DNA of 60,584 nt, counting the filler, from Bipalium vagum (taxonomy: Eukaryota): NCBI GenBank assembly GCA_037834085.1. It is 3 parts of 3 records of this genome, joined end to end, with 100 filler letters (N's around TTAATTAATTAA, not from the genome) between each part and the next. Parts side by side here need not be neighbours in the genome. Positions count along the whole stretch, not along the records: positions 1 to 24,786 come from JBBMKC010198720.1; positions 24,887 to 42,861 come from JBBMKC010044957.1; 1 more part is not named here. The stretch is one strand, 5' to 3'. The notes below the pieces were generated by a model. The model did no database searches. It worked only from the letters and a program-made list of their open reading frames with translations, and was not told where the DNA came from. The position numbers and the translations under genes were made by a program. This document shows positions 1-60,584 of the stretch, piece by piece (the stretch's first letter is position 1; every line of letters begins with the position of its first letter).

Positions 1-3000
1 TAATAAATTATTATAAGAATTATTTTAAATCGAACTAGTCTTATAATCCTTTGGATATAAGCTAGGTTTATATTATATTATATTATATATAGGGATATAA
101 AAATATATAATAATTAAATTTGGAAATTGATTCTAGTCTTATAGACCTTCAGTTATAGGCTAGGAGAGTTCTTAAATAAAACTACAATAATGTTAATCAA
201 TTATTTCACGACTACTTTTATAACTTTAAAACTTTTTTAATGATAAACAGCAAAAATTTTATATGTACTTTGTTACAAATATTGTAACAAATCAAAAAAA
301 AACTAAAGTTTTACTTTTACAAATAAGGGCATAAAAATTCTGCAAGTAGGCTTTGAATATTCGATCCTGATGGTAGTTCTTAACTCTGTTGGTACTGGAA
401 TTGTGCGCTGAGTATTGTCTATCTCTTATTTTCTCTTTTTTGTCAGTTTTTGATCCTTTATATATATTCGTAGATCACTCTGATGATAATTGCTGAATTA
501 CGACTTGGGTGGTAGTCAATTATCTTGTAATTGCTACTAATTGCAGAAATAAAATTGAATCTGGAATTCCGTAGGAGGTCTATCGTTGTCAATGGATGTA
601 ATATAAAATTTTGTTTTAATTTCGTTGTCCTTTTGAGAAAGTTTTTACGACTTTAGTTATTACTTCTGCGCGTATTCGTCGGATATAGCGTTTCTGCTTT
701 CTATTTTATCGTTGTCCTGTTGTTGCTGTTGTTGCGTTATGTTGAATTATTGTTATGTAATTGATGTCTTGATATTTCGGAGTTATATGGAATTGATATT
801 GTGAAATTTATGTTGTGTTCTTTAGTTTTTTCATTTTCTTTTATACTTCTCTTTTTACCCTCTTTTATAAATAGTAACCTTATTTTTCCAAATAAAAATC
901 TGCTGATCTTTTCTTGTCTATTTTTACCATTTTCCTATAAAATTTCTTTCCTAATTTTTATTTTTAGTAAGTAATTGTTACCTTAATATCTTATATACTT
1001 ATAATTTCTTTACGCATAACAATAATAACAATAATAAACTGTTTCAATAATAATTTTTTACATATTACACTACAATTTTTACTTGGTTTATTTACTATGT
1101 TATTTACTTTTTTTATTATTTATCGTTTATTATTTTATTATTTATCAGTCAAAATCGATTTACAAATTCCAAAATATGTATACAATATATAATATATAAT
1201 ATAGTGTAAACAATATATATATATTGTTTACACAATACAATAAGGTTAAGGAAGAATCACGGATAAAGTATAATAGAGGAAGGTGTCACAAATGTAAATC
1301 AGTAATTGTTAATTTTTTGATTGTTGACTGGCAGCTGGAACAATTGATTTCTCTTGGGTAACGGATTCTATTGATTGTCTTTGTCGTAGTCTCCACACAT
1401 ACACCAAAACGAAATTGCAAATACACATCGCCAATAAATCCGGGAATATCATTTTCACGACAGTTATTGAACTTATTCTTGTCTTTTAATTCTGTTGCCA
1501 AATCGTTTCCATTTTTCCAAGTATTTTCTGACTATAGTGGTATATTTTTCGAAAAGATTTTTAATATTTTGTTTAATATTTTGATTTTAAATTAGGTAAA
1601 AATAACAATACGAATTAGAATCTTCAAAATCTTTTAGATAAATCAATTATTGTAAATATTTAATATTATTGTCCTAAAGTATGAACTGCATAGATTTAAT
1701 AAAAAACTTTTATTAAAGGAATCAAATAATAATGCTTTACAAAGTTAAGTTTTGACTTAAACACAAGAGATAGTTTACCTTGGGCTATCATCAAAATTAT
1801 TATTAGTTTTTTGAAACTCACGGTCGTTTAGACTGAATCTTTTCTAATAATTACATATAAACATAACCAGCTTATCCATGTACATAGCCGATAGTTAACT
1901 ACGGGATTTATCTTTGATTTTTCTAAATATTTCTGTTTAATTTTTTGTTTATTTACAAATTATAGAAAAACAAAATTTTTGAGAACATCACGAAATCATT
2001 TTAAAATCTATTTTGACTCAATATTTGAGATTTTATCTTATTTTAGCTGAATTTTTAATTTCTCTCTTAAATTGAAAGAGTTTTAAAAGCGGTTTTAAAA
2101 TATTGAATTTATGAGCTTTATTTATTGAATTTGCAACTGATTTAGATACATTTTCTTTAGATTCTGATGGTCCTAAAGTTTTCCAGTTTATACAAATATT
2201 AATATTTTTCTTTTATTGATAAGTTAAGTGATATGAAAAATGTGATCAGCATGTCAAAATATTTGATTTAGAATGTGCACTTATCTTTTATAAGACATTT
2301 ATTGTTGATCTCGGAATAAACAGGAAAAAAGCACAAAAGAGTAAAATTCAATAATAAATAATTTTTCCTGAAGAAACTTTTGTAAAATATTGATCATACA
2401 CTTCCAAACCAGCAAATACTGTATAAATGAATCCCAAATGTTTGTCGATTCATTTTCTTTTAGATTTTTCAATATTAATTTTATTGTTTACATTCTTTAA
2501 AATCGTAGTTACCATATTTTTACACTGGATTTGATCACTGTAATTTAAAAATAAAACATTATTTATTTAATAATTATAATATAATAAGTAAAGTTTTCAT
2601 CTTAACTTTAATAAGAATTCCAAAAAGAAAAATGAAATAAACTCCAGTGCCTCAAAAATAATATGAAGAGGTGAAACATTTAAGAAAATCAAGACTGTCA
2701 ATGAACAGAAAAAAACTACGAACATTGTCAAGCATTAAATTTGTTCAAAGATAATAATTTCAGAAAAAAGGAAAGTATAATTGATTAACTGCAAAATATA
2801 TTTTAAATTTTCTGAATAGTGTAGGTTTTAATTTTTCAAAAAAAAATTTTCAAGAAAAAATAAATCGAAATTTTAAATGTAATTTCAATGTAGTGGGAAC
2901 TGTAATTTGATAGATAACTCGTGGATCGGCCATGCGTTTTAATTATGGAAAAAAATTTAAATCAAATAAACAGAAAAAAATTTCAAGTTATCCTTTCACC

Positions 3001-3171
3001 ACCATATATTTTAATTATTTCATTCAACTATTTTCCATATCAAAAAGCAAATAACGGTAAAATCATAAATAATAATATCATAATTTCATTTACATATTTT
3101 GATCTATGATCACCAACAATACTGTATAAAATAATAAAATTAATAATAATTCATCTTGTTTTTACTATGAA

Positions 3172-6100
3172 TCAGATATGCGAACCTTCCAAATAAACTT
3201 GAACAGCCATTATATCACCTGTTGAAATTGTCTGAGTAGCTACGGTTGTTGTCTCATTGCATTGATGAGAGTGATTACTTGTTTCTAATGAACTCTGTGA
3301 ACCGGATGTATTTGGAACAGAATTCATTACTCCCGGTAAACTGCTTGAATTACTCATACATTCTGTTGAAGACTGTGTTGGACTAGGAACAGTTGTGACA
3401 GAATAATCTTCTATATCGAGTTCATTAGAATGTTCCTCCCAATAGCTGTTATTATCTTCTGAATCAACTTTAGATAACTGAAGAATCTCTGCAAGTTCCT
3501 CGTCTATATCATGATAACTGTCAATAATATGTCGTTGTTCAGATAATATGCTATTGCAACAGGACAATGAATCGTTATCACCAATCAGTACATTATAAGA
3601 CTTTGAAGGAGCGTATAATAAATCTCCACAAAATCTTTGAACCATATCTTTATCAGATTCCTTCCAAACTTGAGTTGCTCGCCATTTTGCTCTAGATCGT
3701 TTTGGAGCAAGAATAGCATTGAAATATATACATTCTCCAATCTAAGTAAAATGAAAATATACACTAGGTAATTTAAATAAAAATAATTTAAATATAGCCA
3801 GTCAGGTAATGAAGATAGAGAAAATTATTAAGATTTATTAGGCTGATGCAAAAATAATGGTCGTTTTTCAATTTATTAGTTAAAATTTTTTCTCTCACCA
3901 TTTTCAAAATAAATTTTATATATAATATCAAAGCGCGTTTTCTGCTTAATAATCAAGTATTTGTTTAAATGCATTAATTTATTTAAATTTGTTAATCACT
4001 TTAGAAATGCTTTTAAAAATCATACATCTGTTCAGAATAAGTCATTACGTGCTTATATAATTTTGTTTTTCAAATATTTTTTTCTGAGCAATATCCTAAT
4101 CCGCCTTTAAACTTGTAATAAATATAAATATAATATTGAAAACTTCAAATATTTAAAAAAGTGTAATTTTATAATAATTTATAAAAAAATTCGGTAAATC
4201 ATATTCGAAAAATTCACAACAGATCTTCTGAGTTTTCAAAATTGTGTGGAACGATAAATACCAAATCTCTTATTGATTATTATTTTGATAGTATTAAAAT
4301 TCAATTTTTATAACATCAACATAACTGACTTTCTCATTGATTTTATTGTACTGAGTTTTGGGTTAATATCCTTTTTTAACAATTATTTTTGTTAACTAAA
4401 ATATACAAAAATTTAAGTAATAGGCGCACTCCTAATATATATTACATTGTAATATAATTATCTAATTTCAATAAATTAAGATAAACAGCTGAATTTATAT
4501 TCTTTGCACTTGTAGAAAAACTTTTTTATGGATAATGTGCAATTTCATAGAATTTTTATTAAACATGAATTCGAAATGATTGTTATCAATATTTTTTAGT
4601 CATAAATGAAATTATTCCATGGGAAATAAATTAAACAGGCAAGTCAATGCAGATAAAATGCATTTTATTAATATTTTTTGGTGAAATAGAAAAGGAAAGT
4701 TTTTAATCATAAATGGAATAAATTATAAATAATTAAAATTGAACATTGAAAAACATTAAGAAAAATAAGCTGATATTAAACAAAGGATAAGAAAATCTTT
4801 ATTTACCCGATTTCTTATTTTATATTATTAAATAGTGTATAGTACAACAATTAAGTTTTTTAATTGTTAATCTGAAATGTAATTAAAACAAAATTCATAC
4901 GAAAATTTTAATTAATTCAAAAATATTTTCCTCCAATTTCAATAGATTTGTCACAGCGAAAAATGTACTTGAAAGCTGTTTCAGTACGCTTTGCATGATA
5001 TAGTCTACTGCACGTATCTAAACTGTTTTGAGCGATCAAATGTCATAAAAATCTTTCCTTTAACATCATTTTCATTTAATCAAACAGAAAGCCACAGTGC
5101 CCAGTAAGGTGAAAATTAAGCATAATCCAAAACAGACTTTATGTTAAATTAAAGACTGATAAAAATTATTGATTTTTGATTAGGTCCAGTATTATATCTC
5201 ATTTCCTACGGCAGACCTTAATGAAGAATTTTTCGAATTATCTTTTCGTGGCGATTGAAAATTCATTTTCAACCGCTCACACCAACTGTTTGTGACAAGT
5301 TTTCATCCATTTTCGAATTTTTCACAGGTCCATGACGGGTTTCCTGCACTTTTATAATCTTCAAGTTATTATTTTCTCTTAAAGTTTACACCATCTGAAA
5401 CATCTATTCTAAATAAGCACTGGTTCTTAAAACTTATTTTTACCAATCAAAAAAAGTTTCAGGTCTTTTTTTGTGCTTCATCCATTTTGAAGAACAATAA
5501 AAATGTTACAAATCAATTTTCGAACCCATAATTTTAATTAACATTCAGAATGAAATTTTGATAAGTGAAACAGTCAAATTCAATCAAAAAAACAAGCGGC
5601 ATAATGGATAGTAGTACATTTAAATGAAATCAAAGGAAATCTTATTTTTATTTGTTGTGCGGAGGAGAGTTTTAAATCAAAGTATTATAAAAAAATAATA
5701 CAAAAATTAAAAGACTGGATGGATACTACTATGATGTACGAGTGGCTAATAGATTGCTCCGTAGAAGAGTATATGGCTTTTTTCGGACTAAGAAACTTCT
5801 TTTAATAATAGATTCGATGCTTCCATATCACACAGGAAGTAAAGAGAAAAAGTTGTGCGGAAAACACATTTTCTGTAATTATCCCAGGAGGCCTTACCAA
5901 GATGCTGCAACTTTTGGATGTAGCTGTAAACAATACATTCAAGGCCAATCTTCGAAAGATTTGCGAATTCTGGATGACCACAGGGAACCATAGTTTTACC
6001 AAAATAGGAAGAATGCGACGTACAAAACTAACAGATGTTGCTGAATAAGTATTTCAAACTTGGAAAGACGTTCAGTCTTCCCATATAATAAATGGCTTTA

Positions 6101-8694
6101 GAAAAGTAGTAATTGTACAACAGTTATCTATCACCAACGAAAATGAAAGTAATACTTCTTTTGAAATCGATTCTTCATATAATTCTGATGTTGACAATGA
6201 GGATTTCCAGATTTAACCTTATAAATCCATGTTTTGTTTTATGAAGACAATTTTTTGGGAAATTTTGTACTTATTTTATGTTATTTTATATTGATTTATT
6301 ATAAGATATTAAAAAAAATTTCCTGTGGCTTATGTTAAAAAAAATTTTTCAGCACCAAAATTTTGAAATACGGTCTATATATATTATTATACCTTATATT
6401 TAGCGAAATATTTGAAGTAGTCAAAATGATATTTATTTTGCAGATTATACGTTTTATCTTTCATTGGATTCCTTAATACATTAATATAGACGATAAAGAA
6501 ATTACTTTGAAATGCCGCTGCAAATCATCGAGATGCTTGAATATGGATTTATCAAAGAAAACGTGTTCATGTTGACCCAAGTCCACTATTCCCCAAAGTT
6601 TAGTAACATGGTAAACAGTTCCACGTTGATTAATGATGGTACGAACTCCAGTCTTTGTCGATAAATCGTCGTTAACCACTATACTTATTTCATCTGTATC
6701 CAAACTTGTAACTTGTCCGTTTTTGTCAACATTGAAAAGAGTTGACTGTTTTCGAATAAACTCTTCCAATTCAATTTTAGTCCACCCAATACAGTTTCTT
6801 ACTGAAGAAGGTGCTTGCGCCAAATAAAGAAATAGATGATTGATATTGATTTTCGCATTTGTCTTTCGTCTGATAATAAATTTGAGAAACATAGCCGCCT
6901 GAAATTCGCGACTGTCTATTGCTACTGTAGGTTTCGAATTAGAGGTGAATTTTATATCTCTGTTATTTTCTGATGAGCTTAGAATCATGGATGATGGTCG
7001 ACCTTGCTTAGTCGTTCGTCTTGGATTTACGATAACAGAACGCGGTCTCAATTTCGAACTTTTTGGAAGGCAAATCGATGAAAAGTTGTCTCGCAGACCA
7101 ACCAGATCGCCTTGGATCTGGAAAACATGAGGATGCTTTTGAATAAATTTTCTGAAAAGCGCCTGAGGACCGACCACTCGACGAATGGATTCGTTTGCTT
7201 GTGACAAATGACCAGCCAAGCTCTTGATTGATACCCAATGATCATCACGTTTAGCCAAATGAGACTGGAAATATTTAACAGCTTCTGTTTCTTGGGTAAT
7301 ATCTATAGGCCGACTTATTCGATAATTCTCACTTTCTGAATTCGACACATTTCCGTTCTCAATATCAATGCTACTAGAACCGTCTGTGACATCTATAGGA
7401 GATATAAGATTTCCATCAATTTGAAATAAGGATGGGTATTTTTCCAGGAAAAACCTTAGGCCTTCGATATCCAACCCACATGCTTCCTGCATATCTTTGC
7501 TAACGGTCTCTGAAAATATTCTGCTTCCCAAATCTTCAATAGACATTGAATTTTCTGAATTCATAAGAACTTCTAACAAAAACAACATTGCTCTATGATT
7601 TGAATCATTCATCATTTTATACAGACTGGCCTCTTTCAGATAATTCATGCAGGAATCCACGTCTAAAAAACAATCGATTAATAAAAAAATAGCAAGTAGG
7701 GTTTAATGGTACACCATTATTTCACTTAATGAAGTTGTCCATTTTCTTAAATTATGTAATTATAGTTTATGGAATGAACATTATTATTCTTACTGACGAA
7801 TACAGTGGGTCTCACATTTAACTAAGACAAAATACAGTTCCTCATTGAATTGAAATAGGAAATATAAAAATAGTAATTGAATTAATTTTAAGACAGTTTA
7901 CACTATTTCTCACAAGGGACAATCAAACGCAAGATGAACTAAAATTCCAACTTGACATTGGAAACGATCATAAAATTGTCGATTGGGAGTACTTTCAAAT
8001 CATGGTCGAGATTTTTTTTACGAAATTCAGAAAAGATTGGGTTATTAACCATCGAAACGAAAATGGTCTCGCGGTTCCATTATTGCCATTCGATTCATAT
8101 ACAACAACAACTCGAAGCATGTAGCAAAAATTGAAACAGGTCGACAAATTCAATTTATGTTCCGTCAAAAGATTTCCATTATACAAAAACTGCATAAGTG
8201 TCAATTTTAAAAAATTGAATTAGTAAATATCGATAATTCCGTGACGATTAACAACTGATTCAAAAATGCTAAGCGATTCAAGAGAATAACGTTATTTATG
8301 AATCCATTTAGTAATATAAAGCAAAAGTAATCCCTTTTATAAACAATATCAATTGGATAAAGTTAATTTTTAGAATTTAATGATAATTGCATCAAGATTT
8401 GGTACTCACTTAACATCGTTAACTGATTCGAAAAGGTAACGTTATCTGAATTAAATTAGTAAAATAAAATACTATTTCTTATTATAAACAAAGAAATATT
8501 AAATCTCCTCAAATCCACTTTCCCCTTCAAATATAATCGAAAATCCATTCCACAGAAAAATTATTTTATCCACATTCCCAAATTGATGGGATGTTTAAGC
8601 AAAAGATATTTGTTAATAAAAAAATATTGAATGATTTATTACATATTAATAACTTACCTGAAATGTTTGGCACAAAATTCAGAGACTCCATCAT
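3172..8694 (-). CDS. Egalitarian-like RNA-transport adaptor (3 Egl-type winged-helix repeats + cold-shock/OB-like domain + LC8-binding TQT tail; no 3'-5' exonuclease domain), ~587 aa
   Basis: Exons 8694-8658, 7662-6506 and 3741-3172 join in frame (1764 nt) through CAG|GTAAGT...TTTTAG|AC and AAA|GTAATT...CTTAG|ATT. The segments AMLFLLEVLM...GLRFFLEKYPSLFQIDG and EAVKYFQ...IKSLAGHLSQA resemble the Drosophila Egalitarian N-terminal repeats. WGIVDLGQHEHVFFD...FNAILAPKRSRAKWRATQVW spans intron 2. The C-terminus ATQTISTGDI resembles the Egl dynein-light-chain site. The short first exon is less certain than exons 2-3. Confidence 0.85.
4960..5485 (-). mobile_element. Highly decayed mariner-like remnant in intron 2 of the Egl-like gene
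   Basis: Fragmentary similarity to a mariner transposase N-terminus with many stops. A mariner-TIR-like string, TATTAGGCTGATGCAAAAATAATGGTCGTTTTT, lies in the same intron at ~3836-3868. Confidence 0.3.
5690..6374 (+). mobile_element. pogo-family DDE_1 transposase C-terminal remnant (intronic)
   Basis: Frameshifted translation LLIIDS...IIPGGLTKMLQLLDVAVNNTFKANLRKICEFWMTTGNHSFTKIGRMRR...INGFRK matches the pogo IPGGLT-LQPLDV-VN-FK motif. It has an acidic tail and a pogo-like end (AAATACGGT) near 6366-6374. Confidence 0.8.
7801..8200 (+). mobile_element. Decayed Tc1/mariner-superfamily 5' fragment in intron 1
   Basis: TA-CAGTGGG terminus at 7801 followed by a disrupted HTH-like segment. No catalytic motif was recovered. 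Confidence 0.3.
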
Positions 8695-9610
8695 GGTAAA
8701 AAGTAAAAATCTTGCAGTAGTATAAATCTGACTTTCAACATTGAACAAGAATTTTATTTATGATCACATCTGAATAAATTGATATTGTGTGTTTGTATAT
8801 CAGTCTCATGAACAGAAATGACACACACACATGTATCTGTCTCTGTTTGTATGTATGCAACGATAACATACTGTACATCAGTGATTGTGTGTGTATGTGA
8901 GTGTGTTATGGGTGATTAAGTTGTCGATGAATCATTATTTGGGATCGTAGAATGTGATCAATAATTAGATTTTCTTTATTTTACATCTTGATACATCAAT
9001 TCTTAGTGGGAATAGATTTGATAAAACAAAAATATTATTCATATGTTTCTATAACAACGTAAAGAAATGCAGTTTCGAAAGCCTTCCTTAAAATCTATTA
9101 AAATATTTCGGAAAACTGTTATTTTCTTAGGAAAATAATTTTATTATTTTAAAACTAAATTTTAATTAATTTATATTAAAATATTATTTTATTAAAAATT
9201 AATTTTATTGTTTTAAAATTATATTTTAATTAATATATGTAATAATTATTATTTAAAAATATTTAATAAACAAAATGGATTTGTTATCTTTAAGATGGAA
9301 AGGAGTTTCGTAATTAGAAAGATAACTTTAAGGTCAGTTTATGCCAATGAAGTGTATCCCATTTTTCAATATGATGAGTGCGGTCAACTGAGGTAGAATG
9401 AAGGAATGAAAATATCAATTTATACTACTGAAGAATGTCAATTATTTGATATGGAAATATTAGACCAAAATGATAACGAAGTTCAAAGGGGCGATATAGA
9501 ACACAAAACCAAATCTTTGTAAAACACATGAGGATTTTGATTAATAACTTTATCTAAATTTAGCTTATGAAGTTAATGATAACAGTTATAACAGTAATTG
9601 AAATAGATAT

Positions 9611-9662
9611 TAATAATAAATGATAATAATAATAATAATAATAATAATAAATGATAATAATG
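9611..9662. repeat. (AAT)n microsatellite
   Basis: Direct reading. Similar tracts occur at ~49190-49270, 56660-56690 and 58555-58590. Confidence 0.85.
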
Positions 9663-10867
9663 ACAGTACTTTAAAATTCTCTTTTGGGAATTTATTCCAC
9701 TGTAAAATAATTGATTAAAATATTATGATAAGAATATAACGTGTCTCAAAATGGTCAGTGATTGAGAAATTGATCTAAGAGAAAATAAATAAGTTAGGCC
9801 GATAAATGTTTATCTCATTAATGATTGAAACGCGCTTAATGAAATAACCTAACTTATATTTTCATGAAGATTGTTAATGATCATTGGTTAAATATTTTTA
9901 TTAAAATCCAAAAAATAGTTAATTAAAAATATGAATCAGAAATCCAAAATTTTCCCCTATGACTCTATGTTGATTTTATATATATATAAGAGGACGAAAT
10001 ATTATAATATATATTATTAATGAAACCTCACGATCTGAATTTGATCTCATGTTTATAAATCGTCATCAAAAGGTATAACAAATAAAATTAATTATTTTTT
10101 TTATTGTTTATTATTTATTGGTATAATATTATCTTATTCAACCAATCTTTGTGCCTATTACTGAGCCTTGTATAAATGTACAAAATTATATTTTGTTTTT
10201 TTGAATGCTTTAACTTGGTATGTACAGACCACATTTATTGGTTTATTGTTTTTTTTATAGAATAGACGTTAGACTCATGGAGCAATCTATTTATTACAAT
10301 GATATTTATTTATCAAATTCTTTATATATATTTTGACCATTATTGATCCGTAAGAGTTCATTTAATCGACTTTGAATAAATCACCATATGTGTATGGTAA
10401 TCTTGTCATTGTGTATTCTAATTTCTGAAATAATTGACATTAATAATATTGAAAAAAAAGTAATATTTCTTTAAAATTAAAAACTTATTTTAATTTTCCT
10501 TAAGAAAAAATGAAAAAATTTTGTTATATGACTGAAATTTCGTCGGGGTCCCTTGAATGGTATTGACAGTTAAAGATTAATTTGATAAATACATTTTGTA
10601 AATCAAACAGTAAGACCTAAGGGTAAAGCTTCCGAATACTCTTACGTATTATGTTATGATACGATTATAAAAGAGAAAAAGTTCAACAAATATTTTCACT
10701 TTTTCCAACATATAAAATAAAGATGAAATATCTTTGTTGCTGAAATCCGATGGCAAGGGTGTTTTAAAACAATGTAGATTTATGATGAATGGTTTTTATT
10801 ATTTATTATTTTTTTCATGTTTAATGTCTGAAAATCTTTAATAAACAAATTCTATTAACCAACACCT

Positions 10868-12031
10868 TCAATATTTTGTTTGCAGACCTTTGGATGCAAT
10901 AACTGCCTGTACACGTCGTGACATGGATTCCACCAAGTTGCGGTTTCCTCTGAAGTGATAAGCTGCCAAGCATTATTTAACTCATTAGATAGTTACTCTA
11001 GACTGCTTGGTTTCTTTCTTTGTACCTTCCTAAAAAGAATATTTCATTGGAGTTCAATGGGGTTTAAGTGTGGGCTTTGGGCTGGCCAATCCGAAACTTC
11101 AAAATGTGTGGGAGCAAGAAAGTCAGTGACCAGTTTAGCCTTATGACTTGGAGCATTGTCGTTCTGAAAGATACATGGTTTATTACGGCCAAATAACTAT
11201 TATCGATGGCAACATTTGATTCTTTAGAATACCTATATACCAATGGTGATTCATAAACTCGGTGCAGTGGAAGAGGCGACCAACTCCAACCAAGGACATG
11301 CACCCCACCACCATGAGTTAGCATCCTCCAAATTTCCTTGTTGGATTGATACATAGTGGTAAGTACTTTTCATTTTTCTTTTTCGTACATAGATGCGTTT
11401 ATCTCCACAAAATAATTTGAATGAGCTCTCATCACTTCAAAGAATGTGTTTCCATTGGTCTACCGTCCATGACAAGTGGTCAAGAGCGAAAGCTAACATC
11501 TTCTTGCGATTACTCTCTGACAACAATAGCTTTCTGACAGTCACACAGCCACGCAATCTATACTTACGGAGAATATTTTTCACTGTTGTTGCTGTTACAG
11601 AAACTCCATAGTAATTGATAAATTCCATTTTTAGTTCAGAGGATGTTAGACGCCGATTTTTTAGACTTGTGCGGACTAAGGCACGTTCTTCTTTAATCGA
11701 ATATTTTTTTGGTCTACCTGATCTAACTTTGTCTTTCACATAACCTTTTTCACGTACTTTCTTCATAATTATAGTGACTGTTCTGTCAGCAACTTTGAGT
11801 TTTTTCTAAATTTGACGATAGCTTATTCCAACTTCAGCCATCATCATCTCTCTTGTACGTTCATCAATAATTAATTTATGCACTCCTGTCATTTATTAGA
11901 AAATCTAAAATAGACTAGTTCAGACAAATTCTTTTATAAAAATAATCATTAATCATCAAAAACTAATGATATGCATTATGTAGTAATATTATATAGTATT
12001 ATGTGGATGTCGACATGACTGTTCAGCACTG
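10868..12031 (-). mobile_element. Tc1 (DD34E) transposon, defective
   Basis: Transposase remnant 11892-10868 with RSGRPKK, SDESSF (preceded by W->stop), QNDNAPSH...DWPAQSPHLNPIE and C-terminal VIASKGLQTKY. The 5' terminus is CAGTG with a flanking TA at 12031; the other TIR was not found. Confidence 0.92.
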
Positions 12032-13041
12032 TATTTTGGAAGAAGTGACTAACCATAACAATCCTGATTTCATAAAATAAATAAATACAATGTTACAAGT
12101 TCTAAAATTAATATTGTGTTCCTTTACAAGATAAGTATTTGACACTTTTTCTTTTGGCCTGTTCGGGCATAATAAAAATAACAAATTTTAAACAAATTAA
12201 AAGAAAAATAAATTTAATAAATAATCACTAAAGAGTCAAATATTTTTGATCCGGTCAATTCTTCTTTCCAGTTTGATCGATTCATCTTCGAATTCGATTC
12301 TATCTTCAATTTCATCACAATCTTAAGTTAATAGAGATTCTGCTACTCCATTCTATAGGAGTCGGAGTCTCTTTACCACTCAATAAATATTCAATTTTCC
12401 ATTAGTTAATGGAAAACCCAGGAGTTTTTATTTATTCAGCTCAGTACAAACGAATTCGTCTGAACTGAAATATCAATTATTATTTAAGTCACTTAAATAG
12501 AAAGGATCTAGAAAGGTTTTAGAAAAATGTTTTTTTTAAATATTGAAAAGGACTAATTAAAAGTTTTTTAATTAATTATTATATTAATATTATCAATTAT
12601 TATTATCACTATTGGCTATTATCATCATCAACTATTATTATTATTAGGTTGGGTATAAGTTCTGCAGCACTTACAACATATTAGAATATTAGTAATATTA
12701 AATCTAATTAATAATAATATTTGAGCACTGCTTGTTTAAATATTCTCAATTTATTATGTTCATCAAAGCAATTTTAAAAAATTCATAAAACATAAGTAAC
12801 CCATTTAATAAAATAATATTAATAAAGAAATCATTTTAGAAAACTTTGAATAGAAACAAATTGCGAATTAATATTATTACTATTCTCAATTATTAAAACA
12901 AAAAACGTAAATCACCGATCAATTATATTATTATTAATTGATATATCATCAATTATTATTATCATTATCAAATCTGGAACTCGCCATTTGGTAATAACTG
13001 GATTTTAGTCAGCTGTACTTGCCTAACTATAATATATTATA

Positions 13042-13793
13042 TTGGGGTGGTTCATAAGTCTTTCGTATTTTTAATCAAAAAATTAAAAACAAAAGAGAAC
13101 AAGAACAAATATTTATTAAGCCTCATAATAAAGACCATTTGAATTAATAGTTTGAATTCATCCATCTCTTAGTTTGATCACGCTTTGTTAGTCTTTGTCT
13201 TTGGAGCTGAAAAAGTGTTATCACCCTTTTGCTACCTCATTTAAGTTATTGAAACAGCGCCCTCGCAGAAAATGTGCCATATACCTAAAAAATGATAGTC
13301 TGATGTTGCGATGTGGTAAAGATTCAAAGGCATCCAATTCCTTTATTTTTTTATCGAGTTCGTCAGATAATCTTCGAGTGCTGGTCGATGGATTAGTTTC
13401 AATCGCGTTGTGTATACATCCGAAATTCGTGGTTATCGGCCTGCTGGGTCGTCCGTGATCTTGAAGGTGTTCCTGGCCTTGATTAACTTTTTTGAACCAG
13501 CTTTAGACCCTATGAATTGAAACAAAGTCCCACCCTCCACCTCACATATCTTTTTGGCCGCTTGCGTTGCATTAACATTTTGTTTCCAATAATGTCTTAA
13601 CAGTACTCTAATTTCCAATTTATCCATAATTTTTCTAATCAAATAAAAGCAGTATACTTACGATAATTTAATAAGTATTAATTTACTGTCTTCAAAATTA
13701 TATAAATTGCGTAGATTTAAATATTTATATCAATTACAAAATTATTTTGAAATAGTAAAACAAAAATACGAAAAGACTTATGGATCATCTCAA
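13042..13793 (-). mobile_element. Internally deleted mariner element with both TIRs
   Basis: Left TIR TTGGGGTGGTTCATAAGTCTTTCGTATTTT matches the reverse complement of the right end TTGAGATGATCCATAAGTCTTTTCGTATTTT, with TA on both sides. It keeps the N-terminus MDKLEIRVLLRHYWKQNVNATQAAKKICEVEG and a short C-terminal piece; the catalytic core is deleted. Confidence 0.88.
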
Positions 13794-16665
13794 TATAATA
13801 AATTAATTATTTTATATAAGAATCAATATAATCAAAATAAAGGTAGATAACCATAATTATTATTATATTAGGTTGACCAAATATAAAAGTAATTCGTTAT
13901 CAAAAACAATATTTATTTCAAAAACAACAATAAAAAAATCCAAAAGATATTCTCAGTTATTGACAATGACTATATTATCTTGTTGCAAAGAATGGATGTC
14001 ATTCTTATTAGTCTTCTGGCTGTGATTTCAAGAACTGTGACATCTGTATTTTGATATATCACTTTCTAAAGATTTATCAATTCAAAATTAAATCAATCTT
14101 AGGTAAATAATGTATCAAATTACTTGACTAAAACAGCTTGATCATATAAATAAATATTTTATAATAGAAAAAGATTTAAGACGAAAATGCTTGACGACTT
14201 TTATATTAATATTTTGTTAACATAATAATTAGAATAATTCAGTTTGTGATAATATTTTTTATTTTGATTTTTTTGAGGTTCAGTTGCATCTACTAATACG
14301 GATTATCGTTTATGCGTATTCTACATCTTTACACTAGTTATTAGAGATGGATCGACATAATTTGTGTCTGAAAGGATATGTACTCATTAAAATTATTATT
14401 TTTTTAACAGGATACTAAAGATATTTATTTTTTGCAAAATGTAAGTGAATTAAATTATTAAAATAATAGCATAAGTGTTACCTCACTGGACATATTTTAC
14501 TCAGTTAATAGTCAAATTGATTATATTATTATTCTATGTCAACATATACTTGCATTTTACCACTCTAGTCGATATAAAGACTATTACTGTAATATTAAAA
14601 TCAAAGGTGTATACCATCTACCTTTTTTCTAACAATTAGAAAAATAAATAACAGTAAAAAATCAACTTTAATCTCACTTTCTCTTGATTTTTTTATGGAT
14701 ATTAACTAATCGTCTTTGAATTTCTTCAAATTTACTGAGTTTGTTTGTAACATACATGAAAAATGACAATGCACCTGTTCTGCTGCCCGTTCATTCATTA
14801 AAACAAGGTTTCTGGAAATGTCATTAAAAAACTCATAACGTTGTCTTCTTCTGAAACTGTTTGTATACCTTTTAGTGTTTTTAACTTTATCATTTTTTCT
14901 GGAAAATTCTTTTCTTTCAAAATTTTTTATTTTAATCCACAGTTTTAATTTAATATAAACAATAATATTAATATTCTAATATCAACCAGCAACACATAAT
15001 CTGACTAACTCTCTTTTATTATGGTTAGATTTTATTGTTAACACGAGTCAATCAAAATCACGCTTTAATAAACTTTATTGAACATTTATTCAAAATCACA
15101 CAATAAAAAAATTCAGCTATAGTCACGTAACACATTACGATTTAATATTTAATGTTTCTCTGATTCGCACTGGCTATATGCTGATACTCCGCCAATAAAA
15201 TATTCACCATTTCCAATTCACACTTCTATCATTTCTTGACCAAGCAAATAATAATGATAAGAAATACAGTATTGGTTTTATTTTGAAAGTAAATTTGATA
15301 TTATTCAAGTTTAATTCTTTTTATTTTTTTCATTATTACTAACACGATTAGAATTAATTTGTGCAGGAAAAAAATGTGGTAGAACTGAATAAACAAAACA
15401 TTTATAATTTTTTAATATTTTCAATGTAAGTTGAATTAAATGATAATTATATATATAATGTTCTCTAACTATTTATTTATGTGAAGTTATTTTACCTTGA
15501 ATAGATTTGATGTTTTTAATATTCCACCCAGATATATTTGTTATATTTAAAATTTAATTTCTTCCGTATATTTATTTAACTTTGAAAGTACAAAATTTAC
15601 ATTTTGGTTTTTTTCATTCTCATTATTTCACTTGGCTTTCACAAAAGTAAAAGTATTATACTTATCACTTTATTTATATTTTGAAGTTAATATTATTTAA
15701 AATTTAAAGTTTTTATTTATTTAAAAAATATTTTTTATTCGTTTTATTTTGTCTAGATAATTGATAACCATTTTTTCTTTTAGAATTTTCTTAATTCATT
15801 TTTACATTTTTCAAAGGAATTTATTTTATTATTATATTTATTTTCGCTTAACTTGATAAATCTTTTTTCTTTATAATTTTTGCTTTTATTAAAATATATA
15901 TTGCAGAATTATTTTGTAATTTATTAAAAAAATTTTAAATATCGTTTTCATTTTTTTCATTGTTTTATAGATTTTAAATGAGACAATAAAACTGTTTGTG
16001 TTTTAAACTCTTCTTCACAGATCTCTGAACCTATTTTCACAATTGACCATATATAGAATGCAATGATTTATGTCGTTCCATAAATATTTTGTGTATATTT
16101 ATTTTTTGATACGTATATGAGTGGTTTTGGTAACTAAATAGTAAAAATAAACCACTTAATCCCCATCATGTAAATAATTGAAATCTATTAGTTAAAAACT
16201 GTTGTAATTATCTAGAATCCTTTATGTACGTCCTTTATGCTGTAATTCCTATAAAAAGATCATAACTCAGAAATAAAATAATGTTAATCAAATCGCATTA
16301 TTGGGTTACTAATCTTGAAATTTATCCACAAGGGTATGAAAGTTGAATGTTAAAATTTTAAAAAGAATCGCTAAGGTTTATGAATTTTCTTGGTTGGTCA
16401 TTTTTCGATATTAAAATTAAATTTGACACTGGTCATATTTTATATATAAAATAAAATATAATTTTATTACTATTTCTTATCTTCATAATTACAAATTTAA
16501 CAACGATCTATTAAATTTTTTAAATGGATCAAAATACTATTTAGTTTTATGGAATTTGATTTTGTTTTAATATATCATTTTATAATTTATTATAATTCTA
16601 GCATTCAAATAACTTTTAAAAGTAGGAATTTTGATTAATGAATAAAATTTTATTCATCTTTAAAA

Positions 16666-17635
16666 ATGTATATAAATAAAGAAGAAATGCAATACATAAT
16701 GAAATTTTATTTCTTGAAAGGTAAAAATGTTACACAAGTAACTAAAAAGATTATTACTATTTATGGAACGGATACTGTTTCGGATAGAACAGTCCGTGAA
16801 TGGTTCGCTAAATTTCGTTCCGAAAATTTTGATGTCAAAGACGCACCTCGTTCTAGCCGACCAAAATGTGAAAAAGTTGATAAAATAATTAGGAAGGTTG
16901 AAGAAGACAGGAATATAAGCAGCCACGAAATAGCTCAGGAATTGGGGATTCATTATCAAACAGTTTTAAATCATTTGGAGAAATGTGGATATACAAAGAA
17001 ACTGGATGTATGGATACCACATAATTTGACTGAAAAGAATTTGAAAGACCGAATTTTAATATGCCAAACATGATCGATCCATTTTTAAAACGTCTTATTA
17101 CATGTGACGAAAAATGGATCAAATACGATAATAACATACGAAAAAGGTTTTGAACAAAATGTGGTATGATCTCACAAACTGTGGCGAAACCAAAAATGAC
17201 TTCAAGGAAGTTAATGCTCTTTGTCTGGTGGGATTACAAGGGAATGTTCCATTAAGAATTACTCCAACCAGGACAAAAAATAAACTCAGTTATCTACTGT
17301 GAACAGTTGACAAGAGTACACCAGGAAATTGTAAGAAAGCATCCCGAATTAATCAATAGGGAAGGAGTTGTGTTTTTTCATGAAAACGCCAGATCACATG
17401 TATCTTTCATGACGCAACAAAAATTGAGGGATTTTGATTGGGAAATTTTGTTGCATCCTTATATAGTCCTGATATAGCACCGTCAGACTATCATTTTTTT
17501 CGCTCAGTGCAAAACTCCCTTAATAGTGTAAAATTAAATTCAAAAGAGGATTGCGAAAAACACTTCTCACTTTTTTACCAAAAAAATCAAAAAAGTTTTA
17601 GTTTTACATTGTCAATCAAAATGATAATTATGTAA
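16666..17635 (+). mobile_element. mariner (DD34D) transposase pseudogene, near full length
   Basis: Motifs RSSRP, WIPHNL, ITCDEKWIKYDN, VWWDYKG, FHENARSH and YSPDIAPSDYHFFRS, with several stops and frameshifts. Confidence 0.95.
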
Positions 17636-18870
17636 TTTAATAAAATTTTCAATTCGACTTTATTTTTCTAAATTTTTTATTTTACCAAAAAAAATTTTTA
17701 CTACATAATTTTTTAAAAATATTTATAAATTATTTTTTATTATTCAATATTAAAATTTATTCCTTTCAGTTCACATACAATTAGATAAAATCTCGGATTA
17801 TTTGATTATCAGGAGATTGTTAATATTTACAAGAGAACATTCAAGAGAACAAATCAACACTATTAAATGGCGAGACCTATTTTATTTCAGATATTGACCA
17901 TGAATTTAACCGAAATGCGGGGTGCGCATCTTCTTTTACTTCCATATTGTCCTAAGTAAAACGAAAATTTTTATCCTCGTATAAAATTAGTGCTGCATGA
18001 TCATGTCAAATGTAACAATTGATATAAACTAAACATAAACTACGGGAGACATTGTTTCGCTTTATCATTCAATATCTTCCATGGATAACTAAACGATCAG
18101 ATATCTATGTATATGCCACAGCAAACTTTTCTGGTACAGTGAGTGTTATTCCGCCTCCAATATTTCACATTTTCCAAGAAATTTTTAATGGAATAAATTC
18201 CTGCTTTGATTCTTCTGTCAATTAATTTTTGCTTTGTACAGGATTCCATCATCCCCATTGATAACTTTATTGGCCCCTGATACATGAAAACAATTTCCAA
18301 TTGTGATTTTCTTAATAAAAATAATTTTTGAAATTTTATTTTTCTGTTTCTGAGTTTTAATAAAATTGGATCTGTATTTCCTTTATTTTGATTCATTTAT
18401 CCATAAAACAATTTTTCGGATTTATTTTCACAATTTGGGCAAGGTCTATCTCATGCATAGCGAAACAATCATTGCCATTTCTGTTCACTATCCTTTTTCT
18501 GATAGATCTTTAACAATCTTCCCACATAAAACTCCGTTGCTTCTTTTTTGCCAAATAAGCATTAAAACTAAACATTGATGTTATCGTCTTTATACTGAAT
18601 GAAATAATATTTAATTTATTAAATATACCTCGATTAAGTTTCCTAACATATTAAACTGTCTACTTTATAACAGTGTAACTTTTAATTACAATTGGAAAGG
18701 TTACAGTATTTTATTCAGTCGACTAACACAAATCAGGGGATCTTATAGATTAGCATTATTCTTGGATCAAGAGGATTCACAGTGAAAGAATTCACTGTTT
18801 GTAAAAAATTTTTATTCATTGCGCAATGGGAACATTCAGGTCTAGGAACAAATAAATAAAATCTTTACTA

Positions 18871-19533
18871 CAGGTTGAGTCAAAAGTTATTCATGTTTTT
18901 TAAGCAAATACTTTATTTACAATTATTTTTAACGCAGATCACATTAATCCTGGAAATATAGTTCATTAGTTTTTATAACTTGAAGCCATCTTTCTACCAA
19001 TTGCTCAGTTCCATGGCAATACCGCTCAGATTGTTTGAGACAAAGAATTCGGCTATTCCATGTTTGAGCTCTTCCTCTGGTCCAAAGCGTATCAGGTGCT
19101 TGTACTGCGCTGCTGCTCTACTAGGGCAAAAAACTCTTCCTTATTCACCACCGATGGTCGAGCTGAACCTTCCTGATCTTCAAGACCGGTATCTACCTGG
19201 TTAAAGCGACGAAACCACCACTGCGCTGTATTTTCCTTTAGCACATCCTTGCCTTCCAAGTCACAAATTTCTCGAATCGCAGCTGCAGCTGATAGATCTT
19301 TTTTTCAATAATGACGTAATAGGAGCCGAATTACTGTTTTTCCTTCAATCATTCTAGCTGTAAAATTAAATGAATGGAATTTTATAAATTTTACTTTTTA
19401 AAATGTAATTACATTCTCCTTTGCAAAGGCTTTTAAATGATACCATTTTTTTAATATAAATATTATTGTTAAATGATATGGTAAAACAAGAAGTGTAAAT
19501 AACTAAAACATGAATAACTTTTGACTCAACCTG
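18871..19533 (-). mobile_element. Internally deleted mariner element with perfect 29-bp TIRs
   Basis: CAGGTTGAGTCAAAAGTTATTCATGTTTT at 18871-18899 and its exact reverse complement at 19505-19533. It encodes a disrupted N-terminus (IRLLLRHY...AAAAIREICDLEG...AQWWFRRFNQ) fused to a C-terminal scrap. Confidence 0.9.
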
Positions 19534-20849
19534 ATAGTACTATCAAACGGACTTTAATTTGTTTAATATAAAAATATTTTTGGAACAGAATCTGTACTTA
19601 TCCTAAGGTTTTTATATTATGTGGGGTAATATTCGTGATCTTTTAATATTTTTTGCGCATGGATTTTGGTTGTTTTATTTTCTAACTGATTCATTCTTTA
19701 AGTTGTAAAGATAAAATTTTCATACTTTGTCTTCTTTTTAACTGATTTTCTTTTTGCCTCGTAATCTAATCACGAATCCATTTGAGTATCTTCTTCTGAA
19801 TTCATTAACACTTTAATAGTAAGCAATTGTTATTTTCTAATAAACAAGAAAGTTTGAATTTTGAAAGGGAAAATTATGATTTTTAGCTATGTATTTGTAC
19901 TGTTGCTTTACATGTGTAATGCTGCTAAGACTTGGAGAGTTTCAGGGAGTCCAGAGCTGGACGGATCGTAAGATTTCTTTGTGTGTCTTATGTCGGTGCA
20001 TGTGTAGTAAGCACATACAAATTAATTGACAAAGAATTAATAATGCTAGGAAAGGAATTAATTATATGTGAAATGGATTAAGTCAATTGAGAAAATGATT
20101 AATTCATATGAGAAATTCTATATAATCTAAATTTAATAGATAGTTAATAGTTAAATGATGGTTAACTTCAGTCCTTCATCCATGTTTGTTTAAAACGATC
20201 AATTTAATCCTTTTAATTTTGAAACTGTTGGCCTAATAAATTTTATATGTTGGTTTGTTTTCAAATTTTTTATGAATTAAATTTTTGCTAAATTAAACTT
20301 AATTAAACTTCTTAATATTAAGATTAACAAATACATGGTGTAAATATAAAAACAGTAAGATTCTACTCTTTAATTACGTTTAAAATTCTAAAACCTTTAT
20401 TTAATAAAATTTATAAATTTTGATTTGAATGTTTAAGATTTTTTTTCAAATATTTCATAAAAATTTAAAATTACAATTCATATTTATGAGCGTATTGAAC
20501 GTGCTCTAATCATAGCTATATTACAATCCATCATCTTAGTCCAAAAAGAGTTACACCAAGGATTTAGATATCTCATAACCAGAAGATACATAATTAAACG
20601 CGGGGTGAGTATGAAGACTCAAGCTTATGTAGATGCTCCAGCCTCTAATTCCACCATTTCTGTAGTAATCTATTCCTGTAAACCAGAAAGATGTCATTTT
20701 TGAATCAGCAATGTAATTCATGGGTAACCTAGAATTCTAATTAATATTGAATCTATACAGGTGGATACCGCATTAATAGGGTGAGTCATAAGTTGTAAAG
20801 ATCTTTATTAAAAAAATATGAAAAGCGTGTACAAAAAAATTAGTCAAAT

Positions 20850-21329
20850 TCAATCTTCTAAATACAATCCATTGTGATGCATTGTTACCATATTTTGGCC
20901 AGATTTTTTTTTATTTACATTCAAAGAGATTTCAACATTTCCAAAACGTGACCAAAATGTCTGTTGTAATGACACCCACAATTCATCAAGATTTTTACAA
21001 TTATTTCTATGACATCGCTTATTGAGGGAAGTGAAGAAGCCAATATCGTTGACATTTAAATCTGGAGACTGTACCGGCCGATTTATAACGGTAATACATG
21101 GAAAAATATTTTCTCCGAAGTCATTGAAATTTTCAACATTTTTCTTTCTCAAATGAGGGCGGGCATTATCCATTCGGATACTAACATTCGGAAACAACTG
21201 CATTTTTTTAGAGATTGGTGGCATAATTTCAGTAGTCATCAAATTGTAAAAATTGCCGGCTGTCATTGTGCAATCAACTATGTATTTATCACCTTTGTTA
21301 TGATTTTTGGAAGAAGTATATTTTTTCAA
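20850..21329 (-). mobile_element. DD39D-family (plant-mariner/GT-like) transposase C-terminal fragment with D-40-D spacing
   Basis: SSKNHNKGD...MDNARPH-(x)-PVQSPDLNVNDIGFFTSL. There are 40 residues between the D of DNARPH and the D of NVND. SPDLNV.D.GFF is the DD39D-type signature. Confidence 0.75.
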
Positions 21330-21574
21330 TTTAAATTTTTTTTTTAATTTTACAAATATTGAATAAACCCAATTTTGTCTTGATATTTATTAAGCATTTT
21401 ATTATTATAAAAATGACTGAAAAATGGTATTGTGAAATTTGTGAAAAAATATTCCAAAAATATAATAAATCAAATCATTTAATACAGACGTACATTTTAA
21501 AAAAGTACTAATGAAAAAAGTATTAATAAAAGTACTATTCAAAAAATAAAAGAAAGATATCCAAAATATTTTAT

Positions 21575-21938
21575 AAAAAACAGGCGACGACATTCAATCA
21601 ACAATTACAAATAATATATATTTTAAATAAATTTACAACAGGGAAATATCCAGGAGCATTACATTTAAAATCTTTAAATCCTTTTAATAAAACAAACGAG
21701 GTCGCAAATTTCTGTGGGCCAGGGTCACATATTGATAAAAGATTAGAGAACTATAATGAAATAATAGAAAATTACAATGAAACTGGAAAACTAGATATAC
21801 CTCTAATTTCGAAACCTGATTCAAATCCAATAAATAGAGTTGATCAAGCTGCAATCAAACATGATGTAAAATATATTTCCAAAGATTTAAAAGATAGACG
21901 TATTGCTGATGTTGACATGACATCTAAACGAAGATAGA
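21575..21938 (+). pseudogene. Parvovirus-VP1-type phospholipase A2 domain protein (Polinton PLA2X-like)
   Basis: GKYPGALHL...NFCGPGSHIDKRL...NPINRVDQAAIKHDVKY...DRRIAD shows the GPG Ca-loop plus the HD and D catalytic motifs. The start codon and C-terminus are disrupted. Confidence 0.85.
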
Positions 21939-22087
21939 TATAACAAATCTGTTAGAGCATTGTTATGGTAAATAGACTATGCTCTGTTCAACGATGTCAT
22001 CATCTTTTTAGTAGGATACTTCCTTCATTATGAAAATAAGTTATTTGATAATACTAATTAAAACAATATTAAATTTTTTCTATAAAA

Positions 22088-22682
22088 ATGGGTGAACTAA
22101 TTGAACAAACATTACAAAACATTATTGATGAGAAAAAACTAATATATATAGCTTTCAATGGAGAAAAATATTATCTATCTAAAAAATAATTAATGAACTT
22201 AGTGATAAAATTGCTGAAAAAGAAAGAGGAGTACTTCCATCAATTCAAATTCTTGGAGCAATCTTTGCAGGTTTAGGTGCAGCTGGTAAAGTTGAAGGTG
22301 GAGTTGCAACAAATGTTCAAAAAGCAAAAAAATAATAAAATACAGATTTAGAAAAAAAGAAATTAGAAATGGAAATTGATAAACTCAGCAAAGCTAATAG
22401 AACCGTAGGTGAACTGAAACCGATTGAAGCTCTCAACACTAAAGGTGTACCAAAAGAAGTATCAACTGGACCTGGACTTTATTATGACCCTCCTAAAGGT
22501 GGTATACTTATGTATAATGCATATTTTGGGAAAGGATTAAGAGATTCAATTTTAAATAGTTTAGAATATGATAATTTAGATAAATCTGATAAAAAAATGA
22601 AAAGAATTATTTTAAAAAATCGAGTAAGGATAAAATTACGATTGTAAAACAAGGAAATGGTTTATACTTTGACAGGGCGTAG
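22088..22682 (+). pseudogene. Polinton Gly-rich core/membrane-active protein remnant
   Basis: GVLPSIQILGAIFAGLGAAGKVEGGVA hydrophobic Gly/Ala helix followed by repeated GxGL(Y) motifs (GPGLYY, GKGL, GNGLY), with frameshifts. Confidence 0.65.
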
Positions 22683-22782
22683 GCCTTGACAACTTTGTTG
22701 AACCCCTACAAAAAGGAGTAAAAATATTTTTCTAAATTTTATTTTAAAAATTATTTTAAATTTATTTGAATTCTTCTGTAAA

Positions 22783-23190
22783 TATGAAATTAATACAACT
22801 ACAAATTTTGATTTAATAGATATAGCTAAAGACTTAGAAATCCCCTTAAAGATTTTAATGAAAGATGAGATTATTGAAAAAAGGATAAAATATGAAAAAC
22901 CTTTAATTATTAATTATCAAAATTTAAATCCAAATGGAATACACTGGGTTGCATATACAACGGTTATTACTTTGACTTTTATGGTTTACCATCACTTGAA
23001 GATTTAGAAAAACATGTTAAAGAGTACAACAAATTTGATGTGCAAAGCATGAGGACTTCGTCCGTTTTTCAAATTGAAACTGATAATAAATATTGTGAAC
23101 CATTAACTTTATATGTTTTATACAAATTATTTAATAATATTGATTTTTCTAAAATAATATTTGAGATAAAAGACTTCATCGTTACGCTCT
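22783..23190 (+). pseudogene. Adenain-like cysteine maturation protease
   Basis: TNFDLIDIAKDLEI...MKDE...IIN...GIHWVAY / YYFDFYG...Q...KYCEPLTLYVL. The His-Asp-Cys residues are in adenain order, with a 1-nt frameshift after HWVAY. Confidence 0.85.
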
Positions 23191-23283
23191 TAGAGGTAAT
23201 AAAAATTTTTAAAAATAAATGTGAAAGAGGTCGTTAAAACTAAAAAAATAATTTTACATATCTTAAAATTTTTTATTTTTATA

Positions 23284-24330
23284 ATGATTATGAAAATATA
23301 AATAATAAAATAAAAGAAGAAATTACTTTTATTCAAACTGAGCCTGAAAATATTTTTTTAAATGTTACTGGTGATGCTACGATAGGAATTATAAATATGA
23401 ATAATAATAAAATAATAATTGTAACTGATCCAATAAATGATAATGATGTTGTAAATTTAAAATAGTAATTAGAAAAAATAATTCTCTTTTATTTAATATT
23501 CAAAGTCAAGTAAAATCATATGAAGAAGAAAAAAATAGAATAAAAACTAAAATAAAAAAATTGAAATAGAAATTTTACAATATAATTCTGAAGAAGGTCC
23601 ACAAAATTTAAAAGAATTTGAAAGCAATCTTGAATTAGAATATTATAAATTTAACAAATACTTTAAAACACTTGTTGAAACAAAAAATGGGAAAATGATT
23701 TAATAAAGTCAAGTTCAAAAACAATTAAAAATAATATTAAAGTTGTAAATGATACTATCACAAAAATAACAAATGATAATGCAGGCTTTCATAAATTAAT
23801 AAACAATATTACAATTAAATTAAAAAAATATTTTCGAAGTTGATGATTATAAAAACGTGTGAAAAAATTACACTTATAGTTTGCTGGTATTCTTATTGGA
23901 AATCTTCAACAATAGATTTTATAAATTCTAAAAACTTAGAAATCAATATAACCTAGTTAGGGTATTTAATTGCAGATAAAACTTTATTATTAAAAAGTGA
24001 ATTTGCAATAATATTAGTTGCAGACAAAAATGAATACACAAACAACAATATTGTAAAGTTTGGAACAATAAATAATTATCATCTTTTCGGTTGGTATAAT
24101 ACTTATAGGAATTATTTTATGGTTGATATAAGACCTTTACAGAAAACATGTTAAAAGTTATAAAGGAACGGATATAATATTTTTACGTGATATCCATTCA
24201 CTTACAAAATATTACTTTGATTATAATTCTGAAGAAAAATATTCAAGTGAATGTAGAAAAATTAGTGGTAATATTAAATTAAAAATTTATTCAAGAAATA
24301 TAAAAGTTTTAGGTTTTTTTTAAACATTAT
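23284..24330 (+). pseudogene. Fibre-like protein remnant
   Basis: FLNVTGDATIGIINMNNNKIIIVTDPINDNDVVNLK resembles the GD-M-G-LNM-NNKI-N-DP-D-D-NK-YVD repeat of viral/phage fibre proteins. The rest is heavily disrupted. Confidence 0.5.
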
Positions 24331-24342
24331 AAACAATTAAAA

Positions 24343-24525
24343 TATGAATATAGTTCCATAGACTCAAATTTAAAATTAGGAAGTATTTTTATTGGAGGAG
24401 TCTTAGAAATTGGAACTGCTATTATGACAGGAATACCATCAGTAGGAACTAGTTTATTAATTTATGTTCCTGTTGCAGCATCAATTTTTGGAGCTGTACA
24501 ATTATTTATTGGTGTAAGATCTTGA
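24343..24525 (+). pseudogene. Small two-TM-helix protein remnant of the Polinton region
   Basis: KLGSIFIGGVLEIGTAIMTGIPSVGTSLLIYVPVAASIFGAVQLFIG hydrophobic segment. Confidence 0.4.
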
Positions 24526-24686
24526 TCAGTTAACTCTGTCATGGTGCAGATCATGTCAGCTTCTTCTGGTTCATATATAATTTCAATTATATTACTCTAA
24601 CCGGATAAAAGTCCTGCTTCCAAAGTTGAATGTTAAGTTAATTTTAAGTTGAATGTCGTAATAAAAGATAATTTTACATTTCTATC

Positions 24687-24786
24687 TATTAGGTTGTAAA
24701 GAAATAAACGGCGGTTTTTAACATCTAACTTTAAAGGAACACATGACAGCTTAAACAAAGTTTTATTTATCAAAATAGAATCCGCC
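24687..24786 (-). mobile_element. mariner terminal fragment running into a gap
   Basis: TATTAGGTTGTAAAGAAATAAACGGCGGTTTT TIR-like end, with the transposase C-terminus (GGFYFDK*) on the minus strand. Confidence 0.55.
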
Positions 24787-24886
24787 NNNNNNNNNNNNNN
24801 NNNNNNNNNNNNNNNNNNNNNNNNNNNNNNTTAATTAATTAANNNNNNNNNNNNNNNNNNNNNNNNNNNNNNNNNNNNNNNNNNNN
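24787..24886. other. Assembly gap with artificial TTAATTAATTAA six-frame-stop linker
   Basis: The 12-mer is embedded in an N run, with an identical construct at 42862-42961. Plain gaps lie at ~47927-48056 and 53760-54008. Confidence 0.95.
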
Positions 24887-24887
24887 T

Positions 24888-25140
24888 ATATTTCTTTTTT
24901 AGATAAACCAGAAACAAAAAAATCTTTTATATATTTAAATTCTGGTTAGAAAAAGTAATAAGATTATTATAGTTTTCTTTTCATAACATTTTATACAATA
25001 AATTTGCTTTACCAGAACCAGAAAGACAATAAATAGCATTTTAAATATTTGTGATAAATTAAGATGATGATTAAATTTTATAGAATTATCATAACCCTTT
25101 ACAGTTTAAGCTATAGGTTTTGAGAACTTCGTTCTTATTT
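24888..25140 (-). pseudogene. A32/FtsK-like packaging ATPase N-terminal remnant (Polinton-type)
   Basis: NHHLNLSQIFKMLFI / SGSGKANLLYKML ... SGLSKKEI is a degenerate Walker A in Polinton-ATPase-like context. It is frameshifted and truncated by the gap. Confidence 0.6.
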
Positions 25141-25453
25141 TTAAAACATAAATTAACATCGAAGCTGTACATTTTTTTTTATTTTTATAATACAATTTTT
25201 ACTTGTTTAAGGTGAACTGTGATTTTAAATACTTCTCCATTAAAATCTATTAATTCCTAATTATCATCATTTATATTTTTGTTATTAAAGGAAAATAAAT
25301 AAAATTTTTTAAAAAATCGGAAAATTTGGTTCTTTCAGAACCTTATATCCTCTAGGAAAAGTATTCGATGGAAATTCATAAATACTAGTAATACAAAGTT
25401 GAAAATAATTTATATTTAATTTTTCATTAGCAGTATAATCTCCTTTTATAATA

Positions 25454-26977
25454 CAATGCCGTCCATATGTTTAGGGCCACCCTGTAACTATCGAAATAAT
25501 TGTAGATTACGAATTATATTAAAAGTTTTATGATTTGAACTATGTTAATTTAGAAATATGTTTATATTATGTTTAAAACTCATTAAAAATTATTTTAAAA
25601 AATTATAGTATAATTATTAAAATAGATTTGCTATGTTAATGCGTTTTTTTAATTTTGATGTCATTTAAATATATAAACTATTTTAAGGATAAATTAAATT
25701 TTTATGTAAAATCTATATGTACAACATTTTGCTAATGCTTAAGTAATATATTTTATTAATTTTAGAAATTCTTTTGTTAAATATGGCTAAGATATCCATA
25801 GATATTCGGAAACTGGTGATTAAGAAATTGAAAGAGGGTTTGTCCCAGAGGAGATTTATAAACGAACTCAATATTTCAAGGAATATTATTCAACATATGA
25901 TACGGAAGCTGAAACAACATGAAACATTGAGAAACTTAAGTAAAAGTGATCGTAGACCGAAAAATACAGAAAGATCACTTATTCGGATGTCAAAGAAAAA
26001 TCCCCAGAAAACAGCACGTGATCTTCTTATCAATTGGAAAACAAGCCAAACTAACTCACTTAGTATTGTAAACCGTATTCTGAGAAAGTATGGCTTATCC
26101 GGACGAATTGCAGCGAAGAAACCATATTTAAAAGAGCGACATATAAAAAATCGTTTAAAGTAGTGCAGAGATTATAGCAAACTGCTTCCTTCTTTTTGGA
26201 ATGAGGTAATTTTTTCTGATGAAAGTCGCATAGACCTGTTCTCTAGAAGAAGACAATACGTTCGCGGACCGCGAGGATCAAGGTGTAGTCTAAAATATAC
26301 CACGAAAACGGTGAAATTCGGAGGTAATAGTATCATGGTTTGGGGCTCAATTCAAGAAGATGGCACCAGAGCTGGTAAAGTGTCCGGATCGGATGAATTC
26401 TGATGCCTACAAGGATGTATTGAAGAGAGGATTGCAACAAGACGGAGTTCCATGCTACAAATCAAAATTGGTCTTCTTTTTTGGACATGAAAAAAATCTG
26501 CGTAATCAGTGATTGGCCTGCACAATCGCCAGATTTGAATATAATTGAGCCTTTATGTGTTGACCTAAAAGCCAGAGTTCATAGCTGTAGGCCGAAAAAT
26601 ATTGAGGCACTGCGGAAGAATTTGGACAATCAGTGGGCAATGATGCAAGAGGTCATTAAAAATAAAGGTATGAGTACAAGGTACTGAATTCGAGTATCGC
26701 GATTGTTCATGAGGTTGACTTTTATTATTATGTGTTTGATCATTTGAAATGTAAATAAAAAATATTTTATTGACGTTTTAGTCTTGTATTCAAAATGACT
26801 TAAAAATTGATGTTTCTGAACAAATCGGTTTTTCTACATTTACAAAAATTTTACTTTGGGAATTTTTGATTGGAAACATGTACCAACATATTCTATCATA
26901 TATTTAAATATAGACAGTATTAAAGTACTTATAATTATATAATTTCATCATTTTATCTAAACATATGGACGGCATTG
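25454..26977 (+). mobile_element. Tc1 element with both TIRs and TA target duplication; transposase defective
   Basis: Perfect 21-bp TIR CAATGCCGTCCATATGTTTAG at both ends, flanked by TA. The transposase (25783-26687) has IFSDESR, MVWGSI, QQDG and DWPAQSPDLNIIE, with a stop at 26161 and deletions. Confidence 0.95.
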
Positions 26978-27579
26978 TATTTTCATTTTTATCTTTTTCA
27001 TAAACATTATTTAATTTATTATGCAATTTTTCATCTGCGGGCTGGATTAGATACAATATGTGAAAATATATTCATATTTCTACATAAAGTAATGGTTTTT
27101 ATATAGTAATAAATTTACTTGTCTTTCTTTTTCTTACAAGAAAACATTTATTTAAAATAAAATTTATAATCATTTGCATTAGCAAATCTTCGTCATTTTC
27201 CTCTGTTGGCTTGTTTTATTCCAATCTTTTCGGCAATCTGTGAAAGTAAATTGCTCATTGAGTTTACGGTCATCTCTATTGCTTACATTCTTTCATGCAA
27301 TGAGGACCCATCAGGATATCCATTTCCAGTTTGCTTCTCTTTATTTGTTCCTGGCAATTCCTTGAGAACTTCCTCTTTATGATTTTTCCAGACATTTTGT
27401 TAATTTATAATTATTACGATTAATTAAACAAATAATTCTTTTTTTCCTTTTTAAACTTCAATTTTAATTTTTTAAATTTTAATTTCATCTTAAAAATTTT
27501 TTTTTAAAAAGATTTTTTCTCTCATTTAATTATAAGTTTTTAATTCGCTTATAATATATGTTTTTATATATCATGAGAG

Positions 27580-28303
27580 GATTTGTTTGCAGCTCAAATG
27601 GAATTAATTGCAAATTATCGGACTTCTGATTTATTTAATCCGAGTCTAGTTAATACTTCATTATTCCTTGGATCCCAGGATCCCAAAGCGCTGATAACTA
27701 TTGTGTCCAGTGAGACAGTAAATTTTGTGTCCATCTCAATATTGTAAGATTTATTTTTGAGGATTATCACGAGTTCTTGCAGAACTTTATTGTCTCTTAA
27801 TTCTCCCTTCTTTTTTACAGTGACAGAGAACATGAGCTTGCGCTTCAGGTGCATTACAGCCTCTTCTACAGCTTACAATTTCCTTACGTAATACTTTATA
27901 TGGTGCGTAATTTAATTTAATTATATTGTTTCGAGCTTTTACAGCAAATATTCAACCGGGAGGCTTCCTTGAATAATGACCTTATTGGATCATTGATGGA
28001 GCAATAATGCATAACTTAATTGCCCTTGGGATTTGAATTTAAACCACGATCTGAAATATTCAATTCCTATGTTCATTTTTTTTTTGAACGAAAGTCAAAA
28101 TAGACTAACCTAGGTTTTATGGCTGGTGACTTTATCTCCATTTCAATACCCTGTTCGCCCAGCTTGAAAAATACACCAATATCAAATTTTCGTTTCATAT
28201 CAGTTATGCTCTTTCGGACTTTGGACCACCATGTTGCTAAATGTGCATCCTTATACTGTTTATAATTTAAACGCTGTATTGGTAATATTTTCATCAATTT
28301 CAA
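27580..28303 (-). mobile_element. RLE-type non-LTR retrotransposon (NeSL/Utopia-like) C-terminal fragment
   Basis: LDTIVISALGSWDPRNNEVLTRLG matches the GALGSWDP.N motif that follows the restriction-like endonuclease. TWWSKVRKS lies upstream. Confidence 0.7.
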
Positions 28304-29009
28304 AAAAATTTATGAAGATATTTTTTGTTTATTAAATTTTTAATATCATTTATTTTCAGTGGAAAATTAATATTTTTAAAATTTAATTCATTTATATATA
28401 TTGCATAATTACTAATGCGATTTGAATTAATTTCTACTGGAAATTAATGTGCCAAAATATAAATTTCTACCTCATTTTTAGAATTTTACATTTCAATTTT
28501 AGAATTTTATATTTCAATTTTATAAACTAAACATTATTATCATTATTTTTTATATTAAAATATGAGTTGATTTAAATGGTAATTTTATACATGATGATCT
28601 AATGATTAATCTTTCTGAAGTGAATTTTACCCAGATCAGGAAATTCTTTTTCTTCAACATATTTATGTAACTTTAAAAATATTATTATTAATGTGTATAT
28701 ATATTATGTATATTAAGAATTTTGTTTTTATCATTTATTATTTCAACTGGTTTAGATTAAAAATTAAAATCATTATATTTATCTTTCCTTTTATATCTAC
28801 AATTTAATATTATTTATTTAAAAAAATCATCCAAACTAATTGTTCAAATCACTCCTTTATATCCCCGATCTCCAGATTTTTTAAAACTTTCATCTCCAAA
28901 ATTTTTCCATCTGTATTTTCTAATCAATACCTTCTTCCGCGTATATTCTTTCGAATTCGGTATGGGTCTTTGTATTTTTTATGGTTCTCTTTCCTCTTCT
29001 CTACTCTGA

Positions 29010-29240
29010 CTAAGATGTCGTTGCATTATCTAAGTCAATGAAGCTAAGATACTTTGCACTACCCAAAGCATCTAGCATCCCATCCACATTCGGTATCGGA
29101 AATGCGTGCTTTATCGTCACTGCATTTAATTGGCGAAAATCCAAACCAATGTGAATATCTTTTTTCCAATTCTTAGACATGGAAATCAACATGTCGAAGG
29201 CGAAATAAATTTTTTAATAATCCCATTATCGTACAGTTTC
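29010..29240 (-). mobile_element. Ty3/gypsy reverse transcriptase fragment
   Basis: LDFRQLNAVTIKHAFPIPNVDGMLDALGSAKYLSFIDL matches the gypsy RT DYR-LN-T-D-YPLP-ID-LLD-L-A-YFS-LDL block. Confidence 0.88.
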
Positions 29241-30229
29241 TTGACGTCTAATATATCTTTCCCTCTAGTTTTATCGGTTGTCCAAACGGTTTAAGGTTAA
29301 TCGAGTTTCCTGTTATCCGGATACGGTACAGCCGATATGCCATTTATTGGCCATTAAAACGTTTTGGTTTTCTTTCGTCGCTCATGTTAGTTATACTGTC
29401 CTCTTAAAACCATCTCCTTCCTTGATTTCATTGCCAAACTTTTCTTCAAAATTATATATATATATCTTCTCTACCCTCTCCTTTATTTTGGGTCTGTTCA
29501 CAGTTTTCTTTTACTAATCTAAATACCTTCTGGATATTTATTCTGCCGATTAAATACAATCTGACTTCCACAAATTTCGTAACACCTACCAGTTTCAACT
29601 TGTTTCCTATACTTGGCAGAATTGAATATTTCCAGTTACAATAATTAAAAATAAGTTAAATAATTACATTAAATACATTCATTAAAAAATTCATCAAGTC
29701 TGATTAGTCTTCTCATAGTTTGTAATATAATAATAATTTATATACATTGAAATAGATTAACATTTAAAATAAAAACTGTCAAACGAGAATTGCAATTGAA
29801 GTAAAATAAAAATTTAATAATTTGAGAAAAATAAAAAACTTTTTGGTGAGATGCACATACATATTCTGCGATGTATACTGAGGAAAGACTAACACTTGTT
29901 TACATAAATAATTTTATTTATAAAAATAAGAAATAACGAATATTTGTTTAGTATATCATTAAACTTTAAATATAATTAAAGTAGCTATGTATCACAATTC
30001 CGCAATTAATATACATTTAAATTTTAACATTTTTACTTTATATCTTGTGAATCGTAGTGAGCAGATATGTGATTAGATTTCTATTAATTCTAAATATAAT
30101 TTATAATTATTATAATTAATAATTTAATTTTGGTTATTTAGAAATAAGATTTACACTCTAAATTAAGGCTTTGTTCGTTTGTTATACTTATTATGTTGTT
30201 AATCTTATTATTTACTAATTTTTTTAAAA

Positions 30230-33200
30230 ATGATTCAATTTCTTGGATCAAGCTTTCGAAAAGTTATTTTATATTAATATCTATTCCCGTATAATATTGA
30301 TTTTATTACACAATAGTCATTGCTCCATCAAATAAAAACTTCATCGCGATGTTTTGCGTCGGTATGCTACCTACATTAATTTTATGTGAAAACGATAATT
30401 AAGCTTTAATAGGTTCCAATGAGCCGGTTAGAACCGAAAACCCACCTTAATTACAAAAAACTTATTGATAATTTAGAAATTGTGAAGAAAAGGTAGCCTA
30501 CATAATCAAGAAAGATAATTTATATTTGCTTACAGACTGAATCGACCTTTGACGTTGTCTGAAAAAATACTCTATAGTCACTTGGATGATCCAAAAAATC
30601 AAGTTTCTACTATTAATTTTATATTTTTAATTTTTTAAATCTAGGATGTGGTTCGCGGAGAAAGTTACTTACGATTGCGACCTGATCGAGTTGCAATGCA
30701 AGACGCTACGGCTCAAATGGCAATGTTACAATTTATAAGCAGTGGTCTTCCCACAGTTGCTGTGCCGTCCACAATTCATTGTGACCACTTGATAGAGGCG
30801 CGTGATGGTGGAGTTGAAGATCTTAAACGTGCTCAAGACACCAATAAAGAAGTTTACGATTTTCTTTCGACAGCAAGTGCAAAGTTTGGACTGGGATTCT
30901 GGCGTCCAGGAAGTGGGATCATTCATCAAGTAAGTGGAATATTCATAATGGATCGCTTTAAAAATCAAACTTCGTCACAATTTTTCTAATCTAAACATCG
31001 GTAAAAACAGATTATCATCGAAAATTATGGATTCCCCGGTGTACTATTGATCGGTACTGACTCTCATACTCCAAACGGCGGTGGATTGGGTGGTTTGTGT
31101 ATTGGAGTCGGTGGTGCAGATGCTGTGGACGTAATGGCTGACATACCGTGGGAACTGAAGTGTCCAAAGGTCATTGGAGTCCACCTGAAAGGTTCTCTAT
31201 CCGGTTGGACAAGTAGCAAAGACGTTATTCTGAAAGTGGCCGATATTCTAACTGTAAAGGGTGGTACCGGTGCTATTGTGGAATATTTCGGATCGGGAGT
31301 CGATTCTATCACGTGTACGGGAATGGGAACCATTTGCAATATGGGTGCTGAAATAGGTGCAACTACCAGTGTGTTCCCCTTCAACAAACGAATGTCTGAG
31401 TATTTGGATGCTACAAATCGTGCGGATATTGGTAAAGAGGCTACAAAGTACAAGGTTAATAAGTATATTGATTTTTTTCTCTAAAAATTATAGTTAAGCC
31501 GATAATCACTCAAAATTATCGTGTTGATTTTATTAAACAAATTAATTTTTATCGATTATTTTGTCCTATTATAAATTAGCATATAATTATTATTTCTGCT
31601 CATATCATTATTATTTTTATTATTCTTTTTTTATTATGATTGATTTATTGGTATTATTTCAGGATGTTCTCCTGATAGCTGACAAAAATTGTAAATATGA
31701 TCAGGTCATAGAAATTGACCTGGACACGTTGGAACCTCACATAAATGGACCGTTCACACCCGACCTGGCTCATCCAATCTCTCAAATCGGGAAACGCGCC
31801 AAAGAGTATGGTTGGCCAGAAAAAATATCGGTCGGTTTGATTGGGTCGTGCACAAATTCGTCCTATGAGGACATGAGTCGAGCCGCTTCGATTGCTAAGC
31901 AGGCTGTTGATCGGGGACTGAAATCAAAATGTCCTTTCACCATTACGCCCGGAAGCGAACAGATTAGAGCGACAATCGTTCGGGACGGTCAGGCTGAGAT
32001 TCTGAGTAAATTTGGAGGCACGGTTCTGGCAAACGCTTGCGGCCCATGTATTGGTCAATGGGACCGTAAAGTAAGAGACTTTATCCTTTATGTAAATTAT
32101 CACCTTTATTAATCAATTATTTTCTAAACCATTGGTTTTGATTAGTGCAATTATATTATTTCTTTGTTGATTGGTATTGTTGTTTTATTTTTTAAAAATT
32201 AATATCTATGTATTGATTGATCTATGAGTGAGTATACGATTGACAAAAAATCGTTATTGCTTTATTTATCTTTAGTAATTATTCAGGTAATTAATTTAGC
32301 CACTTGACAACTAGACTGGTTCATTCTTAATTATTTGTCTATGAGAATCAATAATTGTATTGAAAATCTGTATTAAATTATTAACTAAATCAATATCTGA
32401 GTAGATTATGGATCTGGTTTAAAATTAGTAATATTTATTTCACTTAAATTGCTTTCAATTGTCTTTTTAATATTATTATGTTTCGTTGATCTTTATAGTC
32501 AAATTATTGGTCGATATATTATTGATATTGAGTGGAAATTCTCAAATAATTTCAACAAAATTTGATTCTTTAAATTTATTATGTTAAGGATCACACATAA
32601 TTAGTCCCAGAATAACATTTTTATTATTTGATGATATTAAAATGTTTAATAATTATCCTAAAATACCTAGAAAAAGTCTTCTTTTTTCATAGAAAATGTA
32701 TTGACTTATTTTATCATGAGAAAATTAAGTTTCGTTTTCTTTTCTTCATCATCTTTAAGTTTTTATAAACTACATTATATATCCACACTTATGATTGATA
32801 ATTAAGATTGAAAGAATTTTAAAAAATCGATTTTAATATTGAAATTTATAAATAAGAAACTTCATTATCATAAATTTCTTTTATTAACATATTTAAATTA
32901 TCAACTGAAATTGACTAATTATTAAAAATCAATTTTTAAAATAAAAGTATTTGACAAAATTAAAGGTTATTAATAAAAGTTGTTTGTTATCATAAATAAA
33001 TTGACTAATAAAGATTTTACGTTTACATTTGAATTTAATATTTTAAACTATTCTTGAAGTATTTTCCATTTTAAAGCATTGATTTACTCAGTGATGAAAT
33101 ACATGTCTGGTTGAGCTTTGTGCACTCACGGATCTGTTGTTATTTTGACCTATTTTATAAAATCTTTAGCTTAAGATCAATATTTTCGTTGTGATCCTCT

Positions 33201-36200
33201 TATTAAAGTTATTCTTAATTCACTATTCAATTCAGCTTAATAATTAGTGATAGATTTTACCTATTATTCAAAGAATCCTTTATATTTTACTTTGATTGCA
33301 TTTTCATCGATATAGAATTTTTTCTTGAAGAGCAAATGATTTTCATTTGCTCATCGGAACAGTATAAGTTTTTACTCTTTCTAAAAATTACATGATTGCC
33401 TAGTTTTTAGAATTTCTTCAGTATTCATGATTACGTGGTATGCCGAATAAGTACTGAGCCTATTGTATAGAAAGGTTAATGTAAATTAAAATATATTATG
33501 ATTATCAGGTAAATCGCGTTTTTTAAAATGTCTTTAGAAAATGTGCAATAACGAAGGGTCATTCGTTTCCTCTATTTGAAGAAAAAAGTCGAGAAGGAAT
33601 TCAAAAGAAATTATATGATGTTTACTGTGAACAAAGTCCTTTATGGGCTATAACAAAAAGATGGTACAATGAATCTAAAGCTGGAAGAACCCACATGGTA
33701 AACGTAGAAAAACCAGGAGGGCAAAGCGAAATCAGCGAGAAAATAACGGAAAACCTACATGAAATTATACAAAATGAAAGAAGAATCACAACAAGAGAGC
33801 TCATTGTGAGTTTAAATGTTAGCAAAGGTACTATTCAGTCGTTATTGGAAAGTAGTGGCATCAGAAAGTTGTGCTCACGATTCATGCCACGTTTTCTAAA
33901 TGGTGATATGCAAGCTTCTGATTTCTTTTGTTCAAACACCTCAAGCGGGAACTAAGAGATAGACAATTTTCATCAAAAGATGATTTGCAGAATATTGTCA
34001 CTGATTATCTGAACGAAAAATCTTCCGATTTCTTCAAAAATGCTTTCTCGTAACTTATCACTCGCTGGAAAAAATTTGTTGACGTTTCTGGAAACTTTAT
34101 ATTATGGTACATATTCATTGTTTATAATACAACATTTTTTGTGATCGTTTCTTGTTTTCTAACATAGGCTCATTAATTATTGAGCACACCACGTAAGTTA
34201 ATAATTATAATTGATATCACATATCACTTATTTATAATAAGAATGAATATGGATAATATTTTTTTAGTTTTGAATAATAAATATATTTTTCACTGGTTTT
34301 CATGTCAATTTTGAGCCCTAGATATGAATTCAAGTTCCATCAATAAAACAAAGGCAAATCTTTATTTATTTTCCTTTCATTTGAGATTTTAAACAATACT
34401 TATTTCCATGAAATTTTCCCAGGACGTGAAAATGGGTGAAATGAATACTATTGTTACATCTTACAATCGGAATTTTACCGGAAGAAATGATGCCAATCCT
34501 GCCACACATGCTTTCGTCACCAGTCCGGATATTGTTACGGCTTTGGTTATTGCAGGCAATCTCAATTTCAACCCACTTGTCGATGAACTCACTGATGTCA
34601 ATGGAAAAAAGTTCAAATTGTCTCCGCCAGTTGGAGAGGCCTTGCCTACCAAGGGCTTTGATCCAGGAAGTAATACTTACCAACAACCTCCTGGTGATTC
34701 GGGAAAAATCAATGTGAAAGTCGATCCAAAAAGTACTAGATTACAGCTTCTTGAACCGTTTCAAAAATGGGACGGGCGTGATATTGTAGATATGCCTATT
34801 TTGATAAAAATAAAAGGAAAATGTACAACGGATCACATCAGTGCAGCTGGGAAATGGCTGAAATTTCGAGGACATTTGGATAATATTTCGAACAATATGT
34901 TTATTGGGTGAGTCAAATATGACTATTTTCCTTTTGGTTTACATTCTTGACATAAGCTTATTGATATTTTGGTTTTACGAGTTCTGTCTTTTAAGTTTTG
35001 CATGTGTGCATACATAAAATATTATTATGTAGAACTAACGTTTATATTTAGTTACTAAGAAGTATAATTTTTATTTAAATATTTCAGTCTTGGTTTACAG
35101 TGACTATTTAAAAAACATAATCAATGAAAAAAATTGAATTCACGAGAGATATAGACAATTATAAAATTTGTATATAAAATTCACAATTTATTATGAAGTA
35201 GAAGCTTGTTGAAACTTGAAAAGTGAATAAAAGTCAACAAAACATATCTAAGCTCTCTTCCAATCGTTGATATTCTCAAACTAGTTACAGTTTCTGTATG
35301 TCTTTCTTATCTCTTTAAGAGAGAAAAGTTGAAACTGTGACTGATGTGGTCACAATGTATGATCAAAGATCGAGAACATTTTTATATTTTTATTATATAT
35401 ATTCCAATTGTGGATATCAAGATAAATATCCACTGTTATGATCTTTTCCTATAAATATTGATAATATTAATAATAAAAGAATGACAGTTATTTAAATTTT
35501 TGTGAAATTTTGAAATTATCTAAAAATATTGGTTAGAAATTTTGGGAAAAAAATTTATTTCTTAACAAATCGAATTATGATTAATATCAATTTTAAGGTT
35601 TACTGACTTTGAAAAGACAGAATATCATAACAATATTGAGAAACTGGTCGTTATTTTTATGTTTAAAAACTAGAAAAAATTCTTAATTGAACTTTAAATT
35701 CAATTCTCATTAAATAACAATTTTATTAATTTTTTGTGGTACTTTTAAATTGAATTGATCACGTTTTAGTTTACTTGGTAACTTCCTTTTTTTGTTAACA
35801 AAGCGAGTTTAAAGTACAATTTCATAATATATGATATGAAGCCTGGTTGTTATTCTGTTTTTATCATTTGAATAAGTAAAAAATCTGTTGCTTTTTAAAA
35901 ATCAATTACAGACTTCTATATAATATTCAAAGACAACTGGTCAGCCTACTTCAGTGCTATGGGGTGTGTTTCACATTAATTCCTTTGAAAAATGCAGGGA
36001 ACATAACACAAGACTGTTCAATTTTTCTTTTCTATCAGCCATAATTTCCACATTGGTATTTCTATCTTTCCAAACAATTTAAATAAGATCCTAGGTCTCT
36101 TTAGAAATTAATTATTACTTGTCTGAGAGATGGTTGCTTCTGAGATCCGTATCGTATAAAAAAGTCAATTCATTAGTTGAATGTGTTGGACAACAAAAAT

Positions 36201-37234
36201 ATCAAGTTACTCAAGTGTCCCAGGCATGGTTAAACAGCGCTTTTTCTATCATTAACTAAATGGTGATTACATTTGATCCTTTATAATTTTCTCCATCAAT
36301 TATTGTTTATCTTTTTTCTTAAATCGTTTTATCTATTTGCTAACTTTGACATACCTCCATCGATTCTAATTTATTCAAAGTTTGCTAAGAATTTTATGAA
36401 GTCTCATATTTTGTTTCATCGATATTTTGAAATACACACCAGAAAAGTGGAAGCAACAACCAAATTTATTTGCAAAAACATCGTATAAATTCTAAAATGT
36501 TTTTTTAAAAAATCACTCCATTGCTATGGAAAAATACTGTACCTTCATCCTCTAACAATGTTTTTGAGCTTTTATTGACCAAAAAATTTATCAATATATT
36601 TTCAGAGCTGTTAATGCTGAAAACGGTGAAGTGAATAAAGTCCGTAACATACTCACTGGCCAATGGGAAGGGGTACCCGATACCGCTCGAAAGTACAAAG
36701 CTGCAGGCTTGTCGTGGGTGGTTGTCGGAGATGAGAATTACGGCGAAGGCAGCAGTCGGGAGCACGCGGCATTGGAGCCGAGACATCTGGGAGGTCGAGC
36801 AATAATCGTTAAGAGCTTTGCAAGAATTCACGGTAATCATAAATAATTAATATCAGAACGAAACCGAGTTGTTTATAATTGTGTTATTAATTATTGCAGA
36901 AACCAATCTGAAGAAACAGGGTATGCTTCCATTGACTTTTGCCAATCCCGATGATTACAATAAAATCAAACCTGATGATAAAATTTCTCTCTTAAATCTG
37001 GCCCAATTTGCACCGGAAAAGGTGAATATTATTGATTTTCTGTTGTGCACCGTCTCATCTATTTCAAAATTAAATTATCATTTTTGTCCATTTTTTTAGC
37101 CCATCGAATGCCTTATCAAACACAAAGACGGAAACAAAGAAACTATTAAGCTGATTCACTCGTTCAACAAAAATCAAATAGACTGGTTCAAAGCTGGCAG
37201 TGCTCTGAATCGTATGAGAGAGCTCAAAACGTGA
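30230..37234 (+). CDS. ACO2: Mitochondrial aconitate hydratase, 11 exons, ~776 aa
   Basis: Exons 30230-30262, 30317-30361, 30413-30492, 30536-30602, 30645-30929, 31011-31454, 31663-32070, 34423-34907, 36606-36832, 36900-37021 and 37100-37234. All introns are GT-AG and the 2331 nt are in frame. Motifs: [26 protein letters not shown], the Fe-S ligands GSCTNSS and ACGPCIG, CTTDHIS and [12 protein letters not shown]. The N-terminus is a basic/hydroxylated presequence. Confidence 0.98.
33434..34193 (+). mobile_element. Internally deleted mariner-like element in aconitase intron 7
   Basis: Degenerate TIRs CGTGGTATGCCGAATAAGTACTGAGCCTAT and CGTGGTGTGCTCAATAATTAATGAGCCTAT, flanked by TA. The transposase N-terminus runs to [12 protein letters not shown] and joins the C-terminal [11 protein letters not shown]. 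Confidence 0.85.
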
Positions 37235-37677
37235 TAATTTAACTTTTTCTGTGTAGCCCTTTTGAAATTATTGAAAAAAATAATAATATTAGAGTAATAA
37301 ATATTATCTATTAGTCTTTGTCGTTATTAATTTGGTATTTGCTGAGGTTTTTTTTAAAAAAAATACTTTTTTTACCATGGAAACTGAATATTCGAAAATG
37401 ATTGGTGTGTGATATATAGTAGTCATGGTGTGCATTAGGATGGCATATGAGTAGAGGAAATGAAGATGCTGTTTATCTGATAGAACTGGAGCAGAGATTA
37501 ATTTCTTTAAGAATCGACAAGAATGAAACTGGAAAGTGTTGCCTTCAGTTTTGAAGGAAAAATTAATGCATTGATTTCTTGCAAATAGAAAATTTCATTT
37601 GTCTTCATGTACAAAATCGAGAAAATTCACTGGAAATATATATAATTTTATTATTGTAAATTTAATTTTTTGGAAAT

Positions 37678-40600
37678 ATGAAGCTGTTACTTTGGTTTAT
37701 GATTTTCATTATTGTTGTTAAAAGTAAGTGGTTTTTGGGTTTTTTATTAATCATGTTTTGGAATATTGTAAGTTGTACATAACGGAAAAGCTGAAAAGAA
37801 ACTGCTGAGATTTTTGTTCGATCCAAAAAGACCTGATGCTCATAATATATTGGAAAGACCCATAAGTGATGACAAAAAACCACTCTATGTTTATATTTTA
37901 TTATATCTAATGCAGATTATAGATGTGGTAAGCTAACATTGGTGACTAAAATTTCAGTTGAGACTTTGAAGTTTAGGATGAGAAAAATCAAATTCTTCAT
38001 ACAAATGTTTGGTTGGATTTGGTTTGTTTTGTGTTTTTTAAAAATACTGAAATAATGATAAATAATTTTATAACCACAATCTTCTAGAAATGGAGTGATT
38101 ATCACTTTGTATGGAATCCTTCGATGTACAACAACATTAGTACCATCGTTATACCAGCCAATCGCTTATGGAGACCAGATATATTGCTCTATAATAGGTT
38201 TATAGTCTATTACTTATTTATTAGTCAAAGAATTATATAGCGCAGATGAAAGATTTGATGCAACTTTCCCAGTTAATGTTATAGTTAAACACGATGGTAA
38301 AATGCAAATGGTACCTCCTGGAATGTTTAAGTCAACATGTAAAATAAATATAGAATGGTATCCATTTGATACTCAAAAATGCATTATGAAATTTGGTAGC
38401 TGGACATATGAAGGGAGCCTTATAGATCTATTGTTTTATTGTGAAAATATGACAAATTGTAACAATACATATGGACAAGGAAATGCAGCTGAAATGATGG
38501 AAAACGGAGAATGGGATGTCTTAAGTAAACATCTATAAAATTATATTATTTATTTATTTCTGATTAGGTTTCAAGGCTGTCAGAAGTGTTATACAATATC
38601 CATGTTGTCCCGAAACATATATAGATATTACATATTTTCTTGAAATCAAACGAAGGACTTTATACTACACTTTTAACCTTATTGTTCCGTGCATAATTAT
38701 ATCAACTATGGCTTTATTAGGATTTCTGATACCACCAGATGCTGGAGAAAAAATATCGTTAGGTAATTCTTTTAACAGTTTTACATTTTCAAAAACACTA
38801 AATATAAAATATTTTAATATAATATAATTTTAATAAAATTACAGTGTAAATTAAGTGAATATCTGTGACGCAAATCCGTGCATGACTGGAATTCGTTGTG
38901 TAGTATTGATAAATTATTTTAAGATAATTACTGAACAATCTAACTGGTTATAAATGCCAAATTTATTATAGACAAGCCCTTAAGTTATTCTATCTATCTA
39001 TTCTTGTTTTAACTGGATATGATAAATTCAATATAATATTTTAAAAATATATAATATTATTACATTATATATAATAATATTTAAAATAATTTTAAAATAT
39101 TTCGTTGAATATTTTTTTAGTAATTTAAGGGATTTTTTTAAAAAAAATTATAGTTATACCAAAACTACTATTGTCAGTGATTATTTTTATAATATGATTG
39201 AATTTTTAAAGCACAATTGAAATATTTTCCGAAAATTGTGTTTAAATATTATTCAAAGGATATTGAATTATGATAGAAATTTGCATTTTACAGTGCTTAG
39301 TACGTGAAAAAAGATTAAAAGAGAATTTTATCACTTTAGTTGAATTAAGGAAATTGAGATAAATTTTAATGAAAAATTATTTGTAAGAAAAGGAAAGGTT
39401 AAGAGTAGTGCAACGAAAAGAGATATTCATTTAAATATATATTCATTATTCATTGCTGAATTAAAACTTAAAATCTAATCTCAATACAATCTTTATTTGA
39501 AAATAAAGAGACTGGTCTGGACAAATAGTAAAATAACATTTATATTGTATTAAAGATTTAACAAGTTTCAATATTTTTTTAAAGGATTATTTACTAAAAA
39601 ATAAAAATAACTTTCTTGGACTAAAACTAAAAAATTTTATTTTAATATATTATTTATTTAAAATTATTTATTATAATAAAAAAAATAAAATTTCTTCTAT
39701 GTCAAATTATATCAAATCATTTTTACAAAACACAGTGACTATTATAATGTCCTCCAATCAAATTTTATTATTTTCCTTTAACCGAAAAATAAAATCTAAA
39801 TTAAACCAAACAATCTAACTGTTTAAAATATAATTTTTTAATCGATATTATGAGATTCATTATTGATTTTTTGCATCTTTCTTCAAAGGTGTCACTATTC
39901 TACTATCTCTGACTGTGTTTTTGATGATGGTCGCCGAGAGAATGCCTCCGACGAGCGAAGCAATTCCACTAATAGGTTGAAATGTTTATTAGATTATAAT
40001 TATTACCGTTTCTCGTAGGAAAATATTTTACCTGCGTCATGATAGTTTGTTCGTTGTCCCTTGTTTTTACAGTATTGGTGCTAAATTTTCATCACAGAAG
40101 TTCAGATTCGATAGATGTTCCGGAATCGGTATATTTTGAAAATATTACTTTTTATTGTCATTTTTCGATTTTTTGAAATTATTTTATATATTTAACTGGA
40201 CAATATATAATTTTTGAAAGAACCGAAAGCAATTTTAAATTAATGATTTTATTAAAAATTTACAGAATTAAAAAATATTTTCAGTTACGAAGAATTGTTA
40301 ATGTTTGTTTGGCTCGTCTGCTTTTTATGAAACCTAGAAACAAGATATCTTCAGAACTATCTGATTCGGAACAATCCCCTTCGAATCTTGATCAATATAA
40401 ACGAAATGCCATATATAATCGTGCTTTTCAAAGTGGATCAATGAAAGGCTCTAAAAGTCTGTTGGCTAATGTTCTTGATATGGAAAGTGAAATTTGGGCG
40501 AGAGCTGCTCGATCTGTAAGCTTATCTTATCCTCATTCATCAGTAAATGCAAAATCTCAGCATTTTGAATCCGTAACCAGTAATGGTGGAATAATGGGAG

Positions 40601-40818
40601 AAGGTTTGCTCCCAGAAGGTCGTTCACAAATTAAAGAAATTCTCTCTCACTTGAGACAAGTGACAAGCAAATTAGCTGAAACAGAAATTCAAGAATTGCG
40701 AGCTAACGAATGGAAATTTGCTGCACGTGTAGTCGATAGATTTTGTTTAGTTATATTCAGTATTATTACTATTATTTCTTCAGCAGCTATACTTTTGCAT
40801 GAAGTTTTTAACCGTTAA
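37678..40818 (+). CDS. Nicotinic acetylcholine receptor alpha subunit, alpha7/ACR-16-like, cation-selective, 9 exons, ~521 aa
   Basis: Exons 37678-37723, 37773-37927, 37977-38021, 38088-38197, 38241-38524, 38568-38762, 39889-39975, 40019-40128 and 40285-40818 (1566 nt in frame). It has a signal peptide, [10 protein letters not shown], Cys-loop [15 protein letters not shown], loop B GSWTY, vicinal cysteines YPCCPETY, M2 [17 protein letters not shown] and [11 protein letters not shown] before M4. Confidence 0.96.
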
Positions 40819-41845
40819 TCTATTCAACTAGTATTACCAGTGATCAGTTCTGATTTTATTGGATGGTTAACAAATACATTTTAAATTTGACTAGTAAGAC
40901 AATAATTATTCTAAATATTTTTAATAAATATATTTTCTTTGTGAGAGATAATTAGATTTTTTGAAAATGTGGAATTTTTTAAAAAATCTTCAAGTTTTAT
41001 TTAAATTTTCATTTTTATCACCATTGACAGTTTTACCGATTACTCTAGTGTTTATAGACAAGGACTTTAACATTTCATTGTTGACTTCGTATATTCATTG
41101 TTATCTAATATATGAATTTTTCTCATTCATTCATAATAATATCAATTTTCATTAAAGTTTCTAAAATGTATCCATTCTGAATTGGTAATAAAAAAGATTT
41201 CTTTAATATGTAAAAGAAATTTTAATAAAATTAAAATTTTTAATTATTATAATGCAGAAACAGAAGCTTATTTTGAAAATAATATTTAGCTAGAATTGAC
41301 AAAAACTAAAGAAATGGTGCTTATACAAAACGAAATTAAATTAAATATATTTGTTAATATTTGATATACTAAACTGTAAATATGACATAAAACAGCCAAT
41401 CAGAGCTCTCCAAGAGCTAAGGGCTTATTTGCCCACACAGGCCCTCTGCGTAATTCTTGATTTATTTCCGGAAAATTTAACCTGTCATTAGAATTCAACG
41501 AGATTTCCATTTAGGTATAATCCATTAACAGGAGAAAAAGAAAATTGGGTTTTCCATTGAACCCATTAACATGTTTTGGCAAAACATTAATTTTTTGTTA
41601 ATATTGAATTTATTATTTATAAATATTATTTTCAGAATATTATTATCATTAAAAAGTAAACAAGAATTTAATAATTGAGGGATGAAATTTATTTTATGAA
41701 ATTACTACTTCATTCTTTTAATGAGTTTAAATGGTAATTTCAAAGTCATTTTGTTTTACTTTTCTGTTTTCATTTACTTTATGAATTTTAAAAATTTTTA
41801 TCAAATACAGAGTTATCCAATAAAGTATGTAGGATGTTTAAAGTA

Positions 41846-42861
41846 TTAGGTTGTCCAGTATGAAATTGCGGATTTTTTATATTAATTTTCAAATTAAAGT
41901 TAATCACAAACGTTAACAATAAATTGTTTGTTTTGTATATATCAAATTAAAGAGTAATTTTCAAACCTTAATATAAATATAAGTAAGCATATTAATTTAA
42001 AGTAAGTTTTTTTATCGTTCTTTACCAGGCATGGTTGATCAAAAAATTCGAGTACGCATATTATACGAGTTCAAATTTGACCACAATCCATCAGAAGCAA
42101 CTCGAAACATTAATGCTGCATGGGGTGAAGGTAGTATAAGCGAAAAATCAACACAGATATGGTTCAAAAAATTTCGAGACGGGGACCTAAGTCTCCATAA
42201 CCAAGACCGCGGAAGACCCAAGTCTCTCTTAAATGAAGTCCAATTGAAGTCAGCTGTCGAAGAAAATACTCGAACAAATGTGAGAGAACTTGCTCAAGAT
42301 CCTAATGTGTCCAAATCAACAATTTCCACCCATCTAAAAGAGATTGGTAAGGTTAAGAAGCTTGATTCGTGGATTCCCCATCATTTAAAAGAAAATCAAC
42401 AAAAATATCGATTGTAAATCTGTTCGTCATTAATAAATCGGAACCAAATTGATCCCTTTTTGTCTCGTATTATAACATGCGATGAAAAGACAATTGTGTA
42501 CAACAATCGTAGACGATCAGCGCAATGGTTAAATGCTGATGAAAAGCCGAAAACCATGTCTAAACCAAGCCTTCACCCCAAGAAGACTATGATAACTGTG
42601 TAGTGGTCTGAGGATAGCTTAATACATTACAGTTTCTTGAATTCAAATCAGGTGAAACAATTACCATACAGTCATACTGTCAAGAAATTGAGGCTATGTA
42701 CACAAAGCTGATTCAAAATCAACCAGATCTTGTAAACCGAAAGGGACTAGCCTTCAGGATAATGCAAGACCACATGTTTCTAACGTGACCTTACAAAAAT
42801 TACATGACTTACAGTACGAAGTTTTGCCTCATCCAGCTTATTTCCCAGATCTGTCACCTAC
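41846..42861 (+). mobile_element. mariner (DD34D) element, defective, truncated by gap
   Basis: 5' TIR TA-TTAGGTTGTCCAGTATGAAATTGCGGATTTT. The transposase starts at 42031 and has GRP, WIPHHL, ITCDEK, QDNARPH and HPAYFPDLSPT, with stops. Confidence 0.93.
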
Positions 42862-42961
42862 NNNNNNNNNNNNNNNNNNNNNNNNNNNNNNNNNNNNNNN
42901 NNNNNTTAATTAATTAANNNNNNNNNNNNNNNNNNNNNNNNNNNNNNNNNNNNNNNNNNNN

Positions 42962-43606
42962 CATATTCTATAATTTTGCTTGTTGACGAATCCATTCAGA
43001 TGAAAGTGGGATTCGTCACTCATTATCAAATTCTGCAGTACGTTTTCATTTGCAAATGCCATTTCTTGAAATTTCCGGACATAGGTTAATCTTTGTTGTT
43101 GGTCTGCCTGCTTCAAATATTGCATCATTTGAATTTTGTATGGAAACAGTTTTAGTTCCATTTACCAGAATTCGTTGTAAGGATTTTCAAGAAGTGCATA
43201 ATTGCAAAGAACGTCTTCAAGTTGATGTTTCTGGGTCCTCCGCAATACTTTTTCGTACTTGTTCAATAACATCTTTATTTCTGGTTTGGCACGGTCTTCT
43301 CAATCTTTGCAAATCGTTTACGGAGCCCTGGCCTCGGAAACGTTTAATTTATTGCATAATCATAAAGGCTGTTGGTGGCTTCTTAAGATTGAAATGTTTA
43401 CAATATTTACGTTGAGTTCGGATTATTGAATTATTGTTTTTAAAATAAAAAATTCCACGATTTTTATTCGTTCAGATATTGTATATCTTTGTGACATTAA
43501 TTTCCTGGAATCCATTTTTATATCTACAGTTATTTCAAAATAAATAAATATTGATTTTATTTTTAATGAATTTTTAAATTTATTAATTAACTTTTGCGCC
43601 ACCCTG
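42962..43606 (-). mobile_element. rosa/DD41D-like transposon 5' half
   Basis: Terminus TA-CAGGGTGGCGCAAAAG. Translation gives RYTISERIKIVEF...PYKIQMMQYLK...IMSDESHFHLNGFVNKQNYRI; the SDE.HFHLNG.VNKQN.R motif is typical of this clade. The second and third catalytic residues are lost in the gap. Confidence 0.85.
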
Positions 43607-45934
43607 TACTTAGTAAAAATATTAACTAATATTTGGGCTCTCACTCCAATTCTTAAATCAATTATAGTTTTTTCGACACCCGAGTAAAAATAAATGAATA
43701 AATAAAAAAATCTATTAATAGATGTTAAACCGAATTCAATTTTTTTCGATTCCATTGGAGTCATTTCAATTCGTCATCAAATCTTCAACAATATCATCCT
43801 CAAAATCATCGTAAAAATTACTCAGAATCCTTTATTTACAAAGCTTTCTAAACCAGGAAGCTTTGGTACTCCATTTAATAGTAGCTCGCAGAATTTTATG
43901 ACTCGCCAATCACGTTTTCCAGTACTAGATCATAAACTTTTAATATCCATTAGGAATGTTCTCCTTCTTTTCCTCTTTTCCATTGATTAATATGAAAACC
44001 AAGAGCTTTTGATGAGATCAGTTGGACTGAGCGGAACAAGGCAATTAATTCTCTTTCATTTGTCTCCCTTTATTTTCCACTATTTCATTTATTATGGACT
44101 CAGTTCAAAGATATTCAACTGAGAATGAAATACTAATCAATTTCAGTCAGTCATCTCTCTTAATTCATCTCATCAATAATATATCACTAAAAGCCCATAA
44201 TCGGAGCATAACGAAAATGAGAATAATAAAAAATAAATATTGTATTGTATTAGCAATATGAATAATTATGTTAAAAATATTATTAAGTAAATTAAGTTAT
44301 GACTATTTATTATAATTACAAATTATGATTATTCATATAAGAGTGAATATTATGATGCAATTTCTTCTACATACCACCACAAAGACACGAATATCACATA
44401 CTGAACCACTTGTTTTTGATATCAACATGATTGTCTCTGTCACAAACGGTTTCTTTTCCTCAACATATTTTTTGATGTCTTTCCTCTCTCAATAAACAAA
44501 ATTGAAAAAGCAAAACTACACCACAAAAATTGTTTTTCTTCACATGATATTATTATCATTTCTACACTTATTACTTTCATGATTTTATCTTTTAACATAA
44601 TTATTAACATAATTAACACATAATTATTTAACAATAATTAAAAATCACTGGAATTCATTTTAAAATAGTAATTATTAAAAATAAGTTAAGAAAAAAACTA
44701 AATAAAATTATCTACTTCGTATGGAGAAAAATGAAAAATATAACCAGCCAAACTACTAATGTCGAGTGCTTAATGAAGACAAAATTTCCTTCCAAATCAG
44801 TCATTTCATCAACACCTTTCAACGCTGGATAGAAGATTGACCCCGTCTCGTTGAGGCTGTTTATTATGATTAAACTCATAAAATTTACTTTTCCGAACCA
44901 CCTGCAAATGAGATCGAGAACTCCTTCCTTTTAACCACAAACTATAACAAAAAAACCAGCGTTCACATGTAACAGCTGCACAATTATGTAGCAAAACCAT
45001 GACACAAACTCCACCATCTCAGAAATTTATCAAAATGCCATAATTTACAATTATGTAAAAATTAATAATGTAAGTAGCAACATAGAATTATTTGTTCAGA
45101 TTCTTGATAAAATTCAAAATGTACATAAAGATAATAAGAAATTAAATTAAAGAAAACTATATATGGAGATTCCAAGGCTTTAGTCTTTCAATTTCATCAA
45201 AAAATTGATCATTTAACAATAAATATTGTTCTATCTTAACCTTGATATTGTTAATATTTATGCATGGAAAATATAATTGTGTATTTTTATTTATTGTTTT
45301 ACTTGTCAAAGTTAGAATATGTAGAAACTTAGAATTCTTATATCCTTCTTTCTTATGTTCAAATAATTGTTAAATAAAAATTTAAATATAATATTTACAA
45401 AATATAAAAATAATTACATAAAAATAATCATTATCGAAATATTAATTAGTAACACAAGGTTTGTTTGTTCAATCGAAAAGTTTGATTTCAAACTTCATTC
45501 GAATCATTTTAATATTTATAAATCATAATAAATTCCTGGTATCACAGCTGCTTGTAGGTGATCCGATTTTAAATAATCAAGTAAGAATTTCTAACTATAA
45601 TTCGATTATGCATTATAAGACGTTAATAAATCAATAATTAATGAAGTGCTAATACTTTGTGAACGTACTACAGATATTAAAATTAAATATTTCAATTTTT
45701 AAAATGTTATTTCACAGTATCTTTATTGTGTTCTTCAAGTCAAGGAGAACCTTCAGTAGGACGGAAAATCACATTTTTCTACTGAGGGGCCTTGAGAGTA
45801 TTTACCAAAGGGTGTTCCATCCTATCTTTTAGTCAATCTTCTTCGAGTTCTACCTTAAATCAAAATTGTTAAAAATTTATTAAAAATATATTTTATCAAT
45901 ATGAATAACAATTTCGAACTGAACCTCGATTTAC

Positions 45935-46686
45935 CTACTCAGATGGACGGTTATCATAAAGGATACATTTTTCATCACACGTAATTATTCTGCGCAAAAA
46001 TGGATTAATTTTATTTCTTTGAAACATTTTTGAGCAGATATCATACTTCATTTGTTGTTGATAATCAGTTAATAAATGCGGAATCCACTTATTTAACTTT
46101 TTAACCTTGCCAATTTCCTTTAGGTGTTGAGAAACAGTTGAAATAGATACTGATAATTGCTTGGATAAATTTCTTACTGTATTCTGTGGGTTTGATTCAA
46201 TAATTGTCTTCAAATCATCATTGTTCACTGAAGTTTTTCGCACACGACCCTCTGCATCACTGAGATCAAATTTTCCAAGACGGAATTTGGCAAACCACCA
46301 GCGGGTAGTTGATTCTGCTACATAACCATCTCCGAAAGCTCTTTTTATATTTCTGGTTGCATCTGCCACAGAATTTCCAAGTTTAAATTCGTAGAGATAT
46401 ATTGCTCTAATTTGCTGGTTTGTTAACATTTCTAAAACTGTGCCAAAATATGGTTTTATTTAAAGCAGTAAAACAAATTAATATTAATTATTGTTTTAGT
46501 TTTTATATATGATTAAACAAAATTTTACGCTTTTCCAGTGGGCACCCTGTAGAATATGAATCCTTATCATCTAAGCATCAATTTGGAATATCATATGATG
46601 TCATTCATAATACTTATTTTATATACAATAAAATTATCGAAAGTTGCCATCATCGAAAACGCTAATTTATTTCCGAACAATCTAAT
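45935..46686 (-). mobile_element. mariner 5' portion (TIR + transposase to first catalytic D)
   Basis: ORF MLTNQQIRAIYLYEFKLG...WIPHLL...IITCDEKCILYDN. A TIR-like TATATTAGATTGTTCGGAAATAAATTAGCG reads on the minus strand from ~46689. Confidence 0.9.
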
Positions 46687-46934
46687 ATAAAGAACCACCG
46701 TTATCTCATTATTTCGATTTATCTTTATTTGTGATTTAATTCAAATCTACAAATAAGAAAAAACATTGTAGTGTTTACAAGAACAACAATAACTCTATAA
46801 ATTCAATTAAAATAAAATATAAATATAAAGAATAGGATCAAACAAGATTAATATTCGGTCTACAATTATTATTTTAGTCATTCCTACTAATTACGAAAAT
46901 TATGTCGAGTTATTTTATAAATAAGTGATTTTTC

Positions 46935-47441
46935 GAGAGGACACAAAAAAGAACAAATACAGTTTCCTTCAAGCTTTCATGAGTTAAGAATTGTTTCAAG
47001 TGAGGGTGAGGTCATACAGCCATATTTCTATGCAACCGGCGAAAAGTTTACAAAGGATGTATACCTTGGGGCTCTGATGTCGATAGTACAGCCTTGAATC
47101 GGTTGGATGTAGCTGCTGGAAAGTCATGTCTTTCAACAGGGTAGTACCACCTGATCATATCAGCATTTTATTACAAAGGTGATTAAAAGTTAATTTTGAT
47201 AGGTTTTGGTCTACAGAAATATGGTCTCCAAATAATCCAGATTTAAACTCTTTATACTATTTTGTCTGGCTATTCATTGAAAGAGTTTTTAATAAGTCCA
47301 GGTATGCAAATAAATCAGATTTTCAAGCAGCTATTGTGGCAGCATTCGAAAATTTAGACAGGTAGCAGCTAAAGGAAGCATTTTTACGGTTAGGTCAAAT
47401 ATTACAGTGTGACTGTGGCAGAAGGAGCCTGGGTAGAATAA
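46935..47441 (+). mobile_element. maT (DD37D)-like transposase C-terminal remnant
   Basis: Frameshifted VSSEGEVIQPYF...VFQQ...WSPNNPDLNSLYYFVW...AAFENLDR..LKEA...AEGAWVE resembles the maT WPPNSPDLNPLDY region. Confidence 0.75.
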
Positions 47442-49379
47442 CTCCTTATTAAAATATTGTTAATTATTTTATTAACTTATTTTTAAAATTAAATCTTGGG
47501 TTTTTATAAATTTGTTTACTTTGTCCGGATTTTATTGGCGGTTCAAGAATATCTTGTTTGATGTCAATAAAGAATTGATGCTTTTAAACAAACCGCCCAG
47601 AAACTTCAATTTGTTTATTTAGTACTTTTTCTGATTTCAACATTTTTAAAAATATTTCCTGTCGTATCTTTGGTTTTCTTCTAATTTCTCGATTAAATTT
47701 CATAAAAATTTTTCTAAAAATGTGAATAGTTAATTTTGTTAATTGTTAATTTTTTTATTTTCCTACCCATAGTTTTAAAATAAATTAATATTTATACATA
47801 TACCGCTATTTGTTTTCATAAAATTTATTATATAAATTGGAGTTTACCAATATAGTTTAAGTATTATTTTATATAACTATTATAATAATATAATATATTA
47901 GATACTTATTTGAACTGGAATGTAATNNNNNNNNNNNNNNNNNNNNNNNNNNNNNNNNNNNNNNNNNNNNNNNNNNNNNNNNNNNNNNNNNNNNNNNNNN
48001 NNNNNNNNNNNNNNNNNNNNNNNNNNNNNNNNNNNNNNNNNNNNNNNNNNNNNNNNATTTAACGAGAAATATTCACACGAACTGGTCTTAAATAATTGAT
48101 ACAATAATGGCATGCATTATAATAGTTATTTTCCCCTGATTATTTGTATCCAGTGGTGCGGAAAAGAAGGTAATTTAGAACTCACGTCTTTACTTCTTAT
48201 CATGACAGTTTTTACTTGAATAAATCCGAAGAAAATGTTTAGTGAATAATTGTTTCCTAATGAATAAAAATGAACAGAAAAAATGAACGGAAGAAAAACT
48301 TTACTAATAAAGATAAATATATTCTATTATTATATAAAATATAATAATAAAATAAATTAATAAAACTGTATGGAGCAGAAACTCTATCCGCTTAAACTTT
48401 GTTCTAAGAGACTAAGAAAATAATTTCATATAAGAAATAAAAGATCTCAAAGAGAACTCACCAGGAGCTGTTCATATTGGGAGAGGAACGTTATCATTGT
48501 AAATTATTATTATTTAATTCAAGATGAAAATGAGTAATATTAAGGACATGTTCTTGCACCAATGTGATAATATGACACCATAAATGGTGAATTATGAGGA
48601 AGTACTGAAACTGAATAATGGAAAAGGTTAAGGGTTATCTCTGTTTAGTATCATAATTTTTTATAGCGGTTTAATCACCTACCGGGAAATGATTTTATGG
48701 TATTTCTCAGAAGTTTTAGAAAATAATAATTTTTTTTAACTCTGACAACTTTCGATTGTGATTCGAACTGTGCTATTAGCACTACAATATCTATTATTAT
48801 TCAGTCTGAAAACAGTAGATTTCTTACACATCCATGCCGTTTAAGGAGAACAAGAGATTGGGCAACAGTGAATGTAAAATAACATTTACAAATTGAAATT
48901 TATAATAATTTACACAGGGTTTTTGTGCTGAATATCATTTGAAAACATTTACTGAATATTTTCATGTTTAAGGAAAACCGAATTACCAAGTGTTGAGAAA
49001 TTCAGATGAAATTGATCAATTAATTACAACATCTTCAATTCTCAACTGATCTTCCCTTCCAATAAAAATGTAAGTCTTTTTGAGACAATTGATTTACTAG
49101 ACAATTCTAACAGACAATTTTGATCGAAAATTCTGAAGATACAAATGGTTTGAATTATTTAGTACCTTTGTGATTATTTATTTGAATTTATTAATAATTT
49201 ATTAATAATAATAATTAATTATAATAACTTATAATAATTAATAATAATAATTAATAATTTATTATTAATTTGAAGTTTCCGTCAAATATTTGCTTGGAAG
49301 ACAAATCGTACGTCCTAAATTAACATTTGGTTCTTTAAATATCTTTGAATATTTTAAAATTGGAACGAGAATTAAAATA

Positions 49380-50165
49380 CAGTGAAATCTCAAGTATAAT
49401 AGACACTTTTTTACCTCACCATTTTACTAAATTTGGAGTACGTGTTATACAAGAGTGAAATGAATCATTGAAATCATAAACATTGAATCATGATTATAAT
49501 TCATTCTTTAAAATATATGTTTAAAATAGGGTTATGTATAAATATCTTTGAATTACCTGTTGATTAATTGTCTTAAGATGAAATTCTTAGTGACGGGGAA
49601 ATAACATGCGTCAACCCACATTTCTTGAAATTACCGAGTGGATATTATCATACTGGAATGATTTCGATGAACATATCAATCGGAAGGGATTTTTAAAATG
49701 TGGAATTTCAAATAAATTTGACGGGACTGAAGACTTTTATTTATACAAAGTATCGGAAGAAAGATTTTCAGATGATGATGGTGGAGTTGACTACTATGAT
49801 GGAGAGAAAGAAGATTTTGAAGAGGGTGATTTCAGAGTAATTCTTTCTGGATGCTTTGAAAACGAAGATGACTCACTGACTTGTTAATTGTCTGTATTTT
49901 CATAGAATATACAGTTTGTTTATAAATAATTAAAATCTGTCAGGTTGTGTGGTATGAAATTTGTAAAATTACCTATTTATTACGTTCATTACCTACAAAT
50001 TTCATACTACACAACCTGATACCATATAATACGCAATTATTTAACCTTATTATTTTTTCAAAATTGGGGTGTGTATTGTGCGAAAATTTAATTTCCCTCA
50101 ATTTTCAGGTTTAAATGTAGCGTGTGTATCATACACAGGTGTGTATTATACGTGAGATTTTACGG
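49380..50165 (+). mobile_element. Non-autonomous pogo-family element with TIRs and C-terminal transposase scrap
   Basis: Left TA-CAGTGAAATCTCAAGTATAATAGAC matches the right end read in reverse complement, TA-CCGTAAAATCTCACGTATAATACAC. Subterminal GTGTATTATAC-like repeats are present. The ORF scrap EWIL..W...GFLKCGISNKFDGTED plus acidic tail is a pogo C-terminus. Confidence 0.82.
49940..50019. mobile_element. 80-bp mariner-derived MITE (MADE1-like) nested in the pogo element
   Basis: 26-bp arms TCAGGTTGTGTGGTATGAAATTTGTA and TACAAATTTCATACTACACAACCTGA (one mismatch), 28-bp spacer, TA on the right flank. Confidence 0.8.
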
Positions 50166-50699
50166 TAGTTATGATATGCGGCATTTTGTTATTTGAGCAT
50201 AAGAGCATTTTAATATATTAATAGTGACCTTCATAATCTTTGGAACATGGGGTCTGATGTTTTTTGCTAGAAAGTGACTTTCTCGTGTTTCTTTGCACAT
50301 TCTGGTCGCTTATTTTTCAATGCCATGTCTAAATATATCAAGTGCTGTTTCTAAAGTTAAGCAGTGACAATTTTAGTTTTTTTAACAACTCATGATGCAC
50401 TATACCAATTCGGTATCACCATATGCATGTACTTTCTGCAGTGAATATTCTGTTTTGGTGTCGATTTGGACAGTTGTCCGAGGTCAGATATAAATTTTCT
50501 TCGATTAACATTATGGAAGTATATATATACTGGTTTTTATCAATATCGAGAAAATAAACTTTTCTGTTAATTTTGTATGAAAGTATATCTTAATTAAATC
50601 TACCTCTTTTTTGAAAATACATAAAGTAGATTTTGTTTAAATAAATAAATGATCAGAAATATTTTAAATTTAAGTATGAATTTAGATTTGAAAATTGAT

Positions 50700-51060
50700 T
50701 TAATTCGATGTTATTATGGACCCTAGAACTAAAACACCAAAAAAATTTAATCAAGGATCCATGCACATGTTCTATATTATCCAAATCTGTAAAGAAGTTT
50801 TAGGAAACTGGAAGTGTAGTCAATATATCCAATGGACTGAACTTAAAAAATTAAATGTTCATTTACCGATAGTAAATAAATAGTAAGATGCATATTTGAA
50901 GATTTTTATGTTTATGTAATTTTACCTGCATCAGTTCAGCAAATTTTAAAAGATGAGAAATTAAAAACTTTTAAAATGCAGCTGCTTCATGAGCTGAAAC
51001 TAGATGACTATGATCACGAATTAAGCTTGGTTTGTGGTTGTTGCAGTATCAGGATATATT
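50700..51060 (+). mobile_element. rosa/DD41D-like transposase N-terminal remnant
   Basis: KKF.ETGSV and LKTFKMQLLHELKLDDYDH resemble KFEETGSV and YKIQLVQELK.DD..R. Confidence 0.55.
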
Positions 51061-51344
51061 GTCTAGGATTTTTTGAAGTGATAAAGAGTACTTCGATTGA
51101 TAAATTAATAATGAGAGAAAAGCTTGATACCATCAATATATACATTACATTGCATATTTTAAATTATTCACATTGTTAATATAAAATTACAGTCATTATT
51201 ATTGTTTATGAAAAATTTGAAGTTTCTTGACTCCCGATACGTCTTCATCAAAGATTTACTTGAAAAGTTGTGTATATATTAATATTATAATATTATGTAG
51301 TTATTTAAGGATTTTTAGTACAAGCCTAATTAGCACATTTCTTT

Positions 51345-51660
51345 TAGGTTGGAAAGATATTCGTAGCCATTTTATGTTTAGATATTGAAACACATTATAA
51401 AATCTATTTTATGTAAAAGTAACGTACAGTTACAGAATTACTATCATTCAGGGTAGTAATCACCATTAAAATCAACAAAAAGCCATGTAAATAGTGAATT
51501 TCACCAAGATAGATGAATTTGGTGAGCCACGTTTTCAGGTCTTCATCTCCTACGAACGATATTCTCTAATACCTCTCGTCAAAGTGAAAATTAGGTAGTA
51601 GTCATCTTTGGTAGATCCGGACTACTTGCTGGATACGTAAGAGCTTCCAAACTCAATATT
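51345..51660 (-). mobile_element. mariner 3' remnant
   Basis: SPDLPKDDYYL...DEDLKTWLTKF-like translation with a TTAGGTTGGAAAG terminus. Confidence 0.55.
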
Positions 51661-51696
51661 ATTGATTTTCAATGACATTGACATATTATTTATATA

Positions 51697-51926
51697 CAGT
51701 TGAGTCTCGATATAACGAACCTGTGTGAAACAAATAGTTGGTCGCACATCATATATATACAAATTAAACTTTGATACAGCAAATTTTGATATAACGAAAT
51801 TTTATGAAACATTTAAATTTACGAATTTTAAATTTACATAATAGTTATACTTCGATTTAACGAAACTTTGATATAACGAAGTAATTTGATCGGTCACTTG
51901 AAATTCGTTATATCGAGACTGAACTG
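51697..51926. mobile_element. 230-bp pogo/Tigger-type MITE, plus a partial duplicate of its right end at ~51994-52045
   Basis: TA-CAGTTGAGTCTCGATATAACGAA at the left and TTCGTTATATCGAGACTGAACTG-TA at the right, with several internal TTxGATATAACGAA repeats. Confidence 0.85.
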
Positions 51927-52297
51927 TAAATGGAATTTGATACGCTAAATACATTATATATGTATGACGTCATATACATGTTACATAATATGTATACTTC
52001 GATTTAACGAAGTAATTTGAAATTCGTTATATCGAAACTGAACTGTAGATAAAAGTGTGTCTTTCAGTTATGTATCTGCTAGTTATAACTGACAAATACT
52101 ATCCATTCACAACGGTCAAGCTATATATATATTAGTTTAGAACATATCTGTAATTCTAATTTATTCAAATAAATCTTCTTTAAAATCCTTAATTCTATTA
52201 CAAATAGGAAAAGAAGCATTTTAAGATAATGTCTTAATAAAAAATCTTATATTTTTGAATTTGTATAAAATAAGCTGGAATTTTGTCTTGAATTTTT

Positions 52298-53440
52298 TTA
52301 AAAATGTACATAATTAATAATTGATATAACTTCCTTTTCATAAAATGAGTTAAATTTTTTTGTCATTGATTCCATTAATTTAACAATAGTTTCTCTTGAA
52401 ATATTTTGCCAAGCATTCCGTAGTGCAGTTTCAAGTTCGACCACTGAGTGGATAGAACCGCACAATCCTCTATCGAAACTGCGGTAATCACCCTGAGACA
52501 CAGGCATATGTACTCAATCATTGCAAATGTCGACGTCGCGGATAACCTTGGTGACAACCAGAGACTGGGAGAATTTTGTATCATTTAAAAATTTTAATTA
52601 TGTGTTCGACTGCAGTATCTTGTACAGATGTACGTGTTATAATAAATAAACCTTACTAATTTGTCATTTTTCATAAGTTATCTTACTGAAATTCCTACGT
52701 TTTTCACGGTATCCATTATATATCTGAAATCAATGATGACAAAATAAGAAATTGGATGTTTTATGATCATCGTTTTGTAGATAAGGATGCAAGACATGTA
52801 GCGTTATCCTGGTGATAAACTATGTAATTGATGAACAATATATATATTTAAGAATGTTTTTGAAAGGATGTGGAGTCAAGCTCATTAATAATTGCTAACT
52901 CTGATTTATAAGTAAGACCAAACGCACTAAGCTTCATAAAATGTTAGAACCAAGGATCTTACTGCCTAAAATTGGTAAGTCTTTCCGTATGTCCCGCCAG
53001 TAAGTATGAATACCACCTGGTTTATTAAAATTAAATTTCTTCAAGTCGGAAAACATAATTTTTCCACTTCGCAGTTCATGTTATGTTTTTTAACAAATGC
53101 CATCTTTTCTAATGGGTTTTATCACAATGCAAAATGACTTTAATTTTTCATAGTTAAAATTATTAGAAATTAATACCTGCTTTGTCCTTCTTTTGGCTAT
53201 TTTAACACCAGGCGATCTTTTAATGTCTTCTGATGACATTAAATTGCAGCTGGTAACACGAAAAATTCTTTTATCTCTCGTAGATATTTTCCTGTAACCT
53301 TTGATGGGCTTTTAATTACATAATCTTTATTTAAATATAAGATTATAACTTTACGAGACCTTGAAACTTTTTGACAAATAGCATAAATGCTCCATCATTG
53401 ATCACCCTAAGCTTTAATTTGTTATTTTTTATCATTATGT
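52298..53440 (-). mobile_element. Tc3-like transposase pseudogene, heavily decayed
   Basis: IMFSDLKKFNFNKPGGIHTYWRDIRK resembles Tc3 FSDEKKFNLDGPDG..YW.DLRK. The C-terminus reads SVVELETALRNAWQNIS...LMESM. Confidence 0.75.
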
Positions 53441-56199
53441 TGTTAATTATTATTATTATGTATAAAATTAAGATAAATTATTTATATATGTATATCTATT
53501 TATTATATATATACATATAATAAAGGAATTTAACTAAACTAAGGAAATTATGAAAAAATTCATAAAAACTTTTTCAATTAAAATTGAGAATTTTTTTTAA
53601 AAAATCGATAGAACTTTTATAGATTTCTTTGTTTTAATTAATAAAATAGACACATAAAAGTATATTTTTATTTATTAGAAAAAAACTATTCAATGCTATG
53701 ATGCCTCTCGTTTTCACTTTGATTTTAATTAGAAAATAAAAAAATTAAATAATAGTAAANNNNNNNNNNNNNNNNNNNNNNNNNNNNNNNNNNNNNNNNN
53801 NNNNNNNNNNNNNNNNNNNNNNNNNNNNNNNNNNNNNNNNNNNNNNNNNNNNNNNNNNNNNNNNNNNNNNNNNNNNNNNNNNNNNNNNNNNNNNNNNNNN
53901 NNNNNNNNNNNNNNNNNNNNNNNNNNNNNNNNNNNNNNNNNNNNNNNNNNNNNNNNNNNNNNNNNNNNNNNNNNNNNNNNNNNNNNNNNNNNNNNNNNNN
54001 NNNNNNNNAATATTAATAAATGTACAATAAGGCATTACATTTTTCAAAAAAACATATTTCAAAAACTTTGTTAATTAATTTTTTAATAATTTTATTTTTG
54101 TTTGAAATGCAGTGATATTCATCATTGAGTTACAAGAATTTTCTATTTTACTATAAATAACCAATTATATATTTTTTTATTCTTTTCGTATATAAAAGGA
54201 ATTTTTTTTTTCTTTAAAAAATAATTAAAAATATTTTAATTACGTTGATTTGTAATGCAAACTTTACTATATAAAAAATAATACTTCATTAAAACAAAAA
54301 TTCTTTTTTTACTTATTTAATGGTAATTGTAATTAATGTCTAATTTGGATATTTAATTTGAAAATGAAAAAAACCATAAGCAATCAAAAATATTAAAAAA
54401 TATTTTGCACGTTTTAATTGCCAAACATTATTATGAATCAAGATTTGTCCATGTATTCGAATGAGAACAATAAATATTGGCGATTAATGCATTCTTCTCC
54501 TTCGAATGTGTGAAAGAAAGGATTAATATATTTAGTAAATATTACCAATAAAAAATGATATTTAGTCTGAAATATAAGAAAAAGATAATTGGTGAAAAAT
54601 AAATATTCCAAAAGGTAATATATTACAAAAATATAAAAATAAAACAAGGAAACTTTCATACCCTTTATTAAAGTATTTCGAAGTTTTTATTATATACTGC
54701 AGCTATTAGTCTTTATAGTGCAAGAATATAAAAATTTATCGCAATTAAATATTAAAGAGATTTTGAAGAGAAACACAAAACATTATGTATCTGTAATATA
54801 AAAACCATTAGAGTTTATTAAATTGATCATCTTTATATTAATTAAAATATTTTATTATTATTAGCGTCTTTATCAATTCAGCTTTTAGGGTTCATATCGC
54901 TTATATTAATATTTGTTTAATCAAATCAATAAAGATATCAAATAGCAAAGTAATTTTAAAAGTATAGTTATTATTATTAATATTAAATAAAAAATTATTA
55001 AGAACTATTTTTAGTAAGCACGTACTTACTATATATAGAATTATTTTAATGAACTAGTATAAATACGTCGAGTTCTCATCATTAAATGTCACAAAATTAT
55101 CCGAATTTAGTTCGAACGAACTATGATTATGAATATTACAGTAGTAGTAATAAATAGTAATTTTTATTTATTACGCCAGTAATTGTGAATTACTATGTAT
55201 AAACTATTTTTACGGAATAGTACCATTAAATAATGATTCCTTTCTAAATAAAAATACTTCAAAATAAATATTAGATTAAGTAATTTTGTCGTTATTTTTC
55301 CATCAATTTTGAACCAGATATTTTTATTTTTAATAGTTTGCATATCTATTAGGGTAGTGAACTATATTCTGAAGGACTTTTGAGATTTGTATAGCAATAT
55401 TGTACGAGGTTTTTTACTTTTATTAAACCTAAATTTTTGAGGATAACTTTGTATACAGAATCAATAAAAATAAACATAAAAGATTTGTTATTTTGGTTAT
55501 TTGAATTTATTATTTGATGAAAATTTAAATTATTGATGAATATTTAAATGAACGCGATAAGAAGCTCCACCTTTTTGAGAAACTTAACAAAATTATTAAT
55601 TCATGAATAAAGATGAGGTAACATTCTGGGTCTCTGGTTGTGTGAATCGTCACAACTGCATTATCAGAGCTCGCGAAACACAGTTTAGAAAGTTCTGTAA
55701 ACATCACCAAAATACAATGGTTAGCAATTTTTCTAAAATAAATTCTTCCGTACTTTATTAAGAAAATCAGAAGACACTTACTAATGCAGAAAGATCATTT
55801 TGTACCAAATGTAACAGAATGTTTATGTAAGAATACATATCTCCAATTGTGTGGTGTACTTGCACATTGAAATAAAACAGTATGAAGGTTTCTTCATGAA
55901 ACATTTCATCAAAACTGGATTGGGTTTGGGTTAACTGTTCACTTAGAAGTCCAGATTCCCTTCTAACTTCTTTTTTTCTTTGAGACTATTTAAAAATTGT
56001 TTAAACTTTCCAGCAAATGAGTTAATCTAGAACCAGATTTTGTTGAGAGTTTCGGAACATTAAGACTTTCTTCTATAGTCTTGTTTCTGGTCACTGAAAG
56101 ACTGAAAAGGTGCCTGTTTAGTAAAATGGCCCCAAACTCACAATCAAACCAAAATTATATTCATTAGTAAAATTTAAATTTAATAAAAATTATTTAGTC

Positions 56200-56660
56200 G
56201 ATTCAGAAGTGGAAAATTTGATCTTTCAGATATCTAACACCCTCGGCAATCAAATAAAATTGAAAATGAAGACCTTGAAAATTTTATTGGATGAAATCCA
56301 TGGAGGATGCACACAGAGCATACTATACAACTTTGCTTTAAACAGGAGACAATATCCCGTCGACTAAAACAGTTAGTAAGGATTCACAAAGCTCACAGAT
56401 GGGTCCCTTATAGTCTTATTCTGGAGACCAAGGAAAGGTGATTCAAAAATGTGGTATCCATTCTAACAAGAATTAAGATAAAGGATATTTTGGGCGATTA
56501 AATATTGGTAATCTTCTTGATAACGATAATCGCAAACGAAAAGAATCTTGGGCTCTTCCAAGTGCATCGTCTTTGGCTATTGTGTAGCACGACATCCACG
56601 CAGTCAAATATTTGCTATGTATTAAACGAGACTATCTTGGAGTGTTCTACTATGATTTAT
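56200..56660 (+). mobile_element. mariner internal remnant
   Basis: RWVPYSL and DNRKRKESW...IHAVKYLLCI..DYLGVFYYDLL. Confidence 0.7.
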
Positions 56661-58094
56661 TAATAATAATTATTATTATTATTATTAAATAAGAATAACG
56701 TTTTCCTAAGTTTAAACATAAAATGTTCTATCCAGCTAAGTCTGAATTATTACTTTAAATTTTTGTTCTATTTTTATATTTTCTTACGACTAAAGATTCG
56801 ATAAAAACACTTAAATTTGATTTTGATTTTTTGACAAAATAGAGCATTAATTAAAACAAAAATACTTTTTCAAAAGAAATATAAAATACTTCAAATGGGT
56901 TTTCCTTCTAAGAAATTTAAAATTGAATAATTTCCTCTAATTAATCGAAGACAGACAGATATGGATTTATGAAATGTTATCATAAAAATAAAGCTTAATG
57001 TCACATTCCCTTTCCGAGCTATGTATATTTATGAAATCTTTTAATATTAAATAAAAAACTAGACGATTTAATTGGATCAAAATAAGATTGAAGCCACCCA
57101 GCAGAGAATTTAATTTTCCATCCATGCATGACGCTCTATGTTAATTTGTTATAGATCTACAAAGATTTACAGGTCAAAATTCGCTTTATAAATTATGCCA
57201 GTTTTAACAGCTGCGTGTATTATACACTTTTGATAGGGATCAGATATCACTTCTGAGCTCGGATTATGAGACAGGAAACAGCCAATTTTCGGATAATAAT
57301 ATTATTAAGGAAGAATTAATTGCGTTAGACTTTTTATAAGTTCTTTTCCTCCTTGAAATGTATTCTTTTTCTTTTATTTGTTTCAAATATTGTGATTTTT
57401 ATTTTAATATATTTTGATTGTTATGAATCTCAAAACCTTTCTGGCATTATTTCCTTTTATATCCTTTTATTTCTTTACGTTTCATTAATTATATTTAATC
57501 AGTAAACATTTTTATTAACAATTTAACAATTTCTAAAATATTTTACAATAATTAAAATGATTTTCATTTTGTCTTTATTTTTCGGTATTCTTATTAAAAG
57601 TATTATTATATTGTTTTAATCTTAAATTTTCAAAGAATTTAAGACAAGATTTTCCTGGATAATTAATACTTTAAAGTTTTTTAATATTGTCAACATCGGA
57701 AATGTTTTAAAATGTAATTTATTTTGACTTGAGTAATTAAAGGAACATAATATGTGATATTGCATTTTGTTTTAATGAGTATAAATATATCTTTTATTGT
57801 TTACAATATTTTTCTATAAATTAAACAAACATAAAATTATTAATGTAACAGATATATAATAAGAATTTGATACATGCTTTAAATGAATTGATACAAATTA
57901 TATTGGTAATAATTTATGCAAAAATGATAAATTTATAATAAATAATACCTTAAAGAGGAATGATAGGTTTTGAGAAGAAAAAGCGTTTTTGAGGACTTTT
58001 GTGATATAATTTTTATTTTGAGATCATTTTTGAATTACATTTTGTCAAGGTGTTCATTTATTTTATATATTTTTATTTATTATACATATTATTT

Positions 58095-58484
58095 ATTATA
58101 ACGCTCCTATTCACAAAACAAAGAAATCCCTAGAAACATTAGCAAAAACTGAATTTGTGCAGCTGGACCATCCCCTTACAGTCCAGATCTGGCATCAATG
58201 ATTTCTGGTTGTTCAGTTTCTGAAGAAAGACATGCGAGGACAAAAAATTGTTTCAAAGGATAATATGAAGGATAATGTGACAAATTCCTCTTGAAGAAGG
58301 ATAAAAACTTTTTTGAAATGGGCTTTAATGGAATGGTAGATGGGTGGAATAAGTACTTCGATGAAAACGGCGGTTATAACAAGAAATGAGACCTATGTGT
58401 GTATATGTATTGTTAATAAAACTTTTATTCACTTATCTTCATTGTTTTTGGTATATTCTAAGTACTTTTTAGCCTTAACACGTA
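58095..58484 (+). mobile_element. mariner 3' remnant
   Basis: LDHPPYSPDLAS/DFWLF..LKKDMRG...WNKY.DENGGY followed by a TIR-like end ...ACACG-TA. Confidence 0.8.
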
Positions 58485-59789
58485 TGATATTAACGTAGTA
58501 TATTATATCAATAGTAATAAAATACTAATCTTTTGCACACCTATGATTTACTTGATAATATAATAATAATAATAATATTATTATTATTAACTGTTCATAA
58601 TATTGTCAATAATAATGTTTAATTTATTTCTGTTACATTTATTTTTCTTATTTCACTTTTCACAATAATTTTTTCAATAATTTGATCTTACATAGAGCAA
58701 AAAAGTAAAATAATTTTGAAAAAAATATCAATAATAAAAAAATCGAAAAATTACTTCATTTTTCCCATTATTAAAATTACCAAAATCTTTTTATAAAATA
58801 TTGAATGTAAAATAAAAAAAATATTTTTTTAACAAACCATATTTAATTTAAACAAAAAAATGAAGATTTCTTGAAAGTCATATTGATTTTTTAAGTATCA
58901 TGTTTCAAAAATTAAATTGTTTTATAAGACCATCTGAAGGCAGATAAAATCCCGTTTCAAAGTAAAATACCATTGATAATTTTCTGATTTTTCGACTCGT
59001 TCTGGAGACTCGCATATGATAAACAGAAATCGAAGTAATTGATGCAATCTTTTCTCTAAACTAATTTATATAACTGATGAGAGATTATTTTTTTTGTTAT
59101 CAATGGAAAATAAAAATAATAATGGTATCACATTTGATCAATTTCTTTTTTTATAAATTATTTTTGATAAATCCTCAAAACAGGAAAATGTTTGTTTGTT
59201 TAAAGTCAATTTTATTAAAACAATTTTAACAAAATTTAAACAAAAAATAATTTGATTAAATGTAAATTGCCTAATATTTTGAAAATGAAATCATTGAGAA
59301 TTTAGATTTAATTTTTTTGATATTAAAAAAAAATATTGTCAATAAAAATACATTTAAGCATTAAAACAAAAATAAATTATCAATTATCTAATCACAGCAA
59401 TGGTCGAATGATTCTAAATCTCATGTCTATCATTTCAGAAATTGTTCACTGACTCTGCAGCTATTTCCATTCTGGTTGAACAGTTGCAATATATCACAAG
59501 CAGTAGAAATAAATAATATAAAATAAATTATAAAATGATGTATATAACCAAACGATTCAACTTTCTAAATTCGATAGTTTAAAGGGAAAATTAACAAATT
59601 TACAATGGAAAATTCAATGGAAAAAATACTTGATAGTGGGCTTTGATTTTCGAAATAATTTTTAATTTTATATTATAATTATTTTTGCCAGAATACTCTT
59701 CATTTTATGTTGAGTTGCAATTACTTTGGTTAAGTATTGGATCAATCCATAAAATCATATAAATAATAAATTTACATTTGTTTTAATCG

Positions 59790-60190
59790 TGGATGATTTT
59801 TTATTGTTCTCTATAATCTTTTGTCTTCTTAAAAGAAGATGTAACAACAGTTCTGTTTTCAGGGTCTCTTTATCCCATGTCTATTCCTTTAACCTGTTTT
59901 CCAAAACAGTAGGTCTTTTGATATATTGCTCGATATCCTCTCCATCACATATATATATGAAGTTTTCTTTGAGATTCCTGTCTCTTGATTTTGGTTTCCG
60001 AAATGCACTTCTCTTTCGCTTTTCAAAATCTGTTTTCGAACCCAATAGTTCGTATTTTTCTCTTAAATATTTCTTCATCAGTCATATCTCTACATCATTT
60101 CTCTACATCGTCCGATCTTTGAAATGCCTACGGTTTCATAGATTCATCAAGACATTCTCTGATTACCGCGAAATAGACTTGAGACATTTT
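59790..60190 (-). pseudogene. Disrupted ORF, possibly retroelement gag-like
   Basis: Charged helical translation with DGEDIEQYIKR..LENRL and multiple stops. No diagnostic motif. Confidence 0.25.
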
Positions 60191-60584
60191 TTGTAAAATA
60201 TATTTATTTTCTTATAGTTAACTTATATTGAATTTATTAAGGTGGTTGCCAAATCATTGTGGAAAATGGAAAATTGACTCGGTATTTATACCTTTTCAGC
60301 TATTTTTTATTTAGTTGATTCGAATAAATAAGGCCTCTTGTTTCTTGTACTTTAACTTTTTCATTTTTTTTTAAAAACTAAGTTTGCCAATTTTTTCAGA
60401 TTTTCTTTTGTTCTGTTCCCAAAGTTCTAATATAAATAATCTCTTCGTTTATTATTATCGGTTCATCTAAGCATAATAAATTAGCACATTTTAGTAAATT
60501 ATATTCTTCTGAATCGGATGAAAAAATTTCAGTATTGTCTTGGTTATCAACTCCTGCATGTTTGAAACAATTAATTATAATCGA

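Follow-up and report, generated by a model that had tools for sequence, protein, structure and literature searches.

A likely egal-1 orthologue of the planarian Bipalium vagum with a predicted OB fold in place of the exonuclease-like domain of fly Egalitarian

A known relative of the protein considered here is Drosophila Egalitarian (Egl; PDB 9RVY), whose cryo-EM structure shows BicD bound by Egl domain 1 (ED1), ED1 and ED2 entering the RNA minor grooves via His31, Cys35, Ser127 and Gln128, and an RNA pocket closed by the exonuclease-like and XAD domains (ExoHD-XAD), with ED3 dispensable (PMC13186709). A crystal structure preprint assigns the BicD site to fly Egl residues 1-79 and reports that the exonuclease region alone binds RNA (10.1101/2025.08.03.668247). 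Closer to our locus is the regeneration-polarity gene egal-1 of Schmidtea mediterranea (dd_8302; Miliard et al., PMC12579938), whose 587-aa product (Table S3) has an N-terminal extension, three N-terminal fly-Egl-like modules, a central region of 67-71 aa that spiralians conserve, and a dynein-light-chain motif at the C-terminal end, and is described as being without a clear exonuclease domain; the gene is induced by wounding in longitudinal muscle and is required for the asymmetry of notum. Planarians have three egal genes, and all three of S. mediterranea are without a clear exonuclease domain; in the available text of that paper the central fold is unnamed and Egal-1 biochemistry is called open. 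A more distant comparison is offered by nematode LIN-66, which requires a cold-shock domain (CSD; residues 101-170 within a folded region of residues 101-370) and for which the accessible parts of two papers report no homologues outside nematodes (PMC11184513; 10.64898/2026.07.07.737059).

The window analyzed here, a 60,584-nucleotide stretch of Bipalium vagum DNA (filler included), carries on its minus strand a gene modeled as three exons. Exon 1 (8658-8694) begins with the ATG at 8694 and contributes 12 codons plus one base in 37 nt, with a GT donor directly following. Intron 1 (7663-8657; 995 nt, GT..AG, phase 1) separates it from exon 2 (6506-7662; 1157 nt), which codes for three winged helices followed by the beginning of a predicted OB module, and intron 2 (3742-6505; 2764 nt, GT..AG, phase 0) interrupts that module. 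Exon 3 (3172-3741; 570 nt including the TGA stop) supplies the end of the module, a Ser-rich tail predicted at low confidence and a TQT motif. Splicing of the three exons gives a frame of 587 aa with a single stop. The exon 2/3 join is collinear with the relative P0028 (73.7% identity over 346 columns), and the exon 1/2 join falls within a stretch that, by eye, resembles the N-termini of three planarian egal-1 proteins in Table S3 of PMC12579938. With GT..AG introns, an open frame and joins supported by relatives, the three-exon model of the preliminary description was retained, and at the level of sequence the gene is confirmed as real, intact and conserved. Contigs from one sequencing run, not on record as RNA, read through both introns as DNA would and show no sequence differences from the window; since this run may be the source sample, it is not independent of the window. 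Intron 2 also holds a decayed DDE_1 transposase remnant on the opposite strand (5812-6045, plus; Pfam E 1.3e-05).

The Pfam family WH_Egal matches exon 2 three times (E 4.5e-52) and the predicted model contains three confident winged-helix modules, ED1 (7394-7603), ED2 (7085-7288) and ED3 (6704-6913), all on the minus strand; this N-terminal trio of folded modules characterizes the spiralian Egalitarian-like proteins (egal-1/2/3). Weak PORR, OST-HTH and wHTH_TTC3 matches overlap the winged helices and add nothing. The stop at 3172 had been said to leave no room for an exonuclease-like domain, and the searches bear this out. A profile built from 9 fetched exonuclease-bearing relatives found no match in the window protein and nothing at E<1 in the 1822 six-frame pieces of the whole window, and tblastn of 247 fetched proteins against the introns and flanks returned 0 matches, with no hidden exonuclease exon found in those regions. 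The ExoHD (DEDDy exonuclease-like) and XAD domains characteristic of ecdysozoan Egl were not found in the window protein.

Residues 352-428 correspond to the conserved central region (~70 aa) of the spiralian proteins. The OB module within it is encoded on the minus strand by 6506-6646 (residues 352-398, with conserved G360, H364, W369, F381 and D383) and by 3658-3741 (residues 399-426, the last two strands); the sequence motifs quoted in the preliminary description sit at residues 359, 367, 379, 405, 416 and 566. A profile of the central module recovers it in 223 of 305 proteins, among them that of the window, and an alignment of 134 modules shows Trp, Phe, His and the basic residues of the last strand to be nearly invariant. 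The predicted model of P0028, used as a stand-in, forms a barrel of five strands and can be superposed on S1 and CSD domains, its leading fold matches having an rmsd of 2.1-3.7 over 65-85 residues at 6-31% identity. Most top matches are RNA-binding S1 or CSD domains, and the OB matches include NusA, PNPase, Rrp4, Lin28, Unr/CSDE1, YB-1 and the S1-like domain of DBC1, with the S1 and cold-shock subtypes tied within about 1 Z. Apart from the shared barrel, the module differs from these domains in its low identity and in having no Pfam match above cut-off and no CSD family: canonical CSD (PF00313) matched 0 of 26 proteins at E<=10, S1-like PF14444 matched 1 of 26 (E 0.11), and the RNP1 consensus is partial (3 of 7 positions). 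Sequence and profile searches of the PDB returned no OB protein, with fly Egl as the only real match and the HipB and S18 rows as noise. The earlier proposal of an OB-like fold for this beta-rich block is thus upheld by the superposition of the modeled stand-in, and we predict an OB fold of the S1/cold-shock type for the central domain, which likely serves in RNA binding at the place taken in the fly protein by the exonuclease-like domain. This fold identity was not found in print in the literature searched, and egalitarian and OB-fold did not occur together among the matches listed.

Comparison with the fly RNA contacts suggests how the remaining RNA-binding surface may be divided. ED1, which aligns to the BicD-binding region of fly Egl, is well conserved across proteins of both the OB type and the exonuclease type, yet the positions of His31 and Cys35 are Glu and Ser in the window protein; these two contacts are retained in 36 and 37, respectively, of 39 exonuclease-type proteins and are not retained in the OB type. 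In ED2 the fly base contacts are kept in the window protein, and Ser127 is retained in 179 and Gln128 in 177 of 181 OB-type proteins. ED2 therefore likely still touches RNA and ED1 likely does not contact it in the fly manner, making the OB module a candidate second RNA reader. The exchange of RNA-recognition modules proposed earlier holds in that the central domain differs, but not in the sense of a whole RNA reader being replaced: fly ED1 and ED2 themselves bind RNA, so only half of the RNA pocket would be exchanged.

The C-terminal ATQTISTGDI motif (3211-3240, minus strand), a candidate site for the dynein light chain LC8, contains a canonical TQT anchor and can be aligned with its fly counterpart. 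A QT motif at this end is a further feature shared by Egalitarian-like proteins from spiralians, and its presence in 159 of 196 complete OB-type relatives, far more than expected by chance (70 of 3920 shuffled tails), indicates that the motif singled out in the preliminary description is real and conserved. TQT alone is no guarantee of LC8 binding (PMC6607443), and the accompanying idea of dynein light chain as a motor tether was dropped, as fly Dlc mainly dimerises Egl (10.1101/550277).

The window protein matches the Table S3 egal-1 N-terminus by eye, is likewise 587 aa long, and shares with S. mediterranea Egal-1 the N-terminal extension, the three winged helices, the conserved central region and the C-terminal motif. 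P0028, which matches the printed part of egal-1 (PMC12579938), is about 74% identical to the window protein, and over ED3 and the OB module the latter is identical at 117 of 141 positions to P0028 vs 72 of 139 to the egal-2-like P0003; the egal-1 and egal-2-like labels were given by eye from Table S3, and the computed comparison covered these two proteins. Because P0028 matches printed egal-1 and is closer than P0003 to the window protein, the gene is likely the planarian egal-1 orthologue. The expression and function data belong to the other species, while the Bipalium gene is described here from its sequence. As this kind of gene and its exonuclease-less layout are already published as planarian egal-1, the headline is not new; the reading as an alternative adaptor is not supported, and its framing as an undiscovered pathway was overstated.

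A search with exon 2 returned 134 proteins, mostly of 500-670 aa, and those named among the 120 listed come from nemerteans, annelids, a brachiopod, a bryozoan and flatworms; further searches added molluscs, Seison and two acanthocephalans, and flukes and tapeworms carry the same OB-type form. Within the set of 305 proteins, which includes the window protein and its exon pieces and is skewed by the exclusive use of OB-type queries, 223 have the central module, 39 have the exonuclease domain and 0 have both. Ten of the 39 were looked up, and the seven named (two from a millipede, others from a tardigrade, two nematodes, a beetle and a mite) are all ecdysozoan. In an unrooted tree of ED1 and ED2 (61 rows out of 217, after reduction at 72% identity with some rows kept by choice), a single branch sets all 17 exonuclease-type rows apart from the others (FastTree 0.984; UFBoot 99, IQ-TREE), and the OB side roughly tracks spiralian groups. 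Read most simply, these proteins make up one gene family whose central domain was swapped once, and the window protein is the ordinary spiralian form of Egalitarian rather than the paralog it had been called. The alternative, a genome that holds a true Egl with its exonuclease domain and the present gene as an additional paralogue lacking one, is very improbable. A fourth egal gene beside the three of planarians could be imagined, given that the comparison rests on the window and fetched relatives and that names were looked up for 10 of the 39 exonuclease-type proteins. Against this, all three S. mediterranea genes are of the exonuclease-less kind, the 17 exonuclease-type rows form one clade with no OB-type member, no named spiralian exonuclease-bearing Egl was found among the relatives looked up, and a search among longer proteins gave 8 relatives, none with an exonuclease family, which counts weakly. 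Four long proteins (P0135, P0171, P0177 and P0187) have 4 to 11 WH_Egal repeats with neither central module found, and one of them also carries a Spore_III_AA domain. By eye, the Lytechinus pictus "outgroup" protein of Table S3 (PMC12579938) seems beta-rich at its N-terminus, with a segment resembling a winged helix also lying ahead of its exonuclease domain; were this N-terminus OB-like, it would inform the question of the ancestral central domain.

Given the gene structure, the domain order, the absence of an exonuclease domain and the egal-1 match, together with the predicted OB fold, the explanation we favor, at slightly better than even confidence, is that this likely egal-1 orthologue, with its three winged helices, OB module and TQT motif, acts as an RNA-cargo adaptor that LC8 would dimerise and that would dock on BicD-dynein. 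By analogy with the fly complex, LC8 would bind the TQT motif and pair two chains, ED1 would dock on the BicD coiled coil, ED2 would grip an RNA stem through its conserved Ser-Gln pair, and the OB domain would replace ExoHD-XAD, probably reading single-stranded bases in a loop or flank via conserved aromatics such as W369 and F381. After wounding, such a complex in longitudinal muscle would carry or retain an RNA by which notum is kept off where the wound faces posteriorly. The published cell data fit transport, as Egal-1 follows the fibres of wounded muscle, in part together with tubulin, and egal-1 loss resembles microtubule disruption (PMC12579938). In the same study the egal-1 defect did not appear after RNAi against genes for tubulin, dynein, kinesin and dynactin, which counts against transport and leaves some room, at perhaps one chance in several, for an LC8-dimerised regulator of RNA translation or stability that acts in cytoplasmic foci without BicD-dynein and is more like LIN-66 or Unr than fly Egl. 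Such a regulator would suit the Lin28, Unr and YB-1 domains among the OB matches, the lost ED1 contacts and the perinuclear foci that Egal-1 also shows (PMC12579938), and LIN-66, besides requiring its CSD, forms puncta (PMC11184513; 10.64898/2026.07.07.737059). Against this regulator stand the conservation of ED1 in both types, over the region that binds BicD in the fly, the copying of the egal-1 phenotype by microtubule drugs (PMC12579938) and a domain order unlike that of LIN-66.

If the protein does serve BicD-dynein, its cargo could be a protein, and the OB module would then be a surface for protein binding; PMC12579938 leaves RNA vs protein cargo open. The highest identity among the OB rows (31%) is to a DBC1 domain, 8ez6, whose entry title concerns SIRT1 binding, and both the partial RNP1 match and the acidic replacement among the ED1 contacts could be read in the same way. 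We nevertheless regard protein cargo as unlikely, considering the nearly invariant base-contacting residues of ED2, the predominance of RNA-binding domains among the top fold matches, and the near-invariant aromatic, His and basic positions of the module itself.

The preliminary description had also raised LIN-66, which resembles the window protein in combining a cold-shock-type domain (predicted here), a winged helix and disordered parts. For the ED3 and OB part of P0006, the LIN-66 winged-helix cluster (PF26288) stood in row 2 of the Atlas on structure, with 91 residues aligned, and at rank 3 on features (0.82), both below the naming bars; 20% of that cluster also match WHD_Egal, and precomputed PF26288 matches exist for some Egal-like proteins. 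The CSD of LIN-66 is N-terminal, whereas the OB module here follows three winged helices, and the likeness between the two is one of Atlas scores. Egalitarian is not mentioned in the available text of the LIN-66 papers (PMC11184513; 10.64898/2026.07.07.737059), and our literature search found no paper linking the two. Kinship is a lead and not membership. A wider scenario is doubtful: Egl would have exchanged half of its RNA pocket at the Ecdysozoa-Spiralia split, a spiralian OB-fold BicD-dynein pathway would read single-stranded signals, nematode LIN-66 would be a relative of this OB and winged-helix unit, and the cargo RNA of planarian muscle would be the missing polarity factor upstream of notum. 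The OB-fold assignment and the surviving fly RNA contacts do give a testable view of how planarian muscle reads wound direction, and the comparison also shows one clean central-domain swap between the two protostome branches in a well-studied mRNA transport adaptor.

Several other features were observed in the window. Tc1/mariner transposase relics at 11437-11805 (minus) and 16642-17073 (plus) were confirmed with Pfam, and others were recognized by eye at 25747-26163, 33527-33955, 42001-42417 and 45935-46459. At 21530-23237 (plus), a phospholipase-A2-like ORF piece (PF08398, E 7e-04, below the cut-off) precedes three further ORF pieces that match no Pfam family; at a guess, this is possibly a broken Polinton- or virus-like element. 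An N run at about 53760-54000 marks an assembly gap. The plus strand also carries exons of an aconitase gene (30645-34911; Pfam Aconitase and Aconitase_C) and of a Cys-loop ligand-gated ion channel subunit (38206-40818).

What the first reader, a model, noticed from the sequence alone, without database searches (positions are those of the whole stretch)
21413..25140. Fossil Polinton/adintovirus-like virion module largely missed by the ORF track
Seen: six or seven tightly packed, intronless, frameshifted ORFs, including PLA2, a Gly-rich core protein, adenain (H-D-C), a fibre-like repeat, a TM protein and an opposite-strand Walker A ATPase. Known: this gene set is characteristic of Polinton/Maverick virus-like elements. 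Inference: this is an endogenised dsDNA-virus lineage of this host, and intact relatives may exist elsewhere in the genome or as free virus.
Basis: partly seen in the sequence, partly recalled or inferred. Interest (0 to 1): 0.7.

Follow-up and report, generated by a model that had tools for sequence, protein, structure and literature searches.

The report
Decayed Polinton-like virus gene cluster
This is a broken, roughly 4-kb leftover of a Polinton/adintovirus-type DNA virus that once inserted into an animal genome, a real but common kind of genomic fossil that can no longer make working proteins.

Summary
The cluster is real. One reading frame (stops read as X) searched against 1.84 billion proteins gave 41 hits: 25 to an adenain-type protease, 13 to a pX-type core protein, 2 to a two-helix membrane protein, and 1 low-complexity hit that I dropped. 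A profile of the protease homologues finds adenain (E 3.5e-5). A parvovirus-type PLA2 domain is weakly supported (Pfam E 7e-4). All genes are broken, and a Tc1 transposon sits in the putative penton. No pPolB, integrase, major capsid, TIR or second copy was found in the window, by insensitive tests. The gap is an artificial assembly spacer, and the DNA on its left does not read as the rest of the ATPase. Verdict: a dead fragment of a Polinton-like virion module, a well-described kind of relic. One modest oddity is that PLA2 and the pX domain are neighbouring separate genes here, whereas adintoviruses are described with a fused PLA2X.

The parts
21413..21937 (+). Broken gene: zinc-finger-like start (CxxC) followed by a parvovirus-type phospholipase A2 domain; four internal stops in this frame before the PLA2 domain
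   Evidence: PF08398 E 7.1e-4, below the gathering score; zf-BED E 0.004 for the start; motifs at 21710 and 21860; stops
22088..22682 (+). Broken stand-alone pX-type, Gly-rich core protein; two frameshifts and a double in-frame stop
   Evidence: 13 of 41 phmmer hits, best E 2.1e-10; tblastn over three frames; homologue P0015 hits Pfam Adeno_PX at E 8.6e-4; profile of 12 homologues gives 93 bits on the window
22756..23237 (+). Broken adenain-type (C5-like) maturation protease; His/Asp/Cys present; frameshift near 22960
   Evidence: 25 of 41 phmmer hits, best E 1.5e-11; profile finds adenain in PDB at E 3.5e-5 and ASFV S273R at 0.0066; 4 of 25 homologues hit Peptidase_C5
23244..24323 (+). Heavily frameshifted Asn/Lys-rich gene, probably a fibre or attachment protein (one neck-like motif, then coiled-coil-like segments)
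   Evidence: Motif recalled, one occurrence; periodicity test; null in Pfam, PHROGs, PDB (best related hit the adhesin VompD, E 4.1) and phages
24313..24525 (+). Truncated membrane protein with a long hydrophobic stretch (two-helix hairpin); homology runs 24322-24513 and then stops
   Evidence: P0003 E 1e-16, P0017 E 2.2e-6; alignment; hydropathy; low-confidence fold of P0017 resembles iridovirus proteins and SLATT-type 2TM proteins
24514..24786 (.). Unexplained 273-bp stretch between the membrane gene and the gap; not recognisable as the rest of either neighbour
   Evidence: 0 Pfam families in all six frames; no homologue aligns here
24787..24886 (.). Artificial assembly spacer (44 N + 12-bp palindrome + 44 N); true distance unknown
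   Evidence: Identical marker at 42862-42961
24887..25172 (-). Probable N-terminal part of a packaging ATPase, with several breaks and a degenerate P-loop, cut off by the gap
   Evidence: By eye and recalled resemblance; motif at 25025, also found in 17 of 100 shuffles; null
25185..25453 (-).
   Evidence: Two motifs at 25356 and 25253 recalled as penton-like; 0 and 1 of 100 shuffles, but the patterns were written after seeing the sequence; null
25454..26977 (+). Tc1-family DNA transposon inserted at a TA into the putative penton region; its transposase is itself broken
   Evidence: 25-nt perfect inverted repeats including the TA flanks; HTH_Tnp_Tc3_2 E 3e-12, DDE_3 E 1e-4
20853..21386 (-). Mariner-like transposase fragment bounding the cluster on the left (not part of the virus)
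   Evidence: 178-aa open frame; DDE-type motifs recalled; Pfam gave no transposase family

Best explanation
A Polinton/adintovirus-like dsDNA virus integrated into the germ line of this animal. About 4 kb of its virion-building module survive as a dead relic, in an intergenic stretch full of transposons. SHOWN: homology of the protease, core and membrane genes to intact proteins elsewhere; adenain and pX affinity of those relatives; breaks in every gene; a later Tc1 insertion; animal flanking genes. INFERRED from what is known of adenoviruses, parvoviruses and Polintons: in the ancestor, the ATPase packed the linear genome into a jelly-roll capsid with penton vertices and a trimeric fibre. The protease matured the particle by cutting the pX-type core precursor at Gly-rich sites. 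The PLA2 breached the endosome on entry, and the membrane protein acted on host membranes. Integration would have used the element's own rve integrase, which is not seen here. The locus now most likely does nothing: no gene is whole, and the polymerase, integrase, major capsid and ends are lost or lie beyond the assembly gap.
For: 40 of 41 phmmer hits fall on three neighbouring segments and align collinearly across frame breaks. Protease profile finds adenain; a core homologue finds Adeno_PX; PLA2 finds PF08398. 11 of 13 core homologues carry a GG-hydrophobic-hydrophobic-P motif and 10 of 13 carry two or more GxG-type motifs; their reading as cleavage sites is recalled. PLA2X, adenain, fibre, FtsK ATPase, penton and SLATT are named on published adintovirus maps (PMC8502044 Fig. 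S2 text). Degraded endogenous adintoviruses are described there too (section 3.3). Long host exons in the same window are open (409 aa; aconitase), and in-frame stops plus a TA-flanked Tc1 are not indel errors, so the decay looks biological.
Against: pPolB, integrase, major capsid and TIRs were not found (184 of 184 flanking stop-free stretches of 55 aa or more scanned; repeats). ATPase, penton and fibre have no database support. The PLA2 hit is below its gathering score. The membrane-protein homologue leans to Nucleocytoviricota in the Atlas and BFVD. The core-protein model matched nothing in BFVD at E 0.001.
Confidence: 0.87

Rival explanations
1. The cluster is a fragment of another kind of jelly-roll virus (an invertebrate iridovirus-like or other Nucleocytoviricota genome, or an integrase-less Polinton-like virus), captured passively by DNA repair.
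For: P0017's best fold matches are iridovirus proteins (E 7e-5 to 1e-3). Two of its three nearest Atlas clusters list Nucleocytoviricota as the commonest taxon. The protease profile also reaches ASFV S273R. No integrase or TIR is seen.
Against: The model has mean pLDDT 48.7 and is all helix, so the matches are weak. The Atlas recognition value (2088) is under its 2300 mark, and its taxa rest on few members. Adenain scores about 200-fold better than S273R. A ~150-aa protease packed between a pX-type gene and a fibre fits mid-sized adintovirus-type genomes better (established knowledge; PMC8502044).
Confidence: 0.07
2. The left block is Polinton-derived, but the right block (ATPase and penton-like pieces) is a different insertion or not viral, brought next to it by scaffolding. 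This is compatible with the main reading for 21413-24513.
For: The gap is a fixed spacer of unknown true size. Homology breaks at 24514, and the next 273 bp are unassigned. All database tests on the right block were null.
Against: Two independent penton-like motifs and a P-loop-like motif lie head to tail within 350 bp on one strand, next to a verified virion module. Penton beside ATPase is a plausible order (recalled).
Confidence: 0.2
3. The cluster is an intact or recent virus (or a contaminating viral contig) whose frameshifts are assembly errors in AT-rich homopolymers.
For: The region is 19-29% GC with many A/T runs. The protease keeps its three catalytic residues.
Against: There are in-frame stops, a truncated membrane gene, a degenerate P-loop and a Tc1 with TA flanks inside the cluster. 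Long host exons nearby are unbroken.
Confidence: 0.04
4. Chance look-alikes or decayed cellular genes (for example a Ulp1/SENP protease).
For: One protease homologue also hits Peptidase_C48 weakly. Low-complexity AT-rich DNA yields spurious matches (P0018).
Against: E values reach 1e-16 over three adjacent intronless genes, and reversed controls stay at or below 28.1 bits.
Confidence: 0.01

Closest known systems
Adintoviruses, now Eupolintoviridae (Amphintovirales, Polintoviricetes); PMC8502044; renaming in PMC12451622
   Same: Adenain, parvovirus-type PLA2, pX-like domain, probable fibre, FtsK-type ATPase and penton in a compact intronless array in an animal genome; degraded endogenous copies are known.
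   Different: Only about 4 kb; no pPolB, integrase, hexon or ITR found; every gene broken. PLA2 and pX are separate neighbours rather than the fused PLA2X. Alpha or Beta class cannot be assigned without PolB or hexon.
Polinton/Maverick transposons (10.1101/2023.08.22.554363; PMC3671162)
   Same: C5-type protease shown; ATPase and minor capsid probable; later colonised by other transposons, as also reported for insect polintons (10.1101/2025.02.07.637071).
   Different: The defining pPolB, INT, 100-1500-bp TIRs, 5-8-bp TSD and 13-25-kb size are not seen.
Adenovirus adenain and core precursor pX
   Same: Protease profile E 3.5e-5; Adeno_PX E 8.6e-4 in 1 of 13 core homologues.
   Different: The protease is shorter (about 150 versus 204 aa) with Asp where adenain has Glu. 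The core protein is about 160-190 aa, with extra domains on each side of the hydrophobic segment.
Uncharacterised two-helix membrane proteins of invertebrate iridoviruses; viral SLATT-type proteins; adintovirus GasderminX
   Same: Hydrophobic hairpin flanked by long helices; SLATT is named on Hydra and Stylophora adintovirus maps (layout read from PDF text).
   Different: The match rests on a low-confidence model of a homologue. No gasdermin, SLATT or pX Pfam hit for P0003 or P0017, so the name stays open.

Membership tests
Polinton/Maverick, Eupolintoviridae | Adenain-like maturation protease | tested here: met
   broken by one frameshift
Polinton/Maverick, Eupolintoviridae | FtsK/A32-like packaging ATPase | tested here: inconclusive
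   Degenerate P-loop at 25025 only; null
Polinton/Maverick, Eupolintoviridae | Single jelly-roll minor capsid (penton) | tested here: inconclusive
   Recalled motifs at 25356 and 25253; null
Polinton/Maverick, Eupolintoviridae | Double jelly-roll major capsid (hexon) | tested here: inconclusive
   0 of 184 flanking stretches hit a capsid family, but the same scan missed the element's own protease fragments
Polinton/Maverick, Eupolintoviridae | Protein-primed PolB | tested here: inconclusive
   0 of 184; low sensitivity on decayed fragments; assembly gap
Polinton/Maverick, Eupolintoviridae | rve integrase | tested here: inconclusive
   0 of 184; same caveat
Polinton/Maverick, Eupolintoviridae | Long terminal inverted repeats (100-1500 bp) | tested here: not met
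   None in the window or in 19500-29500; the only perfect pair is the Tc1's 25 nt. So it is not filed as a complete element.
Polinton/Maverick, Eupolintoviridae | 5-8-bp target-site duplication | not testable with these tools
   Element ends are not identifiable
Alpha-class virion module | Fused PLA2X (PLA2 with C-terminal pX) | tested here: not met
   The PLA2 frame ends at 21937 and the pX-type gene has its own ATG at 22088; 10 of 13 homologues start at the matching place and 0 of 13 carry PF08398
Beta-class virion module | GasderminX and cupiennin genes | tested here: inconclusive
   No Pfam or fold match to gasdermin for P0017; the reference sequences in the paper's supplement lay beyond the held text
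Nucleocytoviricota endogenous element | NCLDV core genes (family B polymerase, RNA polymerase, NCLDV capsid) | tested here: inconclusive
   None among 184 flanking stretches; only the membrane-protein homologue leans this way

The most novel reading that the evidence does not exclude
The relic belongs to an undescribed animal Polinton-virus lineage, outside the Alpha and Beta virion modules. In it, the PLA2 and a stand-alone two-domain pX-type core protein are separate adjacent genes, a split or pre-fusion form of PLA2X. It also carries a membrane protein shared with invertebrate iridoviruses, which would record gene exchange between polintoviruses and iridoviruses in one host group. The 13 core and 25 protease homologues suggest that intact members are widespread.
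Probability: 0.2. Interest if true: 0.45.

Novelty: new member of a known kind. Interest (0 to 1): 0.22.

Why it matters
It adds one more record of a Polinton-like virus having invaded an animal germ line, and it flags sequence that gene annotation should treat as a viral fossil. Specialists would not be surprised: Polintons and their relics are reported across animals, including a degraded copy in humans (PMC8502044) and insect copies carrying transposon insertions (10.1101/2025.02.07.637071). If the separate PLA2 and pX genes and the iridovirus-like membrane gene prove to define a lineage, they would bear on how the PLA2X fusion and Polinton entry proteins arose. That needs intact relatives, which this window does not provide.

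Tried and rejected
Word-indexed protein searches found nothing for the core protein (57 candidates), the penton piece (5 candidates) or the penton-tail/ATPase frame (49 candidates). One search missed proteins that one search found, so these nulls carry little weight. PDB sequence searches with single fragments were null. The core profile gave only a repeat-protein artefact and adenovirus pX at E 1.6. PHROGs gave nothing under E 0.006. The phage collection gave no match for the fibre or PLA2. Two scans of the bacterial/archaeal genome collection for stray Polinton contigs found none (83 and 104 pattern matches, 0 confirmed). The Atlas gave no usable hit for the penton piece. The core-protein model (pLDDT 64, pTM 0.27) had no BFVD match at E 0.001. 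No second copy exists in the window. P0018, a repetitive 1080-aa hit to an out-of-frame stretch, was dropped before the counts. I considered GasderminX as the name of the membrane gene from recall and left it open. I considered the stretch 24514-24786 as ATPase tail, penton, major capsid or integrase by eye and found none convincing. Motif searches in papers and in the adintovirus supplement gave nothing useful. The host taxon was not determined; a flatworm was only a recalled impression. No tRNA genes were found. Unchecked: viral and metagenome contig collections, the organisms and gene neighbours of the 41 homologues, HHpred, and the rest of the host assembly.
Full report
SETTING. The window is 27% GC and is animal DNA with introns: an Egalitarian winged-helix gene (6476-7702, -), aconitase (about 30.5-36.9 kb) and an alpha-7-like nicotinic receptor (38.2-40.8 kb). 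Between them lie many Tc1/mariner pieces. The finding sits in such a stretch, between a mariner-like fragment (20853-21386, label recalled) and a Tc1. The host taxon was not determined.

THE OBSERVATION. Six-frame reading shows short open pieces that hop between frames from 21413 to 24525 on +, and from about 25453 down to the gap on -. Only four stop-free stretches reach 100 aa. I searched one + frame, 22183-24522 with stops as X, against 1.84 billion representatives. It gave 41 hits: 25 to the protease segment (best E 1.5e-11), 13 to the core segment (2.1e-10), 2 to the membrane segment (1.0e-16), and one repetitive hit to an out-of-frame stretch, dropped. Mapped back by tblastn, the 40 retained proteins all hit the element best, continue collinearly into neighbouring frames that were not in the query, and hit nowhere else in the window. 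Reversed copies reach at most 28.1 bits against at least 45.8. Three broken genes are therefore certain.

WHAT THE GENES ARE. (1) Protease, 22756-23237. A profile of 16 of the 25 homologues finds adenovirus adenain (E 3.5e-5) and, more weakly, ASFV S273R (0.0066); 4 of 25 homologues hit Peptidase_C5. His, Asp and Cys are present across one frameshift. (2) Core protein, 22088-22682. One of 13 homologues hits Adeno_PX (E 8.6e-4); 11 of 13 carry a GG motif before a hydrophobic helix, and 10 of 13 have two or more GxG-type motifs. I read these from recall as maturation sites. A model of P0006 shows two small alpha/beta ends joined by a long helix and matches nothing in BFVD. (3) PLA2, 21413-21937: PF08398 at E 7.1e-4, under the gathering score, with a zinc-finger-like start. 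(4) Membrane protein, homology 24322-24513: 58% identical to P0003. A weak model of P0017 (pLDDT 48.7) resembles iridovirus proteins and SLATT-type proteins, and Atlas neighbours are unnamed clusters with viral or mollusc records. (5) 23244-24323 is plausibly a fibre: one neck-like motif, not a repeat, and coiled-coil periodicity in 2 of 6 segments, with no database support. (6) The ATPase is a by-eye call: LSGSGKA is non-canonical and turns up in 17 of 100 shuffles, and searches were null. (7) New here: 25185-25453 (-) carries two motifs that I recall as typical of the C-terminal part of Polinton pentons. They are rare in shuffles, but the patterns were written after seeing the sequence, and searches were null. 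A 1524-bp Tc1 with perfect 25-nt inverted repeats and TA flanks begins right there. Whether penton sequence continues beyond it is untested (null).

THE GAP. 24787-24886 is 44 N, a 12-bp palindrome and 44 N, repeated exactly at 42862-42961, so it is an assembly spacer of unknown true length. Left of it, similarity to the membrane protein stops at 24513, and the next 273 bp match no Pfam family in any frame. The ATPase is therefore not visibly continued across the gap.

WHAT IS MISSING. All 184 stop-free stretches of 55 aa or more outside 21400-25450 (listed) were scanned against Pfam. None hit a protein-primed polymerase, rve integrase, capsid or A32 family. This is weak evidence, since the same scan missed the element's own protease halves. 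No long inverted repeat or second copy was found.

HOW IT WORKS. Most likely it no longer does anything. In-frame stops, truncation and the Tc1 insertion, beside long unbroken host exons, point to real decay rather than read errors. The ancestor's life cycle is inferred from known relatives: ATPase-driven packaging into a jelly-roll capsid, adenain cleavage of the pX-type core, fibre attachment, PLA2-aided entry, and integrase-mediated insertion. I put this at 0.87. The rivals are a giant-virus or integrase-less fragment (0.07), an intact virus with read errors (0.04) and chance (0.01). Separately, there is a 0.2 chance that the right block does not belong with the left.

COMPARISON WITH THE LITERATURE. 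PMC8502044 (passages; sections 3.1-3.3; the text of Fig. S2) describes adenain, FtsK, hexon, penton, PLA2X (Alpha module), GasderminX and cupiennin (Beta module), fibre and SLATT genes, and a degraded human relic. Its sequence file lay beyond the held part of the supplement, which bears on naming the core and membrane genes. 10.1101/2023.08.22.554363 (passages) and PMC3671162 (passages) give the Polinton core features. PMC12451622 (passages) and the taxonomy give the current family name. 10.1101/2025.02.07.637071 and 10.64898/2026.07.28.741253 (passages) show such elements, and transposon insertions into them, to be common in insects; their supplements were not seen. The locus is derived from this kind of element, but I do not file it as a complete member: TIRs were tested and not found, and pPolB, integrase and hexon are unshown.

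NOVELTY. It is a new instance of a known kind. The one departure is that PLA2 and pX are separate adjacent genes: the pX-type gene has its own ATG, 10 of 13 homologues begin at the matching place, and 0 of 13 carry a PLA2 domain. A search for papers holding polinton, SLATT and iridovirus together returned none, and searches listed no paper on such an arrangement. These were listings only and the library is partial, so this is not a claim that it is unpublished. The viral and metagenome contig collections, and the source organisms and gene neighbours of the homologues, stayed unchecked. Interest 0.22.

Noticed in passing
window 25454-26977: Full-length Tc1-family element with perfect terminal repeats and TA flanks but a broken transposase; it post-dates the viral insertion if the penton call is right.
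   Followed up: partly
window 24514-24786: 273-bp stretch with nearly open frames on both strands (2 stops on -, 3 on +, in 91 codons), 30% GC, no Pfam match; it replaces the expected end of the membrane gene.
   Followed up: partly
window 21938-22087: 150-bp spacer after the PLA2 frame that reads unlike its neighbours; no Pfam match in three + frames.
   Followed up: partly
window 20853-21386 (-): 178-aa open frame with DDE-type motifs that I recall from plant-type (DD39D) mariners; Pfam gave no transposase hit.
   Followed up: no
window 27577-27951 (-): Fragment with a CCHC-like motif followed by a region I recall from the endonuclease end of R2/NeSL-type retrotransposons; no Pfam support.
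   Followed up: no
window 28990-29460 (-): Fragment that reads like a Gypsy-type reverse transcriptase (recalled); no Pfam support.
   Followed up: no
window 27170-27410 (-): Frameshifted coding-looking stretch of unknown origin just beyond the Tc1.
   Followed up: partly
window 24787-24886 and 42862-42961: Identical 100-bp assembly spacers with a 12-bp palindrome; other gaps (47927-48056, 53760-54008) are plain N runs.
   Followed up: yes
P0013: A core-protein homologue with a cysteine-pair N-terminus and four tandem pX-like segments.
   Followed up: no
P0010, P0028, P0031; window about 23020-23070: Several protease homologues, and the window copy, carry short in-frame insertions of odd composition at differing sites, as if from small repeat insertions.
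   Followed up: no
window 6476-7702 (-), 30537-36900 (+), 38206-40815 (+): Host genes: Egalitarian-domain protein, aconitase with very short introns (about 40-80 nt by eye), and an alpha-7-like nicotinic receptor.
   Followed up: partly
window 49929-50030 and 51783-52050: A 37-nt hairpin and short dispersed repeats, probably miniature transposon ends.
   Followed up: no
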